From positions 736,001-800,000 of the forward strand of contig CAWBWI010000006.1 in NCBI GenBank assembly GCA_963792585.1: a DNA stretch of 64,000 nt, read 5' to 3'. Positions 1-64,000 of this stretch are shown here, one piece after another. The notes below the pieces were generated by a model. That model made no database searches, had not been told where the DNA came from, and saw nothing but the letters and a program-made list of their open reading frames with translations. Source of the stretch: Candidatus Eiseniibacteriota bacterium (lineage in GTDB: Bacteria > Eisenbacteria > RBG-16-71-46 > CAIMUX01 > VGJL01). Both the position numbers and the translations under genes were made by a program. Each line of letters begins with the position of its first letter. The first letter of the stretch is position 1.

Positions 1-381
1 GATTCCAGCGCGACTGCACCGCTTCACCGGCGCCGCTCCATCCCGGCGAGCGGGTCACGCGGTAGAGGGAAGTCCCCGCAGGAGTCAGTTCCCCGGCGTC
101 GAATCTTCCGTCCCCGAACCCCTGGTGGGTTCCTGCCGCCGGCGTTCCCAGGAGGATATTCCTCGAGTGGCTTGGCCGGCAGATCGTTCAGCCAGGGCCA
201 GTGGGGACAGGACTCGTGGGATGCCCGAGATGTCTCGCCGTATGACTCGTGCCGATGGTGTATACTCGACGGTTATGTTTCTTCACCGCGCCGCGGCGGA
301 GAGTCAAACCAGGATCTCCGCATCTGCAACTTGCCCGGGGTTCGGGTCCTTCGGTTCAGCCGGAGAGAGAGGATCGGAACG

Positions 382-1101
382 ATGCGCGTTTCGACATTCC
401 TATATCTGCTGTTGGGTTGCTTGAGCGCGACCCTCGTCAAAGCCGACATCATCGACTTCGAGACCCTCCCGGGCGGCGCGCCGTCCGATGACCTCCCGAT
501 CAGCACCCAGTACTTGGCCGACTTCGGCGTCACCTTCGGACTCGACACCGACGGCGACGGCTTCGCCGATCCGGGCGTCTACCCGATCATGGAAGCGCAG
601 GGGGCGGACGGCACAGATGGTTTCAACAACGATACGCTGGGGCTCCGGGATACAGCCGCACCCGGGTTCGAGGGCGACCTTGGCCTATTCTTCCTCCGCG
701 GAACGGCTCCCGTTCCCCCGATCGGACTCGTCGTTCTCTACGCGAACCCGGTCTCGGGGGCGACTGGGGACATATGGGACATCGACGGCAGCGGTTCGCA
801 GGGCAGCGAACAATGGTTGGTGGAGGGGATGGGACAGGACTACGTCGACTACGGCGACCTCAGCGACGTCGTCGCAACCGACCTGAGCCCCGAGGGAACG
901 GACTTGACGCTCGACGGGAAGCCCTGGACGTTCCTGCTCAATTCCGGTTCTCCGACCATCCACGCGATCCGGATCACCTTTGTCGGAACGAAGACCAGTG
1001 GAATCGGTCTTGCCTTCGATCGATTCTCTCCCTCGCTCGGTGATCCAACGCCGACCAAGCGAGCGTCCTGGGGGAGCATCAAGCGTCAATACCTGAACTA
1101 G
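382..1101 (+). CDS. Secreted acidic protein with C-terminal 'PTPTKRASWGSIKRQY' putative sorting tag
   Basis: ATG at 382 after a purine-rich GGAGAGAGAGG tract; signal peptide MRVSTFLYLLLGCLSATLVKA; DTDGDG Ca-binding-like motif; ends in SWGSIKRQYLN. Confidence 0.8.
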   Translation: MRVSTFLYLLLGCLSATLVKADIIDFETLPGGAPSDDLPISTQYLADFGVTFGLDTDGDGFADPGVYPIMEAQGADGTDGFNNDTLGLRDTAAPGFEGDLGLFFLRGTAPVPPIGLVVLYANPVSGATGDIWDIDGSGSQGSEQWLVEGMGQDYVDYGDLSDVVATDLSPEGTDLTLDGKPWTFLLNSGSPTIHAIRITFVGTKTSGIGLAFDRFSPSLGDPTPTKRASWGSIKRQYLN

Positions 1102-1237
1102 TTCGCCTACCCAGCCCCCAGCTTTCATGCAGCATGACGTCTGTCAGCCGGTCGTTTGCCCCCATCAACGCCTTCGTGGCGCACTTGCGGGAGGGAGAGG
1201 TCGGTCAAGATCGCGGCGCGTGAGATCCCGCTTGTAT

Positions 1238-1258
1238 ATACCTAGTACTGCAATGTAT
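1238..1258. promoter_or_regulatory. Putative PadR operator overlapping a sigma70-like promoter
   Basis: Imperfect AT-rich palindrome ATACCTAGTACTGCAATGTAT between TTGTAT (1232-1237) and TATGGT (1256-1261), 30 nt upstream of the PadR gene. Confidence 0.5.
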
Positions 1259-1288
1259 GGTCGCTCTATGTAAGGGAGGCGCGCCACG

Positions 1289-1642
1289 ATGGACATCGAC
1301 AAGGATCTCGTCGCTGCGTCCGCAACGCCGCTGGTGCTGTCCATCCTAACTGAAGGTGACAGCTATGGTTACGCCATAATCAAGCGCGTGGGCGAAGTGT
1401 CGGGCGGCGAGCTGCGCTGGACGGACGGCATGGTCTATCCGCTCCTCCACCGCCTGGAGCGCAAGGGTCTCATCGAAGCGCTGTGGGGTCAGTCGGAGTC
1501 CGGCAGGCGGCGCAAGTACTACCGCCTGACGCAGACGGGTGCCGAGTATCTCGCCCGCCAACGGCGTCAGTGGCAACTGGTCGATCTGGCGTTGCGAGGC
1601 GTCTGGCTCATGGTGGCCCACCCAGCTTCGCGACCGGCCTGA
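1289..1642 (+). CDS. PadR-family transcriptional regulator
   Basis: SYGYAI..., GMVYPLLHRLE, GRRRKYYRLTQTG winged-helix signature; RBS GGGAGG. Confidence 0.93.
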   Translation: MDIDKDLVAASATPLVLSILTEGDSYGYAIIKRVGEVSGGELRWTDGMVYPLLHRLERKGLIEALWGQSESGRRRKYYRLTQTGAEYLARQRRQWQLVDLALRGVWLMVAHPASRPA

Positions 1643-1665
1643 GCCTCAATGGGGGAGAAGAACGG

Positions 1666-3033
1666 GTGACGAACGAGGGGTTGCTGGAAGAACGCATCGG
1701 AGAATGGCGGGACTACTTCCGGAAACGGCAGGCGGTCCGCTCCGTTGATATCGAAGAACTCGAAGATCATCTCCGCAGCCAGGTTGAAGCTCTTCGCGAG
1801 GCCGGCCTGGACGAGGATGAAGCATTCCTCGTCGCGGTCAAGCGACTGGGCGACCTGGATTCGGTGTCGCGTGAGTTCGCGCACGAATACTCCGAGCGCC
1901 TCTGGAAGCAGCTCGTGGTCACGCGGGGTGCCGGCGCCTCATCGCTCACCGCACACAGGGACGCCGCCGTGGCCGTCGGATTGGCAATGGCTGCGGCCGC
2001 CGCGCTCAAGATTCCCGAGCTCTTCGGTTTGCATCTTTCGGGCGGCGGCGCCGACACTTCTTTCTACTTACGCAATATCACTCTCTTGGTCCTACCCTTC
2101 CTCGCCGCGTTCTTTGCCTTGAAGCGGGGCCTCCAGCGAAAGGCATGGTATCGGTTGGCCATTCCGTTCGTTGCAGCGGGTCTGATCATGAACCTACTGC
2201 CATTCAGGCCGGAGGGTCACACGGTGGTGCTGGCCGCGATCCACCTTCCCATCGCGTTGTGGTTGACCGTCGGGTTCGCGTATACCAGCGCTCGATGGCG
2301 TAGTCATGAGCATCGCATGAACTTCGTGCGGTTCTCAGGCGAGTGGTTTATCTACTACACGCTCATTGCGCTTGGGGGCGGCATACTGGTGCTCTTCACG
2401 CTCTTCATATTCAAAGCCATCGGCCTGAACGCCGAGCCGTTGGTCCAACGATGGATCATCCCGTGCGGCGCCGCGGGGGCGGTCCTTATCGGGGCGTGGC
2501 TGGTCGAATCCAAGCAGAGCGTCATCGAGAGCATGGCGCCGGTACTCACGCTGCTCTTCACGCCGCTCTTTGCAGTGCTGCTCCTCGCCTTCGTGGTGAC
2601 CATGATCTGGACGGGCAATGCGATCGACGTCGGACGGGAAGTGCTCATCGGATTCGACCTACTTCTCGTGCTCGTGCTGGGCCTGCTGCTCTACGCGATA
2701 TCGGCACGCGACTCGCTGGCCCCGCCGGGAAGGTTCGACAGGCTCCGCCTGTTGCTCGTGATGTGTGCACTCCTCGTCGATGTCATCGCCTTGTGGGCAA
2801 TGGCTGAACGTATCTCGGAATTCGGTTTCAGTCCGAACAAGACGGCGGCGCTTGGACTGAACCTGCTGCTACTCGTGAATCTCGGCTGGTCGGCTGTGCT
2901 CTACGCACGGTTCCTGGCGAAGCGCTCCCCGTTCGCGCGCCTCGAGCATTGGCAAACTGCGTATCTACCTGCGTACGCCGTCTGGGCGTGGATCGTGGTG
3001 GCGTTGTTCCCGATTGTCTTCGGCTACCGGTAG
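1666..3033 (+). CDS. Multi-TM membrane protein with N-terminal permease-prefix (HAAS-like) domain, PadR partner
   Basis: GTG start after GGGGGAG; ELEDHL...GLDEDEAFLVAVKRLGD motif followed by about 11 hydrophobic segments. Confidence 0.82.
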   Translation: MTNEGLLEERIGEWRDYFRKRQAVRSVDIEELEDHLRSQVEALREAGLDEDEAFLVAVKRLGDLDSVSREFAHEYSERLWKQLVVTRGAGASSLTAHRDAAVAVGLAMAAAAALKIPELFGLHLSGGGADTSFYLRNITLLVLPFLAAFFALKRGLQRKAWYRLAIPFVAAGLIMNLLPFRPEGHTVVLAAIHLPIALWLTVGFAYTSARWRSHEHRMNFVRFSGEWFIYYTLIALGGGILVLFTLFIFKAIGLNAEPLVQRWIIPCGAAGAVLIGAWLVESKQSVIESMAPVLTLLFTPLFAVLLLAFVVTMIWTGNAIDVGREVLIGFDLLLVLVLGLLLYAISARDSLAPPGRFDRLRLLLVMCALLVDVIALWAMAERISEFGFSPNKTAALGLNLLLLVNLGWSAVLYARFLAKRSPFARLEHWQTAYLPAYAVWAWIVVALFPIVFGYR

Positions 3034-3245
3034 GCCCCGAGACGCCCTGCGCTCGCGCGTCCGTCCGTTTGGAAGGCAAGGAAGCGGACTCAGTCCCGGC
3101 CGGCCCGCCGGGGCGATGAGTCTTCGCAGACCGTGGGTACTCTGGCCCTCTGGGACGACAAGCGCTACAATTGCTCCACGCTGTAAGCTGGAGCGGCCGG
3201 TGATCCCGACAAGACCCGCTTCCGCGTCGGCCGTGGAGGCAGTCC

Positions 3246-5321
3246 ATGTGCATCCCGAGCGCTCACTCATTCTGGTCCCGAGCCGCCGTGCTGCTCGTCT
3301 GGCTCATGATGCTCGCCGGTCCCTTGGCCGCCGGCTCCTCGCACCCGACGGACGCGCTCTCTATCGCAGATCCCGGTCCGCCTCGTCCGACAATGTCCAC
3401 CGGCCGGGATGCAGGGAATCCCGCCGCCGGGGACCCGTGGGGGTATCGCTGGAAGATCGAGCATGCCACCGAGTCGGTCATCTCAGGCGGTCCAGTTCCT
3501 CCGGCTCCCCCGGATCCCCCGACCGACTACGATGCCGAACACTACGCCATCCGCATCGACGTTCAGTTCGACACGCAGACGATCGCCGGAGAGGTGGATC
3601 TTCGTGCGCGCTCACTCGTGGCCCAGTTTACGCAGATGGAAGTCGATCTCCGCCAGAACATGGCGGTCGCTTCGGTCCGTCGCGGTTCGGTCCCTCTGGC
3701 CTTCACCCGATCGAACGATCGGATCCACATCAACTTGGACCGCGCGTTCACCCAGGGCGAGACGCTCACGGTCACGATCGCCTACTCCGGCTCCCCGCTC
3801 TCGGAGGGATTTGGCTGCTTCCGCTTCGCGACCCACGACGGGAGACCCGTGGCCTCGACATTGAGCGAACCGTGGTTCGCGAGGAACTGGTGGCCGTGCA
3901 AAGAGGACCCCGCCGACAAGGCGACGGCGGACCTGATGTTCACCGTGCCCGTCTCGATGACCGTGGTCTCGAACGGGACTCTGGTGTCGAATGTGGCGCA
4001 TGGTTCGACGCGGACCTTCCGCTGGCGAAGCGAGTATCCCATCGCCAGCTATCTCGTGTGCATGGCAGCGACCGACTATGTCCGGTTCGACGACACCTAC
4101 GTCGGGGCGCTGGGCGACTCCATGCCGGTCGAGTTCTACGCCTACCCGGAGGATGAGCAGACTTGCCGCGCCAGGTGGGAAGGAGAAGTCGAGAAACTCG
4201 AGTTCTTCCGCAGCGTATTCGGCGAGTATCCGTTCGTCGCGGACAAGTACGGCATCGTCGAGCAGATTCGCGGCGGGATCGAGCATCAGACCATCACGGG
4301 CTTGCCCCCGGACGGCCTTGGCGACTCGGTGCTCCTGTCGCACGAACTCTCCCATCAATGGTGGGGAGACATGGTGACCTGCGCGACGTGGCACGACATC
4401 TGGCTCAACGAAGGATTCGCCACCTACGCCTCGGGCTTGTGGCTAGAGCACGAGAGCTCCGGGGGCTATGCGGCATTCATGAACGACATCGAGGATGCGG
4501 CGCGCTCTGTCGGTCCCGTCTACCGGACCCGGATCGACACCCTCGAGGACATCTTCAATGCGGCCACCTACGAACGGGCCGCCTGGATCCTACACATGCT
4601 CCGCGGGGTCATGGGCGACTCGACGTTCTTCGGCGCGTTGCGGGACTATCGAGCCGCCTTCGAGTATGCGAGCGCGACGACGGCCGATTACCAGTCGGTC
4701 GTGGAAACGCGCGCGGGACGTAGCGTCTCGTGGTTCTTCGACGAGTGGATCTACGGCGCGGGTGAACCCGTGTACGAGTACTCCTGGCAAGCGGTCGCCC
4801 CCGATCGCGTTCTCGTGCACGTCGAGCAGGTTCAGGCCGGTCCGACCTTCCGCATGCCGATCCCGATCACTGTCAGCACGATGCTGGGATTCCAGCCGTT
4901 CGTCCTGGAAGATTCGCTTCGGTCGCAGACGTTTGACCTCCGGCCCGGCGGCGGTATCGCCGGCATGCAGTTCGATCCCCGGAACTGGATCCTGGAGACC
5001 CACCGCGAGGTTGCATTCCCAGCGGACGTGGAGAGTCCGAGCACGGCGAGCGTTGACGCCTTCCGGATCGAGATCGGCCCCTCCCCGACACGGGGAGAGA
5101 CACAGATCACCCTCGCGGTGTCCGCCGGCCCGGAGCGTCGCGTTCGGGTCGTGATGCATGACGTCACGGGACGGCTCTGCGCGGTCATCGCCGATCGTGT
5201 ATTCCCGGCGGGACGACACACGCTCGTCTGGAATCGCCCGCTCGCGAGAGGCGTCTACTTCGTCGACGCGTCGGGACCGACCGTCGGACGGGCGAGACCG
5301 GCCCGACTCGTCGTCGAGTAG
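3246..5321 (+). CDS. Secreted M1-family zinc aminopeptidase with C-terminal FlgD/T9SS-like domain
   Basis: GGIEHQT, HELSHQWWG...WLNEGFATY (HExxH-18-E), TYERAAWILHMLR; tail GPSPTRG...HDVTGR...RGVYFV. Confidence 0.93.
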   Translation: MCIPSAHSFWSRAAVLLVWLMMLAGPLAAGSSHPTDALSIADPGPPRPTMSTGRDAGNPAAGDPWGYRWKIEHATESVISGGPVPPAPPDPPTDYDAEHYAIRIDVQFDTQTIAGEVDLRARSLVAQFTQMEVDLRQNMAVASVRRGSVPLAFTRSNDRIHINLDRAFTQGETLTVTIAYSGSPLSEGFGCFRFATHDGRPVASTLSEPWFARNWWPCKEDPADKATADLMFTVPVSMTVVSNGTLVSNVAHGSTRTFRWRSEYPIASYLVCMAATDYVRFDDTYVGALGDSMPVEFYAYPEDEQTCRARWEGEVEKLEFFRSVFGEYPFVADKYGIVEQIRGGIEHQTITGLPPDGLGDSVLLSHELSHQWWGDMVTCATWHDIWLNEGFATYASGLWLEHESSGGYAAFMNDIEDAARSVGPVYRTRIDTLEDIFNAATYERAAWILHMLRGVMGDSTFFGALRDYRAAFEYASATTADYQSVVETRAGRSVSWFFDEWIYGAGEPVYEYSWQAVAPDRVLVHVEQVQAGPTFRMPIPITVSTMLGFQPFVLEDSLRSQTFDLRPGGGIAGMQFDPRNWILETHREVAFPADVESPSTASVDAFRIEIGPSPTRGETQITLAVSAGPERRVRVVMHDVTGRLCAVIADRVFPAGRHTLVWNRPLARGVYFVDASGPTVGRARPARLVVE

Positions 5322-5407
5322 GTGCTGTCGCTTCTACAAACTCCGTCCGTCGGTCGCTCGACCTCCAGTCGGCGGCTTCGTCGCGCCCCCCCGGACAAGA
5401 GGCCCTC

Positions 5408-6463
5408 TCATTGGATCCGGATCAATTTCCTCAGGCTCACTCCGTCGATCGTCCGCAGGCGTGCAAAGTAGACGCCGGTCTGGACGTGGCGTGTGTGGTC
5501 GTCGAGACCATCCCACGACCAGACATGGGCGCCGGGAAGCCTCGCGGCATCGATCCGCCCCCGTACACGCCGTCCCGCCGCATCAAGGATCTCCAGCCGC
5601 ACCTCCCCTTCCGCAGCGGCCGGCGTCAGCCGGAAGCTGATCTCGGTTGACGCGCGAAACGGGTTGGGCGCGGCCGATTCGATCCTCGAGAGCGCCGCGA
5701 TCCCGGGCAGTCCCGTGTCGACCGCGGAGACAACGCCGCTGAGCAGCGCCCCTTGGATGATCCGCTTATTGCCGGTGGTCTGCTGGAGGAATACAAGCGC
5801 CCGAATATTGTGGAGATTCCAGTCCGGACCCGTGGGAATCGAGATGTGGACCGTCTCGACGTCCCCCGGAAGCGTAAGCTCGATCGGTTCATAGACGATT
5901 CCGCGCGCCACGCGGGGGAAGATCTCATCCCACGCCGGGACGGAGTCCTCCACCACGACCATGGTCGCGTGGAGGTCCGTGAGAAGCGCCAGATCGACGA
6001 GTCGGAACGCGGCATCGATGTGAATCTCAAACGGATCGGCGATGAATCCGCCCGTGATCTCCACCGGACTCACGCCGCCCGTCTCGGCGAGGCGTTCCTC
6101 CACGAGGTCACGAAGCGCCACATAGGTCTGCGTACAGCTTCCGATGCCGACATGGACCCGGCTGCCGTCGACCCGCACGTATGGATACTCGCTCAACCCG
6201 TACCAGTTCGCTCGGACCTCGGCCTCGGGGAGATAGAGTGGGTCGAACCCTGCCCAGTGCTCATCAATCCAGAACAACCGATCTGTACCGTACTCAAGCT
6301 CGAGCAATTCCAACCCGCACCGGGTGTCGTAGCAGGGCGGTCAGCCGAAGTAGTCCGCGAAGTGCTCGATGACGAGGAGTTTTGGCACTTCCGCCGTCGC
6401 AGCACCGGCTATCAGGGAGACGACAAGAAGGGTCAGCAGGGAAGCCACTGCTCTGCGAAGCAT
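5408..6463 (-). CDS. Putative secreted selenoprotein: Omp28-like thioredoxin fold with UxxC motif plus C-terminal FlgD/T9SS-like domain (351 aa by TGA read-through)
   Basis: Signal peptide MLRRAVASLLTLLVVSLIAGAATA, then KLLVIEHFADYFG-TGA(6341-6343)-PPCYD in frame with the 5408..6313 ORF; downstream YGLSEYPYVRVDG, VVVED, LVFLQ match the Omp28-like pattern; tail PNPF...WDGLDD...GVYF. Confidence 0.85.
6310..6340 (-). promoter_or_regulatory. Candidate SECIS-like stem-loop immediately 3' of the in-frame UGA
   Basis: mRNA CCGCCCUGC-UACGACACCCGGU-GCGGGUUGG can pair 8 of 9 bases (including G-U); fit to the bacterial SECIS consensus not verified. Confidence 0.4.
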
Positions 6464-6840
6464 GGGGGCCCCTTTCTGCCGCTCGGCATGGTGGAGTTGC
6501 CTTGGTTTCGCGGCAGAAGGATGATAGCATGTCCGTCCCCGCATTGCCCGTGGAAGCGATGGGGGCCTGCGTCTCCCTGATATTGCGTCCGTATCGCGGC
6601 CGGGCTTGGCTGGATCCCGTTCATCGGCAGCCTGGCATCCCACGATCGGCTTCGTGGCATACATTCAGAAGGCACAGGTTTGGGATGGGACAATCAGACG
6701 GTTCCCATGGTTACTGCCGCCGGCGAAGCGTCCGACCTTCCTTGCCCCACCGTTTCGCATGAAACGAAGGGCGATCTTCTGTCAAAGCAGGGAGAAGATC
6801 GCCCCACGGAATCAGAGGCTTGACCTAGGGTCGTTCCACC

Positions 6841-8296
6841 TCATCTCGCGAGAACCACCCGCCCCTTCATCACCCTTCCGCCCATCTCGATCCGGGTCAT
6901 GTAGACCCCCGACGGCAACGCTCGCCCCGCTCCGTCGCGTCCGTTCCATCGGATCTCATGCGAACCGGAAGGCTGCGATTCCTGCATGAAGCGGCGGACC
7001 AGCGCACCTGACGGATCGAAAATCTCCAGCGCGACTGACGCCGCCAACGGGAGGTCATACCAAATGACAACCTGTCCCGCGCTGGGATTTGGACCCGCAG
7101 ACAGGAGCCTCGGGGCCACCCCGGTTGGATTCTCATCTTCTTCTGCTCCCGCATTGCCCGTCGCGCCGCGCTTGCAGTAAATCTCCCAGTTCTGATCGCG
7201 ATCGTCGTGCCAGACGACGTGCACGTAAGCCCCGGAAACCGCCACCGATGGTTCCCTCGATTCGGAGAGATTGTCGGTCAGTCTCGCCTCCGGCTCCCAG
7301 GTCGTGCCGCCATCCAGCGAATCCTTGTAGTAGATCTCGGATGTGTCGCCGTTGCGGTTGTCCGGCCAGACCGCATGCACATGTGAACCTGCGACTGCTA
7401 CTGACGGATACCATGAGGCAGAAGCTTCGGCGAGCTCCACCATCCGTTTCCCAGGTCATCCCATTGTCAATGGAACGCGTGTAGTAGATCTTGGGGTCCC
7501 CAAAGCGGAAATCCGCATACACGACATGGACGATGGCATCCGAAACCGCCACCGAGGCAAACTGCGACGGCGTCGACACGATGCTCCTGTCCGTCTCCCA
7601 AGTCACACCATCATCGAGTGATCGCGTGTAATAGATCTGAGGACCTCCCCGCGTGTCCATCCATGTCACATGCACGATCGTTCCAGAAACCGCGATCGAT
7701 GCGAGGTTCTTGCCTGCCGGCGGAGCGGCCGGCGTGATATTCCTCGCCGTTTCCCACGTCGTGCCGTTGTCCGTAGAACGCGTATAGTAGATTTGAGGCC
7801 CAGCGCTCATGTCGGTCCACGCGACATGAACGACCGCACCGCATACCGCCACCGAAGGATGATATCCCACACCCGCCGTGGGTGTGAGGCACACATCCGG
7901 TCCCCACGTCCGACCGTTGTCTAGCGATTGCTTGTAGAATATCCTAGGCGGTCCGATGCGACCGTCATACCATACCACGTGGATAACTGAATCACGAACC
8001 GCCACCGAGGGGCGTTCGGACCAGGACACATCCGCCGTGAGACGCGTATCCGCTCCCCACGTTGTCCCGCTGTCCGTGGAGCTCTTGTAATAAATCTCGG
8101 TGTTGCCATCGCGATCATCGTGCCACACAGCATGGATCGTAGCGCCCGCGGCCGCCACACACCTGGCATTGTTGAAAGAAGTCACGGAAGCATAGGAATT
8201 GTCCGTCAGCCGCACTTCCGGCTCCCATTGTGCAAATGCCGTGAGCGGTGCCAACACGCATATGGCCAACGGCAGCAGACAACTGGTCTTGCGCAT
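6841..8296 (-). CDS. Secreted 7-bladed BNR/Asp-box beta-propeller (sialidase-like fold) with FlgD/T9SS-like tail; +1 frameshift at 7440-7441
   Basis: Signal peptide MRKTSCLLPLAICVLAPLTAFA; seven SVAV..xHVVW.D...IYY repeats, six of them ending in the Asp-box SxDxGxTW; removing one G joins WETD to VELAEA in repeat register; tail PNP...WNGRDGAGRALPSGVY. Confidence 0.85.
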
Positions 8297-8916
8297 TTCT
8301 ACCTGCCTTTCGGTTTGTGTGCCAAGTGCCACATTGCTATCGGTGCCATTGCGCGTGGTCGAGACGGTATGCCCATCAGGAAGGTCTACAATTCGAAGAT
8401 CTGCTTGACCTTTGCGATCTCTATTCGACCATTTTCGCGTCTTGCGCATGATGTTTCCGCAAATGAATAGCAGACGAGCATTGGTGCTCCGGGATCGCAA
8501 CCCGGCACGATCGCGCATTCTCTGATCACCGCAGCCCGGCGACAATCCGCTCTAGAGAAGTCGCAAGGAATATAGGCCCGATAGGCCAGGGTTGTCCAAC
8601 TGCATCTTGGAATGAGAGGGATGCGTCAATCTAATGGGGCTTGATGCTCCAGTGCAGAGGATATCGGCGATTGGATCTGCCCTCAGTCGGGCGGCGCGAT
8701 CCCTCGCGGGACCGGACAGTCCTTCTCCAATCCGAGATGGTTGCGGTATCTGTGGTCGTACTCGAGATCGCCTCGGAGCGCGCGTCGGGGACAGGGTGAT
8801 CGGCCGGGACGTGATCGCCGTCCACCCGGCTCGTCCCGCACGTGAAATCATGTCGACGCTGCCAACGAACTTGCCCTACAGTGTTGCGCGTCGGATCTAG
8901 CCACAGGAGGAGGCCG

Positions 8917-9393
8917 ATGGAGGGTCGCCGAATCTCGAAGCCACTCAGGATCGTCCTGCTCGCCGCCGGTGCCCTGATCATCGTAGGCGTCACTCTCGGC
9001 ATCGTCTGGTGGAAGGAAATCAACAGGCTCTCCCCCGGGAGTCTCGCTGTGTTTGCCGCGGAGATTCAGGCTGCCCGCCGCGACAACATGATCAGCACGG
9101 CCGACATCGACCTGCTCGAGGAATTGCAGGCGATTGCAGCTTCAAAGGAATCGTCCCTATGCGGACGGAGTCTCAGCATCGTGGTTGGGTCGACTCCCTT
9201 GCTAAACGGTTCAATCTCGGATGGTGATCGTCGAGACATCGAGTTGGTGCGAGACTTCCTGCTGCCGAAGAACGGAAATCTGTCCGGAAGAGAATTTGCG
9301 GCATTCCTCCGTTCAAACCCACGGATCGGCGAGACGTATAGGGCGTATAGATCCACCGTTGAGCAGGCGATTGCCCGTCGGCGGCAGACCTAG
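8917..9393 (+). CDS. Hypothetical protein with N-terminal membrane anchor
   Basis: Strong RBS AGGAGGAGG; one hydrophobic helix IVLLAAGALIIVGVTLGIVWW; stop TAG lies inside the IS target duplication. Confidence 0.7.
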   Translation: MEGRRISKPLRIVLLAAGALIIVGVTLGIVWWKEINRLSPGSLAVFAAEIQAARRDNMISTADIDLLEELQAIAASKESSLCGRSLSIVVGSTPLLNGSISDGDRRDIELVRDFLLPKNGNLSGREFAAFLRSNPRIGETYRAYRSTVEQAIARRRQT

Positions 9394-11108
9394 CCCGCAT
9401 TTCTCACCAGGTGTAGGAAGAAGCTGATCGAGGGGCGTGCCGGAGGACGATGGATCCTCTCTCGCGCCCCTCGTCGCGCATCCGCCGTTCGATTCCCGAT
9501 CATGAGACCGGAATCTGGCGTCCTGGGAGGTGCGCCAGTCCGCCCGAGGCAGACTCCTCCCTTGTCTCCGTAATCGACGCGGATCTTTGGTGTTCGGGGA
9601 CCTTCGGGGATTAGCCTGGACTCGGATCGTGTCGTAGGTTTTCCATCACTTGGCGGAACAGGTCGGCATGTGGATAGCCGCTGGCCATCCGGAAACGGAT
9701 CCGGCGGACACTCACCGCGATGAGGGCGCCGATCTTCAGGAGTTTCAGACGGATCGTCCCGCACTGAGCTCGCGCCAGTTCCGTTCCCCGCAGTCCGACG
9801 CGCCGCAGGTACTGCAGCAGGACGTAGGCAAAGCTCGAGAAATAGAGTCGCAACTGATTCGACCGCATGCTGGTCGCGCTCGTCCGGTCGGCAAACAGAT
9901 CCAGCTGTTGTTCTTTGATCCGGTTCTCCATCTCGCCGCGGGCGCAGTAGATGGCTTCGTAGAGATCCCGGGCTGGTGCCGATTCAAGAGAGGTCACCAC
10001 GAATCTCGGATTGCTCCCCTTCTCCAGATGCTCCGCTTTCCCTACCACCCGTCGAGATCGACTCCAGCTCTCTCGGGTCCGGTAAAGGAAGTCCCGGAAG
10101 AATCGGGCAGGCTTTCCTGTCCGGCCATAGCGTTTCAGGGCCCGTTTCAACTCCCGGGCAATCTTGCGGATCAACCGAGAGTTCTTCGCCAACCCAAAGA
10201 CGTAGTCGACGCCCTGTTCCTCACACCAAACCATGATCTCTTCCCGTGCAAAGCCTGAATCCGCACGCAAGACGATCTGGGTTCTCGGCCACCGCTGCCA
10301 GATCTGATGAATGATGGGCGCCAACTCCTTGACAGTCCCCGCAGAGGCATCGATGTTCGACGGCCGCAATCGGGCCAGGAGCAGGTGCTCCCCGCAGAAA
10401 GCGTAGAGCGGCAGAAAGCAGTAGTGCCCGTAGTAGCCGTGGAAGAACCGCTCCTCCTGGGATCCGTGCACCGGGTCATCCGTAGCGTCCAGATCCAGAA
10501 TGATCTGTCGAGGGGCGTGATCGTAGGACTCCAGGAACAGATCCACCAGCAATCGGTCGAGCTTTCCAGAGTCGTAGGCGATCCGGTGATAACGATCCCG
10601 CTCGGTGGGAGGAGTGTGCTCCAACCGATTCAGAGTGCTCTTGCCGGCCAGGGCGCAGCCCCGGTCCCGCTCTCGGACCCGATCCTGGCCATCCGGGTCG
10701 GTCTTGCCCACCAGAACGGCAAGCAGGGGATCCCGACGGAGCTGATCGTGGTCGTTGAGGTCCTCGTAGCCGAGGGCCAGGCCATAAATCCTCTGGGCAA
10801 TCAGACCGTCGAGGGAATGCTCAGCCCGGGCAGGATCACGGGCGTCGGTGAAGCAGGAGGCGATCCGCTCCATCATCCGCGTGGTGGAAGCGATCTCTCG
10901 AAGCAGGAGGCCGCCCGCGTCGCTAGTCACATGACCCGCGTCGAAAGCGGCCTCTACGATTCGACGACCAAGGGGTTGGAACGCGAGTTGAGCGGAGTTA
11001 CAGTGTGTCTGCATCGGGCGGACCTCATGATTCGTTGTAGGTGCGTAGACAACACCCTTTTAACGAATCTGTCCGCCCGTTGCTATTCCCCTTGGTGAGA
11101 AATCCGGG
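9394..11108 (-). mobile_element. Complete IS1380-family insertion sequence (1,715 bp) with CTAG target-site duplication
   Basis: Terminal IRs CCCGCATTTCTCACCA (9394-9409) and CCCGGATTTCTCACCA (reverse complement of 11093-11108), 15/16 identical; CTAG at 9390-9393 and 11109-11112. Confidence 0.95.
9611..11014 (-). CDS. IS1380-family DDE transposase
   Basis: TSDAGGLLL, DLDATDDPVHGSQE, RADSGF, RGEMENRIKEQQ, TIRLKLLKIGA motifs; intact 467 aa. Confidence 0.96.
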   Translation of the reverse strand: MQTHCNSAQLAFQPLGRRIVEAAFDAGHVTSDAGGLLLREIASTTRMMERIASCFTDARDPARAEHSLDGLIAQRIYGLALGYEDLNDHDQLRRDPLLAVLVGKTDPDGQDRVRERDRGCALAGKSTLNRLEHTPPTERDRYHRIAYDSGKLDRLLVDLFLESYDHAPRQIILDLDATDDPVHGSQEERFFHGYYGHYCFLPLYAFCGEHLLLARLRPSNIDASAGTVKELAPIIHQIWQRWPRTQIVLRADSGFAREEIMVWCEEQGVDYVFGLAKNSRLIRKIARELKRALKRYGRTGKPARFFRDFLYRTRESWSRSRRVVGKAEHLEKGSNPRFVVTSLESAPARDLYEAIYCARGEMENRIKEQQLDLFADRTSATSMRSNQLRLYFSSFAYVLLQYLRRVGLRGTELARAQCGTIRLKLLKIGALIAVSVRRIRFRMASGYPHADLFRQVMENLRHDPSPG

Positions 11109-11682
11109 CTAGAACGTCCCGCCTCCATGATTCGCCCCATACGTCCGTAACCTGTCGCACCCCGTTCCGGGATCGACACGTTGTGTGCGTGACCTCCCTC
11201 CCCGCGCCGAGAGCATCGAGTTTCGGCGGGAGCATGACGACCCGGCGGCCCAGAGCGGAGTCCTTCCCCAACGGCTCACTCTCGCTGACAGCGACGCCGC
11301 CGCAAGAACCTTCGGAGCCGGGCGATCCTCCTCCCACACGACGAGGAACCGCCCAGCTCCTTGGGTGACGCAGGAGGGAGCCCGCGTCGGCACCGTTGAA
11401 CGCCATCTCGTATCCGCGTTCCCCCATTTCGCAAGCGGCTGGGCTAGACTGGGGATCCATCGGGGCGGCTCCGGTGAATAGTCGATTCGATGGCTCGTTC
11501 TGATACGCCCTTCCGACGCGCGGATCCGGGTCTCAATCGCGCCCGTCACCGGAGGCCGAAGCCTCGCAACCGCGCGTTAGGCTTATGCTTGGCCTACGGC
11601 TGGCCAAGAGAGACCCCATTGTTGGACCCGGCCCGGGACAGGGCCGGGACGCGGCCGGGACCTCAAAGCAGGATCGAGGCAG

Positions 11683-11988
11683 ATGGTCAAGCACATCGTC
11701 TTCTGGACTCTGAAGGACTCGGCGCTGGGGCGCCCCAAGGCCGAGAACGCCCGCCTGATGAAAGAGAAGCTGGAGGGGCTCGAGGGGCTCGTCCCGGGTC
11801 TCCTCCACGCCGAGGTTGGCATCGATTTCGGCGGGGGCGATCAGTCGTACGATATCGCCCTTTATGCGGAGTTCGACTCGCGGGAGAGTCTGCGCGGGTA
11901 TCATGACCATCCCGCCCACCTCGCGGCGGTTTCGTTTATCCGCGAGGTGCGTGAGCGGCGTTGCGTCGTCGACTATGAGCTGGAATAG
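11683..11988 (+). CDS. Dabb family (stress-responsive A/B barrel) protein
   Basis: MVKHIVFW...Y.DHPAH...VVDYE signature. Confidence 0.9.
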   Translation: MVKHIVFWTLKDSALGRPKAENARLMKEKLEGLEGLVPGLLHAEVGIDFGGGDQSYDIALYAEFDSRESLRGYHDHPAHLAAVSFIREVRERRCVVDYELE

Positions 11989-12001
11989 AAGGAGGCCATC
12001 G

Positions 12002-12364
12002 GTGCCTACATTGATACCGGCCCCCACGGTCATCCAGGCTGCGGGGAACAAGCCGAAGCGGATCGAGGAGTTCGTCGGTCAAGTGAACACGGCGCAGGCG
12101 CACGTGAGCGTCGCGCGCATGGTTTCGCCGGAGGGATGGCAGGAGCCCGGGCAGCGGCCCGAGTTCGAGGAGATCACCATCGTCCTTCGCGGGACGCTGC
12201 GCGTCGAGCACGAGGGTGGATCCTTCGACGTGTGCGCGGGACAGGCGGTGTGGGCCGCCCCCTACGAGTGGGTTCGCTACAGCACGCCGGAGGCAGGCGG
12301 CGCCGAGTATGTGGCGGTCTGCCTGCCGGCCTTCACACCCGAGACGGTGCACCGGGATGCCTAG
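12002..12364 (+). CDS. Cupin-domain protein
   Basis: GTG after AAGGAGG; PKRIEEFVG, WQEPGQRPEFEE, EWVRYSTP, PAFTPETVHRD. Confidence 0.88.
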   Translation: MPTLIPAPTVIQAAGNKPKRIEEFVGQVNTAQAHVSVARMVSPEGWQEPGQRPEFEEITIVLRGTLRVEHEGGSFDVCAGQAVWAAPYEWVRYSTPEAGGAEYVAVCLPAFTPETVHRDA

Positions 12365-13223
12365 GACTCCACCGGAAGGGGCGCCCGGCGGCCCCCCCGC
12401 GCGGGGCGCTCCCGCCACGATCCAGTCGGTCGCGCCGACCGTCTGCGCGTTAATGGGGATCGCGCCACCGGCGATCTGCTCGGCCCCCCCGCTCGATGCG
12501 GTCCTCGGCGCCGCACGTTCGGCCGTCGGAGATGCGGCAATCACGCGCTGCCTGATCTACGCGCCGGATGCGATGGGAGAACATCTCCTACGGGTCGACC
12601 CGTCCTTCTTCGAGGCGGCCCTGCGCGTCGCGCCGATCCGCGCGCGCCTCCGGTCGGTCACTCCCCCGAAGACCCCGGTCTGCTTCGCATCGATGTTCAC
12701 GGGGGCCGAACCCGCCGCCCACGGCATCCGTCGCTATGAAAGGCCGGTGCTGCGCGCCGACACGCTCTTCGATGCGCTGATCCGTGCGGGCAAGAAGGTC
12801 GCCATCGTCGCGGTCACTGACTGCAGCGTCGACATTATCTTCCGCGAACGGGCAATCGACTACTTCACCGAGCCGTACGACGGTGAGGTGACCGCTCGTG
12901 CGTGTGAACTCATCGAGGCGGACCGGCATGACCTCGTCCTCGCCTATCACCAGGAGTACGACGACCGGCTCCACGAGACGGAGCCATTCGCGCCGAGGGC
13001 CTTCCTGGCGGCGCGCACGCACATCGATTCCTTTGTGAAACTCTCCGCAGCCATCGACGAGCACTGGTCGTCGCACGTCCGGGCGATCCTGTTCACACCG
13101 GATCACGGCGCTCATTGCGATCCGACGACCGGCAGGGGCGCTCACGGAGAAGACTCCGCCGAGGACATGGAAGTCGGCCACTTTTACGGGATCCGCCCGG
13201 GAAGGACCCCGGACCACGCCTGA
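12357..13223 (+). CDS. Alkaline-phosphatase-superfamily (nucleotide pyrophosphatase/phosphodiesterase-like) protein
   Basis: PDAMG, PPKTPVCFASMFTG (Thr nucleophile region), DDRLH, TPDHGAH, GAHG. Confidence 0.8.
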   Translation: MPRTPPEGAPGGPPARGAPATIQSVAPTVCALMGIAPPAICSAPPLDAVLGAARSAVGDAAITRCLIYAPDAMGEHLLRVDPSFFEAALRVAPIRARLRSVTPPKTPVCFASMFTGAEPAAHGIRRYERPVLRADTLFDALIRAGKKVAIVAVTDCSVDIIFRERAIDYFTEPYDGEVTARACELIEADRHDLVLAYHQEYDDRLHETEPFAPRAFLAARTHIDSFVKLSAAIDEHWSSHVRAILFTPDHGAHCDPTTGRGAHGEDSAEDMEVGHFYGIRPGRTPDHA

Positions 13224-13310
13224 GCGCTGATGCGTCTTTCTCGCCGGATGCTATGATAAAGGCGGGGTCGGTGACGTATTACACGCCGTGGGCCTGCGGG
13301 AGGAATCGCC

Positions 13311-13793
13311 TTGGTGGAGATCCGCGAGTATCGCGAAGCCGACTGGGATGGGCTCTGCAGGGTCCACGATCTCGCCCGACCGATGGAGCTGGTCGGCTCG
13401 TGCGATCCCCGTGGCTTCATCCCGCTCGCCGAGGACCCCGAGGCTGCGGACCTCAAGCGCTGCCGCCTTCTCGTCGCCTGCGATGGGGGGACGGTCGTCG
13501 GGTTCGTGGGAACCAATGACGACTACCTCGCGTGGCTCTATGTCGACCCGGCCTACCACGGTCGCGGCATCGGACGCGCGCTCCTGCGCCGCGCGCTCGC
13601 CGGCATGGGCCCGACGGCATGGACGATCTCGCTCGAGGGCAATACCCGCGCGCTCCGCCTCTACCAGAGCGAGGGCTTCGAGATCGTCCGCACCTTTCAG
13701 GGCGACAATGCGGGATACCCTTGCACCTGCCACCGACTCGAGAGGAGCATCGTGGGGTCACCGCCGGACAACAAGGGCAGAGGGGAGGTCTGA
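13311..13793 (+). CDS. GNAT acetyltransferase
   Basis: LYVDPAYHGRGIGRALL; NTRALRLYQSEGF. Confidence 0.92.
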   Translation: MVEIREYREADWDGLCRVHDLARPMELVGSCDPRGFIPLAEDPEAADLKRCRLLVACDGGTVVGFVGTNDDYLAWLYVDPAYHGRGIGRALLRRALAGMGPTAWTISLEGNTRALRLYQSEGFEIVRTFQGDNAGYPCTCHRLERSIVGSPPDNKGRGEV

Positions 13794-13794
13794 C

Positions 13795-14145
13795 GTGCGG
13801 ATCATCGACTTCTCGGCCGAGCGAGCGCGCGCGATCACCGGATTCTCGAGCAACGGCGCGACCAGCGTCCATTGCGGGGACGGCGAGGGCCACGCCCACA
13901 TCTATTACCTGCGCTTCGAGCCCGGCGGGATGATCGGCCCGCACCCTGCCGGCTACGACCAGTTGCTCCTCGTCGTGACCGGCTCCGGTTGGGCCGCCGG
14001 GAAAGATGGAACGCGCAGCGCTCTCACGGAAGGACAGGCTGCGTACTTCAAGTGCGGCGAGATCCACTCCAAGGGAAGCGATTCCGGAATGACGGCGATC
14101 ATGGTGCAGGCAAGCGAGTTGCTGCCGGTGATTCCGGCTTCCTGA
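13795..14145 (+). CDS. Cupin-domain protein
   Basis: GTG after GGGGAGG; FEPGGMIGPHPAGYDQLLLVVTGSG...GEIHSKGS. Confidence 0.85.
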   Translation: MRIIDFSAERARAITGFSSNGATSVHCGDGEGHAHIYYLRFEPGGMIGPHPAGYDQLLLVVTGSGWAAGKDGTRSALTEGQAAYFKCGEIHSKGSDSGMTAIMVQASELLPVIPAS

Positions 14146-14209
14146 GTCACCATGGGCATGGGTGCGACCGGCGAGCCGCCCTCGCATCCGTCCACGAAGG
14201 AGAATGGCC

Positions 14210-14698
14210 ATGAACGTCCCTGCCGATCCGAAACGGGAGCTGCTGCGCCACCTCGTCGCGACGATCAGCTATCGCGGCGGCAAGGCCTTCCGCGACCCAC
14301 CGCCGGGTTTCGCGTCGTTCGGAGTCGGAGGTGGAACACGCGATGCCATCGGGATCCTCGCCCACATCGACGATCTACTGGAGTGGAGCCTGCGGCTCGC
14401 GAACGGCGAGCGCGCGTGGCGCCCGCAGCCGGAGGTCGCCTGGGATGCGGGCGTGGCGCGCTTCTACGCGGCCCTCGCGGCGCTCGACGCCCACCTCGCA
14501 TCCCCCGGGCCGCTGCAGTTCGGAATCGAGGAGATGATCCAGGGACCGATCGCCGACGTCTTCACGCATATCGGCCAGATCTCCCTTCTGCGGCGATGCG
14601 CAGGGTCCGCGGTTCGCGCCGAGGTGATGATCCTATCGAAGATCCAGGCGGGCCGCGTCGGTCCCGACCAGGAGCCTCCGGTGCGCGAGTTCGATTGA
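14210..14698 (+). CDS. DinB/YfiT-like four-helix-bundle protein
   Basis: RBS AAGGAG; LLRHLVATISYR, ILAHI.D, QGPIADVFTHIGQISLLRR. Confidence 0.7.
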   Translation: MNVPADPKRELLRHLVATISYRGGKAFRDPPPGFASFGVGGGTRDAIGILAHIDDLLEWSLRLANGERAWRPQPEVAWDAGVARFYAALAALDAHLASPGPLQFGIEEMIQGPIADVFTHIGQISLLRRCAGSAVRAEVMILSKIQAGRVGPDQEPPVREFD

Positions 14699-14738
14699 GG
14701 CCCGGTGGCGTGTGCAGAAGGCGGGAGATCGCGAGTCG

Positions 14739-15365
14739 ATGAACGGCAAGCTCTGTCCGAAGATCATCCTCGAGGGGACCCGCTTGACCCTGAAGACCGA
14801 GATCGCCTTCGCCCTCAACGAGCACCCGCGGATTGTCGGACCGCGCAAGTATCGTTACCACTCCCCCTTGATCTCCGCCGAGTGGTGCGCGTTCACGAAC
14901 TTCCCGTGGGGTCGGGGCCCCATCAATTACGAGCATGCCGAGGAAGCGATGGCGATGGAGACATACGCCACCTGGGTGCGACTATTCGAGCTGCAGCGGT
15001 ATTACTCATGGATCATCGATCGCTTTCACGTTTCCACCCAGGCATACCAGCTGCGCAATCGCGCGAATCGGGTCGATTTCGCATGGCTCGAGGAGCGACT
15101 CCTGCCTCTCGGCTTCCGTCACGTCCTCTGCGTGCGAAGCACGGAGTCATTCGCGGCGGCCCGCGCAGCGCGCCTCCGGGTTTCGGGGAATCCATCGCAA
15201 TACGATGACCTGCAAGCGATCGTCGACGAGCAGGAGACCTTCCGGAGTCTGATCGATGCTTCCGCGTTGCCCAGTGTGACGATCGATGTGTCGGATGATG
15301 ATGTCGGGGGCGCCGCCGATCGGATCGCCGATTGGCTCGAGCGGACCGGCGGGCTCTACGCCTGA
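14739..15365 (+). CDS. P-loop NMP-kinase-like protein with atypical Walker A
   Basis: IILEGTRLTLKTEIA and IIDRFHVS resemble thymidylate-kinase-fold motifs. Confidence 0.6.
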   Translation: MNGKLCPKIILEGTRLTLKTEIAFALNEHPRIVGPRKYRYHSPLISAEWCAFTNFPWGRGPINYEHAEEAMAMETYATWVRLFELQRYYSWIIDRFHVSTQAYQLRNRANRVDFAWLEERLLPLGFRHVLCVRSTESFAAARAARLRVSGNPSQYDDLQAIVDEQETFRSLIDASALPSVTIDVSDDDVGGAADRIADWLERTGGLYA

Positions 15366-15422
15366 AGCGCAAGGGTGCTATAGTTCTGACCATTCACGGC
15401 CCTTGTCGGAAAGGAGACGAAG

Positions 15423-15803
15423 ATGAGTACGCCGCAAGCTCCCCCGATCGGCGCGATCGCCTGGCGGGATCTGACCGTGACAAATGCGGAGGGCATCCGA
15501 GACTTCTATTGCCAGGTCGTCGGCTGGACGGCGACGGCCCACCCCATGGGCGAGTACGAGGATTACGTGATCCATTCCGCCGACAACGCGACGCCCGTCG
15601 CCGGGATCTGTCATGCGCGCGGAGTGAACACGAAGATTCCTCCGCAATGGCTCATGTACGTCCACGTCGCCAATGTCGATGAGAGCGCGCACAAGTGCGT
15701 CGAGCTGGGCGGTCGCGTGATCGACGGACCCCGTGAGATGGGGAGCCTGCGCTTTTGCGTGATCCAGGACCCCGCCGGGGCGATCATGGCGATCATCGCC
15801 TGA
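15423..15803 (+). CDS. VOC/glyoxalase-family protein
   Basis: IAWRDL, FYCQVVGW, PPQWLMYVHV, IQDPAGA. Confidence 0.92.
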   Translation: MSTPQAPPIGAIAWRDLTVTNAEGIRDFYCQVVGWTATAHPMGEYEDYVIHSADNATPVAGICHARGVNTKIPPQWLMYVHVANVDESAHKCVELGGRVIDGPREMGSLRFCVIQDPAGAIMAIIA

Positions 15804-15819
15804 TTGCCGGGAGACGATC

Positions 15820-16614
15820 ATGGGTATTCCGATCTACCAGGTAGATTCGTTCACGGAGACTCCGTTCCGGGGGAATCCCGCCGGTGTCTGCATCCTCTCC
15901 GTCCCGCGGGACGTGACGTGGATGCAGTCGGTCGCGCTCGAGATGAATCTCTCCGAGACGGCGTTCCTCGAGCGGCGTGACGACGCATTCGGCTTGCGGT
16001 GGTTCACCCCTGCGGTCGAAGTGGATCTCTGCGGTCACGCGACCCTCGCGAGCGCGCACATCCTCTGGGAGATCGGCATGCTCGAACACGGCGCTGAGGC
16101 GCGTTTCCACACCCGCAGCGGGCTCTTGACCGCGCAAGGACGCGCCGGGGAGATCGAGCTGGACTTCCCAGCGACGCCCAGCGAGCGCGTGACGCCGCCG
16201 CCCGGATTGTGCGAGGCGCTCGGCGTGACCCCCCGATACGTCGGGCAGAGCCGGTTCGATTACCTCGTCGAGGTCGGCACCGAGGAGGAGGTCCGCGCGG
16301 TGGCGCCGGACTTCGCTGAGTTGCGCACGCTCGGCGTGCGGGGCGTGATCGTCACGGCTCTCTCCTCGACGCCCGGGATCGACTTCGTCTCCCGTTTCTT
16401 CGCGCCGGGCGCCGGGATCGACGAGGATCCCGTTACGGGCTCCGCCCACTGCTGCCTCGCCCCCTACTGGGGTGAGCGCCTCGAGAAGCGGGAGATGCAC
16501 GCGTACCAAGCTTCTGCGCGCGGCGGCCGACTGCGCGTCCGCCTTCAGGGATCGCGCGTGCTGCTGGCCGGTCACGCGGTCACCGTCCTTCGCGGCGAGC
16601 TGGTCGACCACTGA
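15820..16614 (+). CDS. PhzF-family isomerase
   Basis: FRGNPAGV, EMNLSETAF, EVDLCGHATL, EDPVTGSAH. Confidence 0.95.
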   Translation: MGIPIYQVDSFTETPFRGNPAGVCILSVPRDVTWMQSVALEMNLSETAFLERRDDAFGLRWFTPAVEVDLCGHATLASAHILWEIGMLEHGAEARFHTRSGLLTAQGRAGEIELDFPATPSERVTPPPGLCEALGVTPRYVGQSRFDYLVEVGTEEEVRAVAPDFAELRTLGVRGVIVTALSSTPGIDFVSRFFAPGAGIDEDPVTGSAHCCLAPYWGERLEKREMHAYQASARGGRLRVRLQGSRVLLAGHAVTVLRGELVDH

Positions 16615-16629
16615 GAGGATCGCCGAGCC

Positions 16630-16992
16630 ATGCCCATCCTCGAGATCGAGATGATCGGAATTCCCGCCGAGGACATCTGTCATAGGCTGGCCCGGACGAT
16701 CGCCGACGCCGCTGGACGCGTCCTCCGTTCGGATCCTCAGGAGACGTGGGTCCGTCTGCGGATCCTTCCGGCCGATCAATATGCCGAGAACGGCGGCGCC
16801 CCCGAGGGACTCGCGCCCGTCTTCGTGAGCGTCCTGCGGCGGCGTAACCCCGAAGGAGATGATCTGAGCCGAGAGGTCGCGGAGTTGACCTCTGCGATCG
16901 CGACCGCGTGCGGTCGTCCGAAGGAGAATGTGCACGTCCGTTACGAGCCCCCGGGCGCGGACAGGCAGGCCTTCGGCGGCCGGTTGATCTAG
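16630..16992 (+). CDS. Tautomerase-superfamily protein (two beta-alpha-beta units, N-terminal Pro)
   Basis: Starts MPILEI; ends GRPKENVHVRYE...AFGG. Confidence 0.75.
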   Translation: MPILEIEMIGIPAEDICHRLARTIADAAGRVLRSDPQETWVRLRILPADQYAENGGAPEGLAPVFVSVLRRRNPEGDDLSREVAELTSAIATACGRPKENVHVRYEPPGADRQAFGGRLI

Positions 16993-17013
16993 CCGCAGAG
17001 AGCCGAGGCTGCG

Positions 17014-18804
17014 TTGGATGCCCTCTCGCAGAACGTCGTCATCCTTCGGGACGACCTGCGCGATCGCTGGATCCGCTTCACGAACCCGCGGGAGATCGTG
17101 CAGGCTGACGATCTCGACGCGGTTCTCCCCGCGATCGAGAGGATCGAGCGGCTCGTCGATACGGACGGGCTCCACGCCGCTGGATTCTTATCCTACGAGG
17201 CCTCGCGGGCCTTCGACATAGCCCTCACGGTCAAGGAATCGCGCGGCGTCCCTCTACTGTGGTTCGCCATCTACGAAGGCTCCGAAGTCATCGATCTGCC
17301 GCCCGGGGACGGCGCGCCGATTCTTCCCGCGCAGGCGTGGACACCCTCGGTCTCTCCCGATCGGTACCGGGAAGCAGTGGAACGCGTGCGCGCATACATT
17401 CGCGATGGCGACACCTACCAGGTGAACTACACCTATCGATTGAGCGCGCCGTGCGAGGTGGAGCCGTGGACGTTCTTCCTGCGTCTGCTCGGGCCGGAGC
17501 CGCCGCCGTTCGCTGCGTTCATCCAGACGCGGGACTGGGCGATTGCGAGCGCTTCCCCCGAGCTGTTCTTCGATGTCGCCGGGGGGCGCATCCGTTCCCG
17601 GCCGATGAAGGGGACCGCATCGCGGGGCCGCACCCTCGCGGAGGACCGGGAGCGCGCCGCCTTCCTCGCCTCCTCCGAGAAGGATCGGGCGGAGAACCTG
17701 ATGATCGTCGACATGGTCCGTAACGACCTCGGCCGGGCCGCGGTCACGGGCACGGTCGTCGTGGACGAACTCTTCGGCATCGAGAAGTACCCGACCGTCT
17801 GGCAGATGACATCGACCGTGAGCGCGCGAACCGACGCCGGCTTTACGGAGATCCTCAAAGCCGCATTCCCGCCCGCCTCGATCACGGGCGCGCCGAAGGC
17901 CCGTACGATGGAGATCATCGCGGAGCTAGAGACGACCCCGCGCGGCGTCTACACCGGCGCGATCGGGTTCGTGTCGCCGGGACGGCGGATGCAATTCAAT
18001 GTGGCGATCCGCACCGCGAGGATCGATCGGCGCAACCGCACCGCCGAGTACGGCGTCGGCGGCGGAATCATCTGGGACTCGCGCCCCGAGTCGGAACTCG
18101 AGGAAAGCAGGATGAAGTCGCGGATCCTGGGCCACGCGCCCGCCGCATTCTCGCTTCTGGAGACGATCCTCTGGACTCCGGAGGAGGGATACGCGCTCCT
18201 CAATCGACACCGGCGACGGCTCGCGGAGTCGTGCGAGTACTTCGCGTTTTCGCTCGACCTGGAGGCGATCGATTCTGAGCTGAATCGGATCGCCGGCTCG
18301 CTTCCCGCGCGGGCGCATCGCGTGCGTCTGCTCGTCGCGCGGGATGGTCTCGTACGCGCGGAGGCGACGCCTCTCGGGCCGGTATGCGCATCGGGGCCCT
18401 GGCGCGTTTGCCTCGCTCCTTCGCCGGTGGACGTATCCGATCCCTTCCTCTATCACAAGACCACGAATCGTCGCGTCTACGACGCTGCTCGCGCCGCCTG
18501 TCCAGGTTTCGACGATGTGATCCTCTGGAATGCGAAGGGCGAGATCACGGAATCGTGCATCGCGAATGTCGTGGTCGAGATCGGCGGAAACCTCTTCACC
18601 CCGCCGGTCGCGTGCGGCCTGCTCGCGGGGACCTACAGAGCCCGGATGCTCGAAGAGCGCCGGGTCGCGGAGCGGGTCGTCTCGATCGAGGAGTTGCTGG
18701 CGAGCCCTCGCCTCCTGCTCGTGAACTCGGTGCGAGGGGTGGTGGAGGTCCGGTTTGCGCCGATTCCGACGGCCGCGCCGACGCGGCCGGCGATAGGACG
18801 CTGA
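17014..18804 (+). CDS. pabB: Aminodeoxychorismate synthase component I fused to class IV aminotransferase/ADC lyase domain
   Basis: GDTYQVN, SPELFF, PMKGT, KDRAENLMIVDMVRNDL, SITGAPK; C-terminal HKTTNR, GEITESCIAN, GLLAGTYR. Confidence 0.92.
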   Translation: MDALSQNVVILRDDLRDRWIRFTNPREIVQADDLDAVLPAIERIERLVDTDGLHAAGFLSYEASRAFDIALTVKESRGVPLLWFAIYEGSEVIDLPPGDGAPILPAQAWTPSVSPDRYREAVERVRAYIRDGDTYQVNYTYRLSAPCEVEPWTFFLRLLGPEPPPFAAFIQTRDWAIASASPELFFDVAGGRIRSRPMKGTASRGRTLAEDRERAAFLASSEKDRAENLMIVDMVRNDLGRAAVTGTVVVDELFGIEKYPTVWQMTSTVSARTDAGFTEILKAAFPPASITGAPKARTMEIIAELETTPRGVYTGAIGFVSPGRRMQFNVAIRTARIDRRNRTAEYGVGGGIIWDSRPESELEESRMKSRILGHAPAAFSLLETILWTPEEGYALLNRHRRRLAESCEYFAFSLDLEAIDSELNRIAGSLPARAHRVRLLVARDGLVRAEATPLGPVCASGPWRVCLAPSPVDVSDPFLYHKTTNRRVYDAARAACPGFDDVILWNAKGEITESCIANVVVEIGGNLFTPPVACGLLAGTYRARMLEERRVAERVVSIEELLASPRLLLVNSVRGVVEVRFAPIPTAAPTRPAIGR

Positions 18805-18816
18805 AGGAGGCACAGG

Positions 18817-19587
18817 TTGCTCAGGTTCGCCGTCACGCGCGAGGTGAGCCCCGCAATCGTTCGCTGCGAGCTGACGCACCTCGATCGGCAGCCGATCGAC
18901 CTTTTCCGCGCCCGCGCGCAGCACGATGCGTACATCCGCGCCCTCGAGGGACTCGGATGCCGCATCGTGCGCCTTCCCGCCGAGCCCGATCTCCCCGATT
19001 CGGTCTTCGTTGAGGATGCCGCCGTCGTGCTCGACGAGGTCGCGATCCTGACGCGTCCCGGAGCGACGTCGCGGCAACCAGAGGTGGAGACGGTCCGTTC
19101 CGCCATTGCGCCCTATCGGCGTACCGCCGCGATCCAGCCGCCCGCGACGCTCGACGGCGGCGACGTGCTGGTGCTTGGCAAGCGTCTCTATGTGGGCGCC
19201 TCCTCGCGCAGCGACGCGCGCGCGGTGGAGCAGCTCTGCGGGCTCCTCGCGCCCTTCGAATATCAAGTGACGCCGGTGCCGATCCACGGCTGCCTCCACC
19301 TGAAGTCGGCCGTGACGCGGATCGCTTCCGACTGTCTGCTTCTCAACGCTGACTGGGTCGACGGATCGACGTTTCCGGATATGCGCCTCGTCCGCACGGA
19401 CCCCGAAGAGCCCTTCGCGGCCAACGCCCTGCTCGTCGCGGGAGTGGTGATCTACCCCGCCGGCTTCCCACGCACGCGAAAGCGGATCGAGGCGGCCGGC
19501 GTGCCTGTCGTTACCGTGGACGTCACGGAGCTGGCCAAGGCCGAGGGGGGCGTCACCTGCTGCAGCTTGATCTTCGACGCTGAATAG
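18817..19587 (+). CDS. ddaH: Dimethylarginine dimethylaminohydrolase (amidinotransferase fold)
   Basis: PDSVFVED, LDGGDV, LHLKS, AEGGVTCCSL. Confidence 0.93.
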   Translation: MLRFAVTREVSPAIVRCELTHLDRQPIDLFRARAQHDAYIRALEGLGCRIVRLPAEPDLPDSVFVEDAAVVLDEVAILTRPGATSRQPEVETVRSAIAPYRRTAAIQPPATLDGGDVLVLGKRLYVGASSRSDARAVEQLCGLLAPFEYQVTPVPIHGCLHLKSAVTRIASDCLLLNADWVDGSTFPDMRLVRTDPEEPFAANALLVAGVVIYPAGFPRTRKRIEAAGVPVVTVDVTELAKAEGGVTCCSLIFDAE

Positions 19588-19618
19588 CCGCGCCGGCGGC
19601 ACGATCCCTGCGATGCGC

Positions 19619-19624
19619 TATAAT
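19619..19624 (+). promoter_or_regulatory. sigma70-type -10 element
   Basis: TATAAT in the intergenic gap; similar GC-TAnnnT boxes precede genes at 3166 (TACAAT), 13252 (TATGAT), 15379 (TATAGT) and 6521-6526 on the minus strand (TATCAT). Confidence 0.45.
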
Positions 19625-19722
19625 CATCGATGCGCGATGCGGGTCGACCCGGCAACGAAGACGATCCGCCTCTAGGGTCGTTCCAAGTAGGAAGCCATGG
19701 ACGTCAAACAAATGGGGTAGGG

Positions 19723-21969
19723 ATGAATTCCGGCGGTCGCGTTCGCTCCCGGGGCATCGTCCTCGGAATCCTAGCCATCCTCTGCGCGCATGCGGGCGAT
19801 GCCACCGCGCAGGCCACCCGCCCGCCCGTGGTCACCCGTCCTTCCTACGAGAACACCTACGCGAAGGATTTCATCATGGACGCGCCGTGGCGGGTTGCCG
19901 ATGCGTCCACGACGATTCCCCTTACGATCATTCTCAAGGACTGCGATACCGATGACGTGCGCCAGCTCCACTGGATTCGCTGTTGGGACGTGACCGGTGG
20001 CGGTTCCACGACCCTTTGGGACCACAACTTCGGCGACGAGCGGATCGGCGACGATCCGACCGAGGCGAACGACTGGACCTACGTCACGACCGTGACCGAA
20101 GGGCACCCTTCCCTGCCCAACGGTACGCTCCTTACCCCGGCGAACCTGGGATACGCTGCGGGCGACGTGATTCGGCTGCGGGTGTCCATCTATTACAAGG
20201 ACGACATCTTCAATTATACGGAGACGCGCAACCTGCGCGTGCGTGTCGGCGACGGTGCTTTCCCATGGCCTGCCGGTTGGTATGGCGGGGACATGCACAC
20301 GCACACGATGTACACCAACAACGTCGCCGAATCGGGCGCGCCGATTCCGGCGCAGCGGCGGGCGGCCGCCGCGATCGGGCTGCACTGGCTCATCACCACC
20401 GATCACTCCTGCGACATGGACGAGACGGGCGACGGCGACTGGTCCTACGCCACACCCGCGTGGGAGTACACACTGCAAACCCCATCAGGCGCGCAGACCT
20501 TCCAGCGCATCACATCGAACTACGGGACGACCTGGGACGCGACCGGCGCCGACATCGTCGACTTCCAGGGACCCGACTTCCGGTTGGTCCGCGGAGCCGA
20601 GGTGAACCTTGCCTCGATCGATGTCGATTCCCGTGCGAAGACGCTCCACTGCCTATTCGTCGACAACGGCTACGTCTCCTCTCCGTGGTCGGGGGCGCTG
20701 GGCGAACGCCCCGTCTTCCCCACCGTTCCCGATGGACTTGCGCAGGTCACCGGTTCCGGTTTCGCATTCTCCGCCCATCCCCTTTCCGATCTCGGCGCGG
20801 AGTTCGGCGGCCTTGACTATGCCGTCAACGGCGCGCTGTGGGGGGATCAGGATCAGGCGACGGCGCTCCTGTTCGAGGGCTATCTCGGGCTCGAGGCATT
20901 CAACACGCGGCCGACGAGGTACTCGACCAACGAGACCGACCCTTGGGCCGACTTCGACGCGGGCGTCTCGCCCGACCGCCCCTATCCCGCCGAGCTGCTG
21001 GAGGGCATCGCCGCCTGGGATGTTCTTCTACGCACACACCTCGTGGAGACGCCCGGCGCGGACCGCTTCTCGCCCGCGCGCCGCGTCTTGCTCACAGGCG
21101 GGAGCGACGCGCACGGCGACTTCAACTACACGACGAGCCTCGCGCTCGACAGCTACGCCACCGACAACGCCATCGGAAAGGTGCAGACCGTCGCCCACGT
21201 TCCCGGCCCGTACGGGCCCGGGAACCTGCCGCCGGCCGGGGCGATCCTCGACGCCATCCGCCTTGGGAGGATGTTCGTCACCGACGGCCCGTTCATCGAG
21301 ATGGGCATCGACCGGGACAATGACGGCGATTGGTACGAGGCCGAGGATCTCCAGCTCGGCGACCAGGGGAGCGCAAACCCGAACGTGTCCCTGCCCCTGC
21401 GGATCCGCTGGGCATCGCTCCCCGAGTTCGGGCCGATCACATCCGTTCGCATCTTCGCCGGGAGCACCGCCGCGACCTCCCTGCTGCTCGCCTTCGATCC
21501 GACCCTGTCCGGCGAGGGCTATCTCGGGTCGTCCCAGCTCGACCTGCGGGACTACCACCTCCACGGGCCGCATTACTTCCGGGTCGAGTGCCTCACGTCG
21601 GACGGTGACGCCGGGCATCGGGCGTATGCGAATCCGATCTGGGTCGACTTCAGCACGACCGCGGACGTGGTGGACGGGTGGGCTCCGGTGACGGTCGCAT
21701 CTCCCCGAGTCGCGCCGGATCCGTCATCGGGAATCATACGCATCGAGTTCACCCTGCCGAAGGGAGCCTCGGTGGGTTGCACAATCCACGATGCGGTCGG
21801 CCGTAGAGTTCGGAGGCTGTCCGAAGAGCAACGGTTCTCCGCCGGGGGCCACAAGGTCGAATGGGACGGCCGCGACGACCGGGGCGGAGCCGTTCCGTCG
21901 GGGGTCTACTATGGAGTCCTCACACTCGACGGTGTAGAATCGGTCCACAAACTCCACCTGATACGATGA
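19723..21969 (+). CDS. Secreted PHP-like (CehA/McbA-type) metallohydrolase with FlgD/T9SS-like tail
   Basis: Signal peptide; GDMHTHT, TTDHS, AHP, EAFN, GGSDAHG, YANPIWV; tail WDGRDDRGGAVPSGVY. Confidence 0.85.
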   Translation: MNSGGRVRSRGIVLGILAILCAHAGDATAQATRPPVVTRPSYENTYAKDFIMDAPWRVADASTTIPLTIILKDCDTDDVRQLHWIRCWDVTGGGSTTLWDHNFGDERIGDDPTEANDWTYVTTVTEGHPSLPNGTLLTPANLGYAAGDVIRLRVSIYYKDDIFNYTETRNLRVRVGDGAFPWPAGWYGGDMHTHTMYTNNVAESGAPIPAQRRAAAAIGLHWLITTDHSCDMDETGDGDWSYATPAWEYTLQTPSGAQTFQRITSNYGTTWDATGADIVDFQGPDFRLVRGAEVNLASIDVDSRAKTLHCLFVDNGYVSSPWSGALGERPVFPTVPDGLAQVTGSGFAFSAHPLSDLGAEFGGLDYAVNGALWGDQDQATALLFEGYLGLEAFNTRPTRYSTNETDPWADFDAGVSPDRPYPAELLEGIAAWDVLLRTHLVETPGADRFSPARRVLLTGGSDAHGDFNYTTSLALDSYATDNAIGKVQTVAHVPGPYGPGNLPPAGAILDAIRLGRMFVTDGPFIEMGIDRDNDGDWYEAEDLQLGDQGSANPNVSLPLRIRWASLPEFGPITSVRIFAGSTAATSLLLAFDPTLSGEGYLGSSQLDLRDYHLHGPHYFRVECLTSDGDAGHRAYANPIWVDFSTTADVVDGWAPVTVASPRVAPDPSSGIIRIEFTLPKGASVGCTIHDAVGRRVRRLSEEQRFSAGGHKVEWDGRDDRGGAVPSGVYYGVLTLDGVESVHKLHLIR

Positions 21970-22015
21970 GCCGGATCGTCGAGCGGGACGGTCCGCACGT
22001 TCGAGGGAGGCCGCC

Positions 22016-22528
22016 GTGCCCGATCCGGGACTGACGCTCGAGGGTGAACAACTTCAGCTCACGAGTACACGCGGGCAGGATCTCCCCGACCTGATCGCGC
22101 TCTGGAATGATGGAGAGGTGATGCGGTGGGTCGGATTCCCGAACGGTCTCGGGTACACCGCGGAGAAGGCGGCGGCCTGGCTCGAGGGAGTCAGGACCAG
22201 CTCTCGCTCCTACCACTTCTGCGCCCGCGCGGGGACCGGCGAGTTCCTGGGGGAGGTCTTTTGCAAGGTGGATGACGGGAGCCGCCGCGCCGGACTCGAC
22301 ATCAAGTTCGTGCAGGCCGCGCGGGGACGCGGTCTGAGTCGCGATGCGCTCCTGACATTGATCGATTGGATCTTCCGCGACCTCCCCGGCGTGGACGCCG
22401 TCTGGACCGAGCCGGGGGCGGGTAACCTCGCCGCTCAGACGCTCTATTACTCGTGCGGGCTTCGACCGACGGAACGGCCCGCGGGGATGCACAAGGCCGA
22501 TTCGTACTGGGAGCGACGGAAAGGGTGA
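22016..22528 (+). CDS. GNAT acetyltransferase (RimJ/RimL-like)
   Basis: WNDGEVMRWVG, ARGRGLS, NLAAQTLYYSCGL. Confidence 0.85.
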   Translation: MPDPGLTLEGEQLQLTSTRGQDLPDLIALWNDGEVMRWVGFPNGLGYTAEKAAAWLEGVRTSSRSYHFCARAGTGEFLGEVFCKVDDGSRRAGLDIKFVQAARGRGLSRDALLTLIDWIFRDLPGVDAVWTEPGAGNLAAQTLYYSCGLRPTERPAGMHKADSYWERRKG

Positions 22529-23316
22529 CTCCCGTTCTTCATGACCTCCGGAGTCGGCCGGACCTGGCGGCGCAGATCCCGGCGATCAGCAGGGCATCAT
22601 GGCCCCCGTTCCTCCTGCACAGCGATGTCGAGAACTGGGAGAGTCTCCTCTCGCGGTTCCCGGAGTTTCAGTTCGTCCTTTGTGAGCCCGGAAACGAGGT
22701 GATCGCCGTCGGCCACGCCGTTCCGATCCCGTGGGACGGCTCGTCGGAGGATCTTCCGGAGACGATCAATGGAATCCTCCGGCGCGCGAACGCGACCCTC
22801 GATGCCGGAGGACCGACCCACGCCCTTTCCGCGCTCGCGGCGATGGTGCGGCCCGATCATCGGGGGCACGGCCTCAGCGCCGCCGTCATTCAAGCGATGC
22901 GCAATCTCGCCCACCGGAGAGGCCTCCGATCGCTGGTCGCCCCCGTGAGGCCCACACTCAAGAGCCTTCACCCCGAGATCTCGATGGAGGAGTACATTGC
23001 GCGAACCCGCGCGGACGGCATGCCATACGATCCCTGGATTCGCATCCACCTCCGGCTGGGCGCACACTTTCGTCGCATCGTCCCCACCTCCCTTGTTGTC
23101 GAGGCAACGGTGTGCGAATGGGAGGAGTGGACCCGGCTGCGCTTTGCTCGCAGCGGAGCGTTCGCGGTTCCCGGCGCGCTCCGGATGGTGTCGATCGACC
23201 GCGAGGCGAATCGGGGGCGTTACGAGGAACCCAACGTGTGGATGGACCATCCTATGAGTGAGACCCGTGCACCACGAGATGAATCTTCGATGCGGGACGA
23301 TCGGATGGCCCGGTGA
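22525..23316 (+). CDS. GNAT-fold protein
   Basis: GTGA overlap with the upstream stop; VRPDHRGHGLS, LVAPVRPTLK, DPWIRIHLRLG, YEEPNVW. Confidence 0.85.
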   Translation: MTPVLHDLRSRPDLAAQIPAISRASWPPFLLHSDVENWESLLSRFPEFQFVLCEPGNEVIAVGHAVPIPWDGSSEDLPETINGILRRANATLDAGGPTHALSALAAMVRPDHRGHGLSAAVIQAMRNLAHRRGLRSLVAPVRPTLKSLHPEISMEEYIARTRADGMPYDPWIRIHLRLGAHFRRIVPTSLVVEATVCEWEEWTRLRFARSGAFAVPGALRMVSIDREANRGRYEEPNVWMDHPMSETRAPRDESSMRDDRMAR

Positions 23317-24041
23317 CCGTTCGCGGGTCCGATCCGATCGTCACCTGCGCATGGGGCGAGCAGGGGATGCGCGCCGTCGCGGGCGGGTGCGACGTGGTCG
23401 TGATCGTGGACATCCTCTCCTTCACGACGGCGGTCGACGTGGCGGTCTCGCGGGGGGCGGCGATCTACCCCCATTCCTACGGGTCAGAGACCGCTCGCGC
23501 CCTGGCCGACTCCGTCGGTGCGCGCCTCGCGGGGCCGCGCTCTGCGGGAGGCCTGTCCCTCTCCCCCGCATCGCTCGAGAAACTGGCGCCGGGAGAGCGT
23601 CTCGTCCTGCCGTCACCGAACGGCTCTCGGATTTCGGTCGCATCCCCGTGTGAGGCGACCTTCGCGGCCTGCCTGCGCAATGCGCGCGCCGTGGCGGCCG
23701 CCGCCCGTGCGGTCGGGCTGCGGATTGCCGTCATCGCCGCCGGCGAGCGCTGGCCCGACGGGAGCTTGCGTCCGGCGATCGAAGACTGGCTTGGCGCGGG
23801 CGCGGTGATCGAGCACCTGGGTGGAAGTCTGTCCCCCGATGCGTTCGCGGCCCGGGCGGCCTTCCGCGCCGCGGGTCCCGACGTCGGCGATCTTGTCATT
23901 GACTCCCTCTCGGGGCGGGAACTCCTCGAGCGCGGTCACTCGCGCGACCTCTTCTTGACCGTCCAGGTCGACGCGAGCGCATGCGTTCCGAGGCTGATCG
24001 ATCACGCCTATTGCGACGCGTCGCATCCCCTCTCCCGATGA
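23313..24041 (+). CDS. comB: 2-phosphosulfolactate phosphatase (ComB) family protein
   Basis: VVIVDILSFTT, LPSPNGS, ACLRNA, AAGERW, EDWLGAG. Confidence 0.88.
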   Translation: MTVRGSDPIVTCAWGEQGMRAVAGGCDVVVIVDILSFTTAVDVAVSRGAAIYPHSYGSETARALADSVGARLAGPRSAGGLSLSPASLEKLAPGERLVLPSPNGSRISVASPCEATFAACLRNARAVAAAARAVGLRIAVIAAGERWPDGSLRPAIEDWLGAGAVIEHLGGSLSPDAFAARAAFRAAGPDVGDLVIDSLSGRELLERGHSRDLFLTVQVDASACVPRLIDHAYCDASHPLSR

Positions 24042-24069
24042 CGACGCCGACCCCGCAAGGAGACGCGCG

Positions 24070-24501
24070 ATGATGCTCCGTCCGATGGTCGAGGAGGATG
24101 CGGCGGAAGTCGCAGGCCTCTCGGGCCAGCTCGGTTACCCGACCGACCCGCGCGAGATCGCAGAGCGGATCCGTGCGCTCGCGGGCGACCTTGATTCCGC
24201 GATCCTCGTCGCCGAGTCCGATGATCGCCGTCTCGTGGGATGGATCCACGTGATCGGCCGGCGCTTCATCGAGTCCGCCCCGTCGGCCGAGGTGATCGGT
24301 CTCGTCGTCGACGCCGCGGTGCGCCGCGCAGGCGTCGGGGCCGAACTGCTCGCCGCCGCGGAATCCTGGGCGAGCGCGCACGGCTACGCGTCGATGCGGA
24401 TCCGCTCGAACACCGCGCGCGTGGAGGCGCGTCCATTCTACCTCAAGCACGGATATGCGATCGCCAAGACGCAGTATGTCTTCCGGAAGGACTTGCGATG
24501 A
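24070..24501 (+). CDS. GNAT acetyltransferase
   Basis: QLGYP, LVVDAAVRRAGVG, ARPFYLKHGY. Confidence 0.92.
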   Translation: MMLRPMVEEDAAEVAGLSGQLGYPTDPREIAERIRALAGDLDSAILVAESDDRRLVGWIHVIGRRFIESAPSAEVIGLVVDAAVRRAGVGAELLAAAESWASAHGYASMRIRSNTARVEARPFYLKHGYAIAKTQYVFRKDLR

Positions 24502-24562
24502 GCCCACCGCGAACCGATGCGCGCGGGGCTCGGGGTGCGTTCCCGTGCCGGAAAGGAAGCGA

Positions 24563-25363
24563 CTAGGCCGCTTCGATCCGCCACTCCCCGGCATCGAGCG
24601 CGCGGACCGTCTCATCGAATAACTTCTGCGCCCGCGCCTGGTACGCCTCCACCTCATCCACCGACGGCGGGAAGACCAGCCGCTCGATCTCGGCGACCAC
24701 ATCGGCCGGCAAATCGCGATCGAGGTACCGGAGGCCGTAGTCGTAGCGATCGGGGCAGTGACGCATGCGCAGGATCTCGACGACGAACCGGATCGTCTGC
24801 GTCATGTAGGTCATCATCGCGTCGGCGGCCGCGCGACGGCGGGCGGCCTTCACCGTGAGGTTCTGGAAGAGTGGAAAGACCTCGCGCAGGACGGCCAGCC
24901 GCTTCTCCATTTTGGCGGTGTGCGCTGCACGATCGAACGGCGCCGCCTCTACGAGCCCCTCCTTGTCGAAGAGGACGAGCGCGTCGCCATGCCGTTCGCG
25001 CTCGAGGAACCAGTCCTTGCTGCTCCTCTTCAGGACCACGAAGTCGACGAAGTGGCATGCGTCGGCGTCGCGCAAGCTCAGGAACTCCTGCTCGTGACCG
25101 TGCCACGTGGGGCTCGGCAGGCGGAAGCGGTGCGCGATCGGCGACAGACGTTCGAGGACCTCGTGGGTGATCTCGAAGCACTGCTCGACCGCGTCGTCGT
25201 CGACGACGATCTGGATGTCGATGTCCGACCATGCGTCGGTTCGGCCGCTGGCGTCGCTTCCACCCAGCCACGCGGCATGCACGAACGGCAGCGGCTCGAA
25301 GGCCGCGGCCAGCGCGTCGATCATCATCTGCCGGCTGATCTTCTTGGAATCCACCTTCCCCAC
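24563..25363 (-). CDS. Pol-beta-type nucleotidyltransferase-domain protein
   Basis: WLGGSDASGRTDAWSDID motif followed by a helical C-terminal domain. Confidence 0.85.
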   Translation of the reverse strand: MGKVDSKKISRQMMIDALAAAFEPLPFVHAAWLGGSDASGRTDAWSDIDIQIVVDDDAVEQCFEITHEVLERLSPIAHRFRLPSPTWHGHEQEFLSLRDADACHFVDFVVLKRSSKDWFLERERHGDALVLFDKEGLVEAAPFDRAAHTAKMEKRLAVLREVFPLFQNLTVKAARRRAAADAMMTYMTQTIRFVVEILRMRHCPDRYDYGLRYLDRDLPADVVAEIERLVFPPSVDEVEAYQARAQKLFDETVRALDAGEWRIEAA

Positions 25364-25376
25364 CCTCCCCCGATTC

Positions 25377-26141
25377 CTAGTTCAGTAGCGTCCCGATCCG
25401 ATTCAAGCGCACACGGTCCCAGGGTGCGCGGTCGGAATGCTCGAGATCATAGGACATCGTCACCACCCGCGCCCGGCCGATGATGTTCTTCTCCGGCACA
25501 GCACCGAAGAAGCGGCTGTCCGCCGAGTTGTCCCGGTTGTCCCCCATGAGGAAGACCGACCCGTCGGGCACGCGCAGGGGACCGAAGTTGTCGCGGTTGC
25601 CAAGGGCCGGCACGATCCCGGAGTGGACGAGTCCCTTGCGAAGGGTGCGGGGATCCCTGTGGATTGCGTGCCCGCCATCTTCCTCGGGAAGGCCATTGAC
25701 GAGCAGTTGCTTGTCGCGGATCTCGACCGTGTCGCCGCCGAGGGCCACGACGCGCTTCACGAAAGGAATCTTCGCGTCTTCGGGAGTCTCCACGATCACG
25801 ATGTCGCCGCGCCGGGCGTGACGGAAACCGGGGAGTTTCCAGGCGGGCAAGTGAACGCCGATTCGGGTCGCGGGGATGCCGATCCAGTGGGGGGTGCGGG
25901 GACCAAGGGTCAGCTTGTCGGCCATCAGGTAGTCCCCCGTCATGATGGTCGTCTCCATGGATCCGGTAGGCACCTGATAGGCCTGCACGAGACCGAACTG
26001 GAGCGCCAGCAGAAGGAGGACTCCCGAACCGATTTCTCCGAGGATACGCACGATGCGCGGGCCGAGCCCCTGAACCTCGCTCACAACCTCTAATGCATTG
26101 TCGTGTATATGTTTAGAAGGACTGGAACGGCGACGGAACAT
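25377..26141 (-). CDS. lepB: Signal peptidase I
   Basis: VPTGSMETTI (Ser), FVKRVVAL (Lys), MGDNRDNSADSR. Confidence 0.95.
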   Translation of the reverse strand: MFRRRSSPSKHIHDNALEVVSEVQGLGPRIVRILGEIGSGVLLLLALQFGLVQAYQVPTGSMETTIMTGDYLMADKLTLGPRTPHWIGIPATRIGVHLPAWKLPGFRHARRGDIVIVETPEDAKIPFVKRVVALGGDTVEIRDKQLLVNGLPEEDGGHAIHRDPRTLRKGLVHSGIVPALGNRDNFGPLRVPDGSVFLMGDNRDNSADSRFFGAVPEKNIIGRARVVTMSYDLEHSDRAPWDRVRLNRIGTLLN

Positions 26142-26356
26142 GGTGGAGATCCTCCCCGTGGTCGTTGGACGCGGTGGCCGCCTGCTGACACCATGGATAC
26201 GGCTTACGGTTCCCGAGGCATTCAGGTTCCGCAGTCGGGACACGGGATCGGCCCGCGGGCCGCAACAATGCAGGCCTTGGGAGACGTATGGTCCCGGTAA
26301 CCGGCGCGGCCGAATCGGCCGCGCCCTCTCGACCGATCGAAAGGAGACAGAGCCTC

Positions 26357-26737
26357 ATGGAACGGACCTGGAAGCCGACCGTCGCGGGTATCCTCGACCT
26401 CATCGCCGCCGGTTACGGGCTGATGGGAGGATGCGCGCTGCTCATGCTCGCCGGCATGTTCGCGTCGAGGATGTTCGGAATGGGCGACGAGGGGCCCGCG
26501 TTCGGGCGGTTCTTCACGACCGGTCTCTTTCACATCCTCGGTTGGGCGCACATCCTCTGTGGGATGCTGGCGATCCCCGGCGGGATCCTGAACCTGCAGC
26601 GAAGGGCCTGGTCCTGGGCGGTGATCTTCAGCGTCGCCGCAATTGTCGCGGCTTTCGTCCCCGGCCTCATCGCTCTGATCCTGACATCGATGTCGGAAAA
26701 GGAATTCAAGTCCGCCGGGGAACCCGCGCGCGTGTAG
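26357..26737 (+). CDS. Small three-TM hypothetical membrane protein
   Basis: RBS AAGGAG; KPTVAGILDLIAA; three hydrophobic segments; ends SEKEF. Confidence 0.78.
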   Translation: MERTWKPTVAGILDLIAAGYGLMGGCALLMLAGMFASRMFGMGDEGPAFGRFFTTGLFHILGWAHILCGMLAIPGGILNLQRRAWSWAVIFSVAAIVAAFVPGLIALILTSMSEKEFKSAGEPARV

Positions 26738-26786
26738 GACGCGAGACGGCCGCCCAGACCCATGAACGGTTTTCTCTCTATTACTA

Positions 26787-28007
26787 CTAATTGACGACCA
26801 CGAGGCGTCCTACGCTTGCTCCGTGTTCGCCCGCGAGGCGGATGAGGTAGTGTCCCGCCGCGAGGCGCCGGCCGTCCTCGCGTCGCGGCTCCCAGGTGAT
26901 CCGATACTCTCCCGCCGTCACGGGGCCGTCAGCGAGCTTTGCTACAGTCCGCCCGGCCACGTCGGTGACCGTGATCCGGAGATTCTCCGTGCCCGCCACG
27001 GCATAGGTCAGCTCCATCGAGGCACGGCAGGGGTTGGGAGCGATTCCGCCAATCGTGAGTCGTGCGGGATGCGCCATCTGCTGGTCGGAGGCGGAGGCGA
27101 CGGGTTCTCCGAATCGTTGAACGCGGTTGTTGTACTGATCGGCCACATAGATGGAACCTTCCAGCCCGATGCCGATCCCGATCGCACCGTTGAACTCACC
27201 CGGACCGCTGCCGAATGCGCCGAATGCATCGACCAGGTCGCCGGAGGTCGTGAAGACCCGAATCATGTTGTGGTTGAAGTCGGCGACCCACAGCTGGCCG
27301 AGTGTGTCCACCTCGATGTCGGTCCCACCGGAGGTCGACGCATCGAAGCTGGCGAGGTAGTCCCCTCCCGTCGTGAACTCCTCGACAACGGGCTGATCCC
27401 ACTGCACGACGTACACGATTCCGTCCACCTCGACCACGCCCGAGGTCTGGCTCCCTCCATTGCTGCTCCAATCGAGTAGGGAGACGCCGGTGGAGGTGTA
27501 CTTGTGCACGGAGAAGTCGGTGTAGCCCGACACATAGACGTCGCCGGCCGCGTCGACCGCCACGTGATCGGCATTCGTGCTCGGAATCGCCCACGAGAGA
27601 AGGAACGCGCCTTCGCTGGTGAACTTCTCGAGCCGCGCGCCGGCATAGTCGCAGATGTACGCCTCCCCGCTCGGGTCGAAGGCGATACCGTAGGGCGTGT
27701 GGAACTCTCCGTCGCCGCTCCCGGTGCCGCCGAATGCAAAGAGCAGCTGCCCGCCGGTGGGCGTATAGACGCGCACCGAATCGTCATCGCACGAGACCCA
27801 TACGCGACCCGAAGGATCGACGTCGACATCCTCCACCGAGGCGGGAACCTCCCATTCCTCGGCGTAGGGCGGGATGACGGCGCGTGCGTGGTGGGCGAAT
27901 CCGCCGGTGGCGGCGAGGCCCGCGAGCGAGACGAGCATGAAGTGCAGCGCATGGTGGATGCGCCGCGAGCCACCTCCCTCGAGGGGAAGGAAGAGACGTG
28001 GAAACAT
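26787..28007 (-). CDS. Secreted NHL-repeat beta-propeller with FlgD/T9SS-like tail
   Basis: GSGDGEFHTPYGIA, GSGPGEFNG..GI, ADQYNNRVQRF; tail APNP...DVAGRTV...GHYLIRL. Confidence 0.88.
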   Translation of the reverse strand: MFPRLFLPLEGGGSRRIHHALHFMLVSLAGLAATGGFAHHARAVIPPYAEEWEVPASVEDVDVDPSGRVWVSCDDDSVRVYTPTGGQLLFAFGGTGSGDGEFHTPYGIAFDPSGEAYICDYAGARLEKFTSEGAFLLSWAIPSTNADHVAVDAAGDVYVSGYTDFSVHKYTSTGVSLLDWSSNGGSQTSGVVEVDGIVYVVQWDQPVVEEFTTGGDYLASFDASTSGGTDIEVDTLGQLWVADFNHNMIRVFTTSGDLVDAFGAFGSGPGEFNGAIGIGIGLEGSIYVADQYNNRVQRFGEPVASASDQQMAHPARLTIGGIAPNPCRASMELTYAVAGTENLRITVTDVAGRTVAKLADGPVTAGEYRITWEPRREDGRRLAAGHYLIRLAGEHGASVGRLVVVN

Positions 28008-28250
28008 CGAAGCCCTCCTGTCCTTCTGCGGCGCTGTTGGGGAACGGGGGATCTTACTCGAATTCCACCCGAATCGGTGACTTGATTCGGATATCAGGTT
28101 GTAATTGACGAGTTTTTGTCGCGGTCGCCTGACCGGTTCGGTGCATGACGCTCGGCGCGAAGGATAGAGGATGGAGGGCGGTGCGCCCGCCTCTTACGTG
28201 CCCGCTTGCGACGGTCGGAAGGACGAGCTCCGAGGCTCCTGTGTGCCCGC

Positions 28251-29672
28251 TTACAGCTGATGCAAAGACGAGCTCGCAGGCTGGTGTGTCCCGGAGGATC
28301 GGCGCTCGACCGTCGGGAGGAGGAGACTGAACACGGAGCCCCTGCCGAGTTCGCTCCGCATTCGCAAGTCCCCTCCCATCCGCTGGGCGAGGCTCTTGGC
28401 GAGGGCAAGTCCGATCCCCAGGCCACCGATGGCCCGCGTGGTGGTTCCGTCCAGCTGGCGGAACGAGTCGAAGAGAACCGGGATCTGATCAGGGTCGATT
28501 CCCGGCCCATCGTCCTCGACTTCGATCTTGAGCCAGCTCTTGCTCTCCTCCTCAACGATCGCGGCCCGAAGGACGATGTGGGAGCCCTGAGGGGTGAACT
28601 TGACCGCGTTGTCGACGATCGCATCGAGAATCTGCCAGACCCGGCGCGCATCGAATCGCACCGACGGTCCGGCGCAATCCAATCGAATGGTAAACTCCCG
28701 CAGGCCGCCGACGATGCCGGGCAATCTGTCTCCGTAGAACTGCTCCAGCAGGGCCCGGACGTCTCCCGTCTGGATCTGGATATCGAGGTCGTCCCTCGAG
28801 ACATTCGAGAAATCGAGAAGTCGCTCGATGAGCGCCTTGAGCTTGCCGCTCTCCTCGATGGCGATCTTCAGGAAATCAGCTCTCGCCGTATTGTTCAAAT
28901 CCCCCAGCAGAAGCTCGAGGTACGCGATGACGATCGTGAGCGGCGTGCGGAGTTCGTGATTGACGTTGCTCAGGAACTGATTCTTCAGACGATCCAGTTC
29001 GTTCAGGTCCTCCGCCGCCTGACGGAGCTGCCGGTTCTTCTCGAGCAGGTTGTTGTAAAGGTTCGTATTCTCCAACGCCACGCCGAGCATTCCAAGGGAA
29101 CTCTGGATAGCCTGAAGGTCGACCGCCCGGAACGGTTCCCCGCTGATTCTGCCTCCTATGGCGACGAATCCGGTAAGCTTTCCATGGATCTGAACCGGCG
29201 CGAACAGCGCGAGACCCGTCTCTTCGACGAGTCTGCGATCCGCCAAGTTCATCGACTTCGCGAGGACCGCAGCCTCGACCGGATGGGGATCATCGAAAGC
29301 GCGCAGCGCGGCGGGAGAGACGAGCGCGGCGCCGATCGCAGGGACCCAGCGTCGCGGGATCCCATGGCTCCGCATGGACACGGGCGGCTTGATCGTCTCC
29401 GCGGGCAGGATCCAGAGCGCCGACTTGGATGTGCCCAGCTGCCCCATCAGGTTGAGGAGAACGCTGTCGATGATCTCGTACAGGCTCCTGGATAGAGCCA
29501 GTTCCTGGCCCAGCTCCAGAATCGAGCGCAGGCTGTGTTTCATCTGCGCAGCGACGCTCGTGAAGCCGTCCTCCGTCATCATCGGTTCGATCCCCGACGG
29601 GACCGAATCGGGATCAGGCGGCATTGCGCTCGCCGTAGGCTCCCGAGGTTCCATAGGCATTGCCTCGGGCAA
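28251..29672 (-). CDS. Cytoplasmic GAF-domain sensor histidine kinase (no receiver domain); exact start uncertain
   Basis: GAF region ending VALENTNLY; NHELRTPL H-box, DNAVKFT, DDGPGI, GGLGIGL. Confidence 0.92.
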   Translation of the reverse strand: MPEAMPMEPREPTASAMPPDPDSVPSGIEPMMTEDGFTSVAAQMKHSLRSILELGQELALSRSLYEIIDSVLLNLMGQLGTSKSALWILPAETIKPPVSMRSHGIPRRWVPAIGAALVSPAALRAFDDPHPVEAAVLAKSMNLADRRLVEETGLALFAPVQIHGKLTGFVAIGGRISGEPFRAVDLQAIQSSLGMLGVALENTNLYNNLLEKNRQLRQAAEDLNELDRLKNQFLSNVNHELRTPLTIVIAYLELLLGDLNNTARADFLKIAIEESGKLKALIERLLDFSNVSRDDLDIQIQTGDVRALLEQFYGDRLPGIVGGLREFTIRLDCAGPSVRFDARRVWQILDAIVDNAVKFTPQGSHIVLRAAIVEEESKSWLKIEVEDDGPGIDPDQIPVLFDSFRQLDGTTTRAIGGLGIGLALAKSLAQRMGGDLRMRSELGRGSVFSLLLPTVERRSSGTHQPASSSLHQL

Positions 29673-30012
29673 GCGCCTCGACCGCCACCACCTCGTCCCG
29701 ATCGATGCTCAGAAAGCCGTCCAGATTGAGCAGCTTCACCACCGAATCCACGGCGGTCGAGAGAGCGGCGAATCGAATGGAGAGACCCGACTCGTGGAAC
29801 TCCTCGACGAGGGCGAGGAGCGCCCCAATTCCGCTCGACGCGATGAAGACGACTTCCGAGAGATTCAAGACGAGACTCATGTGACGGTCCTTCACGTCAC
29901 GGCACTTCCGTAGCAGGTCGGGAGTCGTTCTCGCGTTCATCGTTCCGGACACGCGCAGAACGGCGGTCTGCGGTGGGAATGCGACTTCCGTCATCGAAAG
30001 ATCATCGGACAT
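29614..30012 (-). CDS. STAS anti-sigma-factor antagonist (RsbV/SpoIIAA-like)
   Basis: VLNLSEVVFIASSGIGALL with the phospho-acceptor Ser region. Confidence 0.9.
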   Translation of the reverse strand: MSDDLSMTEVAFPPQTAVLRVSGTMNARTTPDLLRKCRDVKDRHMSLVLNLSEVVFIASSGIGALLALVEEFHESGLSIRFAALSTAVDSVVKLLNLDGFLSIDRDEVVAVEALARGNAYGTSGAYGERNAA

Positions 30013-32227
30013 TGCTACAACTCCTCTGCTCGACGTTGAGGATTGTGGGATCGAAGACGAGGATCGTCGCGTTTCCGTCCCGGCTCGCGGGCTGGTAGAT
30101 GACCTGAGCCATCACCTTGTGGATGATGTCGAGGCCAAACCCGCGAGAGCGACGACGGACTTTCGGATCCCGGAGGTCGGAGGCTTCCCAGTTGTCGGGT
30201 GAGAAGGCCTTCCCATGATCCAGAATCACGAACGCGCCCGAAGGCGGAGAGTCCGGTCCGACGGCCGCATGCGCGTGCGCGTCGGCGACGGCCATCTCGG
30301 CGAAGTCGGCAGCCTTCTCCCCCGGGATCCACCAAACATTGAAAGTGCACTTGCTGTCCCCGCCATATCCGTGCTCCACGATGTTCGCGCAGGCCTCGTA
30401 GATCGCCGACGCCACCAACTGCATCGGCGTGGGCTCGAGATGCCGCAACTCGGGCAAGGATTCCAGCCAGCATGGGATTTCATCCATCTCGTCCAGAACC
30501 GCAGGCAGGTCCAGCCGGACGCCGCGCTCTCTTGCGAGCGTGATCCATCTCGATGGAGCACCTTCCATGTTCCGTTCCTTTCCGCTGTCCGACGGCGGTA
30601 CCAGTTCGAGCGACTGGGAGCGCTCGCGACTCACCACCAGGATCGTCTCGTCATCGCCGCGCGGCGTGCCTTCACGCCACTCGTCTAGGGCGAGACGGAG
30701 ACCGTCGATGACCGAAGCGCACCCCTCCGCGGCCTTCGCTTGAAGAACCGCGACCATCCGCTCGAAGTCGAACTGCGTCTTTCCCGAGAGGTCGAATGCT
30801 TCGTTGACGCCGTCGGTATACTGAACCAGCATGTCCCCTTGCTCGAGGGAGATCGCTTCATCGGAAAGGGTGCGACGAATCGCCCCGCCCCGGATCGCCG
30901 CGAGCGGGATTCCCTTCGAACGAACCTGGTCGATCTGGCGCGTTGCCGCACGGTAGATCATCAATGGTTGGTGACCCGCCGAGGCGAAGGTCAGGATCCC
31001 GGTGGCCGGATCGAGGATTCCGTAGAACATCGTCACGAAGCTGCCCGGGTTCAGGGTCTCGCCGAGCCGCTGGTCGAGCTGAGCGAGCATGGCGGTGGGC
31101 GAATCGTACTCGTCCCGGTATGCGCGCAGGAGCACCGAGAGCATCGACATCACGAGACAACCGGCAAGACCCTTGCCGGATACGTCCGCGACCGCGATCG
31201 CGATCCGGCCGTCGGCCAGACGGAGGACATCGTAGTAGTCCCCCCCGACCTCGGAGGCCGCCCGGTGGGCTCCATTGATGAGGAAGCTTCCGGCTACCGT
31301 CGGCGACTTGGGGAGCAGAGACGCCTGCATGTCCCTGGCAAGGTCCATCTCGTGGGACAGCCGCTCCTTCTCCACCATTTCTTCCTGGGCGACCTTGAGG
31401 CGCGATGCCATCTCGTCCACCGCGTCGCCGAGCATCCCGAGTTCGGTGCGGCTGCGTAGACGGATCGGCGCGTCCAGGTTTCCCGCTCCGATCCGCTCAA
31501 GGCCGGCCCGGAGGGAACCGATCGGTCGCAGCAGAACCGTCATGAGAACGAGAGCCGCGGCAACGCCGAGGCACAGCACGATTGCGAGAATCAGGGTCTG
31601 CTGCCGGTGCGCGGCGGCGATGATCCCCGTGATGTAGTCCCTTCGCAGGCCGACGGCGGCCGTGCCGATCGTCGGTCCTCCGACCCGGTTGACCGGCGCC
31701 GACGCAATCACCGTTTCCTTGTTGCCGACCAGGCTCTCTCCGGAGCGTAGCGTGATACCGCTCGCCTCGGGTCTGAGATCCGACGGCAGGACCATCTTCG
31801 TCCCGAGCATCCGGGGATCCGCATGACCCTGGATGATCCCCTCATGGTTGGCGACCACGGCCAGGCTGAGTTCCGGCTGATCGGACTGCATCTCCTTGGC
31901 CAGAGGGAGCAGGACGAGTTCCGGGAGATCGGTGAGGAGTGCGGAGGAGCTGGCGAGGGCCAGATTCCGCGCCTCGAGCAGGAGCCGGGTTTCGATCTCG
32001 GAGGTGAGCGCAACTCGGGCGTTCCGCTCCTGAACGGAGCCGACGGACAACACAGCGATCGCGGTGATGCCGACGGCGCTCGAAGTCGCGATCAGGCGAA
32101 TGCCGAAGATCCGCTTTCTCTTCGGCGGATGCGACCCGGCCGACGTACGGCCGGTCTTGCGGCCGCTTCGACGCGCGCCGCGCTCGTCGTTCAAGTCGGA
32201 GTCCGTTCGTTCCATGTTTGCGCCCAT
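30002..32227 (-). CDS. Membrane protein: periplasmic sensor + HAMP + SpoIIE/PP2C phosphatase + RsbW-type Ser kinase
   Basis: Two TM helices; HAMP (IGAGNLD..., ELGMLG); VGGDYYD, ADVSGKG, YTDGV, GDDET; C-terminal EACANIVEHGY, DHGKAF, RGFGL. Confidence 0.9.
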   Translation of the reverse strand: MGANMERTDSDLNDERGARRSGRKTGRTSAGSHPPKRKRIFGIRLIATSSAVGITAIAVLSVGSVQERNARVALTSEIETRLLLEARNLALASSSALLTDLPELVLLPLAKEMQSDQPELSLAVVANHEGIIQGHADPRMLGTKMVLPSDLRPEASGITLRSGESLVGNKETVIASAPVNRVGGPTIGTAAVGLRRDYITGIIAAAHRQQTLILAIVLCLGVAAALVLMTVLLRPIGSLRAGLERIGAGNLDAPIRLRSRTELGMLGDAVDEMASRLKVAQEEMVEKERLSHEMDLARDMQASLLPKSPTVAGSFLINGAHRAASEVGGDYYDVLRLADGRIAIAVADVSGKGLAGCLVMSMLSVLLRAYRDEYDSPTAMLAQLDQRLGETLNPGSFVTMFYGILDPATGILTFASAGHQPLMIYRAATRQIDQVRSKGIPLAAIRGGAIRRTLSDEAISLEQGDMLVQYTDGVNEAFDLSGKTQFDFERMVAVLQAKAAEGCASVIDGLRLALDEWREGTPRGDDETILVVSRERSQSLELVPPSDSGKERNMEGAPSRWITLARERGVRLDLPAVLDEMDEIPCWLESLPELRHLEPTPMQLVASAIYEACANIVEHGYGGDSKCTFNVWWIPGEKAADFAEMAVADAHAHAAVGPDSPPSGAFVILDHGKAFSPDNWEASDLRDPKVRRRSRGFGLDIIHKVMAQVIYQPASRDGNATILVFDPTILNVEQRSCSNVR

Positions 32228-34290
32228 CAGTTCTTGCCCTCCAGGATTTCCCGGGTTCGGGAGAGCTGCTGCCGCGCTCCGGCGAGATAGCCGATCGCTT
32301 TTTCATCGGTCGGATCCAGGCGCAGCGCCTTCTCCCAGTAGGTCACCGCGTCTTCCAGCCTGCCCGCTGCGAAGGAATCCATGCCTCCCATCAGGTACTC
32401 GCGCTTCAGGTATTCCCTCACCTGGAGGTATTCCGGATCGATCGAGAAGACCAGCTCCCAATAGCGCAGCGCATCCTGTGTCCGCTCGGCCTTCATCGAC
32501 TCGATGCCCCGGCGGTAGAGATCCTCGATCTCGCGCTTCTGCTGTGGTGTGATGGCCGCTTGCCGCGCTGCCGGATTCGATTCTCCAAGGGCCCACTGAT
32601 TCAGCACCGGAAGGTGTCCACTCGGACCGGCATCCTTCGGCGCCGACAAGGAGCCGCTCCTGGCGCCTGCCAGGTTGCGCTCCGCGACCTCGAGACCTTT
32701 GGCCGAGGGATTCAGCGCTCGCGCCTGGGCAAGCAGGTCGGAGGCCTCGTCGTAACGGCCGCGCTTCGCAAGCCGATCCGCCTGATCCAGTAGCTCGTCG
32801 GTGCGCTTCCCGATGGCCTTGCGCGTCCGGTCGAGCATGGCCGCCGCTTCCCGGTCACCGGGCTCCAGCTTCAGGAGCTTCGTCAAGCGATCGCGGGCCG
32901 CGGGTAGATCGCCCGCGCTGAATGCATCCAGGGCTCCCGCGAATTCGCGCTTGAGCAGCTCCGAACGCGCCGCCTTTCGATCACTCTCTTTTCGACAACG
33001 CTCGGCCCCCTGAGTGGCCATGCTGTCGTCCGGGCTGAATCCAAGAGCCCGCGTGTACGCGAGGGCGGCCTCTGCAAAGTCGCCCGTCGTCTCCAGCTCC
33101 GCGGCCTTCTTCCTCCAGCAGTCGGTTTCCATTTCCGTGACGTCCGCACGTCCGGGCGTGAGCGCTTCGACGAGGCCGAGTTGTTCGAGGGCATCGTCGT
33201 GACGACCTTCGCGGTGCGCGAGCTCCGCCGCCCCGAACAGCTCCTCCGCCCGCTCGGCCTGACGCTTCTCGTATGCCTGAGCCAGACGCGAGGCCAGAGC
33301 CTGCTCCTCGGCGAGCCGTGAGGCCACGCGCCGCTCCTCGGTCGTCGCCCCCAAACGAAGGGAAACTCCGAGCCGGTGCACCGTCCCCAGGTCGTTGTCG
33401 GCGAAAAGGTAGTCGAGGAGAACGCCGTGCCACTGGATGCCCGCTCCTGCGGTCGGCTGTCCGCCATCGAAACCGCCCCGCAAGGTGACCAACGGATGGA
33501 AACGCAGCTCGAGCCCGGCGTGGGCGCGCGGGGTCATCTCGGCGGTCCGCTCGATCTCGACCGAGGCGAGGAGCGCACCCCCGCTCAGGAACGACCGCCC
33601 ATATGCGGCGCCGAGGCGAACGCTCATCGGATCGGCGACGTTGTCCTTGTCCAGACGGAGGGTCGGCTCGACCACATTGCGGAGTGCGACACCGATTGTC
33701 ATGCCCCTCATCCAATCCTGTTGAACCCCGAGAACCGCATCGGGCCTCAGCAGGAGCCCCACATCCGCACCCATGCCGCTCGCGCTGAAGCCGGCCAGGC
33801 TCTGCTGCCGGAACTTGAAGGCGGCGCCGGCGCTCAAGCCGTCCATGAGTGTGCGGCCGTAGCCGATCGAGATCTCCGTGTCGCTCGACGTCAGATCATC
33901 GTCGTAGACGCTGTTGCGGGCGTCTCGTCCCTCGATCCCGCCGACTCCGAAGGAACGAACCGACGCGGCGGCGGTCCCCAGACGCCAGCTCGGCAGCGCG
34001 AGGGCGAAGTAGCTCTCCGTCATGTCGAGACCGTAGAGCTTGGACCAGCTCGCCTGGAATTCGCGCCGGGGAACGATGCCGAGGCCCCCGGGATTCCAGA
34101 TGGACGCGCTCGCGTCGTCGGCCACGGCCACGAATGCCCCGCCGAGGGCCAGGGCGCGATTGCCGGCGCCGTAGGCGAAGACCGAGCGGGTTCCGCCATC
34201 ATCGGCGGCGTCGACCAGCGAGGCCGAGATCGCGGCGATCGACAATCCCGCGATCAGGACGAGGATCGGTCGGAGACGTGCGCTTCTCAT
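32227..34290 (-). CDS. PorV/PorQ-family outer-membrane barrel fused to C-terminal coiled-coil/TPR domain
   Basis: Signal peptide; GNRALALGGAFVAVADDASASIWNPGGL, ADVGLL, LRGG...DYLF.DNDLGTVHRLGVSLR; TPR helices (YWEKALRLDP). Confidence 0.88.
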   Translation of the reverse strand: MRSARLRPILVLIAGLSIAAISASLVDAADDGGTRSVFAYGAGNRALALGGAFVAVADDASASIWNPGGLGIVPRREFQASWSKLYGLDMTESYFALALPSWRLGTAAASVRSFGVGGIEGRDARNSVYDDDLTSSDTEISIGYGRTLMDGLSAGAAFKFRQQSLAGFSASGMGADVGLLLRPDAVLGVQQDWMRGMTIGVALRNVVEPTLRLDKDNVADPMSVRLGAAYGRSFLSGGALLASVEIERTAEMTPRAHAGLELRFHPLVTLRGGFDGGQPTAGAGIQWHGVLLDYLFADNDLGTVHRLGVSLRLGATTEERRVASRLAEEQALASRLAQAYEKRQAERAEELFGAAELAHREGRHDDALEQLGLVEALTPGRADVTEMETDCWRKKAAELETTGDFAEAALAYTRALGFSPDDSMATQGAERCRKESDRKAARSELLKREFAGALDAFSAGDLPAARDRLTKLLKLEPGDREAAAMLDRTRKAIGKRTDELLDQADRLAKRGRYDEASDLLAQARALNPSAKGLEVAERNLAGARSGSLSAPKDAGPSGHLPVLNQWALGESNPAARQAAITPQQKREIEDLYRRGIESMKAERTQDALRYWELVFSIDPEYLQVREYLKREYLMGGMDSFAAGRLEDAVTYWEKALRLDPTDEKAIGYLAGARQQLSRTREILEGKN

Positions 34291-37200
34291 CGCACCACCG
34301 CCACTTTGCGGAGCAATCGTTGCTTCTCTCCGCCATCGGTCTGCACGACGAGCTCCGCTATGTAGACCCCGTTGACCACGACGGAACCTCGGCCGTTCCG
34401 GCCATCCCACCGCGAGGACTGATGCAACCCGGCCGGCTGGCGCTCTGCCTCCAGCAAGGTGGTCACCGCCTCGCCCCGCGACGACCAGATCCGGAGGGTC
34501 ACGAGCGCATCGGAGGGGAGGTAGTAGACGAAGGATGTCTCCTCACGCCCGGCGCCGAACGGATTCGGGAAGTTCCCGTAGCTCTCCTCCAGCGACCGGC
34601 TACTGAAAGATCCGTAGTCGGTCCAGAGGGGGAACACCTGGCCGCTGGCCGCCCTCGCCTCGATCGCGAGCAGGGCTCCCTCGGGCTGCACGATTCCGAT
34701 GTCCGCCTTCTCCCATCCCAACCGGAGCTGCGGGAATGACACGTCCTCCCGCGGCCGGATGCGGACCTCGATCGTGGCGTGCCCTCCCGGCTCCAGGACG
34801 AGAGGGCTGCTGAACACGAGCATCGACGTCGTCGAATCCGAACTGAGCTCCGCGCTCTCGGCGCGCAGCGACCCGCCCTCGTAGGCCTCGACCCGTCCTG
34901 CAGCGGCTCCCAGCGAGACCGCTGCTCCCACACCGTCGGCCGCACGGACCCGGAGGTGATCGACCCGTATCGATCCGGAACCCGGAGGCGCCGGATTGCT
35001 GAGGGTGAGCGCGGCGGCGGCGCATTCACGGCCGTCAGCGGCGATCGCCGCGGGCATCTTGCTTTCCAGCGCGATCACGAGTTCCCGCGCGGGGGGCCTG
35101 AGCCGCGTGACCCCGGAAAGGAGGGGAAGCTCCACGCCCGCATCGGGCTCGATGGCGAGCGGGGCGCCGCTGTTCGCATCGACGGCCTGTACGTTCGACC
35201 CGGAGATGGCGATCTCGAAGTACGCCGCCGGAGCGGCCGCGCGAACGCTGACGACCAATCGAAACGTCGCGATCTCCTCCGGATCCAGGATGATCCCATC
35301 GATGGGAAGCTCCACGGAGTGACGGGAGGAGTTCATGTCGGTCACCGAGGTGATCTCCCGGTCGTCCACGAAGAACCCGATCTTCAAGAGGTAGATCGAT
35401 GGATCCAGGATCGCCCGCTCCTCATTGCGGCACTCGACCGTCAGGGCGCTCGGCCGAATCCGGGAGGTTCCGGGGGTCCCCGGGTGGCGGAACGCGCCGG
35501 TCATCGCCGTGACATCACGTTCTCCGACGGTGACGACCGTGGGGAAGGCCGGGGCGGAGCGCACGACCAGGGTCGTCGCCGGCCTCTCGATGATGACCGC
35601 ACTCCCATCGAAGGGGCTGGAGAGGTACCGGGGCGGGACCGGGTTGTTCGTGTTGGCGTCCCTGATGTCGAAGGACGACTCCCCGCGCAAACGAATCCGG
35701 AAGGCGCCATGAAGGACCCCTTCCGCGATGTCTCCCGCGATCGTCAGGGTGATCGGCGTGTTGACCGGGAGGGTGAGGGGGTTGACGAACTGCAGGGCGA
35801 GCGAGTCCCCCGCGCCCGCGCCGATCGGTCGATCGATGAGGGTCTGCAGAAGTGTCCGGACACGGATCGCCCGGATCAAACTACCCGGATCCTGAAGCGG
35901 GGTCCCATCCGGGTCCACGACCTCGATCGCGAAGCCGCCGACGCGAACCTCGGACGAGATCCCACCGATGCCGATGTTCTCGAGGGTGAGGGCCAGGAGG
36001 GTCACATCCGGTTGCCCCGGCCCGACCCGCGTCGTATCGGCATCCTGCCTGGAAACCTCTACCTGGGTCGCCTCGGCGACGAGACGGGCGAGCCCCGAGC
36101 GGATCGGATAGGTGCGCTCTTTGAGGTCGAGGGTCACCGGCGCGCGGTTGGTGACATCCTCGGCCCGGAACCAGCTGCCGTCCAGGATCGTCGCCCGGAA
36201 GGTCGCCGCGGTCGCATCGGGCGAGACATCGAGCTCGAGGTTCAGTGTTGCCGGCTCGAAGGGGGTGATCACCACGGGGGTCGCGAGCGTCAGGTCGATC
36301 TCCGCGCCGGAGGTCTCGAGGCTGGACGGTCCCTTGTCGAGGAAGATGCGATTTCCTTCGCGGACCGCGATTCGGGTCAGCATCTCGGCGGGGACGATCC
36401 CCCGGCCCAGCTCATCCTCCAAGCGAATCCGCAGACCGGTCAGCTTGACGCTCGAGCCTTGCTCACCGCCGGGATTTCGGCAGGTGAGGCTGAGCGGAAC
36501 GATGCCCGTTTGCCCGCGGTTGACCGAGAATGGCGGGGTCGAGACGGCGAATAGTTCCAGTTCCTCTGCCTGCGTATAGACGTAGTGGGTTCCGCTGGAC
36601 GATTCCATGGACCGCCGCGGCAGCTCGGTCGTCTCTCCCGTTCCCTCCGCATAGCCTGTGAGACGGGCTTCGCCGGCCGTACGGGCCGTGCAGCTCCACT
36701 CGAATTGACCGGTCTCCCCCGGCGCGAGCGTCAGCGCCGATGGGCTCGGACCTTCGATGATGTCCACGGAGATTGGTCCGGGCGTCTCTACGAGGATTGG
36801 AGCGATCCCCACGATGGTTTCATCGCCCACGTTTTGAACGACCATTCGGGCTTCGAAGACCCCGCCCGCCGTGGAGGCGGCGGGATTCGTCGTCAGGGTC
36901 GTCAGCAGGGGCGCCGAACTCAGGAGAATCACTTCGGGATTCTCGAGGGGCATATCGATGGGACCATCGTTGGTCGACTGCACCGTGAGACCGTTCAGAG
37001 GTATGGCGAGCTGGATCGTGGCGTGCTGGGAGATGACATCCGCGGCCCGCACGGAGACGAAGAAACGCGCGCCGTTGAGGGGAAGGCGTTCCTGCAGCGG
37101 TCCGCTCGTCCACCCATCACCGCCCCACGTCAAGGTGCCCAGGAAGAGGTCGCTTCCGTCCATCGGGGAATAGACGCCGTCTCCCCCATCCCGCCAGAGG

Positions 37201-40200
37201 GCCACCTCTGCGATTTGGGTGGGTCCCGCCGTCCCCGTATTGTACAAACGGATGGAGTTGAGGAAGTCTTCCAGATAGCCGTTCGACGGGAGGGAGAAGT
37301 CCATTGCGACAACCGGTCCCTGGCCGGGACCCAGGGTCGCAACGCCGCTGCCGAAGTTGACGATCTGCCGCGTCACCATCCCGTCCACGATCCAACGCGC
37401 CCCGGAATCGATCGGCCACTCCGCCACGGCCCCGATCGGTTCCGCGAAGTCCAGGGCGAGCGGCTCGGCAATGGTCGCCGCGAGCGCGTCTCCGTCGGCG
37501 GCGTCCCTGGTGGACACGTCCGCGGTGAGGAAGAGGTGGCGGGACGCATGGGCCGCGATCGCGATCGCGAAACCGCGCATCACGGCCTTTCCACTCGGAA
37601 AACGCGACCGATGCGAGCCCGGGACCGTCGCCCTCGCTGTTGAAGACGCCGTCCTCCCCGTTGTCCAGGTGCAACGTCACCACGTCGCAGTCCGAGTCGA
37701 GATCGCTTCGCGAACCCGCTCCGATCCCGGAGTTGGTGAAGGTGACGCCGGTCAGCGTTTGCGGCGCGTCGTATGTGTTGGTCACGACCATGTGCAGCAG
37801 CAGAACGCCCCGGTCGCCCGGATGCACGACCCCGGGATCGATCGTTTCGGCCACGACGGTGAGTCGATTGGTCCCGGAGATGACGTGCGAGGTGGGGTCC
37901 TCGACGGCGCGATCGATGGGGCCGTCGTCGCCGGTGGCCATCCCTACGGCGACATCGGGCTCCGAAGGAAGACAGAAGCGGATCGAGCGACCTTCCCGGG
38001 CGAAACCGCTGACGTCGACGCTGGCGAAAACACGGAGTCCGGACATCGGAACCTGCTCGGAAAGCGCAGTGATCTCCCAGCGTGCCCCGGTGTTGACCAT
38101 CGATCCCAGCGCCCGGTCCTGGTAGCTCTCGAATGCCCCGTCTCCGTCGTCGACCCATATCTCGACCTTCGAGATGTCGGAACCAGGGGTGGCCGTGCCG
38201 AGGTTGACGAGATCCAGTCGGGTCAGCAGGTCCTCCTCGTAACCGTTCGGTGGGAGGGTCACGTCGAGAACGAGGTTTCGCGTCGATCCGGCGGTGAAGC
38301 TGCTCGACGGGGTCGGGTGCATCGTGATCTGGTCGGCGGCCATGCCGTCGACGACGTACGAGCCGACGGGATCGAGTGGCCATTCGGCGGACACCGATAC
38401 CGCGCGGCTGAATCCAAGGTCCTCGGCGCCGACCAGGCGAAGGTCGAACTCGTCTCCGTCGCGCGCCTCGAGCGAAGGGGCGGCCTGCAACAGAATCGAG
38501 AGCGTCTGCCTCGGCTCGATGGCCACGTTCAGGCTTCCGAACACGGCCTTTCCGTTTGCGAAGGATGCGGCGCCCAAGGGCGCGGATACGGAGTCCCGGC
38601 CCGAATTGTCGCCGCCCGCGATCATGACGTCGATTGCGCCCCAATCCTGGTCCAGCTGCGCGCGCGTCCCCGGGCCCACGGTCGTGTTCTCGAATGTCAG
38701 ACTTCTCAAGGTCTCCGGCCGTGCCGTGAAGTTGATGAGTTGGAGTCGGATGATTTCCTGGGGGGCGCCTCCGGGCAACAGCGACCGACGGATCGGCTGT
38801 TCTGCCGCGACGGTGATGACGTTGTCGCTCCCCTCGCGGATGATCAAGGAGTTGGGATTCGCGACCGCCGCGTCGACGGGACCGCCGGCCCCGCTCGCCA
38901 TCTCCAGACCGTCGTTGGGCGGCTGGGGCAGGACGAGACGGATGGTGCGGTCCGGAGCGGCGTCCGGCTGGATGTCCACGGATGCGTAGAGGCGCAGCCC
39001 CCCGATCGGGACTCCGATCGACAATCCGGCCAGGACCCATGCAGACCCGTTCCAGCTTGCGCTTCCAAGGAGGAGATCGTCCGCGCCCCCCTCGTCGAAG
39101 ATCCCGTTTCCGCCGTCCGTCCAAATCTTCATGGCCCCGATGTCGCCGTGAGGCTGCGCATCTCCCAGGTTCTGCAGCCGGATCGTGTCCAGGATGTCGG
39201 CTTCGTAACCGTTGCAGGGTGCGACGAAGTTCAACGCGAGGCGGTCGGCCTCACCGGTAAAGACCGTCGTCCCGGGAACGGGGGTGGACGCGATCTGGGC
39301 AGCGGATAATCCGCGCACGGGGAACGAGCCCGCGGGATCCAGAGGCCAGCTCGCATGCAGATTCACGGGACTGGAGAAGGAGAAGCTCTCCGCGCCTGTG
39401 ATCCGGACGTCCAGGAGATCCCCGTCCTTGCATTGATCGACGCGCTTCCGGAGATAGAGAGCACCAGGGTCGTCCCCGGATCGAGCCCAACCGCGAGGTG
39501 GGTGAAGGTGGCGATCCCGTTGCGGACCGTTGCGCGACCGAGAACCGTGTCGTCGCCGTCGCCCCCGCCCAACCCCAAGGAAAGCGAAGTCCAGTCGGCA
39601 TCGAGTTGGGCCGCGGTCCCGGTTCCCGTCGTCTTGTTCGCCACGGTCAGCCCGTTCAACGAGGTTGCGACGTCCGATGTGTTTTCCAGGGTCAAGTGAA
39701 GGATCTCGATCCCGGCGGATCCGGGGAGAAGGGTCTCTCCGGTCTGCGCCTGGCTCGTGACCCGGATCCCGGGCAGCGCCTCCTGAACCTGGATCTGGGC
39801 GGAGGCGAGGTTATTGCCGCTCGCCGGATCTCCCGGGCTTGCGTCCGTGATCGCCGCCATGTTGATGATCGTGGAGCCAGCCTCGCCGGCATCCACGGAT
39901 GCGTTGATGACGAGCGTCGCCGATGCCAGCCTCGCCAGGCTTCCCACGGTCCACTGGCCCGTGCCCATCGCGTAACCGCCCTGGCTCGGAGAACTCGACT
40001 GGTAGGTCACGCCCTGCGGAAGCAGGTCGGTAACGACCACGCCCGTGGCGACGTCGGGGCCCTGATTGACAAGGGTCAGGGTGTAGCGGACCGGATCTCC
40101 CGCCGTCGGTGTCGCGTTGTCGACGACCATTACGAGGGCGAGATCGGCGCCCGTAACGGTGAATGCGACCGATGCGGAATTGTTGCCCGTGTTCGGGTCA

Positions 40201-42998
40201 CCCTGATCCGCTTCCGTGATGCTCGCGGTATCGGTGATCGTTTGTCCGACGCCGCCCGCGTTGACCGTCGCGGTGAGGGTGAGGGTCGCACCGGATCCTT
40301 GTCCGAGGCTTCCTACGGTCCAGCGGCCGGTGCCGGATGCGTAGCTTCCCTGCGTCGCGCTATTCGAGACATAGGTCAAGCCGGAGGGAATCTGGTCCCT
40401 GACCACCACGCCCGTCGCTGCGTACGGTCCCAGGTTGGTCAGCGTGACGGTGTAGTGGACCGTCTCGCCGATGGTGGCGGTCGGACGATCCACCGACAGC
40501 GTGAGGCCCAGGTCCGCGCCTTGTACGTTGATCGTGGTGGAGGCGCTGTTGTTCCCGGATACCGGGTCGCCGAGATTCGAAGCGGAAATTCGCGCCGTGT
40601 TGACGATCGCGGAGCCGGAGGTTCCTGCATTGACGGATGCGACGAGGGAGAGGGTGGCAGTCGTCCCGACCGACAGATCGCCGACCGACCAGAGTCCGCT
40701 CCCCACGATGTAGGTGCCCTGACTGGGGGCGTTCGAGACATGCGTCAGACCGGTCGGGAGGAGGTCGGTGAGCGCGACGCCGGTGGTCGCGTTGGGGCCG
40801 CTGTTTCGCACCGTGACGGTGTAGGTCACTCGATCGCCTTCGTCCGGCGACGGATTGTCCACGGTCATCCCCACGGCCAGATCGGCCCCCGTCACATCGA
40901 TGCTGGCGGACGCCGTGTTGTTGCCCGAGATCGGATCTTCCTGGTTTGCCGCAGTGATGGTGGCGACGTTCGTGATCCTCGTTCCGCTCACGTCGGAGGC
41001 CACGATCGCCGTGATCGTGAGCGTGGCCGTAGAGCCGGCATTCAGGTCCCCGACGGTCCAGAGGCCGGTGCCGGAAACGTATTCTCCTTTGCTCGGATTC
41101 GCGGACGTGAAGCTGACGCCGGCCGGCAGGAGATCGGTAACCGCAACCCCCGAGGAGTTGTTGGGCCCGCTGTTGGCCAGCGTGACGGTGTAATGGATCG
41201 TCTCTCCGGTGCTCGGCGTGGGGTGGTCGACCGTCTTCAGGAGGCCTAAGTCCGCGCTCTGGACGACGATCGATGCGGACGCTGTGTTGTTTCCCGGGAC
41301 AGGATCGACGGGCTCCACCGCACCGATGGCGGCGGTGTTAGTAACCGTGCTCCCACCCGTGCCGACGTTGACGCTGGCGGTCAGGATCAAGGTCTCGCTC
41401 GACGTCTTGTTCAATGCGCCGATGGTCCAGACGCCTGTGTCGGGAGCATAGGCGCCGTGGCTTGGATTGCTCGAGACGAAGGTCAGACCGACGGGAAGGA
41501 GATCCGTGACCGTCACGCCCGTGGCAGCCTCGGGTCCGTTGTTGGACGCGGTGAGGGTGTACTGGATCGTGTCCCCAACGTTCGGGGTCGGCCGATCGAC
41601 CGACATGGTGATGCCCAGATCGGCGCTCCGGACGACGAGGGCTGCGGAGGCGCTGTTGTTGGCCGAGTTCGAGTCAGTCTGGTCCGCAGCGGAGACGGCG
41701 GCGGTGTTGGTGATCGTCTGTCCGCCGGTACCGGCGTTGACCGATGCCTGGATGGTCAAGATCGCGCTTGCGCCTGCGTTGAGGCTCCCGACGCTCCAGA
41801 TGCCGGTCGCGTTGGAATAGGACCCCTGGCCTGCGTTGTTCGAGACGTATGTCACTCCGACGGGGAGAGCGTCGGTGAGCGCGATTCCGGTTCCGCCGTC
41901 GGGGCCGTTGTTCAAGACCGTGATGGTGTACTCGACCGTGTCCCCGACGTTCGGATCGGATGGATCGACCGACATGGTCACCGCGAGGTCCGCGGTGGGC
42001 GGACGCGTCTCGAGGAACGCTACATAATAGTAGGACTCGGACCAGTTGTTGACGCTCGAACTCGACCCGAGCTGGAATCCGTTCGGGAGGAACTGCTGGA
42101 TGGCGTTGCTGAACCCGGTGCCGTGGTCGAGGTAGAGACTGAAGTCGCCCACCATGGCGGCCGAACGGCACACCGGCGCGCTCGTGCTCCAGGCGCCCTT
42201 CGTGATGAAGAACGAAGACTGGAACCCGACGACGGTGATGTCGCGGTTGTCGGCGGCGTTCCCGGGATAGTAGCCCGAGTGCGTGACCCCGGCCTGCTCC
42301 GCCCAGGCGACGTAGTGGAACGCCCTGCCCGATTCGTTGACGGAGTTGTCGGATCCGATCACGAATCCATCCGAGACGAAGGAACGAATCCGGTTGGACA
42401 CCTCCGCCGACGAGTCGAAGCGGAGGCTGGCGTTGCTTGCCTGGTTGCTGAAGCGCTGCCCGGCGTGTTGGGACCTATCCGGCAGGATGATCATGTAGGC
42501 CGGCTGGAGGCCCAGACCGGTGATGGTCCGGTTGCTGGATCCGTTGCCGGTATAGGATCCCACGACCATCTGACCCGATGAGGAGCGAAACGCCGTCCAG
42601 TAGTACGTGACGCCGGACGCGTTCACGTCGCTGTCATCACCGACGCTGAAACCGTCCGCATCCAGGGAGCGGATCCGTTTGTTCGAGAGTCCCGTGGCCG
42701 AGCCGAGCGGCTTCGTTGCGTCTCCGACCATGGTCGAGGTTCGCGCGACGCCCTGATCGCTCACGTTGCCCTTGATGATGACGAAGTCGGGTTGGAAGCC
42801 GAGGCCTGTGATGCTTCGAGAACTCATCCCGTCGCCGACGTAGCTGCCCGTCTTCATGACGTAGGCGGCTTGCGGATCGGCCGCAGACCGCCCTGCGCCG
42901 ACGAACAAGGCAGCGACGACCATGAGCAGGGCGACGGCGCAAGAGACGCGCCGCCCCGCTCCGACTGTTGCGCCGATGCGAGGTCGGATCTTCCTCAT
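34287..42998 (-). CDS. Giant (~2,903 aa) secreted repeat surface protein/adhesin; two compensating 1-nt frameshifts at 39426-39427 and 37597-37598
   Basis: Signal peptide; 3 GSY.GNG...GFQP repeats; 6 DUF11 repeats; 3 pairs of alternating Ig-like repeats; FlgD-type tail NFPNPF...WDGRNGRG...NGVY. The three ORFs join in repeat register after one-base corrections. Confidence 0.85.
39790..41996 (-). repeat. Six tandem DUF11 repeats (~122 aa each) in the giant protein
   Basis: ADL...VD...P..G....YT.T..N.GP....G...TD.LP.G.T......G.Y...G.W.VG.L...NN.AS consensus occurs six times. Confidence 0.9.
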
Positions 42999-43317
42999 CA
43001 GCTTTGAATTCGACAGCCGGTGGCGGGAACCTGAGCCGATTGCGGCTCCTTCGTGGGCGGTTGAGGCGGTGCTGCTTTTCCGGACCCGGGGACGAGTTCA
43101 GTTCAACTGCTTGTCGTGAAATGAGTTACTGGGCGTGCGCGCTCTCTGGGAGCGGGTTCGCTGGGCGAACTTCCTCGGAGGCGGCCCTAATGATTGTGCC
43201 GATCGTTCGCGTTCCGACCCGGTCCACGCCGGCAGCCATGGAGCCAGCAATGCAATTCGCCGAGGCGATCCACAGCTACCGGCACGGATGATCGGACGGG
43301 ACCTTGCGCTGCGAGCG

Positions 43318-44649
43318 CTACTTCAGCGCGAAGCGGATCGGCACGGAAACCCAGCAGGCGACCGGCTGGCCGTCGGTCGTGGCCGGCGTGAAAACCCACT
43401 GCCGGGCTGCATCGATCGCCGCATCGTTGAACGCCGGGTGACCCTCTACGGCCTCCATGACGAGAATCTGACCCACGCTTCCGCTCGCCGTGACGCGCAT
43501 GCGGAGGGTCACCGTCCCCTCGATGCCGTTCTTGCGCTCCTCGGCCGGATAGACCGGCTGGATCATCTTGACGAGAACGGGCATCGTCTCCACCTTCTGC
43601 AACTCGGCCGGAGAACCGGACGAGTCCTCTCCCGCCAGCAAGGGCGCAGGCAGGAGGGTGACTACGGCGATGAGGAGGAGAACGGCCCCCAGAATCAGAC
43701 GGTGTCGGTTCATCATCGAATACCTCCACGGACACGAGATCCGTTCGAAACGCACGCGGAGGCCGGGGCCTCCGCCCAACCCGGCAGAAAGCGGATCGAC
43801 GATCGGGAACAGGTTTCGGCGAAGGGTCGCGGCGAGGACCTTTGCGTAGGTCTCCCGCGCGAGGCCGGAACGCACCGCTTGCTCGTCACAGACGAGTTCA
43901 GCGGATTCGCACAGCCTGCGCACCACGTAGGCGACCGGCGGATAGAAGAAGAGGAAGGCGCCGCAGCAGCGCATCGCCGCCGCGCGCAATGGATCGCGCC
44001 GACGACGGTGGCCATCCTCGTGGAGGAGGAGCGCGCGCAGTTCATCGGCATCCGCGTGGTGGAGAAGCTCCGAGGGAACCAGGATGCGCGGACGGAAGAG
44101 GCCCGCGACATAGGGCAAGGATGCGCTCCGCGATGCGCGCACGGCGTGGGCGGGGATCGCCGCGCTCGCGAGGGCTGCCGTCAGGCGAGTCCGTGGCCCG
44201 CCGGGCAGTCGATCGATAGGGACGCCGTGGTCCCGGGCGGAGTGGGCGCAGTCGCGGAGGAGTCTTCGCATTCTCATCGCGAAGCCGATTCCCCAGATCG
44301 CGGTGAGCGCCACCGCGAGGATCCCGATCCAATGGACGGATGCGAGGGCGCGCGGGTCCGGGAACCCGGATGGATTGAGAACAGCGCGGACCGGCGCCAG
44401 GAGAAATCCCTCCGCACCGTGGGTCAGGCCGGCGGTCCGGGTGAGCGCAAGGATCGGCGCGCCGAGAATCGAGACGGGGAGCAGGATCTTCAGGAACGCG
44501 GCGCCCCAGAGGGCCTGGGTCGCCCGCGCGGGCGCGAAACGCATGGCCCGGGCGAGGAGGAAGATCACGAGAAGCACGATCGAGGTTTGCCACAGGTGAT
44601 AGGCCAGGCCGATCCAGAAGGCCGCGAGCCACTCGCCCAGGGGTGTCAT
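43318..44649 (-). CDS. BlaR1-like M56 metallopeptidase fused to TonB C-terminal domain
   Basis: PYVAGLFRPRILVP, HEDGHRRRRD, ELVCDE; C-terminal PVYPAEERKNGIEGTV...AARQWVFTPA...VPIRFAL. Confidence 0.92.
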   Translation of the reverse strand: MTPLGEWLAAFWIGLAYHLWQTSIVLLVIFLLARAMRFAPARATQALWGAAFLKILLPVSILGAPILALTRTAGLTHGAEGFLLAPVRAVLNPSGFPDPRALASVHWIGILAVALTAIWGIGFAMRMRRLLRDCAHSARDHGVPIDRLPGGPRTRLTAALASAAIPAHAVRASRSASLPYVAGLFRPRILVPSELLHHADADELRALLLHEDGHRRRRDPLRAAAMRCCGAFLFFYPPVAYVVRRLCESAELVCDEQAVRSGLARETYAKVLAATLRRNLFPIVDPLSAGLGGGPGLRVRFERISCPWRYSMMNRHRLILGAVLLLIAVVTLLPAPLLAGEDSSGSPAELQKVETMPVLVKMIQPVYPAEERKNGIEGTVTLRMRVTASGSVGQILVMEAVEGHPAFNDAAIDAARQWVFTPATTDGQPVACWVSVPIRFALK

Positions 44650-45053
44650 GGCTTCCTCCGTCTCGGCCGCATCGTCTTCCCATCGTCCCCGTTGCCAAGC
44701 TGCTCCTCGATCGCCCGCAGGTCATCGAGAGAGATTGCCTCCATCTCGGCCAAGTGCGCGACGAGCGGTCCGCCGTGCCCGTCGAAGAGCCCGTCGATCA
44801 AACGGCGGACCTCACGACGGATCATCGTCTTGGGAGCGACCGTCGAGCGGTAGACCCACGCCCTCCCCTCACGACGGACCCGGGCGACCGCGCCTTTCTC
44901 CTCGAGGCGTTCGAAGATTTTGCGCACCGTCGAGTAGCTCGGCGCGTTCGGGAGGTCGGTCTGGACATCACGCATCGAGGCCTCGCCGCGCGCCCAGAGA
45001 CGGCGCAGGCACTGAAGCTCGAAGCGGGACAGTTCAGGTATCTGGCTGCTCAC
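44646..45053 (-). CDS. BlaI/MecI/CopY-family repressor
   Basis: LSRFELQCLRRLW, SYSTVRKIFERLEEKG; ATGA overlap with the M56 gene. Confidence 0.92.
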   Translation of the reverse strand: MSSQIPELSRFELQCLRRLWARGEASMRDVQTDLPNAPSYSTVRKIFERLEEKGAVARVRREGRAWVYRSTVAPKTMIRREVRRLIDGLFDGHGGPLVAHLAEMEAISLDDLRAIEEQLGNGDDGKTMRPRRRKP

Positions 45054-45088
45054 GGACCCTCCCTCCATCTCCCCGACCGGGGACTATC

Positions 45089-45128
45089 TGCGACATCTGT
45101 CACACATAATAGTGCGACAAGCGTCGCA
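45089..45128. promoter_or_regulatory. Tandem BlaI-type operators flanking a -10 box
   Basis: TGCGAC-ATCT-GTCACA (45089-45104) and TGCGAC-AAGC-GTCGCA (45113-45128), with TATTAT on the minus strand between them. Confidence 0.8.
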
Positions 45129-45281
45129 GTGTGCTCAAGCAGTTTTTGGGGGCGGGGCCGACTTTCCGGCGTTCCGCCAAGGAGCGCAGTCGGGGCTCGA
45201 CCTTCGGGCCGGCGGATGCGATCCTCCCCCGGAACATGGTTCCCCGGCCCTGGACGAGCGAACCCGCAGGCGGAGTGATCG

Positions 45282-46265
45282 ATGCAGCTCCAACGCCATC
45301 CCGGAAATCCCATTCTCACGCGAGACCACATTCCCGCCGTCACGCCGGATCTGATCGACGTGAGCTCGGTGTTCAATCCCGGCGCCGTCCGCTGGGAGGG
45401 GCGCGATCTGCTGCTCCTCAGGGTGCAGAACCGAGGGCGGGAGACGTCGATCCTGCGCGCCGTCGACGACGGGAGGGGCTCGTGGGAGGTCCATCCCCAG
45501 CCGGTGCGCTTCCGGGGAATCGAGACGATCCCGGGACCCCTCTACCACATCTATGATCCGCGGATCACGGAGATCGACGGCGCCTTCGCCATCGTATTCG
45601 CGATCGATTGCGATCGGGGCTGCCGTCTGGGAATCGCCCGCACCGCCGACTTCGAGCGGTACGACTTTATCGGCGAAATCGGAGACGAGGAGAGTCGCAA
45701 CGGCGTTCTCTTCCCCGAGCGAGTCGGGGGGCGCTATCTCCTTCTCGAGAGACCAAATCGACTCCGGCCCGATGAGGGGCCCTCGACCGGTGAGACGATC
45801 GTGCTCTCCGAATCTTCCGACCTCATCTCTTGGAAACGCGTCGGACCCGTCATGCATGGCCGGCCCCACTACTGGGACGAGCGCATCGGATCGGGTCCGC
45901 CGCCGATCAAGACTCGGGATGGCTGGTTGCACATCTACCACGGCGTGGCGACCCACTTCGGCGCGGCGAATATCTACCAGGGCGGGGTCGTGCTCCTCGA
46001 CCTCGCCGACCCCACACGGGTGTGCGCGCGAGGCCGCTTCAACATTCTCGAGCCCCGGGAGCTCTACGAAATGGTGGGACAGGTGCCGAACGTCGTCTTC
46101 CCGTCCGGAATGATCGTGGATCGATTCGATCCCGAGGGTTTTGCAGCGCCGGAGAGCCCCGTCCGCGTTTACTACGGCGCCGCGGACACGGCGGTCTGCA
46201 TGGCCACGACTACGGTCGCCGCTCTGACCGCCGCGTGCCGGGAAGGGGCGGAACATGCGTCGTGA
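45282..46265 (+). CDS. GH130 beta-mannoside phosphorylase/hydrolase
   Basis: VFNPGA, YDPRIT, RNGVLFPE, YHGV, VPNVVFPSG, YYGAADT. Confidence 0.93.
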   Translation: MQLQRHPGNPILTRDHIPAVTPDLIDVSSVFNPGAVRWEGRDLLLLRVQNRGRETSILRAVDDGRGSWEVHPQPVRFRGIETIPGPLYHIYDPRITEIDGAFAIVFAIDCDRGCRLGIARTADFERYDFIGEIGDEESRNGVLFPERVGGRYLLLERPNRLRPDEGPSTGETIVLSESSDLISWKRVGPVMHGRPHYWDERIGSGPPPIKTRDGWLHIYHGVATHFGAANIYQGGVVLLDLADPTRVCARGRFNILEPRELYEMVGQVPNVVFPSGMIVDRFDPEGFAAPESPVRVYYGAADTAVCMATTTVAALTAACREGAEHAS

Positions 46266-47403
46266 GATCGTACGGGCGGTCTGTCTCGTTTCTGTCGCCC
46301 TGGTCACCGCGGGGGCGGCCGCCGCATTTCCAACGCCTCGAATCGAGTATGCGCCGAGCCGCTATACGTGCCGTTTCACCGCAACGCCGCCGCTGGTCGA
46401 CGGCGATCTGAGCGACCCCGCGTGGACGGCGGCCACATGGACGCAACCGTTCGTCGACATCGAGGGGAACCTGAAACCGGCCCCACGGTTCGCGACCCGC
46501 GTCAAGATGGCCTGGGACGAGCGCTATTTCTACATCGCGGCCCGGATGGAGGAGCCGGATCTGTGGGCGACGTACGAACAGCGCGACGCCGTCATCTATC
46601 ACGAGAACGATTTCGAGGTGTTCATCGATCCGGATGGCGATACCCACGAGTACTACGAACTGGAGATCAATGCGATCAACACGGTTTGGGATCTGCTTCT
46701 CCTCAAGCCGTACCGCGATGGCGGGCCCGCCGTGAACGCATGGGACATCGCGGGGCTCCGGACGGCCGTCAAGCTGGACGGGACGTTGAATGAGCCGAGC
46801 GATCGTGATGCCGGCTGGACCGTCGAGATCGCCATGCCGTGGGCGGTCCTCGCAGAGTGCGCGCATCGTCCGTCACCCCCGCGGAGCGGGGATCGGTGGT
46901 GGGTCAACTTCTCCCGCGTGGAGTGGAGGCGCGACGTCGTGGACGGCCGTTACGTCAAGACGAAGGACCCGGTGACCGGCAAGGATCTGCCGGAGAACAA
47001 CTGGGTTTGGTCGCCCCAGGGATTGGTTGCGATGCACTACCCGGAAATGTGGGGGCTCGTGACCTTCACGAAGGCCGAGGGGTCCGTTGCGGCGTACGCC
47101 GCGGGCGGTCCGGACCGACAGCCGGCAGCGGACTCGACGGCCGTCCCATCCACGGATCAGGTTGCCGCAGAAGCGGCACGCTGGACGCTTCGAGAGGTCT
47201 ATTACGCGCAGATGGAGTCGATGGAGCGCCATGGCCGGTACCAGGCGTCTCTGGAAGCGCTCCCCCTCGCGTTGCCGGCGACGGCCGTGGTCACGCTCCA
47301 GACCTGCGGGGGCGGCTACGAGGCCATCCTTCCCCTCCCGGACGGAACCGGTTCCTTTCATATTCGCGATGACGGCCGCATCCGGCTCGTCGAAACCCGC
47401 TGA
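46255..47403 (+). CDS. Secreted carbohydrate-binding family 9-like protein
   Basis: Signal peptide; VDGDLSDPAW, ENDFEVFIDPDGD, WTVEIAMPW, WVWSPQG, MHYPEMWG. Confidence 0.88.
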   Translation: MRREIVRAVCLVSVALVTAGAAAAFPTPRIEYAPSRYTCRFTATPPLVDGDLSDPAWTAATWTQPFVDIEGNLKPAPRFATRVKMAWDERYFYIAARMEEPDLWATYEQRDAVIYHENDFEVFIDPDGDTHEYYELEINAINTVWDLLLLKPYRDGGPAVNAWDIAGLRTAVKLDGTLNEPSDRDAGWTVEIAMPWAVLAECAHRPSPPRSGDRWWVNFSRVEWRRDVVDGRYVKTKDPVTGKDLPENNWVWSPQGLVAMHYPEMWGLVTFTKAEGSVAAYAAGGPDRQPAADSTAVPSTDQVAAEAARWTLREVYYAQMESMERHGRYQASLEALPLALPATAVVTLQTCGGGYEAILPLPDGTGSFHIRDDGRIRLVETR

Positions 47404-47454
47404 GCAAGGAGACGAGACGATCGCCGTCCGGTGATCCTGAGGAGACCCGCGAGC

Positions 47455-49473
47455 ATGGCGCTTTCCGCGTTTGATTGGGGCATCGTCTTTACCGTCCTCG
47501 GCCTCCTCGTCCTCTTCATGCTCGGCAGCAAGATCCACATGAAGAGTGTGGCCGACTTCCTGGCGGCGGGGCGCACCGGAGGACGCTACATGATCGCCGT
47601 TTCCGCGGGCGTCGCGGCCCTGGGGGCGATCACGGTCGTCGGCAATTTCGAGATGAATCTCCTCGCGGGATTTTCGATGAGCTGGTGGGGCATGACGATG
47701 GGGATCGTGATCCTCCTCGCGGCCGTCTTCGGCTGGGTGATCTACCGCTTCCGGCAAACCCGCTGCCTCACCCTCGCCCAGTTCTTCGAAATCCGCTACA
47801 GTCGGCGCTTCCGCATCTTCACGGGGCTCATCTCCTTCGTGGCGGGGATCGTCAACATGGGGATCTTCCCCGCCGTGGAAGCGCGCTTCTTCATGTACTT
47901 CTGCGGACTCCCGCCATCGTTCGTTCTCGCGGGGATCTCCTTCTCCACCTTCGCGTTGATCATGATGCTCCTGCTCTCGACCTCCCTCTGGTTCGTCTTC
48001 TCGGGCGGGCAGGTGACCGTCATGATCACCGACTTCCTGCAGGGCGTCTTCGTCAATGTCGCGATGGTGGCGATCGTCCTCTACCTCGCATTCACGACCG
48101 ATTGGACGTTGATCCAGGAATCGCTCCAGGCAGCGCCGGCGAACGCGTCGTTGATCAACCCGTACCACACGAGCCAGGTGAAGGACTTCAACCTCGCCTA
48201 TTTCCTGATCGGCGTCTTCGGCTTCCTCTACGGGACGATGTCGTGGCAGGGAACGCAGGCGTACAACGCCTCGGCCCGCAGCGCGCATGAGGCCAAGATG
48301 GGCGGCGTCCTGGGCCAATGGCGGGTCCTTCCGCAGACGGTCATGCTCCTCTTGATTCCTATCATTGCCTACACGGTCCTGAATCACCCGCACTTCGCCG
48401 GGATCGCGGAGGCGGTCGGTCGTCAGCTCCCCATGAACGAGACGGAGGCGGTGCGAAACCAGCTCAAGGTTCCCCTCGTCCTGCAGCACCTCTTACCCAA
48501 TGGACTGCTGGGCGCCTTCGTCGCATTGATGCTCTGCGCGTCGATCACGACCTACGACACCTATCTCCATTCATGGGGAAGCATCCTCGTGCAGGATGTC
48601 ATCATGCCGATACGCCGAAAGCCGTTCGCGCCGAAACAGCATTTGCTCGCCCTTCGCATGGCGATTCTCTTCGTCGCGGTCTTCATCTTCTGTTTCAGCC
48701 TCGTATTCAAGCAGACGCAGTACATCTTCCTCTTCTTCGCGCTCACGGGGGCCATCTTCGCCGGCGGTTCGGGGGCGGTCATCATCGGCGGTCTCTACTG
48801 GAATCGGGGAACGACGCGGGCGGCATGGGCGGCGATGATCACCGGCTCCACGATCGCCGTCGCGGGGGTCGTGATCCACCAGATCCGGGAAGGATTCTTC
48901 ATCAACGGGCAGCAGTTCTGGGCGATCGCGATGTTCGCCTCCTCGCTGGCATTCGTGCTCGTCTCCTTGCTTGGCCGCCGGAGGGTGTATGACTTCGACC
49001 GCCTTCTGCACCGCGGCGCCTACGCGGTGCGCGAGGAGAGCGCGGAAGGGGCGCCACCGGAGCGCGGCTGGCGGATGCTGGGGATGACGAAGGAGTTCAC
49101 CAAAGGTGATCGCATCATCTATCTGGCCAACTACGTCTGGACCTTCGGCTGGTTCGCGGTCTTCCTCGTGGGAACGATCATCAATCTGAGCCGTGAAGTG
49201 AGCGACCAAACATGGATGCGCTTCTGGAAGGTCTACCTGGGTGTGCAGATCGGGATGGCCGCGGTCACGATTGTCTGGTTCTCGGCCGGCGGGTTCTTGG
49301 ACCTTCGCGAGATGTTGCGGAGATTGAGGACGCAGGTTCGCGATCACACGGATGACGGCTTCGTGAACGAGCGCACCGCGGGCGACTCGATCGGCTTCGA
49401 ACCCGATGCCGGCGGCCGCTCCGGCTCGGATGGGATGGAGCGCGGGAAGGCGGAGGGTGAGGACCGTGGATAG
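47455..49473 (+). CDS. Sodium:solute symporter family (sugar) transporter
   Basis: DFLAAGR, TLAQFFEIRY, GGQVTVMITDFLQG, GGLYWNRGT; many TM segments. Confidence 0.92.
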   Translation: MALSAFDWGIVFTVLGLLVLFMLGSKIHMKSVADFLAAGRTGGRYMIAVSAGVAALGAITVVGNFEMNLLAGFSMSWWGMTMGIVILLAAVFGWVIYRFRQTRCLTLAQFFEIRYSRRFRIFTGLISFVAGIVNMGIFPAVEARFFMYFCGLPPSFVLAGISFSTFALIMMLLLSTSLWFVFSGGQVTVMITDFLQGVFVNVAMVAIVLYLAFTTDWTLIQESLQAAPANASLINPYHTSQVKDFNLAYFLIGVFGFLYGTMSWQGTQAYNASARSAHEAKMGGVLGQWRVLPQTVMLLLIPIIAYTVLNHPHFAGIAEAVGRQLPMNETEAVRNQLKVPLVLQHLLPNGLLGAFVALMLCASITTYDTYLHSWGSILVQDVIMPIRRKPFAPKQHLLALRMAILFVAVFIFCFSLVFKQTQYIFLFFALTGAIFAGGSGAVIIGGLYWNRGTTRAAWAAMITGSTIAVAGVVIHQIREGFFINGQQFWAIAMFASSLAFVLVSLLGRRRVYDFDRLLHRGAYAVREESAEGAPPERGWRMLGMTKEFTKGDRIIYLANYVWTFGWFAVFLVGTIINLSREVSDQTWMRFWKVYLGVQIGMAAVTIVWFSAGGFLDLREMLRRLRTQVRDHTDDGFVNERTAGDSIGFEPDAGGRSGSDGMERGKAEGEDRG

Positions 49474-52400
49474 GAAGGTCGAGGAGTTGCAGCGCGTGCG
49501 GATCGAGCGCTTCCGGGATCTGCTCGGAAGAGCGGTCGTCGGAGAGACGATCCCCCTGGAGGCGTGGTGGGCGCATTGCCCCACGCCGGTGCCGATCGGG
49601 GGGCGTGCGGCGTTGGCCTACACGCCGATCGTCGAGGGAACGGTCTGGGGGAAGGAGTGGGAGAGCGCATGGTTCCACCTCAGCGGAACCGTGCCCGCCG
49701 CCTGGGCGGGAAGGAAGATCGTCGCACAGATCGACATCGGCGGCGAGGGACTGGTCCTCTCGGGATCGGGGGAGATCCTTCAGGGAATCTGCAACGGATC
49801 GGTCTTCCAGCCGGACTTCGTCCGGGACATCGTGCCCCTCAGGGAGCGCTGCATAGGTGGTGAGAGGGTCGAGTTATGGGTCGAGGGCGCCGCGAATGGG
49901 CTGTTCGGGATATTCACGGAACCGGATCCCGAGGCGGAGGCCACCAATCGGCACGGGCACTACGAGGCGGTCGCGCGGAGGATGCGCCTGGGTGTCTTCG
50001 ACGGGGATCTATGGTCGCTCTGGCTGGATTTGCGGCTTGTCCTCGGACTGCTGCGGCGATTGCCGGAGAAGAGCACGCGGCGGGCCCGGCTGCTCCGGGC
50101 GGCGGGCGAAGCGATCGATATCTATGCCGGGGGACGGAAGAATCTGTCGGCGTGCCGCGATCGGCTTTATATGGAACTGCATAGGCCCTCTGGAGCGTCG
50201 GAGGTGCGCGTGACCGCCGTGGGGCACGCGCATATCGACACCGCCTGGCTCTGGCCGGTGGCCGAGACGGTCCGCAAGTGCGCCCGCACCTTTGCGACCC
50301 AGCTCGCACTCATGCGGGAGTATCCGGAGTACGTGTTCGGGGCGTCTCAGGCGCAGCACTACGCCTTTGTCAAGGTGGCTTATCCCGAACTGTATAAGCG
50401 CGTGAAGGAGGCGGTAGCGGAGGGTCGCTGGGAGGTTCAGGGCGGCATGTGGGTCGAGGCCGACTGCAACCTCGCATCCGGAGAGTCGCTCGTGAGGCAG
50501 ATTCTCCATGGCCAGAACTTCTTCCGCGACGAGTTCGGCGTCGTTCCGGACAACCTGTGGCTTCCCGATGTCTTCGGATACTCGGCCGCGTTGCCCCAGA
50601 TCTTGCGCAAGACGGGAATGCCCTACTTCCTCACGCAGAAGATCTCGTGGAATCAGTTCAACGATTTCCCCCATACGAGTTTCCGTTGGCGCGGGATCGA
50701 CGGGAGCGAGGTCATCGCCCACTTCCCTCCGGAGAACACATACTGCAGCGCGCTCGACGCGGATACGTTGATCGCCGGCGCGGAGAACTTCCGTGAGAAG
50801 GGCTTCCTGCCCGAAATTCATCTCGCTCTTCGGGATGGGCGACGGGGGCGGGGGACCAAAGGACGAGAGCATCGAGTGGGGGCGCCGGATGGCCGACCTC
50901 GAGGGGACCCCGAGGGTTCGATTCGGGACCGCCCGGGACTTCTTCGCGAGGCTCGGCGAGCATGCCGACCGGCTTCCCGTCTGGGTCGGAGAGCTCTACC
51001 TGGAGTTGCACCGCGGGACGCTGACGACGCAGGCCGCGGTCAAGAAGGCGAACAGGAAACTGGAAAACCGGCTCCGCGCGGTCGAATTCCTCTGGTCGTG
51101 CCTCCCGCTGGAGGGTTATCCCGCCGCGCGCCTCGACGCGATCTGGAAGGAAGTCCTGCGCAACCAATTCCACGACATCCTCCCCGGCTCGAGCATCGCG
51201 ATGACCTATGAGGTCACCCATCGGGAGTATCGGGATGCGTTGGGCGGCTGCGAATCGCTGCTCGCCGACGCGGCCGACAGGCTCTTCGTGCGCGATGAGA
51301 CGGCGATCGTCCTGTGCAATCCGTTGCATGGGACGTTTCGGGGAGCGATTCCGCTTCCCGGCGGCTGGGACGGATATGAAGTTCTGGATAGGGACGGCGC
51401 GACACTCGCGGTGCAGCAGGAGGTGGACCACGCGGTGGCGCGCGTCACGATCCCCCCGTATTCATTCGCGACGCTTCGCCAGGGCGCGTCGGCGTCCGCC
51501 TCCGATGCGGAATTTGCGCACGGGGAGGCGGGGCCTGCCGGGACCGCGCACGCGGGGACGGCAACCGGGAAGTCGACGCGTGTGAATGCTGCGCGCACCT
51601 CGGGCGACCCCACTCCTCAGGAATTCGTACTCGAGAACGATCGCGTCCGCTACACGCTCGCCGCCGATGCAACAATTCGCGAGGCCATCGACAGGGGGAG
51701 CGGCCGTCCGCTCCTCGAGCCGGGTCGCCCGGGAAACGTACTGACCCTATACGAGGACAGACCCAACAACTGGGACGCCTGGGATGTCGACCTATTCTAC
51801 GAGGGCGCGGTGATCGAGACGGCGCGCGGTGTGGAGGCGACGCCGCTCCCCGGCGGCCCGGTTCGCCGGGGGCTGCGTTTCCGCCTTGCGATCGGCGACT
51901 CGGAGATCGAGCAGATCGTGTCCCTCGAGGTCGGCTCGACGCGCCTCGACTTCGATACCCGCGTCCGATGGCGCGAGCGACACCGGATGCTGCGCGTCGC
52001 ATTCCCCATCGCCGTTCGCGCCGAGTCCGCGACCTTCGATATCCAGTATGGCTTCATTCGCAGGCCGACCCACCGGAACACACTCTGGGACCAGGCCCGA
52101 TTCGAATCGGTCGCGCACCGCTACGTCGATCTCTCGGAGGCGACCCATGGCGTAGCGCTCTTGAACAACGGCAAGTACGGCCATAAGGTCCTCGACAACG
52201 TGATCGACCTGAACCTGCTGCGTTCCCCGACCTATCCTGATCCGGACGCAGACCGCGGGGAGCATCGCTTCACATACAGCCTCTATCCACACGAAGGGGA
52301 TCTCGAAGGCTCCGATGTGATCGAGCGCGCGGCGGAACTCAACATGGGCGTTCTTTCCTTCCCCGGATATGCGGTTCTAGATAAGCAGGGGGCAGTCGAT

Positions 52401-52688
52401 CTGGATATCCTGGCGCCCCCGGTGTGGGTGGAGGGCGACGGCCTCTCGATGGAGACTCTCAAGAAAGCCGAGCGGGACAACAGCCTGATCGTCCGGCTCG
52501 TCGAGACCCGGGGCCGCGCATCGGAAGGGACCCTTCACGCCACGCCGAATCGCTACACGATCTGCGAGACGAATCTCCTCGAGTGGGAGGACGGCGCCCT
52601 CGAACCGGTCGGGGGACCGATCCAGGTCGTCCTCCGTCCATTCGAAATCCGAACTTACCGGCTCCGGCCGACGGAGGTGACCCGGTGA
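49466..52688 (+). CDS. GH38 alpha-mannosidase; +1 frameshift at 50814-50816
   Basis: GHAHIDTAWLW, WLPDVFG in the first ORF; GMGDGGGGP, YLELHRG, NQFHDILPG in the second; deleting one A gives PEFISLFGMGDGGGG. Confidence 0.92.
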
Positions 52689-52690
52689 AA

Positions 52691-53752
52691 ATGCTTCGAG
52701 CGCTCCGTTTGACCCTGCTTGGCATCGTCCTGCTCCTCTCCCGCGGGACCCCCGCCGCGTCGGATCCGGCCACATCGGATCCCGTCGCGCCCGCGGACTC
52801 GTCCCACGTCGGTGCGCCCACCGATGTCGCCATCTTCCGGAACGCGCCGATCCTGTTTCGTTCCGACTCCACCGCAACCGGCAAGGAGCAGACGGATGCG
52901 CAGACCGGACGTCTCGTCACGGCGCAGGTCCGACTCCCCGAACTCGCCGGTCCCCATCGGATCAAGGCGCTCCTCACCGTCAAGCCGGTCCCCAAGAGCG
53001 AGCGGGAAGTCTACGACCGCTGGGATCGGGCGGGGAACATCCGCATCGCTTTGGGTGAGCGGGAGATCGAGATCGTCCGCTTTATCACATCCTATGGCGG
53101 CCGCACCGAACACGAGATCGACGTCACCGAACTCGCTCCCCTGCTGCGCGGGGCCTGCACGATGCGCGCCTTCATCGATACCTGGGTGAGCCCCGGATGG
53201 ATGATCGACTTCGCCTTGCGCTACATCCCCGTCCGGGAGTACGACAACGCCACCTGGGCGGCGCCCGCCTTCTACACCGACTCGTTCAACGCCGCGGAGA
53301 TGTCTCGCGGGAGGGACGTCCAGGTCGACGTCCCCAAGGGCCTCGCGAGGGTGGTCCTGCGCTATCTCTCGACCGGTCACTGCACCGACGGGATCGACGC
53401 CGACGAGTTCATTTCGAAGGCAAACGTGATCTCCGTCGACGGGGTGGTCGTCGCACGCTACCATCCGTGGCGGGACGATTGCAGGCAGTTCCGAGACCGC
53501 AATCCGTACACGAGCCATTGGACGGACGGAAGTTGGTCATCCGACTACAGCCGGAGCGGCTGGTGCCCCGGCGTCGAGGTCTTGCCGATGGAGATCGACC
53601 TGACGGATCACCTGACCCCAGGGAAGCACACCCTCCGATTCCGCGTGGAGGAGATGCGCCCCAAGGACGAGAAAGGGAATTACGGGTACTGGCGGATCTC
53701 GGCTGCCCTGATCGGGTGGAAGAAGATCCCCGCGCTGTGGCGCAATGAGTGA
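52691..53752 (+). CDS. Secreted PNGase F-like peptide-N-glycosidase
   Basis: Signal peptide; DRWDRAG, EIVRFITSYG, STGH...DEF, SRSGWCPG parallel the PNGase F motifs DEWDR, EIGRFITPYW, ISGWG...AEW, RAGWCPG. Confidence 0.82.
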   Translation: MLRALRLTLLGIVLLLSRGTPAASDPATSDPVAPADSSHVGAPTDVAIFRNAPILFRSDSTATGKEQTDAQTGRLVTAQVRLPELAGPHRIKALLTVKPVPKSEREVYDRWDRAGNIRIALGEREIEIVRFITSYGGRTEHEIDVTELAPLLRGACTMRAFIDTWVSPGWMIDFALRYIPVREYDNATWAAPAFYTDSFNAAEMSRGRDVQVDVPKGLARVVLRYLSTGHCTDGIDADEFISKANVISVDGVVVARYHPWRDDCRQFRDRNPYTSHWTDGSWSSDYSRSGWCPGVEVLPMEIDLTDHLTPGKHTLRFRVEEMRPKDEKGNYGYWRISAALIGWKKIPALWRNE

Positions 53753-55280
53753 TCTTCTCCCCCTGCTTCCCGAACCGGAACATGTCTACCTTTCCGGCGG
53801 AGGGATCGCTCTGCGGTCTCTCACAACCCTTCGCGTCGTTCCCGACGAACCGGCGACCCGGCATATCGGGGAGGAAATCGCCGGCGAGCTCGCGCGGATC
53901 ACCGGACGCCCCCTACTCGGGCCGGTCGGGCCTGCGGCGGGGGCCGGATCCGGGGCTTCCCTTCTGCTCACGATCGACCCCGAGCAACGCGCACTCGGCG
54001 AGGAGGGATACAAGCTCTCCGTGGGCGCGCAGGAGATTCGACTCGTCGCCGCAACGGCGGCCGGCCTTTTCTATGCGGGTCAGAGCCTCCTGCAACTCTT
54101 TCCGATCTCGCCGGCGGGCGATGCGACCATCCCCTGCCTCGAGATCGTCGATCGGCCTCGGTTCGCATGGCGCGGGATGCACCTCGATGTCTCTCGTCAC
54201 TTCTTTCCGGTGGACCGGATCCTCCGTTTCCTCGAGCTCATCGCGGCGCACAAGATCAACCGATTCCACTGGCACCTGACGGACGATCAAGGGTGGAGGA
54301 TCGAGATCCCGCGGTATCCGCGCCTCACCGAGGTCGGCGCGCGCCGCACCGAGCCGGACGGATCCATCCACTATGGCTTCTACAAGACCGAGGATATACG
54401 GACGGTGGTCGCATATGCCGCCGAGCGGCATATTACGGTCGTTCCGGAGATCGAGATGCCCGGCCATGCCATGGCGGCTCTCGCCGCGTATCCGGAGCTG
54501 TCCTGCACGGGCGGACCATTCACCGTGCCGAACACGTGGGGCATCTTCCAGGACGTCTTCTGCGGAGGAAAGGAAGAGACCTTCCGCCTACTCGGGGATG
54601 TCTGCGAGGAAGTGGCCTCCCTGTTCCCGGGCCTGTACATCCACATCGGCGGCGACGAGTGCCCGACCGCTCGCTGGAGGGACTGCCCCGCCTGTCGCCG
54701 GCGGATGACCGAAGACGGGTTGGCGCCCGCGGAGGGAGTTCCCGCGCGACCCGAAGAACTGCAAGGCTATTTCATTCGCAGGATCGCCGCGCTTCCCGCC
54801 CTGCGGGGCCGACGGCTGATCGGGTGGGACGAGATCCGCGAAGGCGCTCCTCCACCCGAGACGATCGTGATGTCCTGGCGCGGAATCGAACGGGGACGCG
54901 AGGCCGCGCAGGCGGGACACGATGTCGTCATCTGCCCCGCCGACGCGTGTTACTTCGATTCGTATCAGGGTCCGAGGGACCTCGAGCCGGAGGCCTTTCC
55001 CCGCGACGTGTCGCTCGAGGCGGTCTACGACTTCCACCCGGTGCCGGCCGAATTATCCGCCGAGGAGGAGAGCCATATCCTGGGCGTGCAGGGGAATATC
55101 TGGACCGAGCATATCTCCACATGGAACCACCTCGAATACATGGCGTTCCCCCGCACCTGCGCACTGGCGGAGGTCGCCTGGTCCCAGGTCTCCCGGCATG
55201 ATTGGAACAGTTTCCGCGACCGCCTGGGGACGCACCTGCTGCGGCTTGCGGCACGGGACGTGCGATACCGGCAGCCGTGA
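53745..55280 (+). CDS. GH20 beta-N-acetylhexosaminidase
   Basis: WRGMHLDVSRHF, HWHLTDDQGWR, PEIEMPGH, HIGGDE, IWTEH. Confidence 0.95.
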   Translation: MSDLLPLLPEPEHVYLSGGGIALRSLTTLRVVPDEPATRHIGEEIAGELARITGRPLLGPVGPAAGAGSGASLLLTIDPEQRALGEEGYKLSVGAQEIRLVAATAAGLFYAGQSLLQLFPISPAGDATIPCLEIVDRPRFAWRGMHLDVSRHFFPVDRILRFLELIAAHKINRFHWHLTDDQGWRIEIPRYPRLTEVGARRTEPDGSIHYGFYKTEDIRTVVAYAAERHITVVPEIEMPGHAMAALAAYPELSCTGGPFTVPNTWGIFQDVFCGGKEETFRLLGDVCEEVASLFPGLYIHIGGDECPTARWRDCPACRRRMTEDGLAPAEGVPARPEELQGYFIRRIAALPALRGRRLIGWDEIREGAPPPETIVMSWRGIERGREAAQAGHDVVICPADACYFDSYQGPRDLEPEAFPRDVSLEAVYDFHPVPAELSAEEESHILGVQGNIWTEHISTWNHLEYMAFPRTCALAEVAWSQVSRHDWNSFRDRLGTHLLRLAARDVRYRQP

Positions 55281-55289
55281 TCCTGGCAC

Positions 55290-56108
55290 CTACCCCAAAA
55301 ACGCGAGCACAATTCGGTTGAACTGCTCCGGCTCTTCCATGCTCGGCAGGTGCGCCGTTCCCGGGATGATCTCGTGCCGTGCGCCCGGAATCTTCCCGGC
55401 GATCAGCTTCGCGATGTGCCGGAATTCCGCCACATCATGCTCCCCGACGAGGACAAGGGTCGGAACCGTGATTCGATCCAGTTGATCCATCGCGGGCGGC
55501 TGCAGGTCGATCTCGATCGCATCCGACACCGCTGGGCGGGAGCAATTGTTCAGCTGCATCTCTCGAACCAGCTCCCGCACCGTACCCTGGACCTCCCCCG
55601 CATCCCGGCGATCGCCATCCACCCACATCTTCAGGTTCAACTCGGTTGCCGCTACCGGATCGCCTCGCGCGAGTGCGCTCTCCTCGGCGGCGAAGAACGC
55701 CTGTACCTCCGCCGATTCGAACTCGTATCCGCCCAAGGCGGGATCGACCAGGACCAAAGCAGTGACCATCTCGGGATGGGCCAGGGCGAGGCTCAGGGCC
55801 ACGGCTCCCCCGAACGAGGCTCCGATGACCTCGACCCGATCGATTTCCAGGTATCTCAGGAGGGCAACGACATCCTCGTGGTGCGAGAACATTCCCGGCG
55901 CGATCGCGGATCGACCGAATCCCCGCAAGTCGCACCGGATGACGAAGCGCGGCTTCGAGAACTCCTCAACCTGGGGATCCCACATGCGGGAATCGGCGAC
56001 GCCGGCGTGAAGCAGCAGCAGCGGCTTTCCCATTCCTCCGGCTTCGAAGTAAATCTCGGTGCCGTGGATGGGCGCCAATCCCGCCCTGCCTTGCTTCGAT
56101 GAAGGCAC
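55290..56108 (-). CDS. Alpha/beta hydrolase
   Basis: LLLHAG, DLRGFGRS, GASFGG nucleophile elbow, GEHD, AHLPSME. Confidence 0.92.
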   Translation of the reverse strand: MPSSKQGRAGLAPIHGTEIYFEAGGMGKPLLLLHAGVADSRMWDPQVEEFSKPRFVIRCDLRGFGRSAIAPGMFSHHEDVVALLRYLEIDRVEVIGASFGGAVALSLALAHPEMVTALVLVDPALGGYEFESAEVQAFFAAEESALARGDPVAATELNLKMWVDGDRRDAGEVQGTVRELVREMQLNNCSRPAVSDAIEIDLQPPAMDQLDRITVPTLVLVGEHDVAEFRHIAKLIAGKIPGARHEIIPGTAHLPSMEEPEQFNRIVLAFLG

Positions 56109-56136
56109 ACTGCGCTCCTTTTCCTGAGCCGTTCGG

Positions 56137-56664
56137 CTAACCCAGATACCGCTCCCGAAGCACCTTTTGATGGTGGATCTCGTGGCCGGCCATGACGAAG
56201 AGGAGCGCCCGCACTGAGACCTCCTTGCCCTTGGCCGTGCCACGGCGCGGCAAGACTTCCGGCTCGAGGCTGCGGAAGAGGCGCGTATTCGCTTCGCGCA
56301 AGAGCCGAAACTCCTCCGCCAGGTCGACCAGCGCGCGTCGATCGAAGTGCGCTTCCCGCACGAAGTCATTCTCTGCGAAACCGGGGAGCGGCGTGCCGTC
56401 TCCCCGCGCGAAGCAAAGAAGCCGGTAGGCGAAGACCCGTTCGGCATCGATCAGGTGGCCGATGACCTCCTTGATGCTCCACTTCCCCGGGGCATACCGA
56501 TGCCCTGCGCGCGCCTCCGTCAATCCGGCCACGAGGCCGAGCGTGTCCCCGGCGCCGGCGGCCAAGATGTCGATCACGGAGCCGTCCGGCACCTGCCCGA
56601 CGTAACCGGCGTAGAACTCCGCGTACTCGTCCGCGGCCGGTCGGATCGCAAATGGATCGGTCAT
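56137..56664 (-). CDS. DinB-family protein
   Basis: RBS GAGGAGG; YAPGKWSIKEVIGHLIDAERVFAYR, AGHEIHH. Confidence 0.92.
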   Translation of the reverse strand: MTDPFAIRPAADEYAEFYAGYVGQVPDGSVIDILAAGAGDTLGLVAGLTEARAGHRYAPGKWSIKEVIGHLIDAERVFAYRLLCFARGDGTPLPGFAENDFVREAHFDRRALVDLAEEFRLLREANTRLFRSLEPEVLPRRGTAKGKEVSVRALLFVMAGHEIHHQKVLRERYLG

Positions 56665-56851
56665 GGGGTCCTCCTCGTAGATGGCCGCTCCCGTGTGCGG
56701 TCGGCAAGGGTCCAACAGTCCGTGAAGCGTATCACGACGACCCAGGGGGTTGCGCCTTCGCCGCCCACCTCCCAATCGAGCCGGCGGACGGACTCCGTGA
56801 GGAACCTGCGCCCCCCTCCGCGGTACAATGCCGGTTCCGGAAATGAGGTCC

Positions 56852-57730
56852 ATGAAACGCTGGAATCGACGGATACGCCTGATCCCAATCCTCGCCCTCA
56901 CGCTCATCGGGGGGGCGTCGTGCGCTCATGCCCCGCGGACGCTCTTCACGTCGGCTTCGGGAGATCACGTTCGGGTGCGCATGATCGCCGACGCTGAGGA
57001 GCTGATCCCCGGAGCCACCCACCGGATCGGCGTCCTGTTCGAGATGGATCCGGGTTGGCATCTCTATGGACCCACCAGGAACGACTCCGGCCTGCCGGTC
57101 CTCCTGGAGCCGAGCGCCTCCGAGGGGTTTTCACTCGGCGAGCCGCTCTGGCCGACCCCCCATCGACTCCTGTCCGAGGGGCCGGTCCTCGATCACGTCT
57201 ACGAGGATCGTGTCACGGCGATCCTCCCGCTCGCGGTGCCGCCGGACGCCCGTCCGGGAGAGAGCGTGAAGCTTCAGTGCCGCGCCTCCTGGCTGGTCTG
57301 CGGCACCGGCTGCATCCCGGGCGAAGGGGTCGTCGAGATCATTCTGCCGATCGGCAGGTCCGGCGTCCCACGAGCGTCGAGCGATGCGCGTTTCATCCAC
57401 GCCGCCGAGGGACGCTTGCCGATGCCGCTCGCGCCGTCCGCATCGTCGGACTGGGGCCGCGAGGATTGGACCATCCGGGTCCCCGGAGCCGCCGCGCTCA
57501 CCTTCTACCCGTTTGAAACCTGCGCCCCCCTGGTCGACATCATCGGCGATGCCGTGTCGAAGACCGATCGATTGCGGCTGCGGCTCGAGCCGGACGGGCC
57601 GGCGGACAGCCGGATCACCGGGATCCTCGAGGTCGCGACCTCCAACACACCGCGTTTCTACTCCATCGACTCCCACCGCCCACCGGTCGGGGCGGGAGAA
57701 TCCACCGACAAGAACGGATCTCAACGATAG
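56852..57730 (+). CDS. Stand-alone DsbD N-terminal (alpha) domain protein, probable lipoprotein
   Basis: GGASC lipobox-like site; PGWHLY, WLVCGTGCIPGE (CxxxC). Confidence 0.85.
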   Translation: MKRWNRRIRLIPILALTLIGGASCAHAPRTLFTSASGDHVRVRMIADAEELIPGATHRIGVLFEMDPGWHLYGPTRNDSGLPVLLEPSASEGFSLGEPLWPTPHRLLSEGPVLDHVYEDRVTAILPLAVPPDARPGESVKLQCRASWLVCGTGCIPGEGVVEIILPIGRSGVPRASSDARFIHAAEGRLPMPLAPSASSDWGREDWTIRVPGAAALTFYPFETCAPLVDIIGDAVSKTDRLRLRLEPDGPADSRITGILEVATSNTPRFYSIDSHRPPVGAGESTDKNGSQR

Positions 57731-57746
57731 AAAGGAACCTGCAACG

Positions 57747-58400
57747 ATGAACCTGAAGGCGCGCACCCATCTCCTCCTCCTCCTGCCCGCGCTCGCGCTC
57801 ACGGCATTTGGTTCGGCCGCCAGGGCCTCCGACGCTGCCGCTCCCGCCGTCGCGGAGGTCGGCCGGCCGGCCCCGAACTTCACCCTCAAGGACACCGACG
57901 GGAAGGAACACCAGCTGAGCAACTACATCGCGCAAGGCAAGGTCGTCGTCCTCGAGTGGTTCAATCCCGACTGCCCCTTCGTCAAGCGGCATCACGCGCA
58001 GTCCAAGACGATGGTGGACCTGAGCGCCGCGTACAAGGACAAGGGCGTCGTCTGGCTGGCGATCAATTCGGGCGCTCCCGGGAATCAGGGCGCGGGTCTC
58101 GAGCGCAACGCAAAGGCGAAGAAGGAATACCAGATGGACTACCCGATCCTGCTCGATGAATCGGGCGCGACGGGACGGATGTACGGGGCCAAGACGACGC
58201 CCCACATGTTCGTGATCGGCAAGGACGGCATCCTCCTCTACGCGGGCGGGATCGACGACGATCCCCGCGGAGCGAAGGCGGACCGCGTCAACTACGTCGA
58301 GCAGGCCCTCGCTTCCTGCGTGAAGGGTCGGCCGGTGGCGAAGAACCACTCCGACTCCTATGGATGCTCGGTGAAGTACAAGGCGATCTCAGCGATGTGA
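57747..58400 (+). CDS. Exported AhpC/TSA thioredoxin-fold redoxin
   Basis: Signal peptide; APNFTLKD, LEWFNPDCPFV, AKTTPHMF, GGIDD, YGCSVKY. Confidence 0.92.
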   Translation: MNLKARTHLLLLLPALALTAFGSAARASDAAAPAVAEVGRPAPNFTLKDTDGKEHQLSNYIAQGKVVVLEWFNPDCPFVKRHHAQSKTMVDLSAAYKDKGVVWLAINSGAPGNQGAGLERNAKAKKEYQMDYPILLDESGATGRMYGAKTTPHMFVIGKDGILLYAGGIDDDPRGAKADRVNYVEQALASCVKGRPVAKNHSDSYGCSVKYKAISAM

Positions 58401-58598
58401 TCCATGCCGGGCGCGGGGGCGATCGATCGGATCGCCTCCCGCGCCGGCCCCGTGGAACGATCTGCTCGCGATCCTCCAGGAAGAGCGCGTCGAGACGGCG
58501 CGCCGTGGATTCGAAGGCCCCAACCGGTTCACCTCCCGCGGTTGTTCTTTCGAAATGACCCCCGGGTGCCCCGTTTCATGGCGAGCCTCCGCCAATCA

Positions 58599-58756
58599 AG
58601 CAAAGTTGAATAGTCGAAAACGCTATTAAAGTTTGCTGTCCGATTTTGAATAGTGGAGTGCCGACAGGCACGCGACTCAACCCTGAAAAGGGCAGGTCAA
58701 CACTTGAGGGGCCTCAGACAATCCCGCGTAATCGACTCTAACTATACTGGTTAGGG
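58599..58756. other. AT-rich, hairpin-dense intergenic element between convergent genes (possible ncRNA or terminator complex)
   Basis: 13/15 inverted repeat 58599-58637; GTGCC-GACA-GGCAC; CCCT-GAAA-AGGG; TGAG-GGGC-CTCA; CTCTAAC...GTTAGGG. Confidence 0.4.
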
Positions 58757-59851
58757 GTTTGAATAATCGCACCACTGGGCGACGCTGTTTACGCGGACGT
58801 TCCCGGCATGGGTAAACCACCCGGCGGCGATGAGCGTCCCTCGGTGCATTGCCAGCGACGCGAGACCCGTCGATACCCACCCCGGCGCGGCTCCGTCGAG
58901 TTGGTCTCCCAGCGAAACCCACGCGGAACCGCTCCAGCGCATCACCTGATTCCTCACCTCAGCCCGCCGATGAGCGATGCGACCGCAGGCGACGAGGCGT
59001 CCGTTCTGCAGGATCAGGGAGGTGACCGTTCCGACCAGACTGTCGCCGTACGCAGTCCAGGCAAGCCCATCCCACGCGGCGATGCCGTAGAAGGTCCGAT
59101 CATCCTCGAAGCGGAATGACCCGGCGGCGTACAACCGCGAGCCGTCGCTCGCCATCGCGCTGATGTCGCCCAGGAGAGGCCTTCCTTCGTTGGTGTCGTT
59201 TCCCATGGAATGCCATGCGACGCCGTCCCACTGTGCAATATAGGGCGCGGGGACCCCATCGATGTCGACGAAGCTGCCGGCGGCGATGAGATTCGCGCCA
59301 GGCGTGCAGAGGGCGGTCGTGGCGGCGAACGCGCTCAACCTGCCGATTGACTGCCATTGCGCGCCGTCCCAACGGCCGATGACCATGTCGGAACTGATGC
59401 GCAGTCGCCCACCGGCGATGACCGCCCCCTGGTAGCTCGCGAAGGCCCAGACCCTCCGGTTGTCGAGCCCGGCGGTCATCGGTTGCCAAGAATCGCCATC
59501 CCATCGGCCAATCCACTCTTCGAAGTGCGTCCCCTCCAGCCATCCGTGCACTACCGGCCGATGATCGTGGATCAGCAGGCGGGAGACGCTCAGCGTTTCG
59601 GCCCCGACCGTCCTCCAGGCGCCGTCGCGCCAGGTCGCGAGCCCGCAGGACTGGTCCGCGCCTTCCGTAACGGCGAACGCCCCGCCGATGTAGAGCGAGT
59701 CCCCGTCGCTCGCAACGGCGTTGACCCCGCCGTCCACTCCTTGCGCGAGCGGCGACCATCCCGACACGCAGGACGGTTTCGTCGATGAGTCCTTGTCGCA
59801 ACCTGTGAAGAGCAGGAGACCGGTAACGATGTGAACCGCGAACGCTCGCAT
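58751..59851 (-). CDS. Lipoprotein with WDG..W beta-propeller repeats
   Basis: MRAFAVHIVTGLLLFTG-C lipobox; repeated (A/G)G.F....A.WDG..W units. Confidence 0.82.
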   Translation of the reverse strand: MRAFAVHIVTGLLLFTGCDKDSSTKPSCVSGWSPLAQGVDGGVNAVASDGDSLYIGGAFAVTEGADQSCGLATWRDGAWRTVGAETLSVSRLLIHDHRPVVHGWLEGTHFEEWIGRWDGDSWQPMTAGLDNRRVWAFASYQGAVIAGGRLRISSDMVIGRWDGAQWQSIGRLSAFAATTALCTPGANLIAAGSFVDIDGVPAPYIAQWDGVAWHSMGNDTNEGRPLLGDISAMASDGSRLYAAGSFRFEDDRTFYGIAAWDGLAWTAYGDSLVGTVTSLILQNGRLVACGRIAHRRAEVRNQVMRWSGSAWVSLGDQLDGAAPGWVSTGLASLAMHRGTLIAAGWFTHAGNVRVNSVAQWCDYSNP

Positions 59852-59925
59852 GAAGGACCTCCGACCGCCCCATTCGGTCGAGAAACTCCTGCCGAACGGG
59901 GGAATCGAAACGCCGGACGTTCCCC

Positions 59926-61329
59926 TTACGCCACCATCTTGTCGTGCTTCCCCACGATCCGATTCAGAGGCCGCCCGATCGCCCACATCGCAACGCCCGC
60001 GCCAAGGCCGAGCAGCGTCAGGACCAGGAAGTAGGCGTCCCTCGGCATCTTCTCCCAGAACGTGCCGAGGTATCCGGACATGTAGTTGCCGAAGAAGCTC
60101 GAGAGGTACCAGACGCCCATCATCATCGAGACCATGCGCGCGGGCGCGACCTTGGTCACGAGCGAGAGGCCGATCGGGGAGAGGTAGAGCTCCCCGATCG
60201 TGAGAACGAAGGTCGTGCCAGCGAGCCAGGCGACGTTGCGGCGCGTCTCGGGCGTCATTCCCTGCGCGGCGATGATCATGATCACGTACGAGGCGCCGAG
60301 CAGGAAGCAGCCGAGCGCCATCTTCGTCACCGATGTCGGCTCCTGCTTGCGTCGCGACTGCCATGCCCAGAAGATGTTCAGGAGCGGCGCGAGGACGAAG
60401 ATCATGAGCGGGTTGAACGACTGAAACCAGGTCGACGGCATGTCGAAGCCGAGAATGTGCCAGTTCGTGTTTCGATCGGCCCAGAGCTGCATGGTGTTCC
60501 CCTGCTGCTCGTAGACTCCCCAGAAGACGATGTTGAGCGCGCAGAGGACGATCAGGGCACCGATCCTCTGCCACTCCTCGCGCGTGATCGGCTCCTTCAC
60601 CTTCGGAGCGCCGACACGTCGCGTCGCGGTCAGGTTGTCCTCTCCCAGGTGCCTCTGTCCAAGCAGATAGATCACGAGTCCCGCGATCATGCCCACGCCG
60701 GCCGCGCCAAACCCGTAGTGCCACCCGAGCTTCTGGCCAAGCGTGCCGCAGACGAGCGGCGAGAGGAACGCGCCGAGGTTGATGCCCATGTAGAAGATCG
60801 TGAACGCGCCGTCGCGGCGCGGGTCGCCCTTCGCGTAGAGGCTGCCGACCTGGGTCGAGATGTTCGGCTTGAAGGCGCCGTTGCCGAAGATCAGGAACAT
60901 CAGCGCGACGAAGAAGAGGCTCTCGATGGCCATGAGGAAGTGGCCGATCGCCATGAGGATCGCCCCGAGCACCACGGTCTTGCGCTGCCCGAGGACGCGG
61001 TCGGCGAGCATCCCGCCGAAGAACGGCGTCAGATAGACGAAGGCGGTGTAGAGGCCGTAGATCTGCGACGACAGCGGCTGGATCGCGAGCGGGCCGAAGA
61101 GCGACTCGAGCGCCCCCTTGATCGCGTTGTACCCGAGGACCTCCGCCCCGACGTCCGGCTTCAGGAAGAGGTGGTTCACCATGTAGAGGACGAGGAGCGA
61201 GCGCATTCCGTAGTACGAGAAGCGCTCCCACATCTCGGTGAAGAAGAGGACGAATAGCCCGACGGGATGACCCAGGATCATCCGGCCGGTGCCGGGCACG
61301 TAGCCTCTCCGCTCGATGGACTCGCTCAT
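59926..61329 (-). CDS. POT/PTR2 proton-dependent oligopeptide transporter (MFS)
   Basis: EMWERFSYYGMR (ExxERFxYY), FKPNIST, FYMGINLGA, GELYLSPIG. Confidence 0.96.
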   Translation of the reverse strand: MSESIERRGYVPGTGRMILGHPVGLFVLFFTEMWERFSYYGMRSLLVLYMVNHLFLKPDVGAEVLGYNAIKGALESLFGPLAIQPLSSQIYGLYTAFVYLTPFFGGMLADRVLGQRKTVVLGAILMAIGHFLMAIESLFFVALMFLIFGNGAFKPNISTQVGSLYAKGDPRRDGAFTIFYMGINLGAFLSPLVCGTLGQKLGWHYGFGAAGVGMIAGLVIYLLGQRHLGEDNLTATRRVGAPKVKEPITREEWQRIGALIVLCALNIVFWGVYEQQGNTMQLWADRNTNWHILGFDMPSTWFQSFNPLMIFVLAPLLNIFWAWQSRRKQEPTSVTKMALGCFLLGASYVIMIIAAQGMTPETRRNVAWLAGTTFVLTIGELYLSPIGLSLVTKVAPARMVSMMMGVWYLSSFFGNYMSGYLGTFWEKMPRDAYFLVLTLLGLGAGVAMWAIGRPLNRIVGKHDKMVA

Positions 61330-61471
61330 GAGTGCGTCCCCCTCTACCCCAACCCCAGGCCCGACAAGCGACCCGCGCACGCCGTAGGAGTCTATCGGGC
61401 CGGGCGGGCAAATGCACTACCATGGAGCGTCCCGCCGGGGGGCGTCCCCGCAGCCGCAAGGAGGTCTTCGC

Positions 61472-61996
61472 ATGGATCCGCGCTATCCGATCGGCACGTT
61501 CACCGCCCCCGCAGAGTACACGCCCTCCTCGCGCGCAGGGGCGATCGGGAAGATCGCCGCCCTGCCTGGGCTCCTGCGAAAAACCGCCGCAGGGCGATCG
61601 CCGGACCAGCTCGACACCCCATACCGCGAGGGAGGGTGGACGATCCGGCAGGTGGTCCACCATCTGCCCGACAGCCACATGAACGCCTACGTCCGCTTCC
61701 GGCTGGCGCTGACCGAGGATCGCCCGGTGATCAAGGCGTACGAGGAGGCCCGCTGGGCGGAGCTCGCCGACGCGCGTTCCGGGCCGATCGAGATTTCCCT
61801 GGATCTGATCGACGCGTTGCACGTGCGATGGGTCCGGCTCTTGGAAGCGCTCGGACCGGCCGAGTTCGCCCGAACCTTCAAGCATCCCGAAATGGGCGAG
61901 ATGTCCCTCGATCGCACGCTCGCAATGTATGCGTGGCACGGGGAGCACCACGTCGGACAGATCGCGTCGCTGGCGGAGAGGATGGGGTGGCGCTAG
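61472..61996 (+). CDS. yfiT: YfiT/BstA-family thiol S-transferase (DinB superfamily)
   Basis: RYPIG, LDTPYREGGWTIRQVVHHLPDSHMN, YAWHGEHH. Confidence 0.92.
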   Translation: MDPRYPIGTFTAPAEYTPSSRAGAIGKIAALPGLLRKTAAGRSPDQLDTPYREGGWTIRQVVHHLPDSHMNAYVRFRLALTEDRPVIKAYEEARWAELADARSGPIEISLDLIDALHVRWVRLLEALGPAEFARTFKHPEMGEMSLDRTLAMYAWHGEHHVGQIASLAERMGWR

Positions 61997-62048
61997 GGCG
62001 TCCGAGCGTCAGGGCATTCAGGCATCAGAGCGATCGCCCGTCCGCTCC

Positions 62049-63800
62049 TCAACCCTTCCCGATCCTCTCCAGCGCACGCCGCAATCGCGGGGCGCGGAGC
62101 ACGAGCCGGGCGTAGTCGGCCTCCGCCGCGGCCCCCTTGGCGCGCAAGATGGCGATCAGCGCGCGCTTCTCCTCTCGGGGCCAGGCCGCCAGATGCGGCA
62201 CGAGCCGGATGAGCGGACTCAGGTGCAGGAACGCGGCCCGCTCGTTCGCGGGCCAGCCCCGCGATCCCAGGGCCCCGATATCGCGCGCGACCTCGCGCGC
62301 GCAGACGGTTTCCGCCGCCGCACGATCTCCCCCGAAACGCCCCTCGATCAGACGGCTCACGGCAAGCCCGATCCCGGTCAGCGAGATCGCGCTCGCCGTG
62401 GTCGCATCGAGGTCGTCGAGATGGAGGACCACGTTCGAGCGCGCGAGCCGCTTGAGAGTGCTCCGCGGGGTTCGGTATCCCGGCTTCGCCTGGATGCGCG
62501 CGGCCTCGGCGGCGGCGAGCCTCCCGATCTTGGGATCCACGGGGCGGAATCCAAGCTTGTGATAGAACCAGAACGAGCCGGCGTCGAGCCCCTCGTCGTT
62601 CTCGTGGCCGAGTTGATAGCGCTCGACGAGAAAGACGTCACATCCGAACTGATGGTGGAAGAGCCGGATGAACTGCTCGAAGACGAACGAGGACTCCCCC
62701 TGTCGGAAGGTCGGGAAGATGTTGACCGCGATCTCCATCTGCTCGAAGAGGAGCGCGCCGACGCCGTAGCCGATCGGGATACCGTTCTTGACGACGAACG
62801 CGCCGTAGTCGGTCTCGATCGGCAGCCGGCGGTGGGGTTGCATCCCGAAGAGGACGATCCGGACGCCGCGGCCGACCGCGGCCTCGTACACCTCGGATTC
62901 GTTCGCGAGCGCGATGGGGTAGAGCTCCCGGTCGCGGACGGAGAGGGCGCAGCGGGCGAGGTCGATCCACGCGCGGGCGCGCGCGCGTGGGACGGGGCGC
63001 AGGCGCCGCATCCCCCGGCGGATCTCGCCGCGTAGGTCGTTCGTCCGCCCCCGCAACGGCTCATCGTGGAAGTAGAGGCGCTCTTCGGGCATCCGCGCGA
63101 GGGTGCGCGAGGCGGGGCCTGTACCGAGTTCCCACGTCAACGGGATGTCGAGGCCGTTGTACAAGGCTTCCAGGGTCTCGAGGGGCAGCCCTGATGTGCG
63201 CAGGCGGTCGATGAGACGGCGCAATGCGGAGGAGCGACCCCTGTTTCCACGGCCGCCCTGCGGCCGACCTCGCCCGCTCTGCCGGCTGCTTTGCCGGCTG
63301 CCCTGCCGGCTGCCCCGCCGGTCGCCCCACGAGCGCTCGAACCACGCGCGCGCGGTGAGAAGCTCATCGTCCAGAGCCGCGGTCTCGACCCATCCCGCCA
63401 CCGGCGAGAGAATCCCCGCGAGGTTGTCGCTCTCCCGCTCCTCGTATGCGTCCCAGTCGATCTCGACGGCGCCGCCGAAACGGTCCGCGAGCCAGCCGGC
63501 GATGGGAAGGCCAAACGGGTACGCATAGGTAGTTCCGGATATGCCCGTCCCGGCGAGTACGTCCCGAAACGGCGGCACCCTTCGGGCGAAGGCGCGAAGC
63601 TCCGCCTCGGCCGAGCGCATGATCCCGGGATCGTCCGGGAAGGCGCGCAGGAAGCAGAGAGCCTCATGGTACGTTTGCAGCTCTTCCGCCGTGCGGATCC
63701 TCCCGCGCCGCGCCGTGGTCAGGAGCTTCTTCTTCCGACGCGCCGCGTCGGCCCCGTACTGGGTCTTCCGTTGATCGAGCTCTTCGAGCCAACCTGGCAT
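62049..63800 (-). CDS. Hypothetical ~583-aa protein with a GNAT-like C-terminal region
   Basis: Long ORF with typical composition; HEALCFLRAFPDD; NIFPTFRQGES, SFWFYHKLGFRP. Confidence 0.75.
   Translation of the reverse strand: MPGWLEELDQRKTQYGADAARRKKKLLTTARRGRIRTAEELQTYHEALCFLRAFPDDPGIMRSAEAELRAFARRVPPFRDVLAGTGISGTTYAYPFGLPIAGWLADRFGGAVEIDWDAYEERESDNLAGILSPVAGWVETAALDDELLTARAWFERSWGDRRGSRQGSRQSSRQSGRGRPQGGRGNRGRSSALRRLIDRLRTSGLPLETLEALYNGLDIPLTWELGTGPASRTLARMPEERLYFHDEPLRGRTNDLRGEIRRGMRRLRPVPRARARAWIDLARCALSVRDRELYPIALANESEVYEAAVGRGVRIVLFGMQPHRRLPIETDYGAFVVKNGIPIGYGVGALLFEQMEIAVNIFPTFRQGESSFVFEQFIRLFHHQFGCDVFLVERYQLGHENDEGLDAGSFWFYHKLGFRPVDPKIGRLAAAEAARIQAKPGYRTPRSTLKRLARSNVVLHLDDLDATTASAISLTGIGLAVSRLIEGRFGGDRAAAETVCAREVARDIGALGSRGWPANERAAFLHLSPLIRLVPHLAAWPREEKRALIAILRAKGAAAEADYARLVLRAPRLRRALERIGKG
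63279..63326. repeat. 12-bp in-frame tandem repeat (about 4 imperfect copies)
   Basis: ctgccggctgct / ttgccggctgcc / ctgccggctgcc / ccgccggtcgcc, encoding GDRR-GSRQ-GSRQ-SSRQ. Confidence 0.7.
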
Positions 63801-63967
63801 GCGCACCCCCCTCGACCGAATCACAGCCGATGTTCCGCCGTTCTCGATCCTAACGCATCGAGCCCCCCTAGCCCCCCGCCCCGATTCCCGATAGACTCGG
63901 GCCGCGGCGCTGCGATCGTTCGAGGACGGGTGGACCGCGGGGTGTCCGAGACACGAGGAGGTCGGGT

Positions 63968-64000
63968 ATGGGTCGGTGGAAGTTCGCGGCCGCCGCGCTT
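63968..64000 (+). CDS. 5' end of a probable secreted protein, truncated by the window edge
   Basis: RBS GAGGAGG then MGRWKFAAAAL. Confidence 0.55.
   Translation, partial: MGRWKFAAAAL

Follow-up and report, generated by a model that had tools for sequence, protein, structure and literature searches.

A conserved gene cluster associating a giant T9SS-type protein, a PorV-family barrel with a TPR arm and an inner-membrane sensor: a possible coupling of type IX secretion to signalling

The gene cluster and its products

The window analysed here, a stretch of 64,000 nucleotides from a Candidatus Eiseniibacteriota bacterium, carries on its minus strand a cluster of five co-directional coding units (28251-42998). 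They encode, in this order, a T9SS-type giant surface protein (the cargo), a PorV-family barrel extended by a TPR tail (PorV-TPR), an inner-membrane sensor, a single-domain STAS protein and a soluble histidine kinase (HK). The ORF coordinates bear out the tight junctions described in the original prediction: the ATGA at 34287-34290 combines the cargo stop with the PorV-TPR start, a TGATG at 32225-32229 joins the PorV-TPR and sensor genes, and the sensor and STAS genes overlap at 30002-30012. The overlap proposed between the STAS and HK genes is only likely, because it hinges on the HK start that is chosen (STAS stop at 29614; HK start candidates at 29672-29582). A GTG at 34410 was rejected as the start of PorV-TPR, the true start being the ATG at 34290. 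Profile matches confirm the domain content that had been claimed for all five products, and the hydropathy pattern is consistent with their placement at the surface, in the outer membrane, in the inner membrane and in the cytoplasm. What does not stand from this first description is the cargo gene as a single ORF in the window. The cluster encodes neither a response regulator nor a DNA-binding output, and there is no sigma or anti-sigma factor at the locus.

The genome carries a T9SS, including PorU (569 bits, cut-off 420), SprA-like pieces and eight PorV-family matches. Dozens of CTD-like C-terminal matches (PorU model positions ~960-1090) are found among the 51 matches listed for the genome. 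RNA-library contigs from a ~95%-identical strain cover 28267-42766, spanning the HK/STAS/sensor/PorV-TPR and PorV-TPR/cargo junctions. They give weak support for joint transcription, since DNA may be present in such libraries and contigs are not equivalent to transcripts.

The cargo gene (34287-42998) would encode ~2903 aa if read through. Residues 12-40 are signal-peptide-like according to hydropathy. The N-terminal block of DUF11/CARDB-type Ig-like repeats (approximately 39790-41993; DUF11 E 1e-203, six stretches) is variable and is missing in most relatives, whose cargo measures ~1540-1660 aa. The conserved part corresponds to the C-terminal 1098 residues (34290-37583), found over their full length in 26 relatives (34-45% identity) and predicted by AF2 to form an all-beta, multi-domain stalk made of strands only (pLDDT 88.2). 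The final 100 aa (34290-34589) constitute a FlgD_ig-type, T9SS-like C-terminal sorting domain (CTD; 30 bits, cut-off 27); they also match the PorU model at its C-terminus and include the densest stretch of invariant columns of the cargo alignment (A4). The 1098-residue part has no match among PDB sequences and falls in an unnamed Atlas cluster. 'Adhesin' is therefore an unproven name for this putative surface protein, as its conserved part is all-beta and bears no family name.

In the window, the cargo gene falls apart into three ORFs (39363-42998, 37117-39366 and 34287-37583; frames 2, 0 and 2) owing to two single-base frameshifts. The first (39419-39425), a frame change inside a repeat motif, corresponds to one base missing relative to the related strain, and the second (37590-37600, near 37594) to one extra base. 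The ~95%-identical strain has neither frameshift. Indeed, its DNA contigs X3 and X4 carry a C inserted behind 39419 or a G behind 39423 and have one base fewer at 37594, and RNA-library contigs insert the C behind 39419 (X17, X18) and leave out the base at 37595 (X17-X19). Furthermore, tblastn with relatives finds homology running unbroken across both frame breaks, and every relative with a complete gene encodes the cargo in a single ORF (1538-3978 aa). Other genes of this seven-contig assembly are also split, namely a GH38 gene within the window and an SprA-like gene on contig C4, broken into at least five frames. Therefore, indel errors of the assembly are the likely cause of the cargo breaks. 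The frameshifts could also mean that the cargo gene is a true pseudogene and that the cluster is no longer a functional unit in this genome, all the more as contigs of the nearly identical runs X1 and X2 leave both sites uncovered and as the module has broken down elsewhere (G008 and L040, see below). However, each indel is a single base within a short homopolymer and the two compensate one another, no further stop or indel occurs over 8.7 kb, the assembly has broken other genes too and the ~95%-identical strain is intact; a decaying module is thus very doubtful.

PorV-TPR (P0001) starts with a signal peptide (residues 3-29 by hydropathy) followed by a 14-strand barrel (together residues 1-315; 33346-34290). 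The barrel matches the PorV/PorQ family NF033709 (106.3 bits, cut-off 90) and stays below the NCBIfam equivalog cut-offs of PorV, PorQ and PorV2. A profile search of the PDB retrieves PorV (6h3i_F, E 8e-11), and the best Foldseek matches of the AF2 model (pLDDT 88.8, 14 main strands) are the PorV chains 8gl6_F and 6h3i_F of the F. johnsoniae translocon (TMt 0.64-0.65). The tail (~370 residues, 316-687; 32230-33345), recognized by TPR profiles, is modelled as a helix of 44 residues followed by helical/TPR repeats, a disordered linker (residues 546-581) and a terminal TPR module (residues 582-684; 32239-32547). Within PorV-TPR, conservation is highest in this module (52% mean identity versus 41% for the whole tail). 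With 14 strands, both termini should be found at the same face of the membrane, as they are in PorV, and the tail is predicted to be periplasmic rather than extracellular, in agreement with the original prediction. Among the eight PorV-family matches in the genome, only PorV-TPR has an extended frame, and a literature search found no fusion of this type in print.

The sensor (P0002; 30002-32227) displays two transmembrane segments according to hydropathy (residues 40-65 and 208-240), a periplasmic sCache domain between them (sCache_3_2, residues 66-209; 31601-32032), a HAMP domain (31394-31543), a PP2C/SpoIIE domain (30626-31213) and an RsbW-like HATPase_c_2 domain (30056-30502). The PP2C and kinase motifs are conserved in each of the 22 rows of alignment A3 having both domains, P0002 included. 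The match of the sensor to the NCBIfam SiaA model is far under the cut-off. The STAS protein (29614-30012) is of the anti-sigma-antagonist type according to its profile match, and all 27 aligned sequences, including that of the window, have the serine of its F-I-A-S-S-G motif, the presumed phosphorylation site. The HK (28251-29672, with a start between 29582 and 29672) carries HisKA (28803-28985) and HATPase_c (28311-28652) domains and has no transmembrane segment by hydropathy; its N-terminal domain has no Pfam name, and the counterpart at locus L055 carries GAF_2.

Conservation of the module and exchange of its output

Of the 206 genomes of the phylum, 46 have the TPR tail, that of the window (G000) included, which leaves 45 relatives. 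A sensor orthologue lies directly downstream of PorV-TPR, on the same strand, in 42 of them; the three others include two loci split over contigs and one weak match. Signalling genes that were not syntenic with the cargo/PorV-TPR pair would have spoken against the original prediction, but the sensor thus keeps its place beside the pair. The C-terminal part of the cargo is present in 48 of the 206 genomes, and the cargo gene adjoins PorV-TPR in 39 of the 45 relatives, the remaining six being split over contigs. It is co-linear in 37 and inverted yet abutting in two (divergent in G129, convergent in G150). The genes flanking the module vary among relatives.

Loci whose labels read Krumholzibacteriia, Latescibacterota, Zixiibacteriota and Ignavibacteriales also show the same gene order. 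Among genome contigs outside the phylum's own labels, the sensor gene comes next in 22 of 23 loci with PorV-TPR, the 23rd stopping 24 nt past PorV-TPR. In metagenomes it follows PorV-TPR in 20 of 23 loci, the other three ending before that position. Taken together, this synteny supports a probable functional coupling of the signalling genes to cargo and PorV-TPR. The module is absent from the five genomes of the same family. Genome G008 has kept intact sensor and STAS genes, with PorV-TPR reduced to a 46-residue relic, a fragmented HK gene and no cargo; therefore, the sensor can outlast the outer-membrane pair, at least temporarily. In G044, no tail remnant is found in the 471 nt that separate the sensor gene from the contig end. 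Module decay is also seen at locus L040.

In other loci, the cytoplasmic output of the sensor is exchanged. Four of them (L045, L047, L052 and L053) encode an sCache/HAMP-HD-GYP protein, without STAS or HK, and two (L062 and L066) an sCache-HAMP-HisKA-HATPase-REC hybrid histidine kinase, a third (L067) showing the same tblastn pattern. The 144-residue periplasmic Cache domain shares 33-48% identity with those of the neighbours with swapped outputs (E 2e-19 to 3e-36). No paralogue of this domain occurs in the genome that encodes it (next match E 1.9) and, in the loci examined, it is seen beside PorV-TPR only. Since it keeps to PorV-TPR despite the output swap, an observation that goes further than the original prediction, the link that is conserved, as judged from sequence comparison, joins the cargo, the barrel-TPR protein and the sensor, while the output in the cytoplasm is modular. 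This triad is conserved, by the same comparison, across phyla and with three different output domains.

A possible signalling route across the envelope

These data lead us to propose tentatively, and with somewhat less than even confidence, that the cluster corresponds to a conserved module made of a giant T9SS-type protein, a dedicated PorV barrel with a TPR arm and a dedicated sensor that reads this outer-membrane pair. The cargo would be secreted by the T9SS and anchored or handled by the PorV-family barrel dedicated to it. The conserved C-terminal TPR module of the arm would contact the Cache domain, and the inner-membrane Cache-HAMP sensor would likely read, through the arm, the state of the cargo and PorV-TPR pair. 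The sensor would then set which of its own two activities, PP2C phosphatase or RsbW-like kinase, prevails at the serine of the neighbouring STAS protein, which would in turn control the soluble histidine kinase encoded next to it. The signal would travel from surface to cytoplasm, towards a putative downstream regulon. Synteny and the predicted periplasmic tail agree with the interpretation given in the original prediction, but its SprF precedent was misfiled (see below). If true, type IX secretion and signalling would be connected here in a new way. The combination had been thought to be undescribed, and our literature search likewise found no description of it.

Gene adjacency alone cannot tell physical coupling from co-regulation. 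The distance matrices of the tail and of the periplasmic domain correlate with r 0.75, no better than other segment pairs (0.45-0.87), and therefore give no specific signal of tail/Cache co-evolution. The Cache domain could bind an external small molecule without any physical coupling, the module being a local regulator beside surface genes that it controls or with which it is co-expressed. Indeed, sCache_3_2 domains are usually small-molecule binders, the co-evolution signal does not exceed the background and G008 retains sensor and STAS after losing cargo, barrel and HK. However, such a regulator would lack any DNA-binding output within the cluster, and adjacency withstands cargo inversions and the swap of a whole output domain. 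Furthermore, the Cache domain forms a family of its own, restricted to the vicinity of PorV-TPR in the examined loci, a linkage tighter than is usual between a regulator and its target. We therefore consider the absence of coupling rather unlikely.

The ligand of the sensor could also be the cargo itself, through its CTD or as unsecreted periplasmic cargo, the arm serving secretion by docking to SprA, SprE or SkpA or by chaperoning the cargo. The T9SS TPR proteins PorW/SprE and PorE are, in the available text, periplasmic parts of the machine, and PorV, on its periplasmic side, contacts SkpA while SprE makes a periplasmic extension (available text of PMC10994853); the arm may therefore dock to the translocon instead. 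In P. gingivalis, the T9SS cargo PorA uses its CTD to bind and activate a sensor kinase, PorY, in the periplasm and thereby activates PorXY-SigP (available text of PMC12152298), which is also a precedent for the scheme that we propose, and in the present cluster the invariant columns are densest in the cargo CTD. The joint travel of cargo, PorV-TPR and sensor is equally compatible with this scheme and with a sensor reading the pair through the arm. However, cargo as the ligand leaves unexplained why just one of the eight PorV paralogues bears a 370-residue arm and why the terminal module of this arm is better conserved than any other part of PorV-TPR, and is thus unlikely.

Comparison with known systems

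Like PorA-PorXY-SigP, the cluster ties a CTD-bearing T9SS cargo to an inner-membrane sensor that would pass secretion or cargo information to the cytoplasm (available text of PMC12152298). The likeness is one of role: the PorA system, which shows no PorV-TPR fusion in that text, uses the kinase PorY, PorX and an ECF sigma factor, whereas the cluster uses a Cache-HAMP protein with PP2C/RsbW together with STAS and a soluble HK or, in relatives, HD-GYP or a hybrid HK.

PorV-TPR belongs to the same NCBIfam family as the PorV/PorQ barrels and shares their 14-strand fold; PorV acts as a shuttle on SprA (6H3I, 8GL6; available text of PMC10994853), and PorQ-PorZ and PorV-PorU are described as attachment complexes (available text of PMC12365241). 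These two pairs are better analogues than SprF/SprB. As with these barrels, its gene adjoins that of a CTD cargo. Unlike the solved PorV chains that it matches, whose 345-367 residues correspond approximately to its barrel alone, PorV-TPR adds a 370-residue helical/TPR arm. SprF/SprB had been invoked as a PorV-like precedent, but SprF is a member of the PorP/SprF family and not of PorV/PorQ. PorP/SprF-like shuttles for Type B CTDs are set apart from PorV for Type A (available text of PMC12618676), and the cluster resembles them in that the gene of a large surface protein adjoins that of its dedicated barrel (available text of PMC12618676 and PMC9143113). SprF/SprB differs by a PorP/SprF barrel, a Type B CTD and, in the available descriptions, the lack of signalling genes, the cluster having a PorV/PorQ barrel and a FlgD_ig/Type-A-like CTD.

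HsbR-HsbA, SypE-SypA and SiaABCD are partner-switching systems with a bifunctional kinase/phosphatase. As in the cluster, PP2C and an RsbW-like kinase lie in one protein that acts, presumably so in the cluster, on a single-domain STAS protein, and the locus has no sigma or anti-sigma factor. Unlike in these systems, the input of the cluster is a periplasmic Cache-HAMP rather than a receiver domain, its STAS protein presumably targets a soluble histidine kinase and the module is fixed beside T9SS cargo and barrel genes. Finally, in FecA-FecR-FecI, RcsF-IgaA-Rcs and NlpE-CpxA, trans-envelope signalling starts at an outer-membrane protein: a component of the outer membrane, part of which is periplasmic, reports a surface event to an inner-membrane signalling protein, as would be the case here. 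Instead of a TonB-dependent transducer, an N-terminal signalling domain and an anti-sigma factor, the cluster has a C-terminal TPR arm, a T9SS carrier-type barrel and a Cache receiver.

Layout of the cluster and integrity of the cargo gene

The cluster occupies positions 28251-42998 of the minus strand, in a genome of 5.4 Mb (7 contigs, 84% complete; the G+C content of the window is about 65%), and its coding units are co-directional, as the original prediction had read them. The ORF coordinates also bear out the junctions that it proposed. Indeed, the stop codon of the cargo gene (34287-42998) shares an ATGA at 34287-34290 with the ATG of the PorV-TPR gene (32230-34290), whose signal peptide MRSARL... 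begins at 34290. A TGATG at 32225-32229 joins this gene to the sensor gene (30002-32227), which in turn overlaps the STAS gene (29614-30012) at 30002-30012. The histidine kinase (HK) gene (28251-29672) has its candidate starts between 29672 and 29582, and the STAS gene ends at 29614. The domains claimed for the five products were all recovered by Pfam and NCBIfam scans. A hydropathy scan assigns a signal-peptide-like segment to the cargo and to the barrel protein, two membrane segments to the sensor and none to the kinase.

RNA-library contigs from a strain about 95% identical span the entire cluster and cross its junctions, which is weak evidence of its expression, as such libraries may also contain DNA and a contig is not a transcript. 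A promoter and terminator scan of 27800-43400 gave one promoter-like and one terminator-like site, no more than expected from shuffled sequence, and does not inform on operon structure.

The cargo gene had been treated as a single ORF, which does not hold in the window, where 34287-42998 is divided into three ORFs in frames 2, 0 and 2. Comparison of the three frames reveals that an internal repeat motif carries on past each break in a different frame, and the DNA at both breaks contains a short homopolymer that permits a one-base slip. The ~95%-identical strain differs from the window by exactly +1 base behind 39419 or 39423 and by -1 base at 37594/37595. Both indels are seen in the DNA runs X3 and X4 and in the RNA-library runs X17-X19, and no further indel is listed over the 15 kb compared with the RNA-library contigs. 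The cargo is a single ORF of 2321-3515 residues in four relatives, and its length ranges from 1538 to 3978 residues across the loci that have the whole gene. Both frameshifts are likely to be assembly errors. The cargo gene may instead be a true pseudogene in the window's own strain, since the contigs of X1 and X2, the runs that are 99% or more identical to the window, miss both sites and so leave room for this reading. One RNA-library contig of X17 (depth 2) joins 37815 to 41965 with 22 other letters between them and skips 4149 cargo bases; it probably reflects a repeat collapse in this repeat-rich gene or a shorter allele of another strain.

Directly upstream of the cluster, at 43318-45068 on the minus strand, lie a BlaI-type repressor gene (Penicillinase_R, 44646-45068) and then a gene encoding a BlaR1/M56 peptidase-TonB_C fusion (43318-44649); this pair displays no conserved linkage to the module in relatives. 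Further on, a glycan-degradation run at 45282-55280 on the plus strand (GH130, a CBM9 protein, an SSF transporter, GH38, a PNGase F-like protein and GH20) resembles a locus for the use of N-glycans or mannosides. Its GH38 alpha-mannosidase (49406-52688, plus strand) is split into the overlapping ORFs 49406-51211 and 50793-52688, between which the GH38 N-terminal domain is divided, an apparent further frameshift of this assembly. An intact DDE transposase (DDE_Tnp_1_4, E 1e-157) marks an insertion sequence at 9611-11014 on the minus strand.

The PorV-TPR protein, its cargo and the type IX secretion context

The 687-residue PorV-TPR protein (P0001) belongs to the PorV/PorQ family NF033709, with 106.3 bits against a cut-off of 90 over residues 81-351 of its long ORF and 108.3 bits in the genome search. 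It falls short of the equivalog cut-offs of PorV (NF033710, 29.4 against 250 bits), PorQ (NF033711, 46.5 against 220) and PorV2 (NF052325, 37.5 against 325). By its profile scores, it is a distinct paralogue, separate from the housekeeping PorV. From its position alone, some 3 kb away from PorU, the family hit at G000:C1:871323-872228 is the best candidate for the latter. Among the eight PorV-family hits of the genome, P0001 is the only one with an extended frame.

The AF2 model of P0001, built from a 32-sequence alignment, has a mean pLDDT of 88.8. A short N-terminal segment is followed by 14 main strands (76-313), a 44-residue helix, helical repeats up to residue 546, a disordered linker (546-581) and a confidently modelled terminal TPR module (582-684). 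The top ranks of the Foldseek search are PorV chains of the Flavobacterium johnsoniae translocon, 8gl6_F (E 1e-10) and 6h3i_F (E 2e-9), with TMt of 0.64-0.65, and FadL, TodX and TbuX rank lower; model and search together identify a FadL-like 14-strand barrel. The sequence profile of P0001 also matches 6h3i_F, with E 8e-11. As an even number of strands leaves both ends on the same side, which is the periplasm in PorV, the tail (residues 316-687) is predicted to be periplasmic.

The cargo carries six DUF11 repeats and a FlgD_ig-type C-terminal domain. When its last 100 amino acids are scanned alone, FlgD_ig reaches 30 bits for a cut-off of 27, which places a sorting domain at the extreme C-terminus. 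This end also matches the C-terminal end of the PorU model, and Por_Secre_tail (PF18962/TIGR04183) was not reached in the Pfam/NCBIfam scans. The conserved part of the cargo corresponds to its last 1098 residues, which align over their full length with 26 relatives at 34-45% identity and are predicted to be all-beta (pLDDT 88.2, strands assigned by DSSP). The DUF11 block and the further N-terminal repeats are lineage-specific additions. Because no sequence relative of the conserved part was found in the PDB and its Atlas cluster carries no name, and because the DUF11 repeats are lineage-specific, the term 'adhesin' of the original prediction is a guess drawn from architecture.

A T9SS is probably present in the genome, since the PorU sortase scores 569 bits in the genome search (cut-off 420), a PorV-family hit lies about 3 kb from it, SprA-like pieces are found, with scores under the cut-off and scattered over several frames, and dozens of genome matches correspond to the C-terminal sorting domain (CTD) end of the PorU model. 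The GldM model TIGR03517 has no match in the genome and was silent on controls as well, so that this absence carries no weight. The SprA-like gene itself (G000:C4:17198-21309, minus strand, outside the window) gives six model matches in at least five open frames of 150-1103 amino acids, which suggests many indel errors in the assembly, or decay. Two more proteins of the window end in a FlgD_ig-type domain (26787-28007, minus strand; 19630-21969, plus strand) and are presumably further T9SS cargo. One of them is an NHL-repeat propeller encoded directly downstream of the HK gene; in relatives, the NHL gene lies outside the conserved module.

Conservation of the module and exchange of its outputs

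The sensor (P0002) has the architecture sCache_3_2-HAMP-SpoIIE-HATPase_c_2 in Pfam and NCBIfam. Its PP2C domain (SpoIIE, E 9e-40) displays the GGD, DV[SA]GK[GS], TDG and DD motifs in all 24 PP2C-bearing rows of the alignment of sensor homologues, and its RsbW-like kinase domain (HATPase_c_2, E 7.5e-11) keeps the N and G boxes in all 22 rows that bear it. The STAS domain (E 2.7e-11) has a serine that all 27 aligned sequences share and that we take to be the equivalent of SpoIIAA Ser58. Three parts of a partner switch are present: a PP2C with its catalytic motifs, an RsbW-like kinase with its boxes and a STAS protein with a phosphorylatable serine. The cluster encodes no sigma or anti-sigma factor. 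The HK possesses HisKA and HATPase_c domains, and no receiver domain, as would be expected of a cognate response regulator, was found in the ORFs of the cluster or in the scanned flanking ORFs of the window. From the adjacency of the two genes, the HK could be the switched partner of STAS.

Among 206 genomes of the phylum, the TPR tail was found in 46 (that of the window included) and the C-terminal 704 residues of the cargo in 48. The sensor has matches at E 1e-60 or better in 55, about a dozen of which (E ~1e-61 to 1e-64) are weaker paralogues with 30-34% identity over the sensor-PP2C part only. The module is missing from all five genomes in the family of the window, so that its distribution is patchy. 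The synteny expected by the original prediction was confirmed by coordinates: in 42 of the 45 tail-bearing relatives, the gene immediately downstream of the tail is that of the sensor, on the same strand. Two exceptions (G131, G147) have their matches on separate contigs, and the third (G074) has only a weak tail hit. The cargo and barrel genes are abutting and co-linear in 37 of these 45 relatives and split over contigs in six. The cargo gene of G129 and G150 is inverted, divergent in one genome and convergent in the other; a reading of these loci as devoid of an adjacent cargo was rejected, as the inverted gene still abuts the four-gene block.

Of a set of 22 loci from 21 relatives, 20 loci carry PorV-TPR. 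The sensor is next in all 20 and the cargo lies upstream in 19, the remaining locus (L032) reaching the contig end. A homologous HK lies behind STAS in 18; L025 carries a PAS-type kinase instead, and the second copy in G148 has no HK. As the flanking genes vary among relatives, the conserved unit is the block itself, not its surroundings. The same arrangement was recovered by a scan of one genome per species, in which a homologue of the N-terminal part of the sensor is next in 22 of 23 fusion loci, the 23rd stopping 24 nt past PorV-TPR (a TPR-only match, L058, lies outside this set). A metagenome scan added 23 loci, with the sensor next in 20 and the other three stopping before that position. 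The closed genome G148 has two module copies about 30 kb apart (G148:C1:3703850-3739125; L022, L023), and the copy devoid of HK is followed by a 5'-3' exonuclease gene. At locus L030 (G008:C35:41500-61499), at ~2260-5900, an intact sensor and STAS are preceded by a 46-residue relic of the TPR tail and followed by HK fragments beside an HNH endonuclease gene, while nothing is left of the cargo and the barrel. A reading of this locus as a stand-alone sensor/STAS architecture was rejected, because the tail relic and the HK fragments mark it as a decayed module copy; L040 is decayed much in the same way.

Within these two scans, the cytoplasmic output varies. Four loci of the one-per-species scan, of which two bear the label Krumholzibacteriia, have as sensor an sCache/HAMP-HD-GYP protein with no STAS or HK behind it. 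In two of the metagenome loci it is a hybrid histidine kinase (sCache-HAMP-HisKA-HATPase-REC), and a third gives the same tblastn pattern. Distant versions, with 25-27% identity and the labels Zixiibacteriota and Ignavibacteriales, encode either a sensor-PP2C followed by a STAS-RsbW protein, a STAS protein and a GAF kinase, or one very large fusion. One such fusion, of 1471 residues, follows PorV-TPR in the distant relative L054 (2045-6460, plus strand) and includes an RsbW-like kinase, sCache, HAMP, PP2C, HTH and three STAS domains; by its domain content, it would be an entire partner switch in a single protein.

The 144-residue periplasmic domain of the sensor stands without a paralogue in the genome (next match E 1.9), and its identity to the swapped-output neighbours, 33-48%, is on par with that to many PP2C-type ones. 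Judged from sequence comparison, the cargo, the barrel with its arm and the periplasmic domain have been kept together through evolution while the output was exchanged. This is the strongest argument that the input of the sensor concerns the outer-membrane pair. A mirror-tree analysis (20 sequences, leaving aside L023, L025, L034, L042, L047 and L055) is uninformative, as all segments co-vary and the tail/periplasmic domain pair does not rise above background.

Proposed mechanism and comparison with known systems

Export of the cargo would proceed through Sec and the T9SS, and a PorV-type barrel of its own would handle or hold it. The periplasmic arm of this barrel (long helix, TPR solenoid, flexible linker and conserved terminal module) could span much of the periplasm, and there is a serious possibility, somewhat short of an even chance, that it presents its terminal module to the Cache domain of the sensor. 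HAMP would then, from what is familiar in these families, alter the relative strength with which the PP2C and the RsbW-like kinase of the sensor act on the STAS serine. To judge from gene adjacency, STAS may associate with the neighbouring soluble kinase and modulate it. Counted against this mechanism is the G008 copy, in which the sensor and STAS are still intact although the tail is a mere relic and the HK is fragmented.

The arm could alternatively serve docking in the T9SS, since TPR-rich periplasmic parts (PorW/SprE, PorE) are common in this system, and since SkpA is contacted by the periplasmic face of PorV in the extended translocon (PMC10994853). By analogy, the CTD of the cargo could itself be the ligand of the sensor, for which PorA and PorY offer a reported precedent (PMC12152298). 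Our broader proposal describes a new class of trans-envelope receptor, in which a T9SS surface fibre sits on its own PorV-type barrel and a periplasm-spanning TPR arm physically gates a dedicated inner-membrane Cache receptor. The cell would thereby sense the state of the fibre (secreted, anchored or loaded), with plug-and-play outputs (partner switch then histidine kinase, HD-GYP or hybrid kinase) across lineages of FCB candidate phyla. This proposal is tentative and, on balance, doubtful.

To our knowledge, the sensing of surface-protein export, anchoring or engagement is understood for few systems (Rcs, Cpx/NlpE, FecA-type and recently PorA-PorXY). The module would be a genetically compact T9SS case, conserved in dozens of genomes, and its three alternative outputs, beside a barrel with its arm and a private Cache domain, amount to a natural domain-swap experiment. 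It also establishes a family of PorV-TPR fusions and a family, so far nameless, of 1100-residue all-beta cargo in Eisenbacteria, Krumholzibacteria and their neighbours, phyla of which we know no cultured members. Furthermore, it points to a T9SS-linked surface structure under evidently close regulation in soil and bioreactor organisms.

In the full-text literature searched, which leaves out most subscription journals, no description of this combination was found, nor any paper on Eisenbacteria with type IX secretion. Among the matches listed, no paper joins the T9SS with PorV and partner-switching, and those on STAS or anti-sigma factor antagonists leave the T9SS unmentioned. Closest to the module stand PorA-PorXY-SigP, the carrier and attachment barrels of the PorV/PorQ type and the dedicated shuttles PorP/SprF, to which we would add the partner switches HsbR-HsbA and SypE-SypA. 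FecA-type cell-surface signalling, RcsF-IgaA and NlpE-Cpx are presumably akin in logic only. Indeed, the FecA/FecR type relies on a TonB-dependent transducer with an N-terminal signalling domain and on an anti-sigma/ECF sigma pair, whereas no such domain was found in the five proteins described here. A PorV-family barrel bearing a TPR arm and a private Cache sensor are combined in none of the closest systems.
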